A program made the translations under genes and the position numbers. The notes under the pieces are model-generated. The model did no database searches. It had not been told where the DNA came from and was given only the letters and a program-made list of their open reading frames with translations. A stretch of DNA of 63,222 bases, counting the filler, from Hausera hauseri (taxonomy: Eukaryota): the NCBI GenBank assembly GCA_046269625.1. It is 12 parts of 12 records of this genome, joined end to end, with 100 filler letters (N's around TTAATTAATTAA, not from the genome) between each part and the next. Parts side by side here need not be neighbours in the genome. Positions count along the whole stretch, not along the records: positions 53,670 to 58,794 come from JBJURY010328050.1; 11 more parts are not named here. One strand, given 5' to 3'. Numbering within the stretch: the first letter of the stretch is position 1; the number at the start of each line of letters is the position of its first letter. Positions 1 to 63,222 of this stretch are shown piece by piece.

Positions 1-1
1 G

Positions 2-436
2 AAATCAAGCTGGGACACCATAATCACGAGAATAGAGTTCGCCATAAATGCAACTTGGCAGGCAACAATCGGAATGAACCCCTTTGAAGTAGTGTTCGGG
101 AAGAAACTGTCTTTGTATGGGTTGCATCAAGATGCGGGAGTCCAAAACAACCCGACAGCGGAGCAGAATAATAAAAAGGCCTCCGAAAGATTACAGCTAT
201 TGGAAGATCAAAAACGCGGACACCGAATATTTCAAGTGGGGGAAGTGGTATTAGTAAAAAAAGATCTACACAAAAGAAAGAAAGATGGGAATAGATACGA
301 AGGACCATACCGAATAGTTAAATTCCTTACTCCACATCAGCCAGTACTACAATTCCCCAATAGACCGAAACCCAGGCGAATTGCGTGGTTGAAAAGAGTG
401 ACGTCAAACGATAAAACAGAGAGAGAGGGAAGTTAG
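2..436 (+). mobile_element. Ty3/Gypsy integrase C-terminal fragment (5'-truncated at window edge)
   Basis: Frame open from nt 2: KSSWDTIITRIEFAINATWQATIGMNPFEVVFG...FQVGEVVLVK...YEGPYRIV (GPY/F motif); purine run agagagagagggaag at the ORF end is PPT-like. Confidence 0.85.
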
Positions 437-599
437 AAAATGTGATAATTTGTTTAAACAATGTGAGTGTTATGGTAGTTTAATAAATTGATATGGAGTC
501 TTTTAGTTCTCTTACTAACTGTAAGACAGGAAATAAAAATTTATGAAAACTGTTTATTTGATAAATCTACATATACGTATATACACATATTCAAACAAA

Positions 600-3500
600 T
601 TAAATATTATCAATAGTTTCACACTCCACCGTGTTGTCTAAAACATTGTCTGTTAGCCAACCCCCAAAGCGATCAGGAGGTTTTCTGGTATTTTTTGGAC
701 GAAACTTCAAGTTTTCTTTCATTGGACTTATTCGATGCTGAACATTTTGAATAATACTTGCCGACCTGGTGTGACTCATATATATTGGGAAACCATGTAA
801 TCTGCCCTTGAGTAATATCTGTCCTGTGGCCAAACTACTGTACACCTGGTAGGGACAGGTTTCACAGACTTGATTTCCAACTGTGACGCCATCTTTATAG
901 GATACATCACTCTGATTCTGATTCAACCCATTATTTCCCGGGATGCGCAATATTCTCTCGAAAAGTACCGTTGAGAGCGGATCCCCATTTTTGTTGGAGT
1001 CACATTGTACCAGAATACCATGTCTGGGACACTTTTACCGTCTCTCTCTTGACTGTCCTATGGCAACGTTCAACAATCCCATTTGCAGAGGGCTTCATGG
1101 CGCAGCGGAAGTGTACCTTGACATTCCATTCATTACACATCGTCGTGAATCTATCCGTTCTAAAGCTCGAATAATTATCAGCTAATAGCTCCTCTGGAAG
1201 ACCGAATTCCCTGAAATTGTTACCAAGCTGACATCAAAAGATTTACTCCTTCATTGTCAAAATGTCTTCATATCATGTATCTGCTTGGCATGCAGTATAT
1301 CACCGTTAGGAACCTAGTTCTCCGGTAGTGCGTCCCGTCAACAGCTAATCTGTTCTACGAGCACTGACTGTTTAAACGCCAATTTTCCCACACGATAGGA
1401 TTCGGATCAATCGACAGATATTTTTGACAGTTTTTAATTTCCCAACGAATCTCGTATATCGTCGCACCTAAATTTGGCTACGTCTCGTTCAAGACATACT
1501 TTGTTTTTCTGGCCCCTATTATTCACTTTCCAAATGACATCAGCAACATCTGGCCTTAAAGCTGTTGCTTCGCATACCTTAGCTGCATATTCATTCTCGC
1601 GCTTGTGGAGCCAGCGATTTGGAACACGCGTTAAAATATCCGCTTTATTCAAGCTAGACGCTATCAAACGTAGCGATATTAATAACGAGCAAGAGTCGAT
1701 TATTTCCATTAACAAACCCAACCTGCATTTAATAAATGTTTTGGATAACCCACTTATTCTAATTTCTTTATCTTTCAACAATAGTGAATTGATCCAAGCA
1801 CATACTGATGATGAGTCTGAATATATTTTAATAGTTTTGAAACCCCTACTTACAACGTCATTTATATGACTGACGTCTGTTTCCTTTCGTAGCCAGCTTA
1901 CATCCTCGACAATTTCGTTTCCCACTACAATACACATTCCGAATGCAATACTACGTGCGTAGTACCTGATTTTGCAGGGCTCTGATACATCAATTGTCCA
2001 TCTTCCAGGATTACATATTTCTTATGTTCTTTTTGTACTATTTCACGAAGCCAATTCGTGAAATACCAACACTTAATTGGTCAATTTAATCCATTCAATG
2101 ATTTTTTCAAAAAGCTTCACTAGTGCCTCAACCATCCACATATAGGATAATGACCGACTAGTTTTCCACAAATAGAAAATACATCTGACTTGGTCAATGA
2201 ATCTGTTACGTCAGAAATCTGGATGATAGAATTATCTCGTTTCCACACAATCATATTATTTTGATGACCAAGTCGCAATCTCAGAATTCTGCTGTTGCGT
2301 AGCTCGGTTGGCATCTTTCATTCAAGTCCGAATCTTCCTAATCTGTCCTTTACTGTCGCCACTGTGATCGAATCTTCATTTACCGCTATATCGTCAATAT
2401 ACGAGTCTATTCCTTGAGTCCTTTTTGGATAAGTCATCAAAATTCTGTTAACAATTTTTCCTATGATTTTTGGTGCAACGTTAAGTCCAAACCCCAAGCG
2501 CATTAAACAATATTTCCTTCCCGTGAACTGGACAACTTGATATTTCCACATTGAAGTGTCCACATGAATTTGTAAATAAGCATCTGTATTGCCTATCTTT
2601 CTCCATTTATGTAATGTTTTATTGCAGGCTACATTTTACCCATTATGCGGCGAAACAAACTCATTTAATTTCCTATAATCCAACGCCGGTCGGACTTTGT
2701 TCTTATTTTCTAGCATTACCGCCATTAACGGTAAAAATACTCAACATTCCCCGCTCTAAGGAAGTAACCAACCTTTATCGATCCACCTTTCCACTTCTTT
2801 TTCAAAATGAAGTACGGCCTTCTTAGGGATATTGCCATTGTCTACGGTTCTGTGTACATATAGTTCGTCTTTCGTATTCAAATTTCATTTAACGATCCAA
2901 GAGCAAAACCTACACGTAGCTGCAAAATTTACATCTTCTATAATAATTCCATCAGTCATCAATTTCAAAAGCCTTTTCAACGGAAACTCAACCCAACAAT
3001 ACTTTCCCTCTCGAATCGATATTCAGGCCACCAACAGCAGTCACAAAATTCATTCCTAACACTGCATCCACTCCAGCAAGAGATTTAACGACTTACGAGG
3101 GAACTCTAACTTTCACATCTTCTACAGTGACTTCACAATTACATGCTCTAATGCAGTTTAGTATCTCCCCACTCATAAAAATCACGTTTTTCGGGTCGAA
3201 GTAACAGTCTCGATTTCCGATAAATTTTTCGACAATAAATGTACACGAGCAACCCGTGTCAATCAGAGCTAAGGTACAATGAAATATTGACTGCTGAGAT
3301 GAATTATTGGGTGAGAAATATTCACTAATGCTACTACTCAGTGATGTTTCCCGATGTCGTTTTCCTGATTCCGCTCAGGGCAGTTTCTTCGCTAATGGCT
3401 AGTTTTTCCAAACTGAAAACATGAGGCTGGAAGTTATTTTGTTTTACTTTTCAAAAACAACACCATGTGCGTCCACAACAACAATTATGATTTTTGGTTT

Positions 3501-3600
3501 TTTGAAATCATCCTCTGCGTATCTTAACCAATCTTCCATAACCTGTTTAGAGCTTTTTGTGATACGAGGTGATTCCTTTACGGTTTCTAAACTCACAATC
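600..3600 (-). mobile_element. Degenerate LTR retrotransposon gag-pol (Gypsy-type domain order PR-RT-RH-IN)
   Basis: Degenerate CCHC knuckle CFQFGKTSH*RRNC (~3380-3420); protease LALIDTGCS (~3250-3275); RT LGFGLNVAP and YIDDI (2318-2563); RNase H IYSDSSSV...NKADILTR (1434-1937); integrase ANGIVERCHRT (~1055-1090); many stops and frameshifts. Confidence 0.8.
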
Positions 3601-3753
3601 CGTGGCGTGCCGTAGGAGGAGGATTAGCGAAGTGACGTCAAGATTTTTTTTTCATAGGATCTATTTTTTAGGATCTACATTTTAAAATTGGTAAAAAATT
3701 AAATTTGAACATATTTGCAAATAACATTGCAGTTTCATTTTGAGAATAACGTG

Positions 3754-3823
3754 TATATATATATATATACATACATACATACATACATACATACATACAT
3801 ACATACATACATACATACATACA
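3754..3823. repeat. (TA)n(TACA)n microsatellite
   Basis: Read directly from the sequence. Confidence 0.97.
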
Positions 3824-4663
3824 TTATTCTCAATATGAAACTGCAATGTTATTTGCAGTTACTTGATCATGACTGTTTAAGAATTTTTTCAAAACGGGTG
3901 GGTTTCGTAAAAGCGTTTCATACAAAGTAGTTGATTTTAGAACAAGCTATCCAATGATGTCATATTTGATCTTCCTTTTTCACCTGAATTTTTTAAGTAC
4001 CGTTTAACAAATATCGTCCCAGCCGATCACTACCATCATTTAATTTTTCACCGTTTTTTCCTTATCAAATTTTTAATCCAAATTCTCCACTGTTAACCGA
4101 AATAAAAGGCTTATGCCGGATTTCTTAATTAGTCTTCATAACTAGAAGAATCAGTTCTAACTTACTTCCATTTGTATGGATTTATGAATTGTTTTCAGCT
4201 CTTTGAAACGGAAAAGAAAGATGATAGTTTTATTTTATTAATTCATTTATTCGGTATCTTGTATGTTTGTATATTCGCTTTATCGTATATAATTCTAATA
4301 GTGTAAATTACCCAACAACTCGAAATCAGATTTCAGATGAAATGTTCCATGCAAATGAATAGTCGATCGATATGTTTGAACATTTACTAATCGATTTAAC
4401 AGACCCATTTTGTTTCTTGTGCCCTTTGTGGATTACTGTAAAACTTTCACTTTCTTGATGGCGGTGAAGGAAAACATCGAAGACATAAAGTAGTCACCGC
4501 TTATACTAATGCCGTTGGCTATTAACTGTTTACCTCTCAAGGATCATTTATAACTTTTGACATCAATGCATATCTTACCAAAGACTAGTAAAGCTTTCAG
4601 TCATATTTGGTTTATAGTGCTGGAATAGTACAAAGATATCTACTTGTGGATGTCAACATGAAA

Positions 4664-4763
4664 NNNNNNNNNNNNNNNNNNNNNNNNNNNNNNNNNNNNN
4701 NNNNNNNTTAATTAATTAANNNNNNNNNNNNNNNNNNNNNNNNNNNNNNNNNNNNNNNNNNNN
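4664..4763. other. Artificial contig spacer N44-TTAATTAATTAA-N44 (also at 14316, 19316, 24202, 29152, 34841, 39606, 45145, 49439, 53570, 58795)
   Basis: Identical 100-nt pattern 11 times; the core has stops in all six frames. Confidence 0.98.
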
Positions 4764-5020
4764 CCCCCCCCCCCGGGTGGGTCAGAACCGCCATTTCCCC
4801 GTACTTGCAAAGTTATATGCTTTTACACTGGACTCATCAATTCGGTGGTATATTGTTCTATACACTTCCGCATCTCATAAAAAACTGTTTTAGTTGAGAT
4901 TGACTAACGTTAATCAATGATATGGAGGAATGCGCAACTTTAAGTGCTTTGATATGTACACGTTCTGTAATTTGAATGAAACGATAGCGTATTGAGGCAC
5001 ATTTGAATTTGTCAAAGTTC

Positions 5021-5142
5021 TGTAGTGATTTCTTTTGAGCCGGGAAATAGGGGACCGCCCATGGGCCCGACGCAGCGGTAGGGGAAGCCTGGCCGTGTCC
5101 AACCAAATGGGCCAAAGGACACCGGCCGCTGTGGGCACCACA
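5021..5142 (-). repeat. Short (~122 bp) 3' LTR of the CsRN1-like element
   Basis: Starts TGTGGTG immediately after the PPT and ends CACTACA (imperfect terminal inverted repeat). Confidence 0.65.
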
Positions 5143-8100
5143 TCACCCCTCCGTGGCAAAGTGAAAACTATAAAGATTAAAACAGAGGGAAAAATAAAAG
5201 CGCTAAACGAAAAAGTGTGTGTCTGTTGGTCTTAGTGTGGACAAGACATTGGGTGCCTTCTGCTGATTTTTCCCTGCTATACTTGCTAAATGTGACTCTG
5301 TGTGTTTTGTCTTTATGCGATGCGGTTGCTTGTAGAGGTTGAAGTTGGTGGAAAATTGTCGGATTTTGTTGTGAGTATTGTGTCGTGCGAAGACGAGTCA
5401 GAATGAAGAGAAGAGGAAGGTGAAGGAGGAAGAGAGAAAAATGTTGGAGTAGAAGTTGGAATTGAATAGGGTGAAAGAGTAGAAGTGGAAGAAGAAAGAG
5501 AGGTAATGGTGGAGAGAGGAAAAGAAATAGGGATAGAAGTGAAGAGAGGAGGAAGTTGCGAAGCGGAAATAAAAGGAATAAAAGACGATGTGTGAGGAGA
5601 GAGGGAGGAAAAAGGCGCCGAAGATGAGGAAGGTGTGAAAGGAAAAAAGAGAAAGAGAGAAGGGCGAAGAGGTACAAAACGGAATAGAGCGAGAATATGG
5701 AGAAGGCAAAGGAAAGTAGTTGGAAGGTGGTATGCAAGAGGTTGGAATGATAAAAGGGGTAGATGGAGAGATTGGTGAAGTCAAAGTGCTGTTTGGCGGG
5801 AGATGTCTTGTAATAGTATAAAGGAAGTTGTCACCAAGGGATGGAGGAGGTTTTAGAAGGCTTGAAGGTGCAAAATTGGATGGGGTAAAAGGCTAAATTG
5901 TCAGAAGAAATTGAAGTAGAAGTCTTAGGAGAAAACGTGGGGAAAAGTAAATTAAGCAATTGAGCAGAGATGGAAGGTGAATTGTTGGATTGCTGCGCGT
6001 CATGTCAAGATGTTGGTGGAGAAGTAGTTTCGATGGGACACGTATCGTCAATGAATAAACCGGTTTAGCATTGTTGATGTGTACTGTTACTTCTTTGTCG
6101 TCCTTGAAAATAATGATGTTGTGAGAGTGTAAACGAATTACTTTGTAAGGGCCAACATACTGAGGCTGAAAATCACACGGCGTCTGATTCTTTAGCCATA
6201 CGAATTGGCAGTATATAAGTCGTCGGGTATGTAAAATTTATTTCCGTGTAATAGTCTACAAAATAAGTCTTTGCTGATCTCAATAAAGTGTCTCTGTTTA
6301 GCTTGTATGGTTTCGCCTGTAGGAAAATTGTCCAGCTTAGCCAGCTCGAATAATGATCTGATGGAAGTACCAAATAATGCTTTTGCAAGTGAACAGCCTG
6401 TAGAAGTAGATAGTGTGTTCCGCCAGCCGAGCAGAACATACAGGAGGAGCGTGGTCCAACTGCGATTGGACTCAGCAAGGATTTTGAGAGACGTTTTCAT
6501 CGTTCGTTGAAAGCGTTCAAGAAGACCATTCGATTGGGGATGATATGGTGATGTGTGAATGTGGTTTATCCCCAATCGGTTAACAAGAGCTTTGAACAGG
6601 TTCGATTCGAATTGTGGGCCTTGGTCAGAAATTATGTGGCGAGGTGTTCCAAACCTGCTGATCCAAGTGCGGATGAAAACACCTGCGATTGTTTCTGTGC
6701 TGGTACTCCAAAGCGGACAGCCTCTGGCGATCGTGAAGAACGGTCCATCATTGTGAGGATAAACTGATGACCGTTGTCTAGGGGTAGTGAGCCTACAAGG
6801 TCAATGTGAACAGATTCAAAACGAGACGTACAGGAAATTGATACAGTGGTGGCTTTAAATGCTTAATAACTTTGTATTTTTGGCATGCCACACACTGCCT
6901 AACATATGCCTGCACGTTAGAGCGCATCGACGGCCATACTACTTGGCGTTGTAAGAGTCGAAAAGTGGCCTTGACACCCGGGTGATGCAACGAATGTATG
7001 CTGTTGAATGCTTCTTTTCGAAGCGAATCAGAAAGGATGACATTAGGATTATTAGGTTTGGAGGTGTCAAAGGCCACACCGTCGATAGTTTTGCACGATT
7101 TAAAAGATTTAAGGATGTCAGTAGGTGGCTGGTTTTGTTGAAGTTTAGATTGAGGGAAAATTGGTGTAAAATCAATTGAGCTGACCGATTGGGACAAAAA
7201 GTCAACTACTAAATTGTCGACGCCGTTTAAATGCTTAATTTCAAAATTATATGTGGACAAATACGATATTTTCCTCTCCTGACGTGGAGAAGGCGATTTC
7301 ATAGTGAGAATTTGAAGAAAGTGCTTGTGGTCCATTTGTATTGTAAAGTTCGGCGGTTAGCAGATGTTTAAACTGTTTTACGTCAAGGACCATTGCAAGC
7401 AACTCTAGGTTAAAGGTAGAATATCTTTGCTCTTGTGCCGTGAATTTACAATAAATGAATTCTAGTGGCTCATGGGATCAATATTTAACTTGATGGAGGA
7501 CAGCATCTGCAGCTGTTGTGGATTCGTCCGTGGTTAAGAAGAGTTCTGCATAGGAGTCGGGATAGGCCAGGATTTACAGGGTTTTTAGATTATCTTTAAG
7601 GTGATCGAAAGCGTTGACTAGCTTGGCGGTCCATTAAATAGGTTACTTTTCCTTGTCAGAGCTTATTGATGCAAATAGAGCGGTTAGAGTGGAGCAGTGT
7701 GGAACATACTTATTAATAAAGTGCAAGGTTCTGAGGAAAGAACGCACCTATGTTGATGTACGTGGTAGTTGTATGTTTCTGAGCTGTGTGATGCGCTCTG
7801 ACTGAGGTGAATATCCGGAGGAGCTGATGACATGTCCTAGGAAGTTGACCTTATGTTGAAAAAAAGAGCATTTGGAGAAATTAATTTGTAATTTGTTTTG
7901 GTGCAAGCGCTGGAAGATTAAACTTAAGTGCTGGCAGTGTTGTTTCGAGGAGGATAATGCAATTAGGATATCATAGCTATAGGGATAAGCAAAGTCTAAA
8001 CCTGAGAGAACTGTGTCAATATGCTTTTGGAAGGTCTGAAAAGCGCTACAAAGTCCAAAAGGCATGAAAAGCTATTCGAAAAGGCCGAAAGGTGTAATGA

Positions 8101-10572
8101 CAGCAGTTTTCGGAATGTCTGCTGGGGACACCGGAATTTGGTGGTATGCTTTGTGTAAATCAATGCAGGAAAAGATGGTCGAACCATGGAGCCTGTGAAG
8201 GATATCGTTGATTAATGGTAGAGGGTGGGCATCCATTGTTGCTATGGTGTTGAGTTGGCGGTAATCACCGCATGGGCGAAAGGTGCTATCTTTTTTTGGA
8301 ACCACATGCAGTGGTGAAGACCAGGGGGATTTAAATCTTCTGATTGTTCCTGATCTTTCCATTTGGAGAAACTCAGCCTCCACTGCCTGTATGTGACGAG
8401 GCGATAGCGGACGGACCTTCTGACGTATTGGTCTCTGATATGCTGTCACTATGTGATGAAAGGTGGATTGGGGTGGTATAAATGACTTGTCCTTTTGCAA
8501 TAGACGCGTGCAGGAGGACGAAATGTACTGCTGTAAATCAGAAGGTAACGATGACAAGTTATCCGATGGTGTCGATGTATCATGACTGGATGCAGTTGAG
8601 GTATGAGTTGTAGACAAGGTGTTGCGACTAGGTGGTATTTGGTTCAGGATGTTCGTGTTGAAGATGGTGTTGGCAGCTGTGCTATTAGTAATTGGTGCCA
8701 CGCAGTTGACAATATCGCATTTGTCATCGTAATAAAAATTTCTATATAATAAATAATTATAAAAATAATTCAAATCGGTAGTCATTTTCTTTACTATTGA
8801 CTTATTGGACGCGATCGCCGGGGTGGTCATCGAAATGCTGATTTGATTAAGATTATTTCCGCTCTTTAAAAAACATTGTTTGCAATCTACAAGTAAATTG
8901 TAGTGGGACAAAAAGTCTGAACCCAATATAAGCAAGTGTACATTAGCTATTGTAAATTTTTATGTGAATGTGTTTGTGAAGTGTGGGAGGGTGAATGTCA
9001 ATGTGGTGACTCCAAAAGTTTGTAAATGTTCACCTGGCGCAGTGAACAGTTGCTTTTGTGAAGTGTAATTGTGTTGTATGTGTTGTGTTGGTGGCAGTAG
9101 AGAGATTGCTGCACCGGTGTCTATAAGAAAGTTTATTATTTGCTTTGTTGGAGTGATAACTGCTGCGAGGACTTGCCGTGTGTCCTAGCGGAAAAATTAG
9201 TTTCTTGGTGCTGATGAATTTGGCGTACTGTTTTGTGTAAGCTTTTTAGTGTTGGTCTTATCGTGTGTGCTATAGGTACAGCCAGGTAGGCATTTTTGTG
9301 CTTTTGTGCCAAATTTTGAGTGGTAGATGCAAACGATGTTGCTTGTATTGAAATTAGGGGAACGAAATTTACAACCTATGCAGTATTTCTGAGCATTGTT
9401 GCCAAATTTGTATTTGACGTTGATTAAATGCACTAGGGGAAGCAGGCCTAGAAAAACCCCGTCGAGATAGTGTTAATGCGTTTAGTTTGTCGTTAATGTT
9501 GTTGATTGTTTTTTGTAATGTTTCATTTTTGTGCGCAATTGCGCTATTTGTTGCTGCAGCATTGCATTTTGTTGTTGTTGTTGATCTTCTGTCAATGCTG
9601 CAGAAATAGTTGGTGCTGCATTTGAGTGCAGTATTTCGCATGCCTTGTTTGCCAATTCGGCTAGCTTGTCAAGAGCCGCGGAGTCCTCAACCACAGTTAG
9701 CAAAGCTTTTATTTGAAGGGGCAATGCATTTAAGAAATAGCGACGAAGAAGCTCAGGACTGTGTTCAGAGGTTGCGTCAAGGGTGTTGAGGTGAGAGAAG
9801 GATGTGCGTAGGAATTCAAAAGGCTTCTGAAAGCCCATGGCGTTGTCGTTAAAGAACCTCTGGATGATTGAATTGATTGAAGGCTCAGTAAGCTTGAGAA
9901 CGGCATTATAAAGTTGAGTATATGGGTCAGTGTGATGAGGGATATCGATGATATTGGTAATTTTAGTTTTGATGGAAGCTGGTAAATTGAAAAAGAGACT
10001 GTTAACTTTGGCTAAAGAGTCGACGACATTTTGCGATTGGAGCCAAAATTGGTGCAGTTTTAACCAAGTTTGAGTAGAGTTTTGGCTGTCGAGAAAATAT
10101 TCGGTGAAAGGTGAATGAGTGAGGAGGGTATGTTGCGTAGGGATGTTTGAGGCGCTGTGTTTGGGTAAGTGAATGATGGAGATTTGTTGTTTAGTGAGTT
10201 TGTCCGTGGTGTCAAATGTGGGTGACGAATCCATGCCACCACGGATACGGAAATTAATATGAAAATAGATGTTGGTTGAGGAAGATTGTAGAGTTCCAGC
10301 GAGAAGTACTAGAGATCCGTTATGTGCAAGTTAGAAATCAGAGGAGTGGAGTAAGATGGAGGTAAAGTTATGAATCGTTGCAGTGTGTAAATGCAATGTT
10401 ATGTACGTGCGTATGAGTTTATTGTTTAGAAAAAGAAAGATGGAAAGGGGAGAGATAGTGTCCGAGAGCGTGTTGCGCGGCAGAAATCAAAGGCACCGTC
10501 TGATCCACTGGCGCAGGGTGGGCGGCCGGGACCTCAGCCTCGCTGCGGCGGGTATCAAATTTCGGGGTAACC
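5021..10572 (-). mobile_element. CsRN1-clade-like Ty3/Gypsy LTR retrotransposon, degenerate, 5' LTR not found
   Basis: Gag 9197-10234 with CX2HX9CX3C motif (CIYHSKFGTKAQKCLPGC); protease FLIDTGAAIS (~9100-9135); RT WSSPLHVVPKKD...DYRQLN...IDLHKAYHQI...MPFGL; RNase H; HHCC zinc domain; integrase SPYHPQSNGLLERF and GPY; PPT ggaggggtga; degenerate tRNA-Trp-type PBS tcggttaccccga at ~10562-10574. Confidence 0.88.
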
Positions 10573-10686
10573 GAATTCTTACCTGTTTTACTGCAACTGG
10601 ATGACTGTTTCTGGTAGATTTAGATACGAGATTCGGACGACTGATAATTGGAGGTGGCAATCGGCATTGATGAAAATGATAACGGA

Positions 10687-12593
10687 TCACAAGAAGAAGA
10701 ATGAGTGCACCGATTTTTGTGCACCACTTTGAAAGTACGAATAATTCTGCAGTTGAGTGTAACACGCTGCGCTGGAGCAGACGGATGAAGGGTGCATTTG
10801 GCCCGTGGGCTGAGACGAGTAATTGTACCCTCCACTAGACGGATAGTGGTAGTTCAGGTCCTGTTGTGGCAGCTGTTGTTGGCAGAACAGCGATTGGGAA
10901 GTATACTTATTCGACTGGGATGTTGCAGCTATGCAGAGCGGCGAATGTTGGACACGGTCTGGTGGATCCGAGTAGGGCTGGGAATTTTGGTTGAAAACAG
11001 TCTGGCCATAACCGAATGTACTAGCTGCTTTGTTCACTTCTCCAGTACAGGAATGCGGTTCCTGTGGAGCTAGACCTGGCATCGATGGTCTCGAATGATG
11101 CCCAAATAAACTGGCTTTTTCTGATCAACGTAACAACGGGGCATATTTCACCGGAAATATTATCAGATACAACGTCTACTGGCGCTTTTCGAGCGTCTGC
11201 TGCGGCGTTGCATACTTTTTTGTAACTGGCGTTCTTGATAACTACTAAATCAACCTCGTGGGGATCCATGAAGACGGTGGGATCTGTGCCCACTAGATAC
11301 GGAACGGACAGTTGAGAAAATGAACAACCCTGATCAATCGAAGTCGATTCGAGGGGTTTTCGCTGTTCCTGACGCTGCAGAAGACGGCTTATTTCATTGT
11401 GCGCTTCACCCGATTCATTGTTGGGACTCGACTGAGCCGGACTAAACTGTAAAACAGCGTGCTGAGAGCGTTGTCGAAGCTGCACTGGAGGTGCTAACGT
11501 TATCGGGGTCTGACTATTCGAATGCATTGTCATCTTGTTTAGTCTCTGTCACAGTTGATATTTCCTGAATGCGCTTCAGTCGTAACTTTATGCTACCGGT
11601 CGATTTGGAGGGCGGCGGGGATTCGCACTTTGGTGGCTGTGCTCGTTTCGAAGAAAGCTTTAGTATTAATGGAAGATTTTCCACAACCGATGGACTGACT
11701 TTTTTATTTTTACTTGGTGACCGCAGTTGCCGAACGCGTCTTGGTTTTACTTCTGTTGATACAGCTATTGCACTGCTACGGCGATTTTCTTTTGTACAGA
11801 AAATGCACTTTGAATTTCTTTCTCTTGGCAATTTTTTCGGTTTCCGGAGCGGTGATTGTTCCAATGGCTTTTGACGCAATTGACGAGCAGGCTTTGGTGA
11901 TGTCTTTTTGATGGTAGACTCAACAATTTCTAACTGCGGCAGACGAATACGCATTTTTAATGACTCTGTAGACTCCATCTTGGCAGTTGATTCGCAGTGA
12001 GTACAGATTGTCTCGTTCCTTAGTAGCTAAATTCCGTAGCTAAAGAAACTTCTCCATGGTTTTATTCACGAATTTTGTCGATCTTTTCACGATATTTCTT
12101 TATTTCGACTCTTAAGTGGATTACTAATTTACAATGGTAAGCCACCAATTTCTTTATATTTACTCTTCTTGCGGATAGACTTTTCTTTCCTTTTCGTCAT
12201 AGCAGATGGAACTTCAATTATGCGTGAAAACTTGACAGGACTGCCATGTTTGACCCATTTGCCTTTGTGTTTGCTCTTACGCAACCGAGACGTATTTTAC
12301 ACCGTATTTAGAAAATCCTGCAATTGCAAATGATCCTCTTTGAAAGTTGAAATGAGAAATGAATTCGTTTTCGGGACAGCGTTTTCAGCACCGGGTGAAC
12401 CAGAATGATCCAATACTGATGAATATGGCGAAGACAATTCTTGGTCGTTAATAGGAAAATTTTGTTCAGGTAGATCGGGAGAACTAGCACCTGTTTGGTC
12501 ATTTTTGCATAATCGCTTCAAACTGTATGTGGAATAAAAATGCATTTTATTCACGATTCCATTAACTTGCTCGTCTGGAACCATCGATTGCAA
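10687..12593 (-). pseudogene. Frameshifted S/P/K-rich hypothetical protein (four overlapping or near-contiguous ORFs)
   Basis: Same-strand ORFs 12297-12593, 11514-11978, 11021-11533 and 10687-11082 form a run; no recognisable domain. Confidence 0.35.
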
Positions 12594-12836
12594 GAGTTTT
12601 TAACACACTTTCAGGAACGGAAGAGACAAACTAAAGCTGGAATCTGCATTCAAATGCAATGAGCTCAAACCTTTTCGACCACCTAATGAATGTTGTCGAT
12701 GACTGACAATGTAGTTGGTGGGTCTAGAAGATAAATACCCAATATCGATATAAAATTCAGATAGAAGATAATTAGAAATTCAGATTAAAAATGACTAAAA
12801 TTCTAACAAATAGACCGAAAAAATATTAACTGTAAA

Positions 12837-14135
12837 TCAGAACCAAAATGGTCGAAATAAAATCAATTTATTTTTTAAAATAGTGTACAAAATGTATCTT
12901 CTGTTTAGTATATTTAAACAAAAATATTTTCTGATTGTCTGTATGTTTGTCGATAGATCGATAAGTAAACCTGATGTCAGAGGAATTTCAATGGGGGATA
13001 AATCACACAAGACAATTTCCTGACATCCACGATCGGTGGTGGAATAGAAATGAATAGCGGTATCGTATCCGATTAGCGAGAATTTCGCTCGTTCGGCACC
13101 GGGGAATTTCTCCAATAGATCTGATATCGTTTCCATAATCAACCGGATAATTGACGGATAAAGTGTCCCAGTGGCATTGTAACTGATGTCTAATAGAATG
13201 ACGTAATTTATACAATAAGATGACTTGACTGAATATTCTTTAGGGACGATGTATTCCACGGTAGCCATTTTAATTTCGGACCGTTTCAATGGGTCGACAT
13301 ATGCACCGGTTGTGTCACTGAACAAATAATCGTCGGACAATTCATTAACTTTGAGACAGAGATTGCATTTCCATCGGCGATGATCGGTAAACATGACAAA
13401 TGGATTAATGTATGCCCGACATGCCGATGAACGACATCGTTGGATCATTTTCGATTTGATGATTTGCAGACTGGACAAATCACGGAACGGATGGATGAGA
13501 AGAGCGAATGGCAATCGGGTTTTGTTCAGAATGTCTTCCGAACAAGGCACGGCATTGAGCGTACATCGCATCACGTTCAGATTGCAATTGGTTTTCTTTG
13601 TGAAATGGGACAAATCAGGAACGGGGACGGTGATGCCAAATGGCGGAATGAGAGTACGTTCATCGGCCACGTTTATCATTCGTCTGGATGGCGTCATTGA
13701 ATCGCAATTGAAACCGGATAGTGATGGTGGCGGAATACTGTCTTTAAATGCCATCGTCGATAGTTTATCGGCCGGTTGAGGGAGTTTCGGTGTCATGGAA
13801 TGGCTTACGTTGTTCTGCATGCTGACTTCACTGGTGTTCGTTGGAAATGGCGGCAAACTGTTGGTACTACAACTCATGTTTGTCGGCCTTTCTGGACCAA
13901 CTGTCATTGCGTCGATTGTGGGAATTCCACACGTCTGATCGATACAGCCGTAACTCGATTGGAAATTGATTTCATTCGACGAAACCAGTAATTGATCGTT
14001 TCCCGGATGAACTGATAAGCCCTGAAACGACCCGTTGAGTTTATTAATACCGCCTGTCGAAATGGGTAACGATGAAACGGATGACGATTCCACATTACTT
14101 TGAGACCGCTGACAATAGATATTTTGCGATGCCAT
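12837..14135 (-). CDS. SEC24: COPII coat protein SEC24, N-terminal half only (Zn finger + start of trunk/vWA domain), intronless and 3'-truncated
   Basis: NCNLNVMRCTLNAVP...LPFALLIHPFRDL...RCRSSACRAYINPF...WKCNLC...ATVEYIVPKEY...YVILLDIS...IGYDTAIHFY; homology ends near 12930. Confidence 0.9.
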   Translation of the reverse strand: MASQNIYCQRSQSNVESSSVSSLPISTGGINKLNGSFQGLSVHPGNDQLLVSSNEINFQSSYGCIDQTCGIPTIDAMTVGPERPTNMSCSTNSLPPFPTNTSEVSMQNNVSHSMTPKLPQPADKLSTMAFKDSIPPPSLSGFNCDSMTPSRRMINVADERTLIPPFGITVPVPDLSHFTKKTNCNLNVMRCTLNAVPCSEDILNKTRLPFALLIHPFRDLSSLQIIKSKMIQRCRSSACRAYINPFVMFTDHRRWKCNLCLKVNELSDDYLFSDTTGAYVDPLKRSEIKMATVEYIVPKEYSVKSSYCINYVILLDISYNATGTLYPSIIRLIMETISDLLEKFPGAERAKFSLIGYDTAIHFYSTTDRGCQEIVLCDLSPIEIPLTSGLLIDLSTNIQTIRKYFCLNILNRRYILYTILKNKLILFRPFWF

Positions 14136-14415
14136 ATAATTCGAATTGGAAAAGAAATTATTATTGGAGTGAAGGGGAGAGCGTAACAGTAACAGCGTTA
14201 GAAGAAAGGGAAATAATAGAAGAACCAGGACTGCAAATGATATGCGGAATAGTAAGGTTGAACCAGAAAAAGGAGATACCAGTGATGATAGTGAATCACA
14301 CGGGAAAAACCATCANNNNNNNNNNNNNNNNNNNNNNNNNNNNNNNNNNNNNNNNNNNNTTAATTAATTAANNNNNNNNNNNNNNNNNNNNNNNNNNNNN
14401 NNNNNNNNNNNNNNN

Positions 14416-16341
14416 TTTCATTCTCTCTATTAGGGTTTATTTTGATAGCTAAGTACAGTAATACTTTTCTTAATTATTCAGTGGTGTTTTCTACCATGAT
14501 CTTTTCGATCACCGTTTCATCGGTTAAGTTGCTTTTGATAATTTAAAACGTGAAATTCTCATCATCCTGGCTACATTAAATATCTCCATTTCTTTATCGT
14601 CCTGTGTGCCGCCTCGTAGGCTTGAATAATTTACAATTCGTATCAAATTCCTCATTAATTTGCTTAGATCTTCATTGTCTGTGCTGGACATAGGAATCGA
14701 CATTTGTCTCCACTCTGTAACCATTTCCCCATTATAGTCAACTTCTCGTGTCTTCTGAGGTCTACCGACTGGGCGTTTGTGTCTCAAGATATCGGTTATC
14801 GTTTTACTTAGTGGCACTAAATTTATATCATATTGTTCCTTGTCTTCATCCGTTTGTAAATATTCAAAATACATTGCAGCTTCTCGGACTCCCATGACTT
14901 GTCCCACACACTGTTCAGTTTTAGCTTTACGCGTGGCTTCTTTAGTCTGCTCATTGGCTATTATCACCACTATTCCATTTGTTTTGTCAGGTATAATCCC
15001 AACGTCTATCAACTGTTCTAGGTAGTCCAGTATTCTACCTCTAAAGTAGAATCTATAGCTTAGCTCGTTTGTCCCACCATTATTTATAAACTATTTTCTT
15101 ATATCCCTCACATAGGAATATGTAGTTAACTCACATTCTTTTTCATCCATCCGTTCGCATGATATTTTTATTTTCAGCGTTACCTTAGGTTTAGCCCTTA
15201 AGATTTTAGCATATTTCTTTATCGAAAGTTTCGGCATTGCGCTATAAATTGTGTTCTTACTAGACAATTTAGTCAAAGTCGGAATAAGTTGCCTTAACTT
15301 ACTTTCAGTAATGTTTACGTTAATTAGTTCGATTAAATTTTATTTAGATAGTGCTGAATCCAGGAGCATCTCCATATTGAATCTACTATTCTGCGGACAC
15401 GTTTCTAATTCATTTAGCTGTACTGAAGTCACAGGATTTTTGGCCGTTAATGCATTTAAGTACGCATCCCATTCCGGTTCACTTCCAATGTCTGGGGATC
15501 CATAGTCTTCCAATGCTATATTCATTCTTTGTACATTTTCTTGAATTTCCTTTAACTTTGGTTGTATTTCTTTAATCTGTGTGGTCCGGAACCCTATTTC
15601 GTTTCCACAAGCGTTCTGAATTAGTTTTAATAATTCGCGCAGTTCGTTCACTGAAATGAATCCTCTTTGATGGTAGTCGGTCAATTAGATAAGTACATTC
15701 TTTTGCCATCTTTGTAAAATCCATGCTTATTTTTTATTTCTGACTCAGTGAAGACGTATTTGTTCCGATAATTTTCGAGCTCTTTTATTAGTTCGTCTAA
15801 CCTGGTTGCTCTTTGTTTGGTTCTAAAACATGTTTCTTCAGCCTGTCTTATTCGAGATATGAATTGTTTCATCCTTTCATCACCAATCTGTGCCATTTCT
15901 ACGAGCAACAGTACAAGCTCGTATATGTCGTTAAGAATATTTAAGTCAGGATCTATCGCAGTGAGCAATTTCTTTACAAATTTAGTTTCCTCAAAACTAA
16001 GATGTTGGTCGTTTCTTATTTTTGTCAACTCGGTATGGCAATTCTGATCTGTTCCAGCTATACATTCTTGTGGTTTATGTATAAATCTTATTACTTCCTC
16101 TATAGCCGTTTTATGTTCTGGACAAATATCTAAGGCTTCGATATCCTGGATGGAAATTTCATCGATAGATTTAGCTGTTAGATGCTGGATTCCCTCTAGT
16201 CGGACGTTTCTTAATCTTGGGTGAAATTGGCAAGTCATATTCTGCTTTTCTGTAAAGATTGTTTCTTCGATCATTTTATATATTTCTTTTACATATTTTA
16301 TATATTTGTTCTAATATCGTTTCTATCATTGTGTCTAGCAT
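14416..16341 (-). pseudogene. ORF2 of the RING-LTR element: helical N-region + ubiquitin-like domain (~14960-15183) + AT-hook-like KRPVGRP; disrupted
   Basis: ORFs 15340-15684, 15091-15276 and 14524-15012 share one frame. Read-through gives VTLKIKISCERMDEKECELTTYSYVRDIRK*FINNGGTNELSYRFYFRGRILDYLEQLIDVGIIPDKTNGIVVII, which aligns by eye to ubiquitin (RFYFRGRIL vs RLIFAGKQL; LIDVGI vs LSDYNI). Confidence 0.65.
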
Positions 16342-16360
16342 ATCTATGAACTGTCAATTC

Positions 16361-17083
16361 TTATTCTTGTGCGAATTGTAAAATCCTTTCAAAATTTCCA
16401 GGTCTGGCCAAAATTAGCTGTTTAACTAAATCTCGGGACCAAATATCACTAATTAATTGTGTCGTCGTCATGACATCCAAATCTGGCGGGGTTGCCTTTT
16501 CTGCAGCATCACATTCTGCGTCTGATTTAGCTTTTGCTACATTAGCTATTCTCAAAGTACTCACATAACTATTAGCGAGTTTCTTCAATGCAAATGCAAA
16601 CTGGGTTACCGATTCACCCTTCTGTTGCACCCTATTCTGAAATGCCATAAGTTTCTGTTGTGGCCTTACACTCGGCAATAATTTACGGTTCAATGCTCCT
16701 ACCAAGGAGGACCAAGATTTCTTCTCGTCATTAGTAAGTTCACTATAAGCATCGGCGGATAAATTCTTCAAATATAGCGATAAACGTTTAATCATTATTT
16801 CAAGAGTAAAATTGGTACATTCTGCGTACAATTTATAAGTCCTCAAAAATTCGTTTAGCCCGTCCGGATCACCGTCGTATGCTGGGAGATTCAGAAAATT
16901 AAAAGTGAAGATGTCTAGCTTCTGCGCTACTGGTGGGTTCTCTGCTGCCATGTGAGTCTCAAAATTTACTTTATTAACTTTAAGTTCTACAAGAGGAATT
17001 TTAAACTTATCGATTCGCTCAACGGCGGTTAACTCTGTATTAGCTAAATTTACTCTAGTTTCCGAAATTGAACGTTTATGCAA
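16361..17083 (-). CDS. Retrotransposon Gag (capsid-like domain)
   Basis: LPAYDGDPDGLNEFL...LSLYLKNLSADAY...SWSSLVGAL...RVQQKGESVTQFAFALKKLA (major-homology-region pattern QxxxESVxxF). Confidence 0.85.
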   Translation of the reverse strand: MHKRSISETRVNLANTELTAVERIDKFKIPLVELKVNKVNFETHMAAENPPVAQKLDIFTFNFLNLPAYDGDPDGLNEFLRTYKLYAECTNFTLEIMIKRLSLYLKNLSADAYSELTNDEKKSWSSLVGALNRKLLPSVRPQQKLMAFQNRVQQKGESVTQFAFALKKLANSYVSTLRIANVAKAKSDAECDAAEKATPPDLDVMTTTQLISDIWSRDLVKQLILARPGNFERILQFAQE

Positions 17084-17358
17084 ATTTTTGCTATCTCTAT
17101 ATATATTCCTACTTGTCTAGCGTATATGCGAGTTCTTTCTATCGTTTCGACCAAGGTTTCCCTTTAGCCTATGAATATTTGTTCCCTAGATTTTTACTTT
17201 AAATTTTCCGTTCAACTTATAACCCCCCCCAAAATTTAAACTTCCGAACTATATTCGATTACTTGATGTGGGGCGCTGATCGCCGATGTCGTTTTAGTTA
17301 ACTCTCAGCTGAAGTAAAGTCTAGCGAGGCACTAATCTGTCATGCTAGGGTCGCCAAA

Positions 17359-18075
17359 TGTTATATATTGGGGTGGCCCTTATTCAACTCTCACTATATA
17401 ACAGTAGTTTCCTTGAAATTAAACTCTCTTATTCCGCAGGTAAGGTCTATCGAAACCAATAGACAAATTGTTCCTTATCTTATAGCTCTATTTTAAAACA
17501 GTAAGTGCGTGTACTGCGTGCTTTCAGATGTTTGCAATTTTAATGTACTCTCGTCTTACCTATCAAATTTTACAGTATATTTTAATTCCTAGTGGAGTCT
17601 AATTACCCTTATTGGACAATTTGAAACTATATGAAAGCTTTAAATCAAGACAAAATTTAATGAAAATAACGATTTCCAACTCACGGATATACAGGAATTC
17701 GGATCAATGATAAGATAATATCGTCAAAGTTTTACTGTTAATACTGACAGGTTTGATTCTCGTTTCAATTCTTCGTTTTCGCTACTTCTGTTTCACTGTT
17801 TTCACTTCTGCTTTTACAGTCTTAGAGCTTGTCAAAAAGCTGTTTTAATTTCCTTTTTTTTACTTTAATAGTGATTAATTTCTAGTTTTATTTCATTATC
17901 AATGGGTATATACATATTTGATTCATACCATATCTATTTACATTTATGACCAATTCAGTTAATTATAATTTCCGACAGTTGGAATAACAAAATTATTATT
18001 TATAATTAATATTGCCAGCTGTGGCATTAGTTTCGGTTCATGGACCATCCATTTTGATAGCCTACTGGTATAACA
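17359..18075 (-). repeat. LTR (~717 bp) of the RING element, copy 1
   Basis: Flanked by PPT upstream and PBS downstream; TG...CA ends; U5 half homologous to 56889-57200. Confidence 0.8.
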
Positions 18076-19315
18076 TTTCTCCTCTTTGAACTGTATCCTC
18101 GAAGGTGCCCATTTCATTAGAAGTGCCGCCAACTCTCGGTTGTCTCAGCATATTTATGCGTCATTGTAAACTCGCTCCGGAGTCTATGTTGGGTTGGTTG
18201 ATTCGGACATTTGTTTCTAACTTGTAACTATGATGGGGTCAGATACGGACTATTCGTGTATAACGTCCGTTTAAATAACGTTTTAGGTCAATCGCCTCGG
18301 CCCGGCATACTGGGCAAGTAGTTTTACCGTTTTCCAAGGTCCACCTCTCTAGACAGTCTCTACAATATTTATGTCGCGCTCTTTAGTGTCTAGGATATAA
18401 GATTCTTGCTGTAAGTCTGCTTCACTTACGGGACATTCGTGTGCTTCTTTCTCCCATTTCTTATCGTCTAGATCCACCCTTATCAATATCTCAATTTTCT
18501 CGAATATTAGACCATCCTCGCCCTGGTACAGGTACCCATGGATCCTGCTTTGTTTGGAATCTACGGAACTTCTTCTTGGATCGCAGCTTACTGTCACCAG
18601 TGTCCAGTCCGCCAAGACTTCGTGATCCAAGTTGGGAATCTTCTTTTCGGTCTAATACTTCTGATAATGTTTCTTTAGTAATGTTGTTATTTGTTTGTCC
18701 ACGGGTACCATTAGCCTGCCATTCCTTTTCGACTGGAAAATTGGGGCAACATATTTTCTTAACTTGGGATTTTCCCAGATGTAAGTATTTTTATGTACTT
18801 CTCTTTTCGGTGTGGTCTTAAGGTAAAACATTGCTTCTTTGACCTTTCCGTGACTATAATGTTCGGTGGTCACTAATATTTTTGAACAGTCCTTGGTTGT
18901 TGCGAATTATGTATTTCCTGAAGATAATCATAGAATGGAAGTTTTTTCCTTGATTCTTGGATCATTTTCTCAATTTTATGTTTTTTTTTAAATCTTCGGA
19001 ATTTTGAATATTCCGGTTTCGTTTTTTCCTTGGTTGTTATTTCGGATCTTCTGTGGCTGGTATCCGGTAGTTCCTCTGTGGTTGATTTTCGGACGGCCTT
19101 GGATATGGTTAGTTTAGGATTATCTTCTTCTACCGGTGCGATAACTCTATTAGTAGTATAGGTGCAATATTTTTCCGATGTTTTTCGTTAATCCCTTTTG
19201 GATTTGAAGAGCTGCATAGATTCCGTTCTGATTTATTGGGAGTCCATACATGATCCCACTTCAACCCTACATAAATATCGTGGTGGTATTGGATACGTTG
19301 ACTCGCCATCAACAT
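18062..19315 (-). pseudogene. RING-finger ORF of the LTR element, copy 1 (stops and frameshifts)
   Basis: TYIWENPKL...ADWTLVTVSCDPRRSSV...IHGYLYQ...ECPVSEADLQQ / RHKYCRDCLERWTLENGKTTCPVCRAEA; collinear with 57680-58705. Confidence 0.85.
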
Positions 19316-19415
19316 NNNNNNNNNNNNNNNNNNNNNNNNNNNNNNNNNNNNNNNNNNNNTTAATTAATTAANNNNNNNNNNNNNNNNNNNNNNNNNNNNN
19401 NNNNNNNNNNNNNNN

Positions 19416-22380
19416 AATCCTAAATCGTACTGTTTCATAAGCACCCCATCATAGCGTTTTACAACTTCCACTAATTGACCCTCCGCAATTTCCGGTTTTC
19501 CCATTGTTCTCACTGCTGCAATCTCTCGTTCGAGATCCACTAATGCCGGTTTTCATTAATTTCAAATCAAATACCTTTAAAATATATATACGTCCAATAG
19601 CTTCCGGCCTGATTGTTACATTACTATCAATTCAATCCCATGTACTTCAGCACCTCATGTACTTCCCCAAACGCCCATCACTTTTCGAAAAGGCTCCACT
19701 CAATATTAAAGCGCACTTCGTTAGCCTAGGCTGTCCCATCGCTTTCCAAATCTTTCCATTGATTACTGACACTTGCTCCACTATCCAACATTTCTATTCC
19801 ACACTTGTTCAACTTCACTTTACTCTACCACCGTCCGTCTTCTCCCACTACCATTGCTGCATCTCGATTTTACAAATCTACGCCAACTCCACTGACGAAA
19901 TGCTCACAGCAGAGTTTCTTGTGTTTAAAGTTTCTTTAAAGTCTTCATATTGCACTATTTCATCCCTATGGTCGTCATACATCTCTTCTACACGCACACA
20001 TCGGATTTACCTGCCGTAATTTGAAAGTTTCTAAATCCGTGTCCACTTTTTCTACATATCAAACAAGTTGTTTAAAAGGCAGTTTCTCCTAATGTGCTCA
20101 TATTTTCCACAGAAAAACAATCACTTCTTCTTTCGACGCTGGTACCTGTTTCACGCTGCAGTAGAGCTTTCTAACTTCATTATACAGTGCGTTGGATCCC
20201 GTCTTTATCTGTGCTCAAACTGAAAGGTGGTTTCTTGTACGGAGCAATATTGTTCATCGACCTCGTTTCAAACCTTTCTTTTCTCGTATATTCTGTTCCA
20301 CTCTTGTGGTTGAACCGTCTTCTGTCATATACTTTCCAAGATTTCGCTTGGGAGCGTTTACAGCATTCCGGAAGGATTTCTTCACCAGAGCTCATTCTCT
20401 GTATTCTTCTACGGTTTGGCAATCCTCCAAAATTTTCACCTCCCTAATCTCTTCTACCGTCATTTTTGATTTGAAGACAAACTTCTGCCTTAACATTTGT
20501 TAGCCGCGGGAGCGTCCATGCCGCTCATCTCGTCGCTCAGCTTGGTTGAGTTGAAAAATCCCCGTCCTCTGGTATATCCGCTAAAGCGGAATTTGACCAT
20601 TTGTAATCACTCATTGAAAAGTTAACACCAGTTATTAAAATTATTATTTTAAAACACTCATTTTGAAACAAATTTCCTGAAATTCTCAATTTAAATTTTA
20701 TTTTTGTAAATAAATTTTTAATATTAAATTAAATTAAATTCGTGGTTGGCTTTTTTAATTTTTAAATTTGCTTTTAATTTAAATTTGGAATTTCACTTCA
20801 CGATTATATCCTCACATCCCCCTTTTTTAAGAATCTCCAAAGTTTGGCCATCTTCATGTCGTACGTATCGTCTGTCGTGTACTTTCTCAATGATCGTATA
20901 CGGGCCTTCGTATGTCTTTCTCCTTTGTTGTTGATTACTTCCGTACCAGCACCTGATCCCCTACTTCAAACGTCCTTTTTACCGAGGGTCCTTCCTGAGC
21001 CTCTGTGTTCCTCCCTTCTGTTCTTTCTTTTTGTCCATACCATCTTTCTCTATATATCATCCTGCCAAATATTATCTCTGTTAGGCTCTTGCCTGTCGTC
21101 TTTTGGATTGTCGCATTCGACGTAAATTCTATTTCTGGTAGTATGTCCTCCCGGTCCACTCTCGATTTTTCTGCTATGGTGGCATTTATGTATTCTCCGA
21201 TTGTTCGGAATTGTCGCTCGATGATATCATTTGTGTTGTGGTGGTATGAACTCGAATAGCGCTTTTTTATATTCATTGATGACATGTCTTTTATAAATTT
21301 CGACTCAAATGCTTTCTCGAAGTCTGTATGTATTTCTTTAGGTGTTCCGCATTTAAGGATCCATTTATTTTCTATCTCTGTTTTGATGGTTACTTCGTCT
21401 TGCTTCGGTATAGCAATTAGGGTTACGTATCTACTGTACTGATCTATCATTGCTAAAATATATCTTTTTATTCTCCATGTTTCCTTCATTGGTTCACAGA
21501 TATCTATGTATATTTTCTCGAATAGCTCGTTTGACGATAGGTTCACTGTTTCTTCCTTCGTGCTGTTTGTCAAGGTTTACTTCGCTGACAAGCTTCACAA
21601 TGTCGAACTACTATCTGGACTGCTCGTAGGTCGTACATATCGTAGTTACTGTCAATGTATTTTATTATCTTTTCTGATCCTGCGTGGGACAGCATGACAT
21701 GGTTATGCATTATCATTTCTACTTGTCTGTTCGTGTGTATTCACATCTTACCTGTTCGTATTTTTATATCGTCTTGTAATATAAAACTTCCTTGTTTACT
21801 TCGGACAATACTTTTATTTCTTCGATTTCCCTGCTGTCCTTCTGGTATTGGTGTTTTTGCTGTTTCAACGTTTATCCTCCGAGTCTTGCTTTTCTGCATT
21901 TTGGCGTCGTCGCGTCGTTGTAGACATTGGCTGCATGTTTCGCAACTCGTGCGGGGTAACATATCTGCGTTCGCATGATCTGTGCCTTTCCTGTACTCCA
22001 GATTGATTTAAAGACTGGATAGGTAGTTGATCCACGTCTGAAATTGGGCTGTTATCGGTTTTTTGTCTTTACCATGAACGTTATTGCCTTGTGGTCCGTT
22101 CTCAATGTGAACCGTCTCCCGTATAGGTAATGGTTGAAATGTTGACAGAAATAATACATGGCCAGTAATTCCTTCCGAGTTATACAATATCCTTTTTAAT
22201 GGTTGTTCATTGCGTTTGATCCGTATGCAATCACTATCTCGCGCCCAAAAGTATCCTTCTGAGGCAGTACCGCTCCAATTGTGTCTAAGCTTGCGTCCGT
22301 ATCAAGGATAAACTCTGTTGAAATCAGGGAAACCTATTATTGGCGGTGTGGCTAAGGCTCGAAGGTCTCGTTACATTACC
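19416..22380 (-). mobile_element. Ty3/Gypsy element in pol - PPT - LTR - PBS - gag/protease arrangement, degenerate
   Basis: RNase H ILDTDASLDTIGAVL...RKELLA...LRTDHKA (22000-22320); integrase KIYIDI...IERQFRT...FEVGDQVLVR (20935-21573); PPT aaaaaaggggga; degenerate CCHC CGKYEHIRRNC (~20080-20120); protease LDSGA (~19770-19790). Confidence 0.8.
20602..20816 (-). repeat. AT-rich LTR (~215 bp) shared between upstream pol and downstream gag
   Basis: TGTGA...TTACA ends; PPT directly 5'; 2-nt spacer then a TGG-initiated PBS-like sequence (tggtcaaattccgc) 3'. Confidence 0.7.
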
Positions 22381-22741
22381 CGGTCCATATTATTTGTGGA
22401 TGTTTTCGTTTGTTGGCTCCGCTCTTGTTCGTATAAGTTGCATATCGGGAATAAAAAAATATCCTAGCTGAACAATTTGAAGTCGTCGAAGAAGAAAACC
22501 TTTTATTATTTAAACACATTTAAAAAATATCAGTGTTTTTCGTTTGCTTTTTGCATTTGCTATCACGGTAATTATTCTGCCTCCCCACACATTATTCCTG
22601 TTTGTCGTAAATTTATAATATGAATAAGAAGTCAATTCACTGATGTTATAAATACTGTATTCAATTACGGATTCGTGAAATTTAGAAAATCCAATGTTAA
22701 AGAAAAATCATGCCCGAAATTTTATTTGTTTTAGGCACAAC

Positions 22742-24201
22742 ATAGCCCCCTGTGAAAAGTTAAAAAATGATATTTAGCAGCTATTTTGACGAATTTTTCC
22801 AAAAAACTGAATACTAAGTTTTAGTCGTCCTGATTCTACATGAATGATACTATACATGGCCATATGGTTTAAACTGCACTTTTTGCGTGTTTTTATGGTG
22901 AGAGCTGGTAGTTCGTTTGACGAGTTTGTGGAAAGTAGCGTATTTTGAGAAGTTTGCGTTTGCTCATTTCCTGCTCCATCTGCGCAGTCATCAATGTGAA
23001 TGGTCCGTAGAAAATGAGATATTGTTTCGTTATTTGGACATTTATAGGGGCTGGAGACTTCCTCAACTATTTCTCTTGAGGCATTGGACGGTGGTTAGTT
23101 TGGCTATTATTTTGAATTAATAGCTGTTTTAGAGAGTCTGGTTGTGGTAAGTTAAATAAATCATAACAAAGGTTTATTATCAGGGGTTTTATTTTCATTA
23201 ACCGTTTTTTCCGCACCGTCTGTGATAAAAAAGCTGGTTTCACGTTTGTAACGTGAATGACTACTTCCTTTCCGTCGCGAAGTATTATAGCGTTATGCGA
23301 ATGCAATTCCATCAGTTTGTATGGTTCAATATATGCCGGTTGAAAAGCGTGCTGCGATGGGTTACGCACCCAGACAAACTTTTCTTCATACAATTTCTTT
23401 GGTAGAAACGTCTTTTCCTGTTTAGCACTCTGCAAAATTTGTCATTATCGAGGTCAATAAAATTTTGTCTTGCTGCGTTAATGTTCTGATCTGTAGGTGT
23501 TCTTTCACTTTCCTCAACGTCAGTGCCCTGATAGATGTTTCAAACAAAGCTTGTGCTGGAGAACAGTCAGTTGATGTTGATGGAGTATTTCTCCAACCTA
23601 AGAGAATTAATGGAAGAATTGACAGCCAGTTTGGATTAGCTTCGGCGAAGATTTTTAGCGACACCTTCAGCGTTCTGTGAAAGCGTTCGATTGAGCTGTT
23701 TGCTTGAGGGTTGTAAGGTGACGTATGAACGTGGGTGATTCCTAACGTGTTGACTAAAGCTTTGAAGAAAGCTGACTCAAACTGGGCTCCTTGATCGGTA
23801 ACGATATATTTAGGAGAGTCATGGCATGATAACCAAGTATTTATGAAAGCGTTGGCCACTGTTTCAGCGTCTATACGTTTTAATGGAATTGCTTCTGGCC
23901 ATCGAGTGCATAGATCCATCATAGTAAGTAAATACTGATGTCCTTGGGCTGGTGGTAAAGGGCCAACTAAATCCAAGTGTACAGTTTTGAATCGCGAAGT
24001 ACAAGGAAAATGAAAATTTGGTGGTTTAATATTTTTATTTACTTTAAATTTTTGGCACGCTACGCATTGCTCAACGCAGTTCTAAACATCCTTTTGCATT
24101 AAAGGCCAGTTAACTGAATATGTAAGAGATTATAGGTGTGTCATGCTCCTGGATGATGCAATCGATACACGTGATCAAATGTCTTTTTTCGGAAGGAGTC
24201 A
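22742..24201 (-). mobile_element. CsRN1-like Gypsy integrase and 3' end (second copy of the family at 5021-10572)
   Basis: VHLDLVGPLPPAQGHQYLLTMMD...RWPEAIPL...IVTDQGAQFES...SPYNPQANSSIERFHRTLK; PPT cagggggcta followed by TGTTGTGCC at 22742. Confidence 0.88.
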
Positions 24202-25006
24202 NNNNNNNNNNNNNNNNNNNNNNNNNNNNNNNNNNNNNNNNNNNNTTAATTAATTAANNNNNNNNNNNNNNNNNNNNNNNNNNNNNNNNNNNNNNNNNNN
24301 NATCAACTAAAAAATAAGCAATCATATTATACAAAGATACGCATTGATTGAAGTCTGTATGAACTACCTGACAACGCTTCACCTATTTTCAATTATATGC
24401 TTTTCGTGATGTCACAAATGAACATAAACCATTAAATATTACTGCCTTAGCGACAGTTTGTTAAACGCATCTCAATCGGTTAGTTCGATGGATAGGCAAA
24501 TATCAGTTGTTTACAATGGTACCGTCAATGCTATGCGCAATTAGAATTTGTCTAATTTCTCGTCCATTGAATCGATTCTATACCAAGTTGAATTTGCGTT
24601 AATTAATCGAATATTAACTGTCGAACAAAAATGATTATTTCACCGCGTTTTTCAATGTAAAGGGTAGAAAATCCATTAATACGATGATGGTAATGCGCAA
24701 ATGAAAAACAAATGATATTTATTATTCCAATAAGTAAAACAATAGAACTCGATGATAGATGGAACATATGCAGAACATATTCCGTCCATCCATCCATCCA
24801 TCCATCCATCAATCCAATCAATAATCAGACATCATGATAATATATATATTTTACAAATCTAAAACAATCATCATCATCATTGCCACCAACACACGTTCGC
24901 GAGCGCACACACACACAAACATACACACACTCACGAATACACACAAGCATATATAGTACAATACGACACATTTCAACGTATCGCCTATGTACACACAAAC
25001 AACATG

Positions 25007-28000
25007 TTATATTTGAGAATCTAGAATCTTCTTCACGACTCCATCGACCTCGTCTGCACTGACTCCATCTCCATGATCCTAAATAAACAATAATAACATC
25101 AACATCATCATCGTTATCATTCGTTGGTGCATCTCCATCACAAACCTTGTCTACTTTCTGAATCAATTTAGCGACATCCTTACGCAAATTCGTCAGTTTG
25201 TCTTTGTAAACCGTTGTTTCCGCTTGGAAATTCGTGAACAATTTACGTAGACCTTTCTCGTAATTGTCAAAGAACTTATCCAGTGGAAATTCGGCGAGTT
25301 CTTTCGGTGTCAGCGAGTGGATAGCGTCTTTGTCAATGGGCCATTCTGGTGGCAGGAAATACCTCAGACAGACCCTGAATTGTCGTTGTCAAAAGATCGG
25401 TCAAACACTGTCTCACTTCAGATTCTCGAATACTTTCTCGGAATTGGCGAGTACGTTCGCCGATCGATGGCGAATATCGGCACTCGTCAGCGGCATCCAA
25501 ATGTCGGCATCATCCTCATTTACTGGATTATCCAATTTGACCCTCCACTGATTGTCCTTCAGCTCCTGGACTCGCCCACTGACCCATTTGTTGTTCATTC
25601 GCAACTGCACGTCCAACATTGATGCCCCTTCTGGTGTCCCGGATCCAGTCTCTTCCATCTGCAACAAGTTTCATGAGTAATCGTTATCTTCAACATGAGT
25701 AATACTCACAGGCTCCTCCTTGATTCTGTTACTATCGGATACGGATGTCGGATGTTCACCATTGACAACTGGTACGCTCGTCTGATTCTCCTGCCCTTTC
25801 TGGTTCCTCGTCGTCGGTCCACTCGACTGCGGCTGTGTGTTGTCTTTACCTCTCTTCTCTGGTGTCTTTGTCTCATTATCCTACACAACAGCATTCATCT
25901 CGTCAATCAATAAATAATGACGAACGTGGGATTTATGTTCAATTTTACCCACCGGCAATGGTTTCGTACTGGCGAATGGATTCTTCGATTCAGTGTTCGA
26001 CGATGTCGATGAATTTAATTTAGGTATTTTTGTTGCAACGACATTGTCTCGGGATTTCGTGATTGTATCCGATTTGCCTTTCCGTTGTTCCAGATTGCGT
26101 GCTGCCTTTTCCGATGGCATCGTGACTTGATGCGGCTTGAGATTTTTATTCTGCAGTGCGATTGACGGCGTTAGTCCGCCACTTTTCGATTTGCGGACTG
26201 ACGAATCCACTGATGTCGATTTTGTCGGCACATTCACCTTCTCTTGGATGGCTTTCTTGGCGACGGTTTTCACCTTCCTACTCGGTCGACTGCCTATCTC
26301 GTCATCATCGATCTCCTCCTCCTTCTCATCCTCATTGTCCTCTTCCTCATCTTCGTCTTCCTCTTCTTCGTCAGACGAATCCAACAAAAATCGCGATTTT
26401 CGGCCGCCACTTTTCCGATCACCGCCGGTTATTTTCTCCAACTCTTCTTGCTTCTTACGAATTTGCTCTTCCAGCTCAGCCTGTCGCTGTTCTTTCGTTT
26501 TGATTTTCCGTTTGAGCGTATCGACGGGGATGTTCAGTTGTTGTTCGGGCTCTGCACATTTCTTGTGCTTTGGATCGGGGTTGTCTTTACATTGCCAACT
26601 ATCGGGTACTTCTTTGCCAATGAGATTTTGCTGGAATGGTAAAACACGCCATTTCAGACATTGGTCACATTGCACACTCAAATTGACACTCATCGCTCGT
26701 TTCTTGACGAATTTCTCGTCGCCACTCGGCGGATCTCGCCATTTCGCTGATTGGTATCCGAATTTCGCCCACAGTACATCGGCACTTTTGGAGTCCATCC
26801 CGATATCGTCCCAATATTGCATCAGATGATCTGCCATCGCCCTCATCAGTGCACGGAATTCCTTGGCGTCAGCAAAGTCCTGTTTGTTGTGAGTCGGCTC
26901 CAGGACGAGATAAGGCACATTGACAATGCCGACAACTCCACGACAAGTCAATCCGCTGTCTTGTTGTGGACCAATTCGCTGGTACATTTTGATGAGTCGT
27001 GAACAATTGTATACGAACATGCCGTCACATGCACGATTTTCCAGATTCATGCCGAAGTAGAATGTGAGGGTTTTCGGTTCTTTCAGTGCTCGTTGTTTAC
27101 GGTTGTATGCGTTTTGTTTCATTTTTACCATTTCTCTCGTTTCCGATGCTTTGTTTTTGATGTATCTCACCATTTTCTAGTGATTGAAATTATTATTTTT
27201 CATAAATATTAATTTTGATAAATATTAAAATTCGTAAATATTCCATTAAGCCGTTACTCACCAACGTCTCAGCATCTGTCACATTGGCGTACCGATTATC
27301 AACGTCCCGTGCCTTACTTTCCGCTTCTCTCGCCTTCATCTCAGCTGCACATTCAAATGGCAATTAGCAACCAATTATCGGCAATTAATTCTCACCTATT
27401 TTCACCTCCTCCTTTGCACGACTCACCTCCGATTCAGCACGAGTCTTGAATGTCTTACTGGCATAATGATACATACGAGGCTTATACAGACAGCTGACGA
27501 GACGTTTTGTTTGAACTTTTCGTCCTTGGAGATAGACCTTCATACGAGGATCTGAATAGAGAATGGACACATACGCCCGGAGACTCCGTCGTTCGGGACA
27601 CAGTCTATTAACAGATAAATGACCTATCATAAGGCATAATTGGCTTACTCGACATCGACATCAACACCAGCATTCTCACCGAGATCAGGATGAGTCAAAA
27701 TGACATCACGACTGTCACTGAATACATCCAATTCGGCTTCACCGTTGTCCAGTAATTTCATATTGTAAATGATGACCAGAGTCCCTGTTGGACCTTTGAT
27801 TTTGTCGAATTGGGAAAATAGGTCCTTTAGACATTTGAATGGCGAGTATTTCAGAATAAGTGACACTTCAAGTTCGTGTCGTTTCTTTTCTTCAGTTGTA
27901 TCCGATATCGGAGATTTATCCGATGTTCGGAATGACGGCAATGGTACGATAACCTCGTCGATCTTCTCCTCCTCGTGGAAAGTCCGTGAAAGAAATAGAC

Positions 28001-28204
28001 ATGTTAAGATGCCGTCTTTCTTCGTGAATAGGATCATGTCGTTACCAATACGCATGGAGCCGCTGTCGATTGTTGGTTAGTAAATAATCGCCAATGGAAA
28101 TTAGAATACTCACGATTTGAGACCGTTACCGTACATGCCAATAGCCGTTGACTCTTCGGCTTTCTTGACGGATTTGCCGAATATGATAACAGCTCGTGTT
28201 TCGT
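25007..28204 (-). CDS. MORC2: MORC family CW-type zinc finger ATPase MORC2, 9 visible exons, N-terminal ATPase exons missing
   Basis: Exons 28204-28114, 28062-27649, 27604-27396, 27344-27262, 27176-25953, 25880-25710, 25658-25417, 25374-25146 and 25078-25007 join in frame through GT-AG introns of 42-85 nt. Motifs: [31 protein letters not shown] finger QCDQCLKWR...WQC...C, and MORC2-type C-terminus CLRYFLPP. Confidence 0.93.
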
Positions 28205-28548
28205 CTGAAATGAGTAAAATAGTCTGATGCAGTAGGTGTCTTTATTAAAATCATTGACCACAGAGATTAAAATTACTTTGAATATAAAAATTGTAAAGAA
28301 TGTTTTAAATCAAAACATGTTATGGGGATACAAAATAAGTTAATTTATATTGGAATTGACCAAGCGTAATTGAGTAATTTATATAGAAATATTGCTATAT
28401 AGTCATTAATTTTCACAGTTTCATACTATAAAGGAAAATTTTCGGAATTTATGTAACAGGTTTCGTGTTTTCTAATTTTAAAATATCAAATTATATGGAT
28501 TCAAATAAAGGTATTTCAATTAATAGATATATTTCAACGTTTTATTAG

Positions 28549-29079
28549 AAAACTTTGAGTCATTGAATAGTTTGGAAATTGAATGCAGTAATCTCATACA
28601 TTTGACGAAATTCATTGTCAAAGACATTGAAAGTATCAGTCAAATTGAGTCGTCAATTCAATGAAGATTATCCGTTGATTATTTGGTTACTTAGAGTTAT
28701 CGAGTGTGTTATGAAGTATGTGTTATTGAATCCTATTCCGATTTCCACTATGGATATATTCGATCCGTAGGCGGTTATTCCTGAATTGGGAAATTATTTA
28801 TTGAGTTCTGACTTGATTGAAACTATCTATGAGATGGATTTTAAAAGTGGCATAAATAGGTTTCGCGCATGGTTCAAATTTGCCTTAATGCAGTAGCAAC
28901 TTGAAAATTATTTTAGCCTTTTAACAGAACAGTCTGATTTGTTAGAACAACATTATTACCCTGCCGCACTTCTATTACAAGAAGGCGGTATAGAAATATC
29001 TGGCTTACTTGTGGGACTGTCCGTTATTGACTGTAATTTTGTTAAATTAAAGGAAACCGGATTAGAAATTGATTCATAT
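28549..29079 (+). pseudogene. RUN-domain exon of a RUFY-family gene with one frameshift and two TAG stops
   Basis: IECSNLIHLTKFIVK / NEDYPLIIWLLRVIECVMKY...DP*AV...RFRAWFKFALMQ*QLENY...YYPAALLLQEGGIEISGLLVGLSVIDCNF matches the RUFY RUN pattern; gtatg donor at 29080. Confidence 0.8.
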
Positions 29080-29251
29080 GTATGCTTTGTTTTTCTTTTT
29101 ATTGTATGTTTATTTAATAAATAATTAACTAAAAAGCAAATAACCCAATATNNNNNNNNNNNNNNNNNNNNNNNNNNNNNNNNNNNNNNNNNNNNTTAAT
29201 TAATTAANNNNNNNNNNNNNNNNNNNNNNNNNNNNNNNNNNNNNNNNNNNN

Positions 29252-32200
29252 TCCCTATGTCTCTCTCCATCTCTTTCTCTCTCCCTCCCTCCCTCTCTCC
29301 CTCTCTCAATCCCTTTCTCTCTCTCCCACTCTCCTCTCACTCTCTCTGCCTCTCTCTCACCCTCTCTATCTCCCTTCCTCTCTCCCTCCCTCTCTCTCTC
29401 TCCATCCCTTTCTATCTCTCTCCTTCTCTCTCCGTTCCTCTCTCTTTTTCTCTCTCACCCTCTCTCCCTCCCTCTTTCTCTCCCTCTCTTTCGCTCTCCC
29501 TCTCTCTCCCTCCCTCTCTCTCTCAATCCCTTTCTCTCTCTCCCACTCTCATTCTCTCACTCTCCCTCCCTGCCTCTCTCTCTCCTTCCCTCTTTCTCTC
29601 TGTCCCTCTCTATCCCTGTCTCTCTCTCCCTCCCTCTCTCTCTCTTTCTCAATCCATTTCTTTCTCTCTCACTCTCGTTCTCTCACTCTCTCTCTCTGCT
29701 TCTCTCTCACCATCTCTCTTTCTCCTTTTTCCTCTCTATATCTCCTTCTCCCTCGCTTTCTCCCTTCCGCTCTTTCGCCCGCTATTTCTCCCTCCCTCCC
29801 TGTTTCTTTCTTTCTCTCCTCCTCTCTCTCCCTCTATTTGTCCCTCTCTCCCTGTCCCCCTCTCCCTGTCCCCCTCTCCCTGTTTCCCTCTCTCTCCCTC
29901 CCTGCCTCACTTTCTCCCTCCGTCTTTCTCTCTCTGTCTCTCTCTCTGTCTCTCTCCCTGTCTCTCTCTCTCCCTCTCTCTCTCTCTCGCAATCCATTTC
30001 TCTCTCTCCCACTCTCTTTCAATCTGCCTCTCTCCCTGCCTCTCTCTCACCCTCTCTCTCTCCCTTTGTCCCTTTTTCTCCCTCCCTTTCTCTCTCTGCC
30101 ACCCTCTCTCTCCTTTTCTCCCTTGCTCTCTCCCTCTTTCTCCCTCTCTCTCTAACTCCCTCTCTACCGCACTTTCTCCCTTTCTCCCTGCCTCACTCTC
30201 TCCCTCCCTCCTCTCTCTCATTCTTTCTCCCTCTCTCTCTCACTCCCTCTCTCCCGCACTGTTTCCCTCTCTCCCTCCCTCCCGCTCTCTCTCTCTCATT
30301 CCNNNNNNNNNNNNNNNNNNNNNNNNNNNNNNNNNNNNNNNNNNNNNNNNNNNNNNNNNNNNNNNNNNNNNNNNNNNNNNNNNNNNNNNNNNNNNNNNNN
30401 NNNNNNNNNNNNNNNNNNNNNNNNNNNNNNNNNNNNNNNNNNNNNNNNNNNNNNNNNNNNNNNNNNNNNNNNNNNNNNNNNNNNNNNNNNNNNNNNNNNN
30501 NNNNNNNNNNNNGCTCTCTCTCCTTTTTTTCCTCTCTTCTTTTCGCTCTCTGTTTCTCCTTCTGTTTACCTCTGTCTCCCTCTATCCATCTCTCTCTCCC
30601 TCCGTCCCTCTGTCTCTATCTCCCTTTCGCCGCCTCTCTTTCTCTGTTTGTCTGTCTCTCTCTCTCTCCATTTCTTTCTCTCTCTCTCTCCTTCTCTCTC
30701 TGTCTCACTGTGTCTCCCGCTCTTTCTCCCTCCCTCTCACTCTCCCTTTCTTCCTCTCTCTCTCCCTCTCTGTCCCTCTCTTTGTCTGTCGCTCTCTCCC
30801 GCTCTTTCTNNNNNNNNNNNNNNNNNNNNNNNNNNNNNNNNNNNNNNNNNNNNNNNNNNNNNNNNNNNNNNNNNNNNNNNNNNNNNNNNNNNNNNNNNNN
30901 NNNNNNNNNNNNNNNNNNNNNNNNNNNNNNNNNNNNNNNNNNNNNNNNNNNNNNNNNNNNNNNNNNNNNNNNNNNNNNNNNNNNNNNNNNNNNNNNNNNN
31001 NNNNNNNNNNNNNNNNNNNNNNNNNNNNNNNNNNNNNNNNNNNNNNNNNNNNNNNNNNNNNNNNNNNNNNNNNNNNNNNNNNNNNNNNNCTGTCTCTACC
31101 TATCTATCTCTCCCTCTCTCTATCTCTTTCTCTCTCCCTCGCTGTTTCTCTCTCTCTCTCTCCCCCTCTTTCTCCCTCTCTGTCTCGCTCTCTCTTTCTC
31201 TCGCTTTCTCTCCGTCCCTTTCTCTCTCCCTCTCTCTCCCTCTCCTTTTCTCCCTATCTCTCCCTCTGTTTCCCTCTGTCTTCCTCTATCCCTCTCTCGC
31301 TGCCACTCCTTCCATCTGTCTATCTCTCCATTTCTCCCTCTCTGTCTCTCTCTCTCTTTCCCTTTCTCCTACTCTCTCTCTCTTTCGCACATTCTCCCTC
31401 TATCTCTCTCTATCTCTCTCTCCCGCTCTTTCTCAATTTCTGTCCACTTCTCTCTCGCTCTCTCTCTGCCTCTCTCTCTGTCTCTCTTTCTCTATCTCTC
31501 TCTCTCCCACTCTCTCTTAGTCTCTCTCTCTGTCTTTCTCTCTCACATTCTCCCGCTCTTCTCCCNNNNNNNNNNNNNNNNNNNNNNNNNNNNNNNNNNN
31601 NNNNNNNNNNNNNNNNNNNNNNNNNNNNNNNNNNNNNNNNNNNNNNNNNNNNNNNNNNNNNNNNNNNNNNNNNNNNNNNNNNNNNNNNNNNNNNNNNNNN
31701 NNNTCTCTCCCTCTGATTCCATTTGTCTACCTCTATCCCTCTCTCTGCCACTCCTTCCCTCTGTCTCTCTCTCCTTTTCTCCCTTTCTGTCTCTCTCTGT
31801 CTCTCTCTCTCTCTTTCCCTTTCTCCCACTCTCGCTCCGTCTCTTACTCTCTCTCTCTCTTTGACTCTCGCTCTGTCTCTCGCTCTCTTTCTCCTTCTCT
31901 CTCTCCCGCTCTTTCTCACTCTCTCTCCCTTTCTCTCTCTCTCCTTTTCTCCCTCTCTCTCTAAATCTGTCTCCCTCTATCCCGCCCTCTCCCTCCGTCC
32001 GTTCCTATCTCCCTCTCTCCCCTGCCTCTCACTAGTCCTCTGTTTCTTTCCCCTTATCCCTCTCTCTCTCCCTATTTGTCCGTATCTCGCCCTTTCTCTC
32101 TCCCGCTCTTTCTCCCTCTCTCGCCCTCTCTCTCTGTCTCTGTCTCTGTCTCCCTCTCTCTCTCTCCTTCTCTCCTTCTCTATCTCCCTCTGTCTCCCTC

Positions 32201-34840
32201 TCTCTCCGTATATCCGTCTCTCTAGCCCCCTCTCTCTTTAGCCCTTTCTCTTTCTCTTCCTCCCGCTCTTTCTCTCTCTCTCTCTGTCTCTCTCTCCCTC
32301 TCTTTCTCCCTGTCTCTCTCCCTCTTTCTCTCCCGCTCATTCTCCATCTTTCTGTATTTCTTTCTCTCTCCCTCTCTCTTTCTCCTTCTCTTTCTCCCTC
32401 TCGCGCTGGCGCTCATTCTCCTCCTCCTCTCTCCCGCTCTTCCTCCCGCTCTTTCTCCAATTCTCTCCCTCCCTCTGTCTCTCTCTCCCTCCCTCCCTCA
32501 CTCTCTTTCCTTCCCTCCCTCTCGCCCTCTCGCCCTCCCTCCCTCTCTCTCTCCTCTCTCCCTTCCTTTCTCTCTCGCTTTCTGTCTCTCCCTCTCTCTC
32601 CCTCCATTCCTCTCTCTCTCAATCCCTTCATCTCTCTCTCTCTCACTCTCGATCTCTGCCTCTCTCTCACCTTCTCTATCTCCCTTTCTCCCTCTCTCTC
32701 TCCCTTTGCCTCCTGTCTATCTCCGTCCCTGTCTCCCTCTCTCTCCCTCTGCTTCCACCTGTCTTCCTCTATCCCTCTCTCTCCCACTCCGTCCCTCTGT
32801 CTCTCTCTCCCGTTCTCCCTCTCCCTCTCTCTCTCTCCCTTTTTCGCTATCTCTCTCTCTCTTTCGCTTTCTCCCTCTCTCTGTATTTTGCACTTTTTCC
32901 CTTTATCTCTACCTCTCTCCCTCTCCCTCTCTCTCTACTGCTATCTCTCTCTCTTCCGCTCTTACTCTCTTTCTCTCTCTGTACCTCTCTCTGTCTCTCC
33001 CGCTTTTTCTCGCTCTCTCTCTCCCCTTTCTCCCCTTTCTCCCTCTCTCTCCCCCTTTCTCCCTCTCTCTCTCCCTTTCTCCCTCTCTCTCTCTCCATTT
33101 CTCCTCTCTCACTCTGTCTCTCTCCCCCTTTCTCCCTCTCTCTATCTCTCTCTCCCTTTCTACTTCTCTCTCTGTCTCTCTCCCCCTCTCTGTCTCTCTC
33201 CCGCTATTTCTCTCTCTCTCTTCCTCTATCCCTCTCTCTCTCCCCTCCGTCCCTCTGCCTCTCTCTCCCGTTCTGCCTCTCCCTCTCTCTCCCTCGCTGT
33301 CTTCCTTTCTCTCTCCCCTCTCTCTCTATCTCTCTCTATCCCTCCCTCCCTCCCTATATATCTCTCACCCGGTCTTTCTCCCTGTCTTTCTCTCCCTTTC
33401 TCTCTCTTTCCCTCTCTCTCTGTCTCTCCCGCTGTTTCTCGCTCTCTCTCACCCGCCCTATCTTTCACTCGTTCTCCCTCTATATCGCTCNNNNNNNNNN
33501 NNNNNNNNNNNNNNNNNNNNNNNNNNNNNNNNNNNNNNNNNNNNNNNNNNNNNNNNNNNNNNNNNNNNNNNNNNNNNNNNNNNNNNNNNNNNNNNNNNNN
33601 NNNNNNNNNNNNNNNNNNNNNNNNNNNNNNNNNNNNNNNNNNNNNNNNNNNNNNNNNNNNNNNNNTCTCTCATTTTCTTCCGCTCTCTCTTTCTCCCTCT
33701 CCCTCTGCCTTTCTCTCTCTCCCTTTCTGTCTCTCTCTGTCTTTCTCTGTCCCGCTCTTTCTTCCTCTGTCGCTCCCCCTCTCCCTGTCTCTCTCTCTAT
33801 CTCTCTCGCCCTCCCTCTCTCTCTCCCGCTCTTTCTCCCTCTCTCTCCCTCACTGTCTCTCTTTCTCTCTCCCCTCTCTCTCTATCTCTCCCTATCCCTC
33901 CCTACCTCCCTCTCTATCTCTCGCCCGGTCTTTCTCCCTGTCTCTCTCTCACTTCCTCTCTCTCTCCCGCTCTTTCTCCCTCTATCTCGCGCTCTCTCTA
34001 TCTCTCTCTTTCTCTATCTCCCTCCCTCTTTCTCTCTTTTCCCCTCTCCCTGTCTCTCTCCCGCTCTTTCTCCCTCTCTGTCTCTCTCTTCCTTTCTCCA
34101 TCTNNNNNNNNNNNNNNNNNNNNNNNNNNNNNNNNNNNNNNNNNNNNNNNNNNNNNNNNNNNNNNNNNNNNNNNNNNNNNNNNNNNNNNNNNNNNNNNNN
34201 NNNNNNNNNNNNNNNNNNNNNNNNNNNNNNNNNNNNNNNNNNNNNNNNNNNNNNNNNNNNNNNNNNNNCCCCCTATATCCCTCTCTCGCCCTCTCCATCC
34301 CTATGTCTCTCTCCCTTTCGCCTCCTCTCTCTGTCTGTCTGTCTCCCTCTCTCTCCATTTCTTTCTCGCTCTCTCTCCCTCTCTGTCTCTGTTTCTGTCT
34401 CTCTCTTTCTCTCGCCGTTTCTCCCTATCTCTCACTGTATCTCTCCCTCTCTCTCTTTCTCGCTCCCTCTCTTTCTTTCTCTTTGTCTCTTTCTCTCTCT
34501 CCTTCTTTCTCTCTCTGAATCCCGCTCTTTCTTCCTCTACCACTCCATCTCCTTCTTTCTCTCCCTCTCTCTCTCTATCTCTCTCTCCCTTCCTCTCCCT
34601 CTACCGCTTTTTCTCCCTCTCCCTCTCTTCTTGTCCTGCTCTTTCTCCCTCTCTCTCTCCTTTTCTCCCTCTCTCTCTCCCTTTCTACCCCTCTCTTTCT
34701 TCCCCTCTCTCTGTCTCTCTCCCGCAATTTTTCCTCTCTCTGTCTCTCTCTCCCTTTCTCCCTCTCTGTCACGCTCTCTCCCTCCCTCTCTCTCTCTTTC
34801 TCTGTCTTTCTCTCTCACTGTCTCCCTCTCTCTTGCTCGC
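29252..34840. repeat. Degenerate (CT)n polypyrimidine low-complexity block with internal N gaps
   Basis: Overwhelmingly C/T on the + strand; recurrent cccgctctttctccctctctc motif. Confidence 0.97.
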
Positions 34841-35201
34841 NNNNNNNNNNNNNNNNNNNNNNNNNNNNNNNNNNNNNNNNNNNNTTAATTAATTAANNNN
34901 NNNNNNNNNNNNNNNNNNNNNNNNNNNNNNNNNNNNNNNNGTGTTAAAATGTCTGATCATAAATTAGCATAATTCTATTTCTGCTACACTACGTATAGAA
35001 ACTTTATTCTCATGCTTCCCATGCTAAATAGACTTCAATTTTTGATCAAACGTAAAGTCCGCATAACAGTACTTATCAGTTAAAAGTTATTAAACATGTC
35101 AGTTTTAGAGACATTAGATTACTATTTGAAGTGAGTTACTTTAAAACAAAAAGCACTTTGTTTTATATATTTCATCTAAACTTGTTTTTGAACTCGGCCA
35201 T

Positions 35202-35333
35202 TTAACCCTTAAATGCACAATTTTTTTTAAAAATTTTTCTGAGAATTAATTAATATATTCAGGAAACAAAATTATAACGCCCAAAAATTGTATGTTACAG
35301 ATCTACAACACCATGTATTTAATGGTTATTAAT
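35202..35333. mobile_element. Possible piggyBac-type end or MITE
   Basis: TTAA|CCCTTAAATGCA start and imperfect inverted copy catgtatttaatggtta near 35312-35328. Confidence 0.35.
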
Positions 35334-36077
35334 CCAATACTTTTTTCTGAATCTTAGTAAAATATTTGAATGTTTTTAAATGACACGCAACCCATTGATC
35401 GAAATCGAATATACATTATTTTGAAATAATTATTGAACAATACGAGAAAAATAAAAAACCTTGACCCAATTCTCCTCTAAAATTAATTAAGTGGTTTGCA
35501 CTGTTATCTCATTTAAAATATTTTTGAAATAGTCACTAATTTGTGCATGGAAATTAGTTATATGGATATTATTTTTTGCAAGTAAAAACGATTGCTTACA
35601 AATGTTGCATAACTTTGAACTTCCTCAATTACTCCTTAAAATTTTAATTTATTTGTCCAACCACTGAGGTTCGATTTCCAATATGTCGTTATTGTTCTGT
35701 GTATAATACAACTTATATATATATAAAATTACTATTCAATTCACCAATATTCCTTCACTTATGAATAAATATTGGTTTTATGCGTAAACAACCACAGAAT
35801 ACAAGCAAACAATGAACAGTTTTTTATAGTTCGGTAGAAGGTCAAGAACACGCGATAAACCAAATTTTAATGACAGAAAAATGGTAAAATATTTCATCAA
35901 ATCGTATAATTAACCTTCTATCCATTCGTATCTAAATGTCCCTTCTCGTGCATTTTGTATGCAACATTTAAATCAGGCATTATCCTGAATCTTATAGTTG
36001 ACAAATTGTTTGACCACGTTTGGAAATTATGTATGTATAAAGGACTATACCAAAAGGCGTATACTAAAGGAATATTC

Positions 36078-36580
36078 ACAGAGACGTACAAAATATAATG
36101 CTGATTAATAATATGAAAAATATTTCTTTAAAAAAAAGACTTTAAATGTAACAGCATTTCGCACTTGTTCAAATTTCCCACACTAGGTTTATGAATTTTT
36201 GACTTTGGTAAAATTTTAGATCATTTTCTCGAGATAAAATTCTTATAATATTCGATTTATAGTGATTTCTGGAAGTACAGTCATATTTAGTTCTATTGGT
36301 TCTATTAATTGTTTCATATTCGCATATTTCATATATACATAAGTGATTACAGACTCCAAGCCGAAGATTTGCTAGAAATTTCCTATTTCGGCAGAATATA
36401 AAGGAAATATTTAAAGAATAATAACTCGAGAAGAGTTCAAAATCCATAAATGTGATGGGAGAGATTTGAACAAGTGCGAAATGCTGTTATATTTGAAAAC
36501 CTCAAATGAGTTATTCCGGCTTCCTTGGCAAAAAATATTTTTTATATTATTAATCAGTACTGTTTTGCACGCCTATCTGA
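36078..36580. repeat. Inverted repeat arms (~100 bp, 26-bp perfect core) around a ~270-bp spacer
   Basis: taacagcatttcgcacttgttcaaat (36149-36174) and its exact reverse complement (36464-36489); flanks also align imperfectly. Confidence 0.85.
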
Positions 36581-39500
36581 TTTGCAGTAAAATTCGTTCC
36601 CTGTTAGTAAACATAATCAACTTGTGCTTTTAAAATTCCCCTAACATGTCCAACCAAATTGAAATATCCATTTTCATCCTCTTCTTTCATAATTAATTTC
36701 CTCATTAAATCCATCAAATAATTCTTGTCTATTTATTTATCCATATTTTGTTAATAAAATCCTAATTCAATAATCCACGACATATAGAAAAATAAAACAA
36801 CAATCTGTTGTTCATATTTCAAATGGAAACATTCCGTTTTCTTAATTGATTCTCTGCATAATGACAGATTCAACTACTCCACTCATTAATGGACGATAAT
36901 CAAGAAGAAAAGAAAACAAACTTCCAATTAAATATTTCAAAAAGTGTGCGTTTTATCGTTATTAATCGATTATGGTGCCATATCTAAATTCACGACACGA
37001 AAACAATTGTCGATGAAATGACTGTATGGTGTCGTCTAATGGACTATTAATTTATTAAAATATGAGGCTAGATTGAGAAAATAATATTAGACTGAATGTT
37101 GACCGTAAATTTGAAATGATAACATAGATAATCTTTAATGTCCATTTTTCGGACAAACTCTCATACGAAATTTTTCATATAAGTTGAGGTAGTGTCATGC
37201 TAAGGCACACTTCAAAATCGTCTCTACAAGTATAAGTTTTTATATTGTTCGTTATTATTGTTCCATATTATTTAGATTACAATGGAAAACGAACAATCAA
37301 GTATTGTAAGTTTTCTGATTATTATTTTTAATTTGATACATTTTTTATTCTTGTATTTGTATAATACGACTGATATGAAATTATTATTAGAAATTATATT
37401 ATTAGAAAATTTGCATTAATATTAAATTTTATTCGGTTGTTTGTATCATTTCGGATCATGTCAATTTTGTACAAAACCCACAATGCGTTCAGTACATAAT
37501 TCTAGATTAATTTCAGTGTTATATCACTTTCAGTTCGATCAAATTACTGAAAATTGCTATATTTAATTAGTCATTAACCGAATTCGATTATCATGTAGAC
37601 AGCTTTTTAGAATCGGTGTTCCGAGTGCCTTTTTGAATGAGACATTTGTTGTAGATACTTTTTTTGACTTTCGTTATATTCCATATAGAGCATAATTAAT
37701 TTTTACCTTTTAATTCATCTTGACTATAAATTGCATGCGATAGTTGTTAAACTATAAAAGAAACGCGACGGAAGAGGGTATTTGTTTCTTGATCTGTACG
37801 AAGTTTAAAATTATGTATTCTTGTCGAGAATAGATTATTTTGAACTGATTTGCGTAGGTTAACTCTTTGTAAAGGATCGATAGTCTATTCCTAATTACTC
37901 CACAACTAATTTTGGACACATTGCTTGGGTTGGTTCTACCTCAAGTGACGTTGACGATTAAATTTTGGTAGATTCAATTTTTGCGAGTGGCTCCGTTTAG
38001 TGAACATTCAAACAAGTTGGTTTAATTATTGTAATTGTTATTTTGTTTTACATTAATTGTCATTTTAACTCGGTTGACAATATCTGGTTGAAGTAATTTG
38101 AGCCCATATTAATTAATTTTGGTTGTTTCGTCGGAGTGAAAATATTTGGTTGAAGAATTTAATTTATAATTTATAAAGTAAGGACTGCATAGTGGAGAGT
38201 ATAGTTTTGTCCTCCTTGAAAATTATTTAGTTAAATAAAACGTCCAGTTTAGAATTTTACAAATCATTAATTCAGATATACGTATACAAGTTCATCTCTT
38301 ATAAAGGAAATAAGATTGAAGGGTAAATAAACCAAATTGATAAATTGTAATTTCAAGGGTGATTTAGTTTAGTTCACCCCACAGTATGTCATTAAAAATT
38401 AATCGATATAACATCACAGCTTTTTAACACTTTAAGAAAAGTCGTGAGTTACTTCGAAACTCGATCGAGTCGATAAATCATCTTGTAACTAAATCTGCCA
38501 AAAAAGTAATTTGAAAACTTTATTATTAAAACGTCTGTCATAAGCCAAACACGTAATGGAACGTTGATGATATATAGGTAAAAAAAACATTTCGAATATT
38601 TACGTTATCCGCTAACTGAACTCTATCACTTGACACAAGAATTAGCAGTTGTGTAACGTTTTGGTCACTCTGTACTTTAAAACGCAATTACTAACAACAA
38701 AGCGTTAGAAAAACACCGTGCTAAACACCACTTCGTAAAAACAAATGCAAAAACACCGGATAATTCTTATTAGTAAATTCATGGAACGGTTAATTAAATT
38801 GCATCAAACCAGTCAATAAAACATACATCATTTTTACCGGTCCCCTTTTTCTACAAACAATAAAAATAACATAAAGCAGGTACAAATGCATAATTCGAAA
38901 CTCGTCGCATAATCAAAAAGTGGTTTATACACAAAATGCAGCTGCAATAGATAGACGTGTACTCTCGACAATTATCGTCTTGTACCATTTGAAAATTTCA
39001 CACGATAATGTATTTGGAATAACATTGAAGACGAATTGTTCAATTTACATCATTATTTCTCAATGTGGGCCCACAGGCCCACAACTGGAGCTATAAACAA
39101 ATTAAGATTGGCCCGAAATTTCCTGTGAGTCCAGAGTTGATTCTGTAGGAAATAAATGGGCTTTGAAAATTTTGGTCATATTAATTTTAGACGTTATTGT
39201 TAGAATTTAGACGATACATTTTCGGAAATTATACCAAAGTTTATAAATTGGTGCGTAAATTTTATTTTGTGTCTAAAATTGAACTAATCGACTCTCTTTC
39301 TATATTGAAATTTATTGTCCATAGTTAACATTCTGTTTGGATCTATATTTATTTCGCTAATACGCGGTGTCCTACTATTCCCATACGTTACTGGAATATA
39401 TAAGATCATAATAAATTGGTGTCAGACGTTCCTCCGGCCTGCCTCGACGAACTATTTGTTTTGTGACTGCTCTAAGTGTCAAAACAAAACAAGGTAATAT

Positions 39501-40144
39501 TTTCCGTTACATTTTGCAAAAGTATTGTTTATAATTTCATGATAATTATGGCATGTGTTCACTTAACGAGATGTCTTGAAAATCGTTCAAATAAATTGGC
39601 AATTCNNNNNNNNNNNNNNNNNNNNNNNNNNNNNNNNNNNNNNNNNNNNTTAATTAATTAANNNNNNNNNNNNNNNNNNNNNNNNNNNNNNNNNNNNNNN
39701 NNNNNTCGTCGATTATTCTCAAAGGAAATATGACAAAAATTGTCAGTTCACATGGCGGAGAAACAGCAGCAGCAGCAGCAGCAGAAACAGTTTTGCCACC
39801 AGAAAGAGCTAAAGGCTATCTAACATTAAAGTTGGAAGGGTATAAGGATCTTCAAGGCATTAAATCAGCATTATGGAAGGTGAGAAAGTTTACTCTTGTT
39901 TGACTTACTTTTTTGTTTTTAGCTTATGATTAATAAATCTTATTGATTTTGTTCTTCATATTGTTTCTCGTCACATTTAGTTAAGTATATAAATATATAG
40001 AGATAAGTTAAATGATAATAAAACAAATGGCACAAACAACGAACAACATTCATTATTTATACAAAACACAGATCACAATGAATTATCACAGTAAAAGGGT
40101 CACTTTGATCTGTCTGCATCGTCAGCACTGCATTCATGTGTGTT

Positions 40145-43100
40145 TTATTCCAAACGCCAATGTCCGTACGCCCAACTCTTATTTTGTCCCACCCACTTTC
40201 GCTTATCATCATTGCATGATAGAGCGACTTTTGTATTGGTCACCATATACGGCTGGTGCTCAATTTATCGTATAATCCCTTGAGACACAACAGCCTTTGT
40301 TTGTTCTCCGTATCCTCCTTCATAGATACGGCGATAATCACCGTGGTTTATTTCCGTTTGGGCCAATAGAACTCCTTTTGTGCGCATTTTTGGCCAACCG
40401 TCAGTTAAAAGGCTATAACATTTTGGCCGTAGAAATACACATTCCCAATACTGAACTCGACCTTCACTTTCATCCTTAAAGCAATCGATTTTGTTTGTGA
40501 TGACGTTGCTGTACAATGGATGATTCTGTGGTTAATTGGACGTGTCCAGTAATCCGTCTGCCATCATTTTCCGCAGTAGTTATTCGGGATTGCCGTTTTC
40601 CAGTTCCAAGAAAAAACTATTTGTGTCACCGGCAATTATATTGACCTTGCATTTGCCGAAAATTTGCTGATAACGTACCAAATCGCGATACTGCAGCTCA
40701 TACATCCGCAACTTGCTCAGATCCAATACCACGTGTCCTATATAACTTGGCCGGTCCAGTATGCCTTATTCTCTGTTTAAAAGCACGGCAACCAATCCAT
40801 CAGCAATGTGCATTGATCGCCTGAACTGCGCCTTGCTGGTGTATGTGACCAAACGCTTTTCGCTTTTGCACAGGCGTACGTTGAGCCGTTTTTTTCAGAT
40901 TCTCTATTGCTTTTCCGTAGAGAGAATTGTTTTTCAGCTTGTAATAGTGTTTTTTAAACTTTGTACAACCTGCAGCTTGTTTTTCCGAATTCCGACGTAT
41001 ATTAGGATTGAATATCGGAGCATATGGGAATCGGATTGCGCGATGTAAATGTGCGACGCGTACACCGAGCTGCACGTAAAATTGCAACAGACGCCAATGA
41101 ACTATGTAATTTTGCTTAGGTTCATGTGTCATAAGCAGTTTCTTTACCTTCGAGCCTGGCGGACATTGGCTAATTGGTGCGACCGGTAATTCATCCAGAA
41201 AGTCATGCAGCTCATCTGGTACCACGAGGTCGACTTCCATCAGGTATCTGATTGAGCTGCTTTCTATTGTGTCTTCTCCCAGCAGATTTTCCATTATGTC
41301 GTCCAGGTCCTATTTGTCTACTATCCATTCGAATGAACCGTACGACAAGGGTTGTGAAAGCGCCCAGCCGTACAGATTATTAATGTCGATATATATCGGT
41401 GATGTGGTATCATCACTGGTAGCAGCAGCAGCAGCAGCACTAATATGGTGCTTGTTGACAAATGTCATGCCGCCAAGAATACCAACATCAAACATTCGGT
41501 GCATTTCCGGATATTGCAATAGCTCGATATCCCAATCCAGTGACATCAGAGTTGATGCTCAACTCATTCCGGGTATTGAGTAAAATTTTTAATGGCTCCA
41601 GACTATCTTCTGCCAACGCTTTAGTCCGAAATGTTTGAAACACAGCGGCTAATATGTACACATTCAATTTCAGATACTGAAGCATATACTCCAACAGTAT
41701 TCTGCAGCCGAGCTCTGTCCAAAACGACTGTGCATTGTGATATTCTTATTCTGTGATACCGGATCATTGCGGTGGTAGTTCGTCTGTCGTATGGAGCCGC
41801 TCGTGCGATATCGCAAAGTCATACGGGAATATGTCTTTGCTATACGAAATATGCACAAGGAACTAGGTCGTTGTTAGAGGCACATTTGGCAAGGCATTTA
41901 CCAGCTTTACCAGAGATTCATTGAGAAATGGCAATGAATTGAGGAAGCGTAACTAGAACCATTTTAAACGAGCAGACAATGGCACGTATTTCTCCACTGT
42001 AGTCGGAATTATGGATCGTTCCCTGTACGGAAATTTGCTTCTTGCCCATTTCAAAATATGTTGACAATCATAACTTCTAAAGTTATGAAATACCACCGGC
42101 ACAAGTGGCCGCACAGGCCGTGCTAAATTGCGTGAATTGTATGCCGCTCCTAGGAATCGACATGTAAAATGTCATGATCCGGCAGCAGCCGTTTCTTTGC
42201 ATCGAACGGTAATATTTTGTGGCACAGATAACACTCATCTGTGATAGCAAATGTCGGGCGTTCATCTTCATCTGTCCAGATCAGAGGTTTGGTGCTATTA
42301 TCACAATACCACGTTACGATTTCAGCTTCCATTATGGTTTGAAACTGCTGCAAGAAATAGAGTGCACAATTCCATCCGTGGAAAATATAATATTGAGGTT
42401 GACCTGCGGCTTTTATTGGGACAACCAACATACCGACAGCGATTGGAACATGTTTTTGGTCATTATGTTGTACCGCGGTAAGATAACGTCGATATTGGCA
42501 TATACTACATATGCCGGACTGAGTGTTTTTGCCCAATCAATGAACCTGAGTTCCATCTTGACAGGCATGACATACTTTATGGTTCCTGACGAATTTTGTC
42601 TGCACAGAATCACATGTTTTTCCCATGTTGTTTCTGATCTGAATCCATGCAAACATACAGGACACCATTTACACTGTAAACTCTTTTTCATGAAGTCGTC
42701 ATGTTCCATGTTCAGCAATCTGTCCAGATTTGTCACTGTAACGTAATAATAATTTTCCTTCTGCTCCAATAGCAACAAATTTACTGAGCAGTCATTTGGG
42801 TTCCGACTACGATATATTATATCCACATGAGGATTTTTGTAAATTTCTTCATCCGCTGGTATTTCTATTATTGTGTTGTACCGGAACACATTGATTGCCA
42901 GTGTCGGATTATGCTGTGAAAATGCCGGAATGGAGTTCAGTTTCATCGGCATCCAGCTTTCATCGAAATCCAATTCGGAAAAATATTTCTGATACTGTTT
43001 TGGACGATATGCATATGTCTGTCCAATTCGTCATATTTCAATACCGCCAAAATACTGTAAAGCAAACAGGATTCATCGTTAGTATTTTTTACATTTACTA

Positions 43101-44059
43101 GCGCTAGAGACTGCCTTAAAGCTACAGGTGTCGACTTTGTTATGATAAAGTTGAGGGTGACAATTTTTATAATTTTCCATCCACTACCATTTTCCGTGTA
43201 GTTGGCTATTTTCTCCTCCAGCTTTTCGTCTACATTGACAATAAAATCTTTGGCGTATGGTACAGCTCCATGTGACAGGTACCATTGTTTCTTGTCACCT
43301 TGTATCTTTTCGAATTCTGCAAGTGCATAATATTGCACTTTGTAGTAATATTGGTATTTCTCCACTTCTGATTCCAACCGGTTGCGCACATTTTGCGTAA
43401 CATATCTCAATTGCGTTGTTGTTTTTGCCGACATATTCACTTTTATATCCAAATACAATCTGTTCATATCGTACTTGACTGTAATGGGAATATTGGCTTC
43501 CTTTTGCTCTGTTCTTGTTGTTTATGCTGTTCTTTCTGCTCCTTTTTCTGCTTCTGATCGGTACTGTTTCTGATTAAATCGTCAAGACTTGTTGAGGTCA
43601 GATGTTTCCTACTGGTTGTTAAGGGATACTGCTATTAGTTGAGTCCATAAGTAGTTGTTTTTTCGACAGCTTAAACTGCTTTAAGTGGTCCTTGTGCAGA
43701 TTATAAAATTGTTCATAGTTGATTTCAGCAACTACTGAACAACCGAGGCAAACTTATGCCAATTTATTGTGCAGCGTTGTGGTGCCATAGTACTGCTCCA
43801 TTGCACTATGGCAACCACTAACGTTGTGCACTTTAGTATTGCAGTAGCGTGGGTATGTAATGCTATGTATAACCTTCATCGCCTTAGACCGAGTAAACTG
43901 TCCGAGATGATGCTTATGCACTTCATAAAAGTCGGTGAACGGGCCTTGGTAAGAAACACCACACGTTGGACATACATACGTGTCCATTCCAGTTGTGTAA
44001 TATTTCGCCATCTGTTGATGGCACTGATCCTCCACATGTATGCTGCAGATGTAGTACAT
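40145..44059 (-). mobile_element. Polinton/Maverick(adintovirus)-type protein-primed DNA polymerase B, degenerate, with two N-terminal zinc-finger-like repeats
   Basis: ENGSGW; CLLYSILA; CPVCLHGF...H; CYLC...DHD (endonuclease-VII-like); motif A YIDINNLYG; YLMEVDL; motif B KLKNNSLYGKAIEN; motif C AGDTNS; KGV; DDKR...AYGH. Confidence 0.9.
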
Positions 44060-44719
44060 GGGATATTGCTTACATTTCTAAATTTAAACAAATTAACATT
44101 TTAAATAGATTAAAATAAATTAAAATACATAAACTCGTAAAACTAAACATTAAACATAACCTCAATGGTGTGTGAAATTGCCTTACTCTGTTATAAACAT
44201 TTATTCTCCATACTTCTACTTCTACTACTAATGAAATGGAACAGTGCATTGGAAGTGAGATTGAGAAATTGATAGATGACATCATGGCTGGACATGTTTA
44301 ATGTTCAATTTTTATGTGAGCTTACAGAAACGAGAATAACGAGCATTCGAGAATATATTGAATTACTATTCAGATCTATATTAATAACACGTATAGAGAA
44401 TGAAATGAGATGAAAACGACAACAATGACAGCAGATTAATTTCCTCACTGGACTTGTATTTTCTGCTTCGCTTTGTATTGTAATGAAAAAGTTGATTGAC
44501 CATATTTAATCACATTTGTAAATATTTTGTTGCACTTGTTTTCGTGAATGAATATAATTTATTTTGCATGTCTTTGCTGTTACATTTCAGTATAAATACT
44601 TGTGCTTCGTTACGGCATGATATTACCACATATCTCATATATTAGAATTCATTCATTTGTATCATTCCTTCGACGGTCACCGGAGTCACCTTTACAATCT
44701 TGATTGACCTTTACATGAT

Positions 44720-45111
44720 GTGCGATACTGTTCTCCCGAAGAGATACTTCGGCGTGCTGAGGAGAATTGGAGGGTACGGGAACCTTATCTACGACATATG
44801 AAGCAAGTTGTTGGTGACATGGACACGATATTCGGTCAGATTTTTCGCACTTATCAAAAATTAGTGGATTACGATGCGTTGGATGACAATCCACATCAAA
44901 TACGGTTTGTGGAAGATTTTGTCAAATGTGATTAGATTGGTGATTATATTCCAACTTGGCAGTCAGCGGATCGGATTTGTTTTAAGCAGCATTGCAATGT
45001 AACTAATCCCGATGGACTCGTTCATTCTCCTACTGAATTGGTTAATGCGTGTCGTTTGTGTGGTGATCCTAATTTTTTATTAAACTCAGATTTAGTTGTA
45101 CCACAAAAATA
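44720..45111 (+). pseudogene. Hypothetical ORF divergent from PolB (one internal stop), possibly an element accessory gene
   Basis: Frame continues through the TAG at 44933 to ...CRLCGDPNFFINSDLVVPQK*; no recognised domain. Confidence 0.3.
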
Positions 45112-45977
45112 GAAAATAAAAGATTGATATGGACTTGATTGCCCNNNNNNNNNNNNNNNNNNNNNNNNNNNNNNNNNNNNNNNNNNNNTTAATTAATTAA
45201 NNNNNNNNNNNNNNNNNNNNNNNNNNNNNNNNNNNNNNNNNNNNAAACATTTATTAATGAATAAATCTAGATAAAAATATTACAAATGCACCAGTAAGTA
45301 TACTACACACAAGTATAATATGTCTCTGTCTTCTTCTAAACTCTTCTTTAATCTTTGTCACTAGTATTGATCGAACAATAAGTTCGACATAGTCTTCCTT
45401 TGACTGAAAGTATCCATTCTCCAGTTCATTAAGAAATTGCACACAATTAATTTTGCCACTGAATATTTCCTTTATGAGCCGTTAAATTTCAGCTTCTAGA
45501 TCTGTTTTGCAATTCTAAGTATATAAATAAGTTAGGAGAACAGAATTAAAAACATACTACTTGTCGCACAAATTGTTAAAACAACGCCATGCTATAAGCA
45601 CACCTTTATTTATATCCAAAATTTAAACAAACAAGGGTGGCAATAGTGAAACCATGATTAGATCGCTTTGTTCTCAAACCACATTAAAACAAAAAATATT
45701 TTTACGCGCGAAATTCAAATTTTTACACCTACGTAAAATTCATACGGTACGCGTACTTGTGTGTATCCACTTTCTTACTGTGTCTCCTATCTCCGCCCTA
45801 TCAACCGTGTATGTGTGTATCATTTTTTCTACCCCATGACTCATCTCCGAACTACTTCTTTCCTTCCTTCCCTGGGAGGGATCTGATCCACTGTGCTCCT
45901 TTCTACCTAATACTCTATTGTTTAATAAAGCAACCAGTGGAATCGATCCAAATTCCAGGCGATATATTTAAAATGCC

Positions 45978-47311
45978 TTGAAAGTTTTTAAGGTAAACAG
46001 AGTTGTATTGTTAAGTACGTATTACGTGGACAAAGCTGATATTCTAGCTGACTGGAGAGCCATAGTGGTAAAAGGTCAAGTTGTGTCTTATGGAACATCC
46101 ATATTTTTAAAACGGAAATTCCATTTTGGATATGTCCTCAGTTGTACATCATATAGTAAAAAGCTGAACAATAGTAGCTTATGGAAATTCAGCAACACTA
46201 CAGCTCCACATGCCGAAATTAAAGATCAGCATGGTAGAGAAGTTTCATTTAATATCATTGACAAAGAAATAATCCAATCTTTCAAAGTACTATCGATAGT
46301 TGAAGGAATAAAAACCACAAAGGATGGTAGTTTCAAACACTTTCTGATTGGCAGGCAGCAACTCTTTTCGAAATCTCCTTTAGACTTAACTCAGATGTTT
46401 GCTTCCAAAACTTATCTTGTTTTGAAAGAGAAAGGAATAGAGGCATTTGTATTGATAATTAATTCTCTCCGAGTCAATCAAACCGATCGAAAAGAATCCG
46501 AAATAACGGACGCGGAGTAATTAGATCCAAGCATCGATATTTCATCTTACGTGAACACTCTGGTCCACAGCCCTCCAAACGAACCAGAAAACGATCATTT
46601 AGGAAACGCGACTGCGGCTTATGAAATTCTCATCGCCATGGCACAGCCATCAACATACAGGTTTTGTATATTTGGGGAATTTTATCTTTCACATATATTT
46701 GTCATATTTATGGCTTGTATTGATTACATTCCAATGAGAGACGAAACATCATTGTATTCTCATATTCGATACTGCACACTAGCTGTGTCTAGTATTCTGT
46801 TTTCTGAAACGCAGAGTAATGCCTTACAACACAGAACATTGAGAGTTCGGAATGTTATTGCAAAAATGATGCAGATTATCAGTTACAGTGATCTATTTGT
46901 TGTTTTTCAATCAAAAAATTTAAAACCGCTCGTCGATTCTGTCTCTAAAACTATGTCCAAATTACAAATTAAAAGAAGCAAGGAAGCGGAAAATGTCCTT
47001 TCCGGTTTTATCCAGTGCCGACTGTTCGTTATTAATTCAAAGTTCATTTAAGAAGCATGTAATAAAATCAAAGGGTTACAAAAAACAAAATTGAAAATGG
47101 GCCATGTGGTCGACTCACATAGTGAAGTGTTGAGTTTATGTGCCTTCATCCAGGATCACCCGTTTGACATTCCGTCAGATTTATCTGCAGTGTTGACACT
47201 TCTTTGTCGGTGTATTAATCGCTCGGAATCTATGAGTGCTATAATCAAAGAAACCTTAGCAAGATACAGAAAGAATCATCAGGAAACGTGGCACATGGGA
47301 AGTCAACATTT
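45978..47311 (+). pseudogene. PSME4: Proteasome activator PA200/Blm10 C-terminal fragment, intronless, two in-frame TAA stops, truncated by Gypsy sequence
   Basis: ORFs 45978, 46551 and 47091 share a frame. LQIKRSKEAENVLSGFIQC and VLSLCAFIQDHPFDIP...IIKETLARYRKNHQETWHMGSQHF match the PSME4 C-terminal pattern. Confidence 0.82.
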
Positions 47312-49438
47312 CGGTGCCGGCGAGAATGGTTGGGCGCAATCGTTCTATATTAGAATCATATCGTCAATGCTCGGTAACAATGAGGACGCAGTCGTGACGT
47401 TCAAAGGAAGCACATTCGGGCACGTGGGTGAGTTTTTTTTTTCGGTGATTCATGCCCACCAGTGCGACCACCTCTCGCGCTTATGCAGTTCTCTCGTGGC
47501 TAACACCATTTTTCATTTTAAAGGGTTTTCGAGCTCAGTGTCTTTGGATACTGTCACTGCTACCCTGGCTGCGCGCCCGTACCTCTTGTTAACACAAATT
47601 GAAACACAAGCTCCCCTTGTATTTTACCATATTCCTGGAACTACTTTGCCTCAACTTTCCTTCTTTGTTTTCAGCAATAATAGGCACATTACAACCATTA
47701 CAGCTTCATTCAACGACACAGCGCAACTACTATGCACCTCTATCCTCCTTACTCAACATGTCTAACTTCCATTTCACACATCCAAGTATCACAATACATC
47801 CCGTCGACTCACTCTTGTTTTTCGTATGCCATGAACGTTCAGTCATCCACCTTATGCTCCATTTTCGCCTTCTGGGTGGATCGGATCCAAACCCATCTTG
47901 CTCAGTTGATAAATCCACGAATACGGGCAACATCTATCATTTGCCACACTCCCAACAGGCTCGAGTTTCGCAGAATTTGCCTTGTGTGGAGTTTTTCCTT
48001 GATAAAAACAACTCCAGCAAACCATGGCTTCAATTTCACCAACAGTGGCTAAAATTGAACAATATCAGAGATTTTTTGTGCGAGCCAATAGCCTCTTAAT
48101 TCTTCTGCCTACCAACGTCAAGCAGCAGATTAATAATATCTCCGAGTTACAATTATTGACACCTTATGAGACACTCTGTAAAGCTGTACTGCATTTCACA
48201 GATCCTTCGATTGACAATATAATACAAAAGTATTTTAATGACCACGGAATGGGAAACCAAAAGTTATCCGACTTTGTGAAAGCGGCCATTCTACAGCTCA
48301 GCGCGCTAGGAGTGACCCGTACGAATAACGCGGATTTGATTCGCCGTTATTTCTTATCGTCTTTGCCCACTTCAATCAGAGCCTTACTAACCGTTGTTGA
48401 CGAATCCACTGCTATCGAAAAATTGGCAATAATGGCTGACAAATCCTTTGAGATTCTTCATACTAACAGTTCTCTCCCTGTTGCTGCTAAAACCACATGT
48501 GCTTCAACTACAGATACAACATTCTTTACTCAACAATTGCAAATGATGCAGCAACAGTTTGACATGCTACAACAATCGATTTTGGCCATTACTGCCGAAC
48601 TAAACAATCTTAATGGGCCTCGGTGAAATGAAACCAGACGTTCACGGGAGCGAAGCACTTCAGTGCCCTCTTCTCGGTCCACTTCACCTGGCGGACGCAT
48701 GATTTGTTTCTACCACACTTTTTCGAAAGGAAACAAGGAAATGTTTCTTGGGCTGTCGATTCTTTAGTGAGCGATACGCTGTAAACAACCCTATTTGTAT
48801 ATACCACAACAAATATCAGTCACAGACCAGATCATGTGTGCCTAGTTGTAGATATTACAACAAAAATTCTCCTAGCTTTTCTTCCTCTTCTTCCTTTTCT
48901 CCAAATCGCCCAAAAAACTCATAATGCCGCCAGATTTTACGGCACCTTATGGCGCAGGAAACATCGCTCAATCTTCTGGCCGTTTCAACACCGTTTCTGC
49001 AGTCTTTCTGTAGAAGGCTGCACTTTTATACAGTGATACGTCACATATCGACTTCCTTATAGACTCAGGAGCTGCCTTTTCACTCCTTCCGTTGTCTTTC
49101 ACCTCTACATCCACTATAACTTCCTGTACTCCACTTTTCACTGCCAGTGAACAACCGTTGCACGTTGCAGAAACCACGGAATTGACTTTCACATTCGCCA
49201 ACTTGTCAGATAAGTTTGTCTGGAAGTTCCACGTGGCCAACATTAAATCTGCCATAATAGGCTCAGATTTTCTTGCAGCACACAATATAGTGGTAGATTG
49301 CAAATACAGCTGTCTTCTCAGCAGAAACTCGATTTCAACTTCAAACATGTGTCTCGCAGTCAATCTAGCAAGCAATTCATTGCACTCGTCTGGAAACATG
49401 TTGAATGTTTCGTCATCTATTAAAAAAACTTCCAATAA
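47312..49438 (+). mobile_element. CsRN1-like Gypsy 5' portion (leader, gag, protease), third copy of the family
   Basis: Gag homologous to 9482-10234 (PSIDNIIQKYFNDHGMG...LIRRYFLSSLP...LLTVVDES); CIYHNKYQSQTRSCVPSC CHCC motif; protease FLIDSGAAFS and IIGSDFL. Confidence 0.87.
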
Positions 49439-49642
49439 NNNNNNNNNNNNNNNNNNNNNNNNNNNNNNNNNNNNNNNNNNNNTTAATTAATTAANNNNNN
49501 NNNNNNNNNNNNNNNNNNNNNNNNNNNNNNNNNNNNNNGTTAGTTACTTCACAATTACCCCTCTCGTGCTGCATTCCTCGTCAACCAATCAGTATCACTA
49601 TCTTTCACTACCTAAATCTTCTCCAACTAGAATAAAATAACG

Positions 49643-49722
49643 CTAATCATCTACCTAGGCCACTACTACTGACCACCTACACTAGCCACTAATCATCTAC
49701 CTAGTCCACTACTACTGACCAC
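49643..49722. repeat. 34-bp direct repeat (2 copies, period 46)
   Basis: ctaatcatctacctag(g/t)ccactactactgaccac at 49643 and 49689. Confidence 0.9.
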
Positions 49723-51689
49723 GCCCACTGCCACCTCTTACAACCTAACCTAAGGCTGATGGCGTAGTACCCTGAGAAACTCATCCTGTGGAACACCCCT
49801 GCTGAAAAAAACATGGATGACACCTCCCTGTCTTACGTCACTATACTAAGGAAACGCACTGCGAAAGCTGATGATCGGAGGACACTCTGGTAAGCGACTG
49901 GTGAAGCCTGCCGAGGTTCCATGGAACCCAGGCCAGCTCTATACGGGAGGGGTCCGCCCCCATAAGAAGTCAGTGAAACCTCATAAGGGAGCACCCCAAC
50001 ATCTGTTACTAGGGGAGGCAAGTTACTTAGGAACCCCTTACTTTGGCAGCTTTAAGGCTCCCTACCCTGGGCAACCATGCTGGTGCAACACCTCCTCCTA
50101 ATACGCACTAAACCCTAGGACCCTAAGAAGGTAGTGGTGGTGATCCCCAATGAAGCACGACAGAAGTTAATTAGGAACCCTTTACTTAGGAACCCTAAGA
50201 AAATAAACAAAAACTACATTATCAAAAGGATGAAAATAAAAACACCATTTCTAACTACATAAATTCCTTATGGTTGGTGGGGGGAGTTTTTTGCTATTTG
50301 GCCATGTTCCTCCACCAACTCCTCCATCAGAAATACTTTCTTCTTTGTGGGCATTCCTCCACCAAAAAAATCGATACAAATACGCCTCGTTTTGCACATA
50401 TACTTACTACTGACGTCAGGAAATCTCGAGATTTTCATCGGGTATGAACAATGAATCAAGAAAGTCATACGGGAATCTTCTTCTTCTTCTACCACCACCA
50501 CCACTACTTTTACTACTAGTAATAATAATAATCATAATCATAATATCAATAATAATCCGGTGTTTACTCTGGGGAAGTAAAGCGACGAGGCGAATAAAGC
50601 ACGTGAAGACATCAGCACTTTATTCCTCTAGGAAACTGATTCTAAATGACTCTTTAAACTACCACCACCGCACAACCACGACAACAGCTGTTACTAATAC
50701 AAAATTTCTGTTAATTCTATTCGTGGAACATAGGATCTATAGGAACACCATTGATCTCTATTTCCAACGACCCAAGGTCGTCCTTGTCGACGACAAAACC
50801 AATGTGCTCATTTCTTTGTTGAGAGTCGATCTCCTTACGGTTTCATTGTAAATAATGTCTGATATGTTGTGGAAGTAATTGTCTGCCCTTGAAAGAAAGA
50901 GCATAACAAATATAATCACACCTTAGAAAGCAGGGAACGATTGCAACATACGCAGAAGCAAGACGGAAGTTGATAAACAAATAATGATGACGCAAAGAAA
51001 ATGAGAATACAAGGACACAAAGGAAGTGACGAAAACAATTCCAACGAGGCAGAATAATGATTGTCCAAAGACTTTGACACTGAATGCACGAGAAATAACG
51101 TATGACGGCAACGGAGAGCATATTGGTAAAAAGACAACTAGCAAAGTTGTGTTCTAAATTATTGTTCCCGGGACAGCCGCCGTTGGGCCTACTCATTATC
51201 GATTTAAAATTGTCACGGGATTTTTGACGTGAACGACAATAGGCATATACTCTAATGTCACAACCCAGAGGTCAGGGAAACTACCATTTGATCCAGAAGG
51301 AACAAAATCCCGAATACTACCAAAGAGATCTGTACTCTAGCACACTCTCTACCTCTTGGGGAAGGGGTATAACTATAAAACATATACAAAAAAATGTTCG
51401 CAAAGCAAGAAATGGCCGCCTACCATCCCATCACTTGACGCAATCTGTCATTGGGACCTGGCCATCTCCAACACTAAAACTGACGTCTATCGTTATTCGC
51501 CCCAGATCCTCTCAGGGCATTCTGTCAACAGATGAAAACACAGCATTACTGTCTGTCCAATGGCCCGAGACATCCACGTGGTCTCATGCGCGCGTTTACA
51601 ACACACAAACATTATTTTTAGTTTTCCGCCATCTGTGTTTAGTTCGGCTGAACTGTTTCATGTATGAAATGAAACGATGTTTTTATTAC

Positions 51690-53569
51690 TACAAGAAAAA
51701 AGCACGCATGAATGTCCATAGTAGCGACAACATGCGTTTCATGTATGTCATTGTATAAAAACTCGTAACGCACCAAAAGCATGCTTACCGTGTTTGGCTA
51801 TATAAAGGTCTGCAAAACTACTATGACTTCCAATATATTAAGTTCCAATCATCCACAAATGAAGTCAAAAAATTTGGAAAAGTCTAAAACATGTCCAAAA
51901 ACATCTTCGGATTGAATAAGGAGGACAAATCCTATCCCCTGAAGATATGTGATGTGGAATTGGAAGACCATAGTGATCTGCTCCTACTAGACGATGGAGA
52001 AAAGAAACATTATGTTTGGATCAAAGACTATGAACAGTTAGTCATATTACAAATTACGAAACATCATGGACAAACAGAAATGTGCAAACGATGATTTTTC
52101 TATTTTAGCGGCGATGTAGCAGTTTTAAAGCCTACAGAGCACAAGATGTACTGCAACAACAATTACTGTATCAGACCAGAATTTCTCCAGGAGGACTGCA
52201 CTGAACTTAAGGAGTTCAAGAAGAAGGTCAAGGTCCCAGTAGTTACCCATTGCGACTTTGAGGGAATTCTGCGTCCAGTTCAGAGTTGTAGCTCCAATCC
52301 CCAACACAGAAGCACAACGGCATACCAATATCATGAGCTCTCATCATATTACATGTATGCAAAGGACTAGACAGTGAATCATATCTATTCAGGGGTCCTG
52401 GCGCAGCAGTTTATTTCATGAAGCGACTTGCATACATGGCTCATAAGCTTGGTGATGTGTTGAAGTAGCATAAAGATAACATGAGCATGACGAAGAAACA
52501 CGACAAAGAATGTCGCAAGGCAACTGCATATTTCTTGTACGACAAGTACATCACTAAGGATAATCATTTTACAGGCACATGTCGAAACGCGGAATGTAAC
52601 AACTTCAATCTACTCTGCAGAACATGGATATATGTGCATGTAGTGTTCCACAACCTCAGTGTCTATGATTTCCACTTCATAGTCCGAGAATTGGGAAACA
52701 TTGAGGGGAACATTGGTGTAATTCCCAATAGTGAGGAGAAGTATGTCACATTTACAAAGCATGTTTGGAAAATCAGGCTGCGCTTCATAGAGAGCTTCCG
52801 TTTTATGTCCTCTTCACTTGATAGTTTAGTGAAAAACCTCCCTGCAGAAAAACTCAAGGAGACAAAGCGGTTCTTTCCCACTACATTTTACTTAGTCAAG
52901 AGGAAAGGTTTGTTTCCCGTTTACTATATAACGTCATGGAGAACACTGGATGAGATAATATTGCCAGCCAGAAAGGACTTTTAAAATAACCCTTCAGATA
53001 GCGATATCATAGATAAGGACTATCAGCGTGCTCAAAATATCTGGCATGCATTTCAATGACGAACATTAAGGGAATACAACGATATATACCTCAAGAGGGA
53101 CGTGTTCTACTGATGGGTGTTTTTAAGAGTTTCAGGGATGTTACGATGAACAGCCGTGTATTGGATACAGCTAATTTTTTACGGCTCCAGGATGAGTGGG
53201 ACAGCAATACTGCGCTATACAGGTATTAGGCTGCAGATTATAAAGGATTACGACATGATCCTCATGATCGAGAGAGGCACTAGAGGCGGAATATTTAAGA
53301 CCATTCACCGGTATAGCGAGCCCAATAACAAATATATGGACGAATACGACTCAACAAAGGCATCCTCATATATATCGTACCTAGATTCCAGCAACCTATA
53401 TGGTTGAGAAATGAGTGCCCCATTGCCACATGATGACTTCATGTCATCCTGAAAAGATCCCTATACTGGACCTAAATCCCAGTGGAGATACGGGCTACAT
53501 ACTGGAGGTGGATATCACACAAGGCATGAACAGTCGCCTTTCCTCCACGAAAGCAAGCCTCCGCTCCAT
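51690..53569 (+). mobile_element. Polinton/Maverick-type pPolB, heavily degenerate, close relative of 59846-63222
   Basis: HYVWIKD; CDFEGIL; FHNLSVYDFHFI; IPNSEEKYVTF; RFIESFRFMSSSLDSLVKNL; RKGLFP; GTRGG; YLDSSNLYG; GYILEVD. Confidence 0.9.
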
Positions 53570-53669
53570 NNNNNNNNNNNNNNNNNNNNNNNNNNNNNNN
53601 NNNNNNNNNNNNNTTAATTAATTAANNNNNNNNNNNNNNNNNNNNNNNNNNNNNNNNNNNNNNNNNNNN

Positions 53670-54039
53670 AATTAGGCTGGTTTGAACGTTCTTTATCATT
53701 CGTGTCAAAATTGCCAAGTATAAATCGTCTAAACCATTCCTTACTAGTTGTTTCCGATAGAGCAAGTTTTTTATAACCTTCAACAAGCATTTTATGAGAT
53801 TCGGCAGCAGTTTTCTTCAAAAGTAAAGCTTCACGCAAATGCTGCTTGTTCGGTTAAAATTCAGACATTTTCTTCGCAATAAAAACTATGTTGCTGTCAC
53901 AAACACAAAATGTTATATATTGAATATTATTGACAAAAGTCAAAAGTACAAATGATGCCTTATTTAAACATAACATTTGACTATTGTCAAAGTTACAGCT
54001 GTTTATTGCTAGTAGGCGAGTTTTAAGTTACAGACCTAA
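53670..54039 (-). mobile_element. Mariner (Mos1-like) 5' end: TIR and transposase HTH N-terminus
   Basis: TA-flanked TTAGGTCTGTAACTTAAAACTCGCC TIR; ATG at 53868, MSEF*PNKQHLREALLLKKTAAESHKMLVEGY...EWFRRFILGNFDTNDKERS. Confidence 0.88.
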
Positions 54040-54087
54040 TACATAAAATTATGGTGTAATGAATATGAATAATGAATATATCCATGC

Positions 54088-54476
54088 AGTGGTGTAGCAA
54101 GGGTGATGCGGCAGGTGCCAGCCGCACCAGGCATCAGACAGCAAGGGGCAGCAAAATGTTGCAAAATTTTGATGCATTGGTATAAAAATCTGTTTATGTT
54201 TTAGTAAAACTTGTAAGGGAGTTGGATAAGCTTATCTAATTTTGCAATTTTACCCATTGAACAAGAGTTGGTGAAGAAAAATTGATTTCTACAAAATCAA
54301 TGACTGTTTTGCCAGAAAGAAAGCTCGTAAAAATCCCCTTCGTTACGCAACAAATAAATGATTATATGATAACAAACTTCCGTTTCTTTGTTTTATTTCG
54401 TTTTTTCAACGTAACTATCTAATTTTTTTTTGGATCTTAAGGCGCATTTGGGGTTTTGTGCAATGAGTGGCACTGA
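54088..54476 (+). mobile_element. Internally deleted hAT (Tip100/ZMYM1-like) element
   Basis: CAGTGGTGTAGC terminus; remnant LSNFAILPIEQELVKK/IDF...FARKKARK dimerisation-domain tail at ~54230-54335; 3' boundary uncertain. Confidence 0.6.
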
Positions 54477-54669
54477 TATCGAAAATCAAATCAGATTTCT
54501 TGTCTATTAATCGCAAAACCCCCTTTTTGCGAGCAAAAAAGTAACAAACATGGTAAACATGAGACGTTTTTTTCAAATACTGAACAGAAGATATACAACA
54601 TAGTAAACAGTTTGAGTTGCAACCAACGACAGTCTTACTTTTAAATAACAGTCTCGTTTCGTTTCAAAT

Positions 54670-55790
54670 GATTGAATCAGCTCGGTGACTTAATTCGAGC
54701 TCGAATATATCCGTCTCTGGCCTCCATTCCGTATACCACAGCGTACGCCTCGGTCACCATTCGAATACACCTCTCAACTCCAAAGATAGAGCATCATCAG
54801 TGATTCTTTCCAATTCGTCGACAGATGTGTGCATCGTAAGTGGTGGTTCCGATGTACAAATGTTTATTGGCGGCTACAAGTCCATCAGATTCTTTGCGGT
54901 TTCTTTGATATTTGGTGTTGCAAACAGTCGAACATTTTTTGATTCAGATTGATCACGTGGTTTTCATTGTTGTATCGACTTTATTATTGAAATTGCATCT
55001 TTTCTGTTTGTTCTATCTGTGTCCCCAAGCATTGCAAGCAAAACATGTTCCTGGTTACCCCAATATGTACCCTGTTCGACACGCCATATCTATCAGCTTC
55101 TCGGGCAACATTTGCAATTGAAATCATATTTCGATCCTTCAGCGTGCACGTTCCTTCCACTTTCCATTCTTCGTCGTTTTCAAAATTGCCATCAGATTCC
55201 ATTTGTAGTGCTTCATCGTTACCAACAGGTGATGTAGATTTCATATCAGTCGCGATCCCAGTTTTCCGCTTCTTTTAGTGATCTTATCTTTCTTTAAATA
55301 TGTCATCTCTTGCGTTATTTCGTTTCATTTGTGCTGTTACTGCATGGTCTACTCCACCAATTGCCATTTTCCGAGTCGTTTGTTGATCCATGAGAAACCG
55401 CCGTACTCGTTCAGGAACTCTGACCTCTTTCTCACAACGGCACGCTTGCAGGTCATGACATTGGCAAGCAGAAATGTCAAACAATTGTTTCAGGGAAACA
55501 GCAAACTGTTTTGTTTTTACAGCATCCTTTGCATGTTTCGTCGCTTTCGATCCTTCATCCATTATTCAATGATGTTTCTTTTTAACAGTTTTAGTGATTG
55601 TGTTGGAGTTCTAGCTCGAATCCATAAATTGACGATGGCCTGTGAAAGTTCGGGAAATGTGTCCTTGTTCGTTTGGTATTTACTTTCTTTCAAAAATAAC
55701 AAATGTCTCGCTACTTATTGGCGAGCTGGTAATTCCGATTGTGGAAGATTCATTAAAATACTTCCAAATATGCTGTGACTTTGTGATGAT
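54670..55790 (-). mobile_element. Degenerate, internally deleted DNA transposase (hATm-like)
   Basis: LFDISACQC...FLMDQQTTRKMAIGGVD; AREADRYGVSNR; C-terminal VERCIRMVTEA...RDGYIRARI. Confidence 0.6.
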
Positions 55791-56230
55791 CTGGTTTTTA
55801 AGCACTGCATCCTAGATACCAACGAAACTGATGAATGGCAAAACGCACGTATGGTAATCTGCAAAATTCCAAAAATGTCCAAATGTAGAAGAATGACGAA
55901 TGACCATGGAACAAATAATTCCAAATTTAGAAGAATGACGATGGAACAATTTATTCAGTACAGAACACTATGCTAGATCGCCGTTTTAACTTTAACGTTT
56001 AAAATTTAAAAGCTGTTAAACAATCAATATTGCTAAAATTCAAACTTTGTTGAAGTACAAAGTATTACTCTTAGACGATGGCCAATGAATATTCTGAAAT
56101 AACAATCCACAACTTGCACTGTTTACATCCAGAGTAATCAAATTCATTTAAATATGGGTTTTTTAAAACAAGAATGTGATTAGGTCTATTCATGGTCTTA
56201 CCCACTGAAGAATTGAAATCGGTATTCTGC

Positions 56231-56800
56231 TTAATGATATCTGAGTCCAATCCGAACAAAATCGACATTCGAATTAGCCTGAAAGTTGTTAAACATTATA
56301 TGTCCGATTGGATTATTACAACGACTGGTATGTTGATATGGTACAGTCGAAAAGATCTGAGATTTAAGCGAATTGATAGAATTCGTAGTAGATAAACGAG
56401 ATTCTGAAAGATCATCCTGGGTTGAATCAACTACAAATGCACTGTGAGTGCTTTTGTTTGGCAGGACTGAATTGAGATCGGTGATTTCCACAATCGGTGG
56501 AGTTGAAAGTTCATCACGAACATAGTTGGAATTTGCGCTTGGATCAGGTTGAGAAACCTTTCCGATCAATTCGGATACGAATGACGTGTGACTTGTTGGC
56601 TGATTTAGAACATCAAAAAAGTCTTCTCGAGGTGTCGAAGACACATCAACTATCGCTTGGTTATCAGTTTGAGAATAATTTACGTCGCCATGAGGCTCAT
56701 ACTGATTGGACCTTCCAGTTAAGCGATTATTACATGTCTGAATATTGGTATGAGGAAAACCATATGCTTCCGAACGACTTTGTGGATTACAACAATTCAT
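56231..56800 (-). CDS. Hypothetical S/T/N-rich protein fragment
   Basis: 189-aa ORF; no domain recognised. Confidence 0.3.
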   Translation of the reverse strand: MNCCNPQSRSEAYGFPHTNIQTCNNRLTGRSNQYEPHGDVNYSQTDNQAIVDVSSTPREDFFDVLNQPTSHTSFVSELIGKVSQPDPSANSNYVRDELSTPPIVEITDLNSVLPNKSTHSAFVVDSTQDDLSESRLSTTNSINSLKSQIFSTVPYQHTSRCNNPIGHIMFNNFQANSNVDFVRIGLRYH

Positions 56801-56888
56801 TAAATTTTGTTCTCTGGTATAAAATTTATTTACATAACAAAATCCGACATTTCTCTGGCTAATATATTCTCTTTTTAATTGTTTAAAG

Positions 56889-57687
56889 TGTTATATTTTG
56901 GGGTGGCCCTTAACGATATCCCGCTATATAACAGTGGTTTACTCTTGAAGTTAGTCTCTTATGCAGATTCGATTTAACGTTCTCGTTAAACGAATGTGCC
57001 AATGTGTATTAATTTTTAAAAGAAAAATCTGCGTGTACTGCTTGTCGTGTCCTGTGCAACGGTTAAATAACGTTCTCGTGCTTATAAGAGTTTAAGTAAA
57101 TTTTATTTCTTACTGTCGTCAAATCAGCCTTAAGGGCCGATGGAAACTATAGTGGGAATTTAGAAAAGAATCAATAAATATACCAATGTAATAGCCAACA
57201 CAAAGGATCACAGCGATTGATGAATGTCTTTAGTACTGTTGAATATCACTGAATGAATCACTGAGAATCTTCGCAACACCAGTCAACTCTATAGTCAACG
57301 AATATTTGGCTGTTCGACACTACAGTCGAGGAAAACTTTTCGCAAATAAGTTTCAAATCGCAGGTTTAACCGACACTATAGTCGATAAAAATTTGTTCTC
57401 TTTTCTCTCATTTGGTCTCGTATTTATAGTTCAACGCAGGTGCTTTTTCAATTTATTTTTCATTATCGGTATTTATTTTGCAATTTCCGCGATTTCGAAA
57501 CATTGTTTATCTTTTGATTAAAATGCACTGCATTATATGACTGTAAATATTCGCGTAATTTTTCTAATTGTGAACTATTTACAATGAATCAATTTTGAAT
57601 TATATGTACACAATCAACTCGAGCCAACAACAATTTAGTTTCTCTCTCAGTCGATTCGAGTTGAATTGGAATTAGTTTTTCACAACA
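56889..57687 (-). repeat. 3' LTR (~799 bp) of the RING element, copy 2
   Basis: PPT cagggaggagaga then TGTTGTG at 57687; ends ...AATATAACA at 56889 with no PBS after it; homologous to 17359-17640. Confidence 0.8.
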
Positions 57688-58794
57688 TCTCTCCTCCCTG
57701 AACGACATCCTCGGATGTGCCTATTGCGTCAGGAGAGGTGGCGCCCAATGGTCTCGTTCCTCTTAACTGGTTCATTTTCTCGTGTAAGTCCAATAGGGAG
57801 TCCGATCTAGCTTGACTTGTTGAAGGTCTTGGTTCAATGTCATAACTGTAATGGGGTTGTATTCTAACCATTCGAGTGTAGCTCCCGTTAGAGTAATATT
57901 TTATCTCGGTGGCCTCCGCACGACATACCGGGCACGTGGTTTTCCCATTGTTTAGGGTCCATTTCTCCAAGCAATCTCTGCAATACTTGTGACGGCAGTT
58001 CTTATTATCTAGTATTACGTATCCCTGTTGTAGATTGGCTTCGCATACAGGGCATTCATTTTCTTCTTTACCCCAATCGTCTCGATCTAAATTGACTTGA
58101 ATGGTTAACTCGATTGGTTCAAAGGTGATTCCGTCGCCGTCTTGATATAGGTATCCGTGGATTATTTTCTGTTTGGGATTCACTGAACTTTTCCGCGGAT
58201 CGCAATCTACTTGGATTAACGTCCAATCCGCCATAAATTCTTGATCTAAATCGGGAATCTGTCCTTCTACCTTATATTTTTGATATTGTTTCTTTAGCAA
58301 AATCCTAATCTGTTTGTCTACGGGAACTATTATTTTTTCTGTTCTTTTGGAGCGAAATACTGATGTGAGGTATTTTCCGAGTTTGGGGTTTTCCCAAATG
58401 TACGTGTTTTCAAAGACTTCTCTTGCTGGTGTCATCTTCACATAGAATACCGCTTCCTTGATCATCTTTTTACTATAATATTCTCTAGTTACTAGCATTT
58501 TGGGCAAGTCTTGAACTGTTTTATAATGTACCTCTCCTTTGTCCTTCCTTTTGATTAAGGAGTTAATTTCAGTTATTATGGGGCTTTTAGATTTCTTTTC
58601 GACCGAACTTATATTCCTTGATGTACTTGGCCTGTCATGTTGTCTTCCTATTTCTTGTTCTGGGTTTATCTTCCCTTTCTTAAATAAATAGTCATAAATA
58701 GACAAGGTTCTTTTGGGTTTGGGTTGTTCTTCTAACTTAGGTTTCTTAATTAAAATTTCCGTTTTGGGCTCGTCTCGTTTCTTTGTAATCCTTG
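57680..58794 (-). CDS. Intact C3HC4 RING-finger ORF of the LTR element (open to contig edge, >=370 aa)
   Basis: CPVC-x15-CRHKYCRDC-LEKW-x8-CPVCR; no stop up to 58794; the stop codon lies inside the first bases of the LTR. Confidence 0.9.
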
Positions 58795-59127
58795 NNNNNN
58801 NNNNNNNNNNNNNNNNNNNNNNNNNNNNNNNNNNNNNNTTAATTAATTAANNNNNNNNNNNNNNNNNNNNNNNNNNNNNNNNNNNNNNNNNNNNCCTTGA
58901 TATGTGGTGTGCAGTGCAAAAACATGTGTTCAAGTGTGCAAAAATCAATAATATCGAATTTCCGATATTTAAAATATAGATGATTAGCACTCAACCCCAG
59001 GTGCATTCGAACACAAACATAGTGTAATATGCGAATGTGCAGTTAGAATTTAATTTTATTGATTAGTTATCGATTAACATCGATCCAAAGTGCAAATTAG
59101 CCAAATTTTCCAAAGGTTTTTTAGGCC

Positions 59128-59550
59128 TTAGAGCGGGGACAGATAGGAAATCGACTATGGCGAACTCGAATCTCGAGTTGAAAATTCGAAATTCAAATTT
59201 TTCAAGTTCGAAAATAAAAGTTCGAACTATTCGAAAAATCTAACGGCGGGAATCGATTCCTTGTATTCGAAAACCCCCATGTGCATAAAAATTATAATAT
59301 GAAAATGTACTATATATATATAATCAATAGTTCGAATTAAGTAAAATGTACATTTGAAGAGTAATAAAGCAAAAATCGATAAATCGAATAGCGGGGTTGG
59401 ATAGGAAAGTATATATTCCGAATCGGAATATGGCATTAGGTATTCGTATTCTAGCTTACAAGTCGAATAATTAACTATTTGAACACGAATACTCGATCAA
59501 GCGAGTATTGTTCAAAGAATATAATGACGTCATTCGATTTCCCACATATA
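59128..59550. repeat. TCGA/TTCGAA-dense segment, possible decayed MITE
   Basis: Very high local density of tcga/ttcgaa/cgaat motifs; weak terminal symmetry (ggaaatcga ... tcgatttcc). Confidence 0.35.
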
Positions 59551-59845
59551 AAAACCTATTAACCAATTAAAATGTGTTTTGTTTTAATGCATCAGTTATA
59601 TACATAAACGTAGACAGCACGTGTTGATATGGTTATATCTTTCATAATTTCAAAATTGTGCTGTCAAATTTACAAATGCATTAAAACAAAATGATCTAGA
59701 ATATTCACAAATGATATGTATTGCCGGAATTACCCTCCTATATATTTCGTTACATGTATGTATTCTTTTACTGCATCAATATCATATATTAGACATATAT
59801 ATTAGGCATTTAGAATACAAATTCAAATCCACAAAATCTATCAAA

Positions 59846-62800
59846 ATGATCAATACAAAACTCTTAAAAGCAGTTAATGCCTTACAAAGTGGATCGGACA
59901 ATTCAAAAGCAGGAGGATCCAGATCAGATGCTGTGCAAGGAAATAATGCACAAGGATTTAATGCCCAATTCCATGCAGCGCACGGATATAATGCGCAATC
60001 CGTTGATATCAAGTACTACAGTTATACTTTCAATAGAACTGTGTACTATGTATGCCCCAGATGTGATACGATATGCAGAACGCATGAAGAATTTCAAGAA
60101 GATCATGCCCACCACCTAAAATATTTTTGCAGCAAAATCTAAGAATCAGATATTCCATTCAAATATGCCATCTGTACATAATGCTGAAAAACCGAATACT
60201 CAAAGATGTCCAACATACATCTACTGCACATCAGCAGCACATAATCCGGAGGATTTCCACAGAGTGATGCGACAATATTATTGGCAGAAATACTATGGAC
60301 TGGACTATTACATCTGTCCAGTATGGGAGACTGTGACCGGCGCTGAATACGCACAGTTCTACACAAACCATATAGTCCACCTTGCTGACTTCCGGACCAA
60401 ATCAAAGAGGTCTATATTCACCTCATGTTGTAGAAGATGTTCCCGCAGATATTCCAGCAGATTTTCCCGCAGATTTTCCAGCATATTTTCCCGCAGATGT
60501 TCCAGCAGCTGTCTCCGCATCAACAACATCAGCGTTGCGCATTGGATCTCGGGTGCAACATATGGATCCATCTGCAAAGCGCAAGAATCAAAGTGCTGCG
60601 ACAGCCACTAATGCCCCAACTAAAAGTCAGAAGCAGCGGCCCGTTGATTCCTCTGCACTAGGAGATTAGGTCCGCAAATATATAATTGATGCAACACGTC
60701 AATCAACCCTCAATGAATTCTTGGACTATGCAGCAAATGAAAGTATGGGAATCATCCAGGACAATTTGGTGAAACTCAAGGCCTTTTAAGTCAGCCTTAA
60801 GTTAGAGGCAGAATACAGTAATGTCGATGGCGAAATATCAGATCGGGCCTTCAAGACGAAGAATGGGCCGATAATTCAGTCTACCAACATTCAGGAATGG
60901 ATCAATGAGGAATATACAAAACTTCTCCATGAAGCTGAGAAGAGCCAGGATAAGGGGAACGGCTGGGCTCTCTCATCAGTCAAGCGATTGCTGATTCATG
61001 TACACAAGTACAGCCCGATGAGAGGTAGCTCCTACATATAGCTCCCAGAGTGGATCCGCAAGAATGTGCACAATCAGGACAACATGTGCTTTAAATATGC
61101 CATCTTATCGAAACTCATAGCAGATGAACATAATGCCTCGCGGGTTTGGTTGTACAATGACCTACGTCATATCTATGATTTTAATTGCATCACGTTTCCA
61201 CCAACTTTGGAGGAAATCAAGAAATTTGCACTTGTAAACCATATGTCCATTAATATATTTGCAGTGGACGAAACAAATAGATTCTATCCTCTAAACGTGT
61301 GTGAAATGGAACGTGATGATCATAGGGATCTTCTCATGATAGACGATGGTGATAAGAGCCACTACGTATGGATAAAGAATTTCAAACGCCTCGTCAGATC
61401 CCAAATTACAAAAAATCATGGAGGAATTACAATATGCAAACGCTGTTTGTCACATTTTAGCGGCGAAGGTGCTGAGGAAAAGCTCAAGGAACATAGAATT
61501 TACCGCAATAAAAACTATTGCATCCGGACTGAATTTCCTAAGGAAGATTATATCGACTTCCAGGAGTACGGAAAGATGTACAAAGTGCCAGTAGTTATAA
61601 ACTGCGACTTTGAAGCGATCCTCAGACCAGTGCACAGTTGTAGTCCCAATCCTAAATGGGTAGCACAACGGAATACCAGTAGCACAAGTTATCATCATAC
61701 TGTATGTATGCCAAAGGACTCGATGCGGAGCAATACTTATTCAGGGGTCCAAATGCAGTGACACACTTCATAAAGCGATTGGAGGATGTGGTCTACAGAA
61801 TTGAAAAGATTCGACAGAAGCATAAAGAAACAAATGTGATGTTGTCATCAGAGAAGCGAGATTTGCATATGGCAACATCATGCTACCTGTGCAAATGCCC
61901 ATTTACGATGGAGAACAGGAAGGTAAGGGATCGTTTCAATGTAACCGGCAAATACAGAGGCGCAGCTTGCAACAATTGCAACCTGCGCTGTAAAATTTGT
62001 TAACATGTCCCCATCATATTCCACAATCTCAGTGGATATGACTCCCATTTTATTATTCTTGAATTGGGCAACATTAAGAGTGGCATTCAGGTCATCCTGA
62101 ATAGTGAAGAGAAATATATCTCCTTCACTAAATATATGGGCCACACCAGACTTAGATTTATCGACAGTTATCGTTTTATAGCATCGTCACTGGACAGCTT
62201 GGTCAAAAATCTACCAGAAGAGTTGAAGGAAACAAAGAAGTTCTTCCCAACAACGTTCGATTTAGTAAAACGGAAGGGTGTTTTCCCCTATGTTTACATA
62301 ACTTTATGGGGATCGTTGGACAAGACAACACTTCCAGCTAAGAAGGACTTTTACAGCCAGGTGTCAGACACAGATATCATTCATAATGATTATGAACACG
62401 CACAGTGAGTCTGGAAGACATTGGAGATTATAGCGATGTATATCTCCAAACAGACGTCCTGCTGCTCACACGTCTTCGAGAGGTTCAGAGACTTCACACT
62501 TGCGAGTCACAAGCTGGATCTGGCTCATTTCTTTACTGCCCCTGGAATGAGTTGGGCAGCAATGCTCAGATATACGGATGTCCGGTTGCAGATCCTAAAG
62601 GACTATAACATGGTCCTCATGATCGAGCGAGGAATCAGGGGATGAATTTGTCAGGCCTTTTACAGATATAGTGACACCAACAACATTTATATAACAGAAT
62701 ATTATGCATTGAAACCATCACAATACGTCACATACCTAGATGCCAACAACCTATATGGTTTGGCAATGAGTAACCCATTACCATACGGCAAATTTCAATG

Positions 62801-63222
62801 GGATGAGCAGCCGGACGAGATCAAGATCCAGGACCCGGACCCAAATGGAGATGTTGGATACATATTGGAGGTAAATGTGGAATACCCCAATGATATCTGC
62901 AAAAAGCATGAACAGCCTTTCCTCCCAGAGAGTAAACAGCCGCCAAACGGAAAATTTACAAAATTGCTCTGTCATATGGAGAACAAGGAGAGATATTCAA
63001 CACATTACATTAATCTCCAGCAGGAGAAAAGAATGGACTCCGCATCACGAAGATCCATTGAGCCCTTTGGTTTAGTCAATCCAGGTGGCTGCAACCATAT
63101 ATCGATTTTAACACAAAGCTGAGGACCGACGCGAAAAACGACTTCGAAAAGGACCAGTACAAGTTGTACAACAACAGTGTGTTCGGAAAAACAATGGAGA
63201 ACATCAGGAACCGAATAAATAT
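59846..63222 (+). mobile_element. Polinton/Maverick-type pPolB with two N-terminal zinc-finger-like repeats, disrupted, runs off window
   Basis: GNGWAL; DNMCFKYAI; HYVWIKNFKRL; CKRCL; CDFEAIL; CYLC...TGKYRGAACNNCNL; FHNLSGYDSHF; RFIDSYRF; RKGVFPY; YLDANNLYG; [18 protein letters not shown]. Confidence 0.92.
60438..60510 (+). repeat. 12-nt tandem repeat (ttcc(c/a)gcagat-type, ~6 units)
   Basis: Encodes VPAD-IPAD-FPAD-FPAY-FPAD-VPAA, FPQI repeats or SRRF repeats depending on frame. Confidence 0.85.

Follow-up and report, generated by a model that had tools for sequence, protein, structure and literature searches.

Ubiquitin-like (UBL) and RING domains lie on one chain in the host ligases UHRF1, Parkin and HOIL-1, and ICP0 is a viral RING ligase. 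In animal LTR retrotransposons, to our knowledge, few counter-defence proteins have been described.

The giant gypsy-like LTR retrotransposons Burro1-4 and GYPSM1 of planarians are the nearest counterparts in layout. According to the excerpted text of PMC6431247, the 4,873-aa ORF1 of Burro is a single giant frame from gag to integrase (gag, cargo with a Ubi2/SUMO-like domain, env, PR-RT-RH-IN) and is accompanied by accessory ORFs. Two or three CCHC knuckles follow retrotrans_gag, the cargo contains a Smc-like coil as well as MATH, BCL2, BIR and ankyrin domains, env lies between gag and protease, and the internal region spans up to 25 kb (PMC6431247). The same text proposes, without a test, that elements like Burro interfere with ubiquitination in the host. 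In bdelloid rotifers, Juno and Vesta are LTR retrotransposons with a DEDDy exonuclease ORF3 (excerpts of PMC5408684).

Probable two ends of an LTR element in Hausera hauseri

The window, i.e. the whole stretch of DNA analysed, comprises 63,222 nt of Hausera hauseri (GCA_046269625.1) in 12 joined parts, and all coordinates are window positions. Copy 1 of the element is the 4.9-kb contig JBJURY010398923.1 (14416..19315), which is read on the minus strand in the order RING ORF, polypurine tract (PPT), LTR, PBS, gag, ORF2. It thus holds the 3' end of one unit (RING ORF, PPT), a 717-bp LTR and a 5' start (PBS, gag, ORF2), and the single LTR between 3' end and 5' start presumably reflects a tandem unit or assembly collapse. 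In copy 2 the RING ORF is followed by a 3' LTR and then by a non-PBS flank. The features are:

18071..19315, minus strand: copy 1 RING ORF, 3' part; broken, crosses the PPT into the first LTR bases, cut by the edge at 19315
18076..18087, minus strand: PPT, recognised by its sequence, adjoining the LTR on its upstream side
17359..18075, minus strand: LTR, 717 bp, TGTTATA...TATAACA (TG...CA, 7-bp inverted ends), PPT upstream, PBS downstream
17340..17356, minus strand: PBS, recognised by its sequence, starting TGGCGACC two bases downstream of the LTR
16361..17116, minus strand: gag capsid-like ORF, bounded by stops, 196 aa from the Met at 16951, without zinc knuckle
14416..16341, minus strand: ORF2, a decayed long cargo frame for which the searches gave no relative, cut by the contig edge
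14938..15189, minus strand: candidate ubiquitin-like segment in ORF2, one in-frame stop, Pfam ubiquitin E=0.16
57680..58792, minus strand: copy 2 RING ORF, 3' part; intact over the 370 codons up to the contig edge that cuts it, C3HC4 at aa 247-290
56889..57687, minus strand: copy 2 3' LTR, 799 bp, with a flank behind it that lacks a PBS

The Ty3/gypsy-type combination of TG...CA LTR ends, a PBS behind and a PPT before is present, and the window contains two LTRs. The 3' end of the copy 1 LTR recurs in 35 contigs with unlike flanks and is 79% identical to the copy 2 LTR over 76 bp. Thus, the LTR at 17359-18075 and the PBS named by the sequence-only reading are both borne out, the latter as a PBS-like sequence that is presumably of tRNA-Arg type. 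The gag that it reported is also found (ORF 17116..16361); its match to Pfam Retrotrans_gag (E=0.0025-0.0037) is below the curated cut-off, i.e. weak, but at the expected place, and the dArc2 capsid is matched at E=0.55. In copy 1 gag is closed by a stop and ORF2 lies in another frame, which may be the native state or decay, and every cargo frame of this copy is disrupted.

Counted as far as the stop at 14526, ORF2 has 606 codons, and as far as the contig edge 642, in agreement with the claimed length of more than 600 codons, and protease and RT motifs are, as claimed, absent from the three minus frames of 14416-17340. The frame is not open, however: it shifts near 16310 and again near 15690, and in-frame stops interrupt it at 15342, 15093 and 14526. 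No pol or env of the element is found in the visible parts of this 4.9-kb contig, and as the contig stops 2.9 kb after the PBS, the suggestion of a pol-less element rests on the contig edge. A word-based protein search with ORF2 returned none of 4,607 candidates of 677-2,000 aa and none of 2,166 of 212-676 aa, and a heptad test for a coiled coil was not significant, the score being reached by 32/200 and 82/200 shuffles.

The element resembles Burro, as far as the latter is described in the excerpts, in having Retrotrans_gag in front, long non-pol cargo next, accessory ORFs, ubiquitination-related domains and high repetition. In contrast to Burro, no CCHC knuckles appear behind gag in any of the three minus-strand frames over 14416-17340, and Pfam gives no MATH, BCL2, BIR or ankyrin match in the visible parts, which include 642 codons of ORF2. 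As neither CCHC knuckles nor RT are seen, we do not class the H. hauseri element as Burro. We presume that the label 'AIR1 (RING Zn-finger)' used for Burro in the review may reflect the gag knuckles, not a C3HC4 RING. Neither a DnaQ-like domain nor a 3' RING ORF running into the LTR is given for Burro in the excerpts of PMC6431247.

The Ubi2/SUMO-like cargo domain of Burro has only a weak candidate counterpart in the H. hauseri element. The segment alone (84 aa) matches Pfam ubiquitin at E=0.16 over model positions 10-64 of 72, and no ubiquitin match at E<=1 appears when it is scanned in its 386-aa context. PF11976 is not among its Pfam matches, the PDB yields 0 matches at E<=10, and the single-sequence model is uninformative (pLDDT 45.8) and without the expected helix after strand 2. 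Since other ORF2 and gag segments match Pfam models at E 0.03-0.11, the value of 0.16 is by itself at chance level, and what remains for the ubiquitin-like call, i.e. the identity of the match and the coverage of 55/72 model positions, is weak. Hence the ubiquitin-fold segment claimed from the sequence is not established; if real, it would belong to the gag-side protein and not to the RING chain.

A selected RING ORF with a full-length relative

The RING ORF lies within the 3' end of both copies. The two versions share 59-60% amino acid identity (tblastn, E=3e-90) and 67% DNA identity. Copy 2 (58792..57683) matches zf-RING_2 at E=2.3e-9, and sequence matches show a resemblance of the RING to RNF4, RNF38 and RING1B. 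The copy 1 ORF has stops at 18654, 18241 and 18163, its frame shifts within the finger, and one zinc ligand is missing. Thus, the RING of the sequence-only reading is confirmed by copy 2, but the ORF does not end at the PPT. The helix Trp and the Pro and Arg at the last Cys pair are the usual E2-contact residues of RING domains; together with the eight zinc ligands they are kept in copy 2 and in the relative P0001 (see below) and broken in copy 1.

Comparison of the two copies over 219 aligned codons, a check on selection that had been proposed with the sequence-only reading, gave pN 0.20 and pS 0.83 (saturated), with a 95% range of pN/pS of 0.19-0.32, and pN 0.11 in the RING portion. The RING ORF is therefore kept under strong purifying selection between the two copies.

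Among the 150 matches listed, only P0001 extends beyond the finger. This protein of 870 aa (49% identity, E=2.6e-76), called on a 16,242-bp contig, shows the whole RING ORF, with a DnaQ-like nuclease fold, a linker and the RING. Its residues 394-443, 604-765 and 763-870 align to copy 1, and its C-terminus, VQGGEML, is a peptide also encoded by the PPT and LTR start in the window. Residues 1-393 have no match in the window at E<=1, and the protein has no ubiquitin-family match, no match to ORF2 and no pol domain. Residues about 246-345 match DnaQ (8h18, E=1.5e-4) and PolC exonuclease (2p1j, E=4.4e-4), and NCBIfam DnaQ-type models are matched at E=0.004-0.011. The Glu and Asp of 8h18 that we take to be the catalytic residues of ExoI and ExoII align to non-acidic residues, and ExoIII lies outside the alignment. 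The one full-length relative thus appears to contain a DnaQ-like fold with substituted catalytic residues; this domain is known from P0001 alone, as it lies beyond the contig edge in the window copies.

The RING ORF product, predicted to be a ubiquitin ligase, is likely one in which the RING is linked to an inactive nuclease domain. Juno and Vesta, which are of gypsy type, also carry an additional ORF at the 3' end whose product has an exonuclease fold of the DnaQ superfamily. Theirs, however, is of the RNase D-like DEDDy type, retains its catalytic residues and has no RING ('ring' occurs 0 times in the excerpted PMC5408684). In P0001 the best matches are DnaQ and PolC, the catalytic residues are substituted and a RING is fused. 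Host and viral RING ligases share with the RING ORF product the C3HC4 RING and its typical arrangement of E2-contact residues; here the predicted E3 is encoded by a mobile element. The product differs from UHRF1, Parkin and HOIL-1 in that UBL and RING most likely reside on separate proteins, and from these and ICP0 in showing no evidence of SRA, PHD, IBR or SUMO interaction.

A word-based protein search with the RING ORF returned 0 of 1,026 candidates of 203-648 aa, a range that leaves out P0001, and no locus turned up when JGI metagenome, IMG/VR and GTDB contigs were scanned with the RING ORF, alignment A1 and ORF2a. In the ESM Atlas, copy 2 reached generic RING clusters below 0.9 and P0001 nothing; the single-sequence fold of copy 2 had a pLDDT of 34.7. 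P0003 and P0016 were rejected as relatives, being chance matches to repetitive bacterial proteins.

Explanations for the contig and its RING gene

Our preferred explanation, at a probability of roughly 0.6, is that the contig stems from a degenerate copy of a highly repeated Ty3/gypsy-like element whose mode of operation is likely that of planarian Burro. Its pol would probably lie in the middle part missing from the assembly, and its 3' end would encode a protein that is likely separate and is a predicted ligase. The contig would then probably represent two ends of a large Burro-like element rather than a new enzyme-less kind. At the front of the element, gag would be followed by an extended cargo frame that may include a ubiquitin-like domain, and the element would replicate with the pol it encodes, through reverse transcription of the usual gypsy kind. 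In the 3' accessory protein, the inactive nuclease fold may act together with the conserved domain ahead of the RING in binding either RNA or a protein of the host. The RING may bring in an E2, so that host factors of restriction, silencing or cell death would be tagged. Against this explanation, an LTR of this length is short if the element is giant, RING ORF depth is far below that of gag/ORF2, and neither pol/env nor CCHC knuckles are seen.

A non-autonomous element without pol, as the sequence-only reading had thought possible, which has an LTR, gag, cargo ORFs and the RING gene and relies on an autonomous partner for copying in trans, would account for the lack of PR/RT motifs in the 2.9 kb behind the PBS and of a pol domain in P0001. 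We consider it rather unlikely, as both ORFs are cut by contig edges and pol of Burro starts thousands of residues behind gag (excerpts of PMC6431247); moreover, the long-term purifying selection on the cargo and the heavy gag/ORF2 repetition fit a self-replicating lineage better, although they are still compatible with a parasitic one. Distinctly unlikely is a chimeric junction, i.e. RING ORF and gag-ORF2 of different subfamilies joined via similar LTR ends by recombination or assembly, most gag-ORF2 elements being without a RING gene. Gag/ORF2 is highly repeated in run X1, where summed contig depth, which is not a copy number, is 1,718-33,611 over gag/ORF2 bins, 99-385 over 18024-18843 and 5-19 further out, as such a junction would have it. 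The LTR interiors differ between copies. One contig links the PBS region with the gag start, but none spans LTR to gag in copy 1 (17164-17207 is uncovered at 85%) and no single contig crosses the unit. However, contigs of run X1 connect one and the same LTR interior with the RING ORF (17876-18362, 0 differences) and, in another copy, with the PBS (17286-17905, 66 differences), and the faster divergence of the 3' ORF (67% DNA identity) would alone lower its depth at the 80% threshold.

A single polyprotein with ORF2 at one end and the RING ORF at the other, which would join UBL and RING in the manner of UHRF1 or Parkin, had been suggested since both frames run to contig edges; in its favour, accessory ORFs of Burro can occur as polyprotein subdomains (excerpts of PMC6431247). 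P0001, a called 870-aa protein with its own N-terminus and DnaQ-like domain but neither a ubiquitin-like domain nor an ORF2 match, makes this very unlikely. With ORF2 and RING most likely on separate proteins, the proposed analogy to UHRF1, Parkin and HOIL-1 lacks support; of the proposed ubiquitin-ligase module, a selected RING protein in the 3' end of a Gag-bearing family is supported and the UBL-RING chain is not. Maelstrom and EXD1 are piRNA factors with a dead DnaQ-type nuclease domain. In a further reading, quite improbable in our view, the element lineage would encode a counter-defence ubiquitin ligase: the dead DnaQ domain would dock on RNA or the silencing machinery, which the fused RING would degrade, while a gag-side UBL would be decoy or adaptor; its boldest form also dispenses with pol.

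Gag with ubiquitin-like cargo is already described for Burro/GYPSM1 (excerpts of PMC6431247), so the architecture, which the sequence-only reading did not recognise among described LTR families, is in this respect partly on record. A selected pseudonuclease-RING accessory gene at the 3' end of an LTR element may be new; the review's description sets it apart from Burro, and the supplements of Grohme 2018 or Repbase may list a RING or nuclease ORF. Given the selection on the RING ORF across diverged lineages and its dead nuclease fold, the gene is a concrete candidate for a ubiquitin ligase encoded by the element itself, and would render the host-ubiquitination idea for Burro (PMC6431247) directly testable. 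The intact natural RING domain of copy 2 is usable for ligase tests.

A compact gypsy remnant at 19416-22400 was rejected as the missing pol, being on a separate contig with its own CCHC gag and without DNA or protein match to the element. Rfam gave 0 matches, and fragments of animal-type MORC and Sec24 are present in the window.

Anatomy and repetition of the element

The window is a chain of about 5-kb contigs with N spacers between them, and 14416-19315 is one entire contig. On its minus strand it harbors, in this order, a broken RING ORF, a purine tract, an LTR, a PBS-like sequence, a leader, gag and the long frame ORF2, which runs to the edge (copy 1). A second copy of RING ORF and LTR lies elsewhere in the window (copy 2).

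18075..17359, minus strand: LTR of copy 1, 717 bp, ends TGTTATA...TATAACA
Between LTR and leader, minus strand: PBS-like sequence of copy 1, TGGCGACC
Met 16951 to stop 16361, minus strand: gag of copy 1, Retrotrans_gag match
58792..57683, minus strand: RING ORF of copy 2, intact 370-codon 3' part, 59-60% amino acid identity to copy 1

The Retrotrans_gag match (E=0.0025) is below the curated Pfam cut-off, and gag weakly matches the dArc2 capsid (E=0.55). The sequence-only reading correctly recognized the LTR-PBS-gag order and the RING ORF at the PPT, but ORF2, which it described as an ORF of more than 600 codons, is not open and contains 2 frame changes and 3 in-frame stops in 606 codons. Copy 1 is dead.

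In the one sequencing run that contains this stretch (run X1, possibly the source sample), one contig links the RING ORF to the LTR with 0 differences (17876-18362). From another copy comes a contig that has this LTR interior and extends across the PBS (17286-17905, 66 differences), and a further contig connects the PBS region with the gag start. As 8,126 contig pieces of this run match the 4.9-kb contig at 80% likeness, the element family is highly repeated. The LTR end plus PBS (17340-17427) is much more repeated in this run than the LTR interior.

The RING ORF and its relative P0001

The RING ORF is a component of the LTR element. In copy 2 a PPT comes next, then a 799-bp LTR whose 3' end is the same as in copy 1, and after it a flank lacking a PBS, which makes this a true element 3' end. 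Similarity between the two LTRs (17359-18075 and 56889-57687) is mostly confined to their last 76 bp (79%) and an inner patch of 71 bp (73%). A 219-codon open frame without Pfam match (56231-56890, minus strand) starts exactly at the 3' end of the copy 2 LTR and could stem from a host exon or a captured cDNA.

The RING ORF of copy 2 matches zf-RING_2 with E=2.3e-9, and the finger, which aligns with RNF4, RNF38 and RING1B, has 8/8 zinc ligands. Between the two copies, over 219 aligned codons, pS is 0.83, i.e. synonymous sites are saturated, and pN is 0.20 (0.11 for the finger alone), with a bootstrap pN/pS of 0.19-0.32.

A phmmer search of 1.84 billion representative sequences gave 424 matches, and among the 150 listed only P0001 (870 aa, 49%, E=2.6e-76), a single ENA sequence from a 16,242-bp contig, matches beyond the finger. 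Its C-terminus is the same peptide that PPT and LTR encode in the window; VQ(G/R)GEML ends the ORF in 3/3 cases (18071-18090 in copy 1, 57680-57700 in copy 2, and P0001). Since the PPT together with the initial bases of the LTR codes for this motif, the RING ORF overlaps the plus-strand priming site. Residues about 246-345 of P0001 match DnaQ (8h18, E=1.5e-4) and PolC exonuclease (2p1j, E=4.4e-4), with NCBIfam support at E=0.004-0.011, and two catalytic acidic positions are substituted. The contig edge, 19315, aligns to residue 394. Since the first 393 residues of P0001 have no match anywhere in the window and Pfam detects no ubiquitin-like domain in P0001, the RING likely sits on a separate accessory protein, predicted to consist of a pseudonuclease (this part taken from P0001 alone), a linker, a conserved domain and the RING.

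Rotifer LTR elements carry active DEDDy exonuclease ORF3s, and the DEDD-derived proteins Maelstrom and EXD1 are inactive (PMC5408684). The literature searched describes no LTR element with an ORF that combines a DnaQ-like pseudonuclease and a RING; Grohme 2018, its supplements or Repbase may contain one.

Comparison with Burro/GYPSM1 and alternative explanations

Planarian Burro/GYPSM1 has thousands of copies and an internal region of up to 25 kb; its ORF1 (4,873 aa) contains retrotrans_gag, CCHC knuckles, AIR1, Smc, MATH, Ubi2/SUMO-like, BCL2 and env, followed by PR-dUTPase-RT-RH-IN, and there are accessory ORFs besides. These elements have been proposed to interfere with host ubiquitination and apoptosis (PMC6431247). 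Burro is abundant and PIWI-silenced (PMC8532177, PMC13238120, PMC11410931). Burro/GYPSM1 has CCHC knuckles after gag, whereas CCHC knuckles, protease motifs and RT motifs are all absent from the three minus frames of 14416-17340, and for want of the knuckles we do not claim Burro membership.

Within ORF2, 15189..14938 (minus strand) resembles the ubiquitin/SUMO pattern by eye. For this 84-aa piece Pfam ubiquitin is one of two families listed (E=0.16, model positions 10-64 of 72), and adjoining pieces give unrelated Pfam matches at E 0.03-0.11. The segment has no PDB match, protein and contig searches yielded no ORF2 homologs for an alignment, and a single-sequence fold model (pLDDT 45.8) has strands and lacks the expected first helix. 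Mainly by the Burro precedent, the segment is more likely than not ubiquitin-like.

The explanation we favor, with a probability of roughly 0.6, is that the element is gypsy-like and large, replicates by its own pol and brings along a 3' accessory ubiquitin ligase. A pol-less element, as the missing motifs might suggest, is unlikely, a Burro-like element cut 642 codons after gag also showing no pol, so that the absence of pol/env at the place where the sequence-only reading expected them is not evidence of loss. That RING ORF and gag-ORF2 meet at a chimeric junction would agree with the lack of any run X1 contig spanning LTR to gag in copy 1 and with gag/ORF2 far exceeding the RING ORF in summed depth, which does not equal copy number; this is nevertheless quite improbable, as contigs of that run tie the LTR to the RING ORF and the same LTR interior to the PBS. 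The sequence-only reading was right in assigning the RING ORF to the element, but the union of ORF2 and RING ORF in one UBL-RING polyprotein, which it considered possible, is very improbable given the N-terminus and domain content of P0001.

The favored gypsy-like element would replicate through its own pol, and its accessory protein, with an intact finger under selection, is predicted to act as E3, might be targeted via the dead nuclease fold and may act upon host silencing or cell-death factors. That it is an anti-piRNA ligase is quite improbable.

Other features of the window

12837-14312, minus strand: Sec24-like frame, uninterrupted, 491 codons
25881-27176, minus strand: MORC-like frame with zf-CW, uninterrupted, 431 codons
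19416-22400, minus strand: a distinct gypsy element, compact and decayed, that carries a CCHC gag, a protease-like motif and an integrase (rve E=3.8e-8)

The MORC-like and Sec24-like fragments suggest animal DNA, and these host-gene frames are possibly retrocopies. Polinton-type DNA polymerase B-like fragments were recognized by eye at 40800-43521, 52469-52984 and 61042-63122, and 29252-34840 is a long degenerate CT-rich low-complexity tract containing assembly gaps.

Follow-up and report, generated by a model that had tools for sequence, protein, structure and literature searches.

The 4.9-kb contig at positions 14416 to 19315 contains a decayed LTR retrotransposon of an animal, recognizable by an LTR with TG...CA ends, a primer site after it, a polypurine tract before it, a gag gene and the presence of many copies. 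The window, i.e., the whole stretch of DNA that was analyzed (63,222 nucleotides from Hausera hauseri), consists of 12 short contigs that are joined by 11 linkers of the form N44-TTAATTAATTAA-N44 (at 4664, 14316, 19316, 24202, 29152, 34841, 39606, 45145, 49439, 53570 and 58795); the contigs on either side of a linker have no connection with each other. Along its minus strand, the 4.9-kb contig carries, in this order, a RING ORF, a polypurine tract, an LTR, a primer site, gag and a long broken ORF. These features, together with two from another contig, are the following.

18071..18918, minus strand: decayed ORF with a RING finger, extending up to the polypurine tract (partial RING match in Pfam, E 2.6e-5)
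18076..18087, minus strand: polypurine tract, before the LTR
17359..18075, minus strand: LTR of 717 bp, TGTTATA...TATAACA, between the RING-bearing end upstream and gag downstream
17339..17358, minus strand: primer-binding-site-like sequence TTTGGCGACC..., immediately after the LTR
16364..16951, minus strand: gag (capsid-type) ORF, with a Retrotrans_gag match
14417..16310, minus strand: remnant of the long ORF that follows gag, about 630 codons, running off the contig end (open-frame reading)
14960..15183, minus strand: putative ubiquitin-like (beta-grasp) domain of about 74 codons (PF00240 match with E 0.13, 21 of 26 segregating variants synonymous, motifs)
15091..15093, minus strand: TAG nonsense codon, nearly private to the window copy (sense codon in most of the depth, 50 contigs)
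57683..58792, minus strand, other contig: open RING ORF, truncated at the contig end (370 codons), after which come a polypurine tract and an LTR
56889..57687, minus strand, other contig: second LTR, TGTTGTG...TATAACA, not followed by a primer site and hence a 3' LTR

The gag frame is open from 17116, with the first ATG at 16951 and a stop at 16363. Retrotrans_gag is the only Pfam match of this ORF and occurs at the expected place, with E 0.0025 and a score of 18.4 bits that is below the family cutoff of 24.1. A TGG following the CA of the LTR is the usual arrangement in such elements; no tRNA gene matching the primer site is found in the window. The last approximately 80 bp of the LTR at 17359-18075 are 74-78% identical to the second LTR, at 56889-57687. 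The former, a single LTR, joins a 3' end (RING ORF and polypurine tract) to a 5' start (primer site and gag), and is a head-to-tail or recombinant junction. Directly after the second LTR, there is an open frame of 219 codons (56234-56890, minus strand) with no Pfam match.

The other contigs of the window are of mixed content. An animal host is indicated by a MORC2-like gene with a CW finger (24825-28080, minus strand, E 3e-91 against human MORC2). The contig that adjoins the element in the window carries a Sec24-type gene (12837-14135, minus strand), with 432 codons, no visible intron and Pfam matches to the zinc finger and the trunk, and the end of a gene for a proteasome activator of the PSME4/PA200 type is located at 45972-47765 (plus strand, Pfam E 8e-16). 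Fragments of other LTR retrotransposons are present at 6192-10330 (minus), 20935-24081 (minus), 48006-49438 (plus) and 2-433 (plus); three of these pieces match the DUF7041 gag, reverse transcriptase or integrase, and the rest was assigned by eye. Broken ORFs at 40800-43521 (minus), 52469-52984 (plus) and 61042-63122 (plus) are, judged by eye, candidates for the family-B DNA polymerase of Polinton/Maverick elements. The contig at 29252-34840 consists almost entirely of CT/GA simple repeats and masked stretches, and the long ORFs in it are artefacts.

The data on the family come from one public sequencing run (X1), which is possibly the window's own source. In this run, 8,126 contigs align to the 4.9-kb contig, and 6,509 of these are less than 95% alike; thus, the element belongs to a many-copy dispersed family. 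The depths given below are summed over contigs and are not equivalent to copy number. Over the LTR at 17359-18075, the summed depth in X1 is high across the last approximately 170 bp and low across the rest.

The long ORF lies directly behind gag and shows no introns. It is interrupted by stops at 15340-15342, 15091-15093 and 14474-14476 and changes frame near 15700 and near 14530. Between gag and this ORF there is a stop along with a frame change (near 16300-16363), and the other contigs diverge from the window copy at 16283, so an in-frame link of the long ORF to Gag is putative. No protease motif is found in the approximately 845 visible codons of gag and the long ORF, and the same codons yield no Pfam match to the MATH, BIR, ankyrin or BCL2 domains; a BCL2-like stretch after the putative ubiquitin-like domain, to which the domain order of the planarian Burro elements drew attention, does not gain Pfam support. 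A CCHC knuckle (CX2CX4HX4C) is missing from all minus-strand frames of 14417-16954 in this copy, which is decayed and might have lost sequence near 16283. Motifs of pol (protease, reverse transcriptase, integrase) are not detected on the contig, which ends at 14416.

Database searches identify no relatives of this ORF. A phmmer search against 1.84 billion representative proteins gives no matches at E 0.001, word-index searches of shorter proteins are blank both for the 270-aa translation across the TAG and for residues 45-135, and scans of metagenome and viral contigs are blank as well. An Atlas search with the ORF piece 15684-16310 returns only matches of 0.82 or less, and among the public runs listed with the stretch, X1 alone, there is no RNA run. 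The long ORF is therefore an orphan in the searched collections, which may under-represent proteins of animal transposons.

The segment that is the subject of this analysis lies within the long ORF, a context that was absent from the preliminary description of this DNA, namely a reading frame that follows gag in a decayed LTR retrotransposon with many copies. The alternative that the segment belongs to a host gene for a protein with a ubiquitin-like domain, and simply has a retrotransposon as its neighbor, might be suggested by the lack of protease, reverse transcriptase and integrase on the contig and by the putative status of the Gag fusion. However, 574 contigs of X1 align to the 256-bp stretch 14945-15200, 489 of them being less than 95% alike, and coverage in X1 is continuous between the segment and gag; furthermore, the ORF directly follows gag, has no introns and has no relative among the 1.84 billion representatives. 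These observations make a host gene extremely unlikely, and the segment is treated below as part of the element.

The TAG at 15093-15091 is in frame on the minus strand, with a 61-codon piece (15276-15094) upstream and a listed ORF (15012-14524) downstream, and both its position and the peptide quoted originally are correct. Where the preliminary description invoked read-through of this codon, the comparison of copies that it proposed gives a different answer: another letter yields a sense codon in 1378.5 of the summed depth of 1471.3 (94%; 50 contigs of X1), and this codon is not one for glutamine, the residue that had been placed at the stop. The two other stops are also nearly private to the window copy, given that other contigs differ within the codon in 977 of 1000 depth at 15340-15342 and in 4981 of 5038 at 14474-14476. 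Thus, the TAG is ordinary nonsense decay in one dead copy, in which three or more nonsense codons are nearly private. Read-through between ORFs of retroelements is well known, and the sequence on both sides of this stop is coding, which would be in favor of a programmed read-through signal or of an amino acid specified by TAG under a variant genetic code. Both possibilities are rejected in view of the sense codon in 94% of the depth in X1, the other two private stops and the frame changes, and a variant code is further disfavored by the fact that reading TAG as sense extends few ORFs in the window; the probability that remains for either is very small.

Comparison of the copies over the stretch 14945-15200 also bears on selection. 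Of 48 differences, 40 were listed and 39 were classed, the stop site being omitted; variants with a share of 12-90% among the copies were considered segregating, and positions at 90% or more were considered the window copy's own departures. Within the 39 classed differences, 21 of the 26 segregating variants are synonymous, compared to 7.3 expected (P 3e-8), and 19 of the 25 segregating sites are third positions of codons. For the window copy's own departures, the corresponding count is two of 13 against 3.3 expected, and nine of the 11 private sites of this copy change the amino acid. Even if all eight unlisted differences were segregating and non-synonymous, the synonymous share would be 21 of 34 (62%), compared to a neutral share of 28%. 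Because the two classes of variants behave so differently (21 of 26 vs. 7.3 and 2 of 13 vs. 3.3 synonymous), the protein of the family is real and evolves under purifying selection whereas the window copy decays neutrally.

A Pfam search started with a 74-aa cut of the segment, with X at the stop, identifies a single match, the ubiquitin family (PF00240), with E 0.13 and a score of 12.5 bits compared to the family cutoff of 25.4. The alignment places residues 13-68 on model positions 9-64, with equal lengths on both sides, and is colinear across 56 of the 72 model positions. The score below the cutoff was obtained with a query that is a decayed copy containing X at the stop, and the amino acid changes of the tested copy, at nine of its 11 private sites, probably lower it. 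The original observation that length and register follow ubiquitin almost without gaps is thus upheld by the colinear alignment with equal lengths but weakened by the E-value and the score. Likewise, the proposed HMMER comparison with the Pfam ubiquitin family returns ubiquitin as the sole match of the 74-aa cut, but below the cutoff and in a manner that depends on trimming: the match is present in the 74-, 76- and 81-aa cuts and gone in the 69-, 89- and 270-aa cuts. PF11976 is not among the Pfam matches reported for the segment, and searches of PHROGs and NCBIfam reveal nothing for it. The combination of FRGRIL (15045) and LIDVGI (15012), which we take to be a signature of the ubiquitin family, occurs at that spacing once in the six frames of the window, with a pattern that was written after the segment had been seen.

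As a control, 30 other 74-aa segments from open frames in the window were scanned against Pfam. Nine of the 30 reach E 0.13 or better with a Pfam family, including one genuine gag match, and none matches ubiquitin. For one named model, 0.003-0.017 matches are expected by chance in the whole window, and this expectation increases to about 0.24 if approximately 70 models of the clan, a rough estimate, are allowed. Taken together, the sequence comparisons are suggestive of a ubiquitin likeness that is weakly above chance.

Structure prediction contributes little. The AlphaFold models are single-sequence models, computed without an alignment, and their pLDDT values of 38.8 (270 aa) and 48.4 (89 aa) are too poor for testing the fold. 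The low-confidence 89-aa model (pLDDT 48) shows a long helix in place of the second strand and no beta-grasp. With the same model, the best Foldseek match has E 0.31 and the best VIA match has Z 3.2, with nothing at Z 5 or more; a ubiquitin-like chain is absent among the matches listed in these fold searches, which is not evidence either way. Ubiquitin-family chains are abundant in the PDB, and a phmmer search against PDB sequences produces no match at E 10 or better.

These results leave some room for the possibility that the segment is a constrained part of an orphan ORF with another alpha/beta fold, in which the resemblance to ubiquitin arose by chance. The Pfam score below the cutoff and its dependence on trimming are compatible with this explanation, as are the comparable E-values of nine of the 30 controls, albeit with other families, the lack of a PDB sequence match and the 89-aa model that is not a beta-grasp. 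Conversely, the match is to a family that was named beforehand, is colinear over 56 of 72 positions and is of a kind expected only 0.003-0.017 times per window; the amino acid changes at nine of 11 private sites in the tested copy would lower any score; and single-sequence models of such poor quality do not allow a fold to be excluded. A chance resemblance therefore appears unlikely, although not negligibly so, and the segment quite probably adopts a ubiquitin-like (beta-grasp) fold.

A ubiquitin-like domain in this position need not be a modifier. In the 219 codons from 15183, the only Gly-Gly pairs are those at residues 36 and 191, and there is none at the end of the segment, in agreement with the original remark that a C-terminal GG is missing; the segment accordingly does not possess the feature of a conjugatable modifier, a Gly-Gly at the C-terminus of the domain. 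Pestivirus polyproteins carry ubiquitin inserts, and the location within a long polyprotein-like ORF might suggest that this domain, too, is a ubiquitin spacer that is cut by host deubiquitinases for processing of the polyprotein. The lack of GG at the domain end argues against such a function, and so does the resemblance to ubiquitin, which is remote rather than near-identical, so this explanation is very improbable. Integral ubiquitin-like domains are well represented in cellular proteins, such as Rad23, parkin and UBQLN, and in the coronavirus nsp3 protein (Ubl1 and Ubl2). The candidate domain resembles these in having about 75 residues in the ubiquitin register and no terminal GG and in being part of a larger protein, and differs from them in having no detectable sequence relative, being encoded by a mobile element and having a putative fold. 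The proposal that the segment is an integral, non-conjugatable ubiquitin-like domain is thus plausible in view of the colinear PF00240 match, the lack of a terminal GG and the purifying selection, but goes along with a score below the cutoff and uninformative fold predictions.

The second component of the element with a potential link to the ubiquitin system is the 3' ORF. In the copy at 57683-58792, a Pfam search identifies an intact C3HC4 RING finger (57923-58054) with all eight zinc ligands (zf-RING_2, E 2.3e-9, 37.8 bits vs. the cutoff of 27.3). The two copies, 18071-18918 and 57683-58792, share 59% amino acid and 67% nucleotide identity, and over 277 codons, pN is 0.24 and pS is 0.755, the synonymous sites being saturated. 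Given that both copies end at a polypurine tract followed by an LTR and that pN (0.24) is far below pS (0.755), the 3' RING ORF of such elements is a gene under selection. The N-terminal approximately 240 residues have no match, Pfam does not detect BIR in this ORF, a word-index search of shorter proteins is blank, and the Atlas shows only generic RING look-alikes (0.85). The link of the RING ORF to the gag element consists of a single junction, the shared LTR. In X1, gag and the long ORF have a summed depth of 1,700-33,600, compared to 5-385 for the RING ORF and U3, so that most of the gag-bearing copies are without a RING ORF that is 80% alike to this one. The RING ORF may be fast-evolving, given that its two copies in the window are 67% identical in nucleotides, or may be the gene of a minority subfamily.

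On balance, we favor, with some reserve, the following interpretation as a whole: the segment belongs to a constrained frame and is likely a ubiquitin-like docking domain, and the TAG is a nearly private nonsense codon in a dead copy. The segment, in a frame preserved by selection behind gag, would be a built-in ubiquitin-like domain that, judging from its anatomy and from precedent, would be subject neither to conjugation nor to removal by deubiquitinases. Most likely, such a domain would act as a decoy for proteins that bind ubiquitin, namely proteasome shuttles, deubiquitinases or an E3, or as a surface on which they dock; this surface role is deduced by analogy with known domains, and the proteasome or E2 docking named in the preliminary description is likewise putative. 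Docking would shield the Gag-linked protein, or the particle, from degradation. The domain may also act together with the C3HC4 RING protein from the 3' end of the element, a putative E3 ligase, and the two would then let the element tamper with host protein disposal, as has been proposed for the planarian Burro. The title of a report on UBQLN2 and PEG10 (PMC10076021) indicates an action of host shuttles on Gag proteins.

To our knowledge, retrotransposons rarely fix extra domains. In the literature searched, which excluded most subscription papers, the Repbase entries and all supplements, the planarian Burro is the sole animal LTR element with cargo from the ubiquitin system. The accessible part of the published account describes Burro/GYPSM1 as giant gypsy-like LTR elements with an ORF1 of about 4,900-5,100 aa (4,873 aa for the one whose domains are given) that begins with retrotrans_gag and CCHC knuckles and also includes AIR1, Smc, MATH, Ubi2/SUMO-like (PF11976), BIR, ankyrin, BCL2-like and env regions, along with protease, dUTPase and RT (Arkhipova and Yushenova, PMC6431247). 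A region of Burro1 with RING and BIR is reported, in the available text of a paper citing Lee et al. 2026, to protect stem cells (PMC13465017).

As far as these partial accounts go, the element described here is similar to Burro in being an animal LTR element with many copies and a Retrotrans_gag start followed by long extra coding sequence, in carrying RING-type cargo (RING and BIR in Burro1) and in having decayed copies with stops and frameshifts. Burro has a ubiquitin/SUMO-like domain after gag, and in this element, a weak match to PF00240, with PF11976 not reported, is located at the analogous place. Unlike Burro, in which gag is followed by two or three CCHC knuckles, the copy analyzed here, decayed and possibly lacking sequence near 16283, has none; the MATH, BIR, ankyrin and BCL2 domains mentioned for Burro, as well as its env, protease, dUTPase and RT, are not matched in the approximately 845 visible codons; and RING is encoded in a separate ORF that abuts the polypurine tract and does not include BIR. 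Thus, the element seems to be built along Burro's lines, in a comparison of descriptions rather than of sequences that does not establish membership in Burro.

Captured genes in the 3' part of LTR elements have precedents outside planarians. According to the available portions of the respective reports, rotifer LTR elements encode an exonuclease or lipase as a non-env ORF3 before the 3' LTR (PMC5718144), and orchid LTR elements contain a non-env AlkB ORF (PMC9289625). The element analyzed here resembles these, to the extent that they are described there, in having a captured host-type ORF that is kept by selection and is located after the internal region and ahead of the 3' LTR, and differs from them in its cargo, a C3HC4 RING protein with an unmatched N-terminal part.

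Viruses use accessory proteins for shielding their particles or for destroying host restriction factors. It is conceivable, although we put this forward only tentatively and consider it rather doubtful, that the element represents an undescribed LTR lineage, independent of Burro, that has a two-part module of its own, consisting of a Gag-linked ubiquitin-like domain and a RING E3 in the env position, which would shield particles or destroy restriction factors.

Were the interpretation given above true, the long ORF would also provide, for characterization, a family of orphan proteins with 600 codons or more. One Burro element is reported, in the accessible text, to be beneficial to host stem cells (PMC13465017). 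If the interpretation given above is true, the element would be a second, sequence-unrelated case, which would suggest that capture of ubiquitin-like and RING domains is a recurring strategy of LTR elements for dealing with host protein quality control.

Follow-up and report, generated by a model that had tools for sequence, protein, structure and literature searches.

We found that a minus-strand open reading frame (ORF) in Hausera hauseri DNA probably forms the 3′ portion of the gene for a large accessory protein, encoded by an LTR element that has many copies and is likely of gypsy type; this protein would join a selected RING finger, as a likely E3 ligase, to a likely dead DEDDh nuclease domain. 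The window, the whole stretch of 63,222 nucleotides that was analysed, consists of 12 short contigs joined by N44-TTAATTAATTAA-N44 linkers. The ORF (copy 2) lies at the end of the contig at 53670-58794, and a related copy (copy 1) lies on the contig at 14416-19315. The contig edge cuts the copy 2 ORF at its 5′ end, hence no start is visible. Each of the two contigs carries one LTR, and no pol, paired LTRs or target-site duplication was seen on either of them, as both contigs end first, which leaves the env position of the sequence-only reading a putative one.

Copy 2 (57680..58794, minus strand) supplies the 3′ 370 codons of the accessory ORF in an open frame that is stop-free from 58792 to 57683 and closes with a stop codon at 57680-57682, and none of 20,000 shuffles of this stretch was stop-free. 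Residues 1-92 (58517..58792, minus strand) form a basic, poorly conserved linker that is identical at 18 of 68 aligned positions to P0001, the closest relative described below. Residues 93-244 (58061..58516, minus strand) form a conserved domain (68/145 identical to P0001) that had no convincing match in Pfam, PHROG, Atlas or PDB. Residues 247-291 (57920..58054, minus strand; 37/52 identical to P0001) form a C3HC4 RING with the pattern C-x2-C-x15-C-x-H-x2-C-x2-C-x3-W-x8-C-P-V-C-R. The sequence-only reading had recognised the eight ligands, the Trp and the terminal CPVCR, and reading of the motif together with Pfam matches above cut-off bears this out: zf-C3HC4 (PF00097) scored 32.8 bits against a cut-off of 21 (30.8 bits in P0001) and zf-RING_2 scored 37.8 bits against 27.3. 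All eight zinc ligands stand in C3HC4 spacing in both copy 2 and P0001. Copy 2 also has Trp278, Pro288, the hydrophobic E2-facing residues and, behind the last Cys, the linchpin Arg291. The Trp and Pro of RING fingers have E2-binding roles. AlphaFold gave a pLDDT of ~70-82 for the RING part only and below 50 for the domain before it, and the matches listed by Foldseek with the RING model were RING/U-box E3s, at E 0.028 or weaker. A role of the linchpin Arg in RING E3s has been described, and the identity of the linchpin differs among active E3s (PMC12326332, excerpt). On the basis of these motifs and established RING chemistry, there is good reason to expect that the RING would bind host E2~ubiquitin and have E3 activity.

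The end of the ORF is embedded in the terminal sequences of the element. A polypurine tract (PPT) of 12 purines followed by TG lies inside the copy 2 ORF (57688..57699, minus strand) and another at the same place in copy 1 (18076..18087, minus strand); 12 purines plus TG occur once on the minus strand of each contig, at the ORF end in both copies. Behind the copy 2 PPT comes an LTR-like TG...CA repeat of 799 bp (56889..57687, minus strand), so the ORF indeed crosses the PPT and ends in the first LTR bases, as had been claimed. This repeat is likely the 3′ LTR because no primer-binding site (PBS) comes after it. The copy 1 repeat, preceded by its PPT, is 717 bp long (17359..18075, minus strand) and also of TG...CA form, starting with TGTTATA and ending with TATAACA. 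The first halves of the two repeats do not align (score 24, within the shuffle range with mean 23.5 and maximum 39), in agreement with the earlier description of the U3 half as barely alignable, and the second halves do (score 91, shuffle maximum 32). Both repeats have common words ~265 and 220 bases from the end, which we take to be TATA-like and polyA-like.

Copy 1 has the same PPT/LTR layout and encodes a clearly similar protein, 59-60% identical to that of copy 2, as the sequence-only reading had stated. The same reading described an intact RING ORF conserved across the two copies, but copy 1 is dead. Its decayed linker, middle domain and RING (18062..19165, minus strand) contain stops opposite copy 2 residues 89, 174, 312 and 338, further frame changes in the linker, a Ser in place of ligand 2 and a frameshift at ligand 3; the RING Trp, Pro and terminal CPVCR are still present. 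At the ligand-2 codon, the 7 contigs of run X1 and the 1 contig of run X2 listed there are all unlike copy 1, so the loss looks private to copy 1. The extent given earlier for copy 1, 18062-18900, was too short, as similarity reaches 19315: the segment at 19166..19315 (minus strand), cut by the contig edge, is the end of a DEDDh-like region that is 48% identical to P0001 394-443 (E 1.8e-9). Although the linker (58792-58517 and 19187-18876) otherwise diverges, copy 1, copy 2 and P0001 all retain in it a cluster of basic residues with a short hydrophobic-Y-D-[YL] motif behind it; the combination is reminiscent of a nuclear signal or a PCNA-binding box.

The comparison of the two copies took their codon pairs unaltered and passed over stops and gaps. 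For the 221 codons of residues 93-317, pN was 0.20 and pS 0.83, and identity by codon position 1, 2 and 3 was 0.75, 0.83 and 0.40. Since this synonymous saturation leaves the Jukes-Cantor dS undefined, omega was estimated by maximum likelihood (GY94). The estimate was 0.053 (LRT against 1, p ~1e-37; 0.10 excluded), a figure that is loose in its exact value given the saturated dS but firm in its purifying direction, and conservative in view of the neutral decay that copy 1 has undergone as well. The dN/dS between the copies is thus far below 1, as the sequence-only reading had anticipated for cargo under selection. By part, omega was 0.062 in the middle domain and 0.041 in the RING, showing that both are under strong purifying selection. 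The tail gave 0.53 (p 0.14), indistinguishable from neutral. Four read variants at second codon positions had prompted a search for an overlapping second frame in the tail; it contained no other conserved open frame, and the idea was rejected for this roughly neutral stretch.

The RING might instead be a structural, dimerising or chromatin-docking module that serves RNP assembly, RNA export or integration targeting, and not an active ligase. Such a role would suit an adjoining domain that is selected as strongly as the RING, and accessory retrotransposon proteins can serve RNA export, as does CERV (PMC10309623, excerpt). However, both intact members have retained the E2-facing residues and the linchpin Arg, and even copy 1 still has the Trp, Pro and terminal CPVCR. 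CERV itself is no RING E3 according to the same excerpt (PMC10309623) and was rejected as a RING precedent. We therefore regard a purely structural RING as unlikely and retain the reading as a probable ligase.

To place the ORF among known proteins, 1.84 billion representatives were searched with a sensitive method, which gave 422 matches at E 0.001, and the best 150 were examined. P0001, an 870-aa protein from ENA on one 16.2-kb contig, is 49% identical to copy 2 residues 84-370 (E 2.6e-76) and was the only convincing match to the middle, non-RING domain among the best 150 of the 422; 149 of these 150 match the RING or low-complexity repeats only. P0001 is intact, with all 8 RING ligands and the P, V, W, P, V and R residues kept, and it shares with copy 2 its last seven residues, VQGGEML, whose codons in the window straddle the PPT/LTR joint. 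P0153 (333 aa, ENA) is a fourth member, with 53% identity over the N-terminal part and a conserved region that starts at the same place as that of P0001. The link of P0001 and P0153 to an LTR rests on this common C-terminal heptapeptide. Several other searches returned nothing related: the 370-aa ORF gave 0/1025 candidates in a word-index search, where the whole P0001 found itself only among 7290; scans of viral contigs showed no related locus; phage tblastn with the nuclease-like domain had no match; and Atlas held no usable match for the middle domain. A motif scan of metagenomes yielded 2 loci, each matched out of frame in DNA of a bacterial transposase that we take to be IS66-like.

The order of domains in P0001 is an N-terminal domain of no known family, a DEDDh-exonuclease-like domain, the linker, a second domain of no known family and the RING. 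The end of the DEDDh-like region survives in copy 1 (19315-19166), so the window's own family has this order too, and the RING is only the last domain of a ~800-870-aa protein that also has a DEDDh-exonuclease-like domain, which the sequence-only reading had missed. The ~600 upstream residues of P0001 had no RT, integrase or Env/viral fusion protein match in Pfam or PDB. No membrane anchor was found in copy 2, whose top 19-residue hydropathy is 0.19; hydropathy in P0001 exceeds 1.6 in residues 1-24 only, and the same stretch in P0153 is not hydrophobic. The accessory protein is not Env, because a membrane anchor is absent, and with neither RT nor integrase the ORF is a 3′ accessory ORF and not a pol tail; the matching start of P0153 and the lack of RT and integrase in P0001 likewise set it apart from pol. 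Residues 1-55 of P0001 and 1-68 of P0153 are an unconserved Phe-rich leader, followed by a common M-x-D-I-D-x-F-F-Q start. The true protein start may lie at this motif, with a pyrimidine-rich splice acceptor upstream.

The nuclease-like domain was assigned from P0001 232-419. In PDB this segment matched DnaQ (E 1.2e-4) and PolC exonuclease (E 1.5e-4), the sole other match being ISG20L2 (E 0.12); in NCBIfam 11 of 11 matches were DnaQ-type (best E 2.9e-4); Pfam RNase_T gave E 0.013, a PHROG exonuclease E 1.1e-4, and the Atlas features were RNase_T (0.93) and arenavirus nucleoprotein (0.91), with the scores in all five resources below curated cut-offs and coverage mainly of Exo I-II. Queried by itself, P0153 matched no Pfam or PHROG family, and the single-sequence fold of P0001 had a pLDDT of 31. 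The catalytic D-E-D-D plus His set is not preserved: the D-x-E of Exo I is aligned to A-I-N in P0001 and A-V-N in P0153, the Asp of Exo II is aligned to Met, and the loss of Exo III was judged by eye only. These substitutions suggest that the P0001 nuclease domain is likely catalytically dead. Of the DEDDh-like region, the window contains 50 codons, all of them in copy 1.

The other side of the copy 1 LTR bears on the kind of element. A PBS-like sequence (17339..17356, minus strand) begins with TGG two bases (TT) past the LTR end, which ~5% of positions would show by chance; no tRNA was found in the window to pair with it. It is followed by a gag capsid-like ORF (16361..17116, minus strand) with matches to Pfam Retrotrans_gag (E 0.0025, below cut-off) and Arc2 capsid (E 0.55). 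Behind gag, broken ORF pieces with many variant X1 contigs (14524..16310, minus strand) are likely a long ORF1. These pieces belong to no known family and may represent an extended, long ORF1 that bears a Cys/His pair motif. The order ORF-PPT-LTR-PBS-gag in copy 1 implies a tandem arrangement, a circle with one LTR or a join made in assembly, and a scaffold circularly permuted in this way has been described (PMC5408684, excerpt). It is conceivable that the element is non-autonomous or unusual, with gag and an accessory ORF but no pol, or that the ORF is a pol tail reached by frameshift, in which case an ORF3 in the env position would be the wrong frame. The 2.7 kb of ORF sequence past the copy 1 LTR are capsid-like with no match to a protease or RT, pol was never seen linked, and the copy 1 order may itself reflect a tandem, circle or join. 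These points are weighed against the ~600 residues that P0001 has upstream of the shared region without RT or integrase, the start of P0153 at the equivalent place, and the known gypsy-like elements with a long ORF1 before pol (PMC6431247, excerpt). An element without pol, or a pol tail, accordingly seems quite improbable to us, and we keep to a 3′ accessory ORF of a likely gypsy-type element.

The rest of the window holds other repeats and host-like pieces. Other decayed gypsy-like elements at 6192-10330, 20935-21576, 23422-24081 and 48006-49490, some with RT, integrase or gag-like matches, have no DNA similarity to the RING family. Fragments at 40800-43521, 51700-53430 and 61042-63122 are likened by us to Polinton-type DNA polymerase regions; two of the contigs are 64% alike over 1.75 kb, and 61042-61758 had no Pfam match. 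The contig at 29252-34840 is entirely a CT-rich simple repeat with internal gaps. A Sec24 piece (12837-14312, 491 codons), a piece of a MORC CW-finger protein (25881-27176, 431 codons) and a PSME4 C-terminal piece (45972-47765) are long, intron-free and host-like, the last of them being stop-broken and continuing into a gag-like ORF at ~48006; the three are possible retrocopies or element cargo. The Sec24 and MORC pieces indicate a eukaryotic source, which by resemblance would be an animal.

Contigs of run X1 speak for a multicopy family: 8126 matched the copy 1 contig and 2350 the copy 2 contig, mostly 80-99% alike; these counts take in other repeats on both contigs, and contig depth is no copy number. 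The source of the window and that of either run, X1 or X2, may be related. As many as 24 X1 contigs were counted at one listed site in the RING ORF of copy 2, and a site on the gag side of copy 1 had up to 88. X1 contigs that match exactly span 17517-17905, 17876-18362 and 18770-19104; two exact contigs carry copy 1 from its ORF into the LTR, and a diverged one (66 differences, 17 gaps) reaches from the LTR into the PBS (17286-17905). Run X2 (another study; 0.15 of words) gave the same pattern at lower depth. X1 depth tops at 57603-57773, around the PPT and LTR start, far above its level over the ORF, and contig ends come loose at 57680 and 57748, a sign that many elements have this short LTR head in common but differ on either side.

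The sequence-only reading had proposed element-borne cargo under purifying selection rather than chance capture, and this claim is supported: omega is 0.053, variant contigs are many, a third, intact member also ends in VQGGEML, and the non-RING domain convincingly matches only P0001 among the best 150 representatives. Passive capture of a host RING E3 gene or retrocopy beside an LTR, for which the intron-free host-like Sec24, MORC and PSME4 pieces in the window could speak, is largely refuted and very improbable, given that in both copies the coding sequence extends over the PPT into the beginning of the LTR, that the same peptide ends P0001, that the copies are at synonymous saturation with an omega of ~0.05 and have many variant contigs, and that the protein searches described above turned up no cellular protein containing the non-RING domains.

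How might such an accessory protein act? It would putatively be expressed from a separate, probably spliced RNA. The RING would engage host E2~ubiquitin, and the dead nuclease together with the two domains of no known family would supply targeting, most simply via nucleic-acid ends or RNPs; alternatively, the dead nuclease fold would mimic host DEDD proteins. A host silencing or restriction protein on element RNA or cDNA would then be ubiquitinated, as by viral counter-defence ligases. A target of this class is possible, although we put its chances at rather less than even. Catalysis-independent functions have been reported for TREX1 and PML-type domains (PMC10123124, excerpt), and piRNA biogenesis involves inactive derivatives of DEDD proteins (PMC5408684, excerpt). 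More tentatively, and with some doubt, the protein may be a Vif- or ICP0-like counter-defence ligase of an invertebrate transposon, whose dead DEDDh domain would mimic or out-compete host proteins of the TREX1, PML or piRNA-pathway type that survey RNA or DNA ends and whose RING E3 would destroy those factors.

To our knowledge, few suppressors of host silencing are known in animal retrotransposons. A conserved pseudonuclease-RING protein is a concrete, assayable candidate, and its substrates would name host factors that limit such elements. Copy 2 provides the RING half in natural, intact form and allows selection to be measured directly, and from the present family come two domains without known relatives as well as a 3′ ORF slot put to a non-Env use. 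Additional ORF3s have been published, DEDDy nucleases among them, and a pseudonuclease-RING ORF3 was not found published in the literature searched, outside Repbase Reports, subscription journals and supplements, which may hold one; neither 'ring' nor 'ubiquitin' occurs in PMC6338049 or PMC13524379.

The family can be set beside four known systems. The herpesvirus protein ICP0 is a viral counter-defence protein whose own C3HC4 RING uses host ubiquitin machinery; it is a DNA-virus protein without a pseudonuclease, and the likeness is limited to the generic RING. PML of jawed vertebrates has a RING and a DEDDh fold, without catalytic residues in amniotes, in one protein involved in retrotransposon control; however, it is a host TRIM protein that restricts L1, with the RING first and a B-box/coiled coil (PMC10123124, excerpt). 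The likeness to PML is an architectural analogy from the opposite side of the conflict; no sequence link was found. The planarian Burro/GYPSM1 giant elements resemble the present family as gypsy-like elements with ubiquitin-related cargo and a long ORF1, which is likely here too. They carry MATH/TRAF, BIR and Ubi/SUMO-like domains and an AIR1 domain labelled 'RING Zn-finger', and their ubiquitin- and apoptosis-related domains have been proposed to meddle with host systems (PMC6431247, excerpt). In that excerpt, however, most of the domains are placed within an ORF1 polyprotein of 4,900-5,100 aa, with no mention of a nuclease-RING fusion, whereas here the LTRs are 0.7-0.8 kb and the RING ends the 3′ ORF at the PPT; Burro-type MATH, BIR, BCL2 or env-like regions had no match in the 2.7 kb of ORF1-like sequence seen. 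The bdelloid LTR retrotransposons Juno and Vesta have non-Env ORF3s with active DEDDy nucleases (Rodriguez, Kenefick and Arkhipova 2017, PMC5408684, excerpt). The word 'ring' has 0 occurrences in PMC5408684. In contrast to the bdelloid DEDDy domain with its intact catalytic residues, the domain found here appears DEDDh/RNase T-like, without the catalytic acids, and this predicted pseudonuclease is fused to two domains of no known family and a RING.
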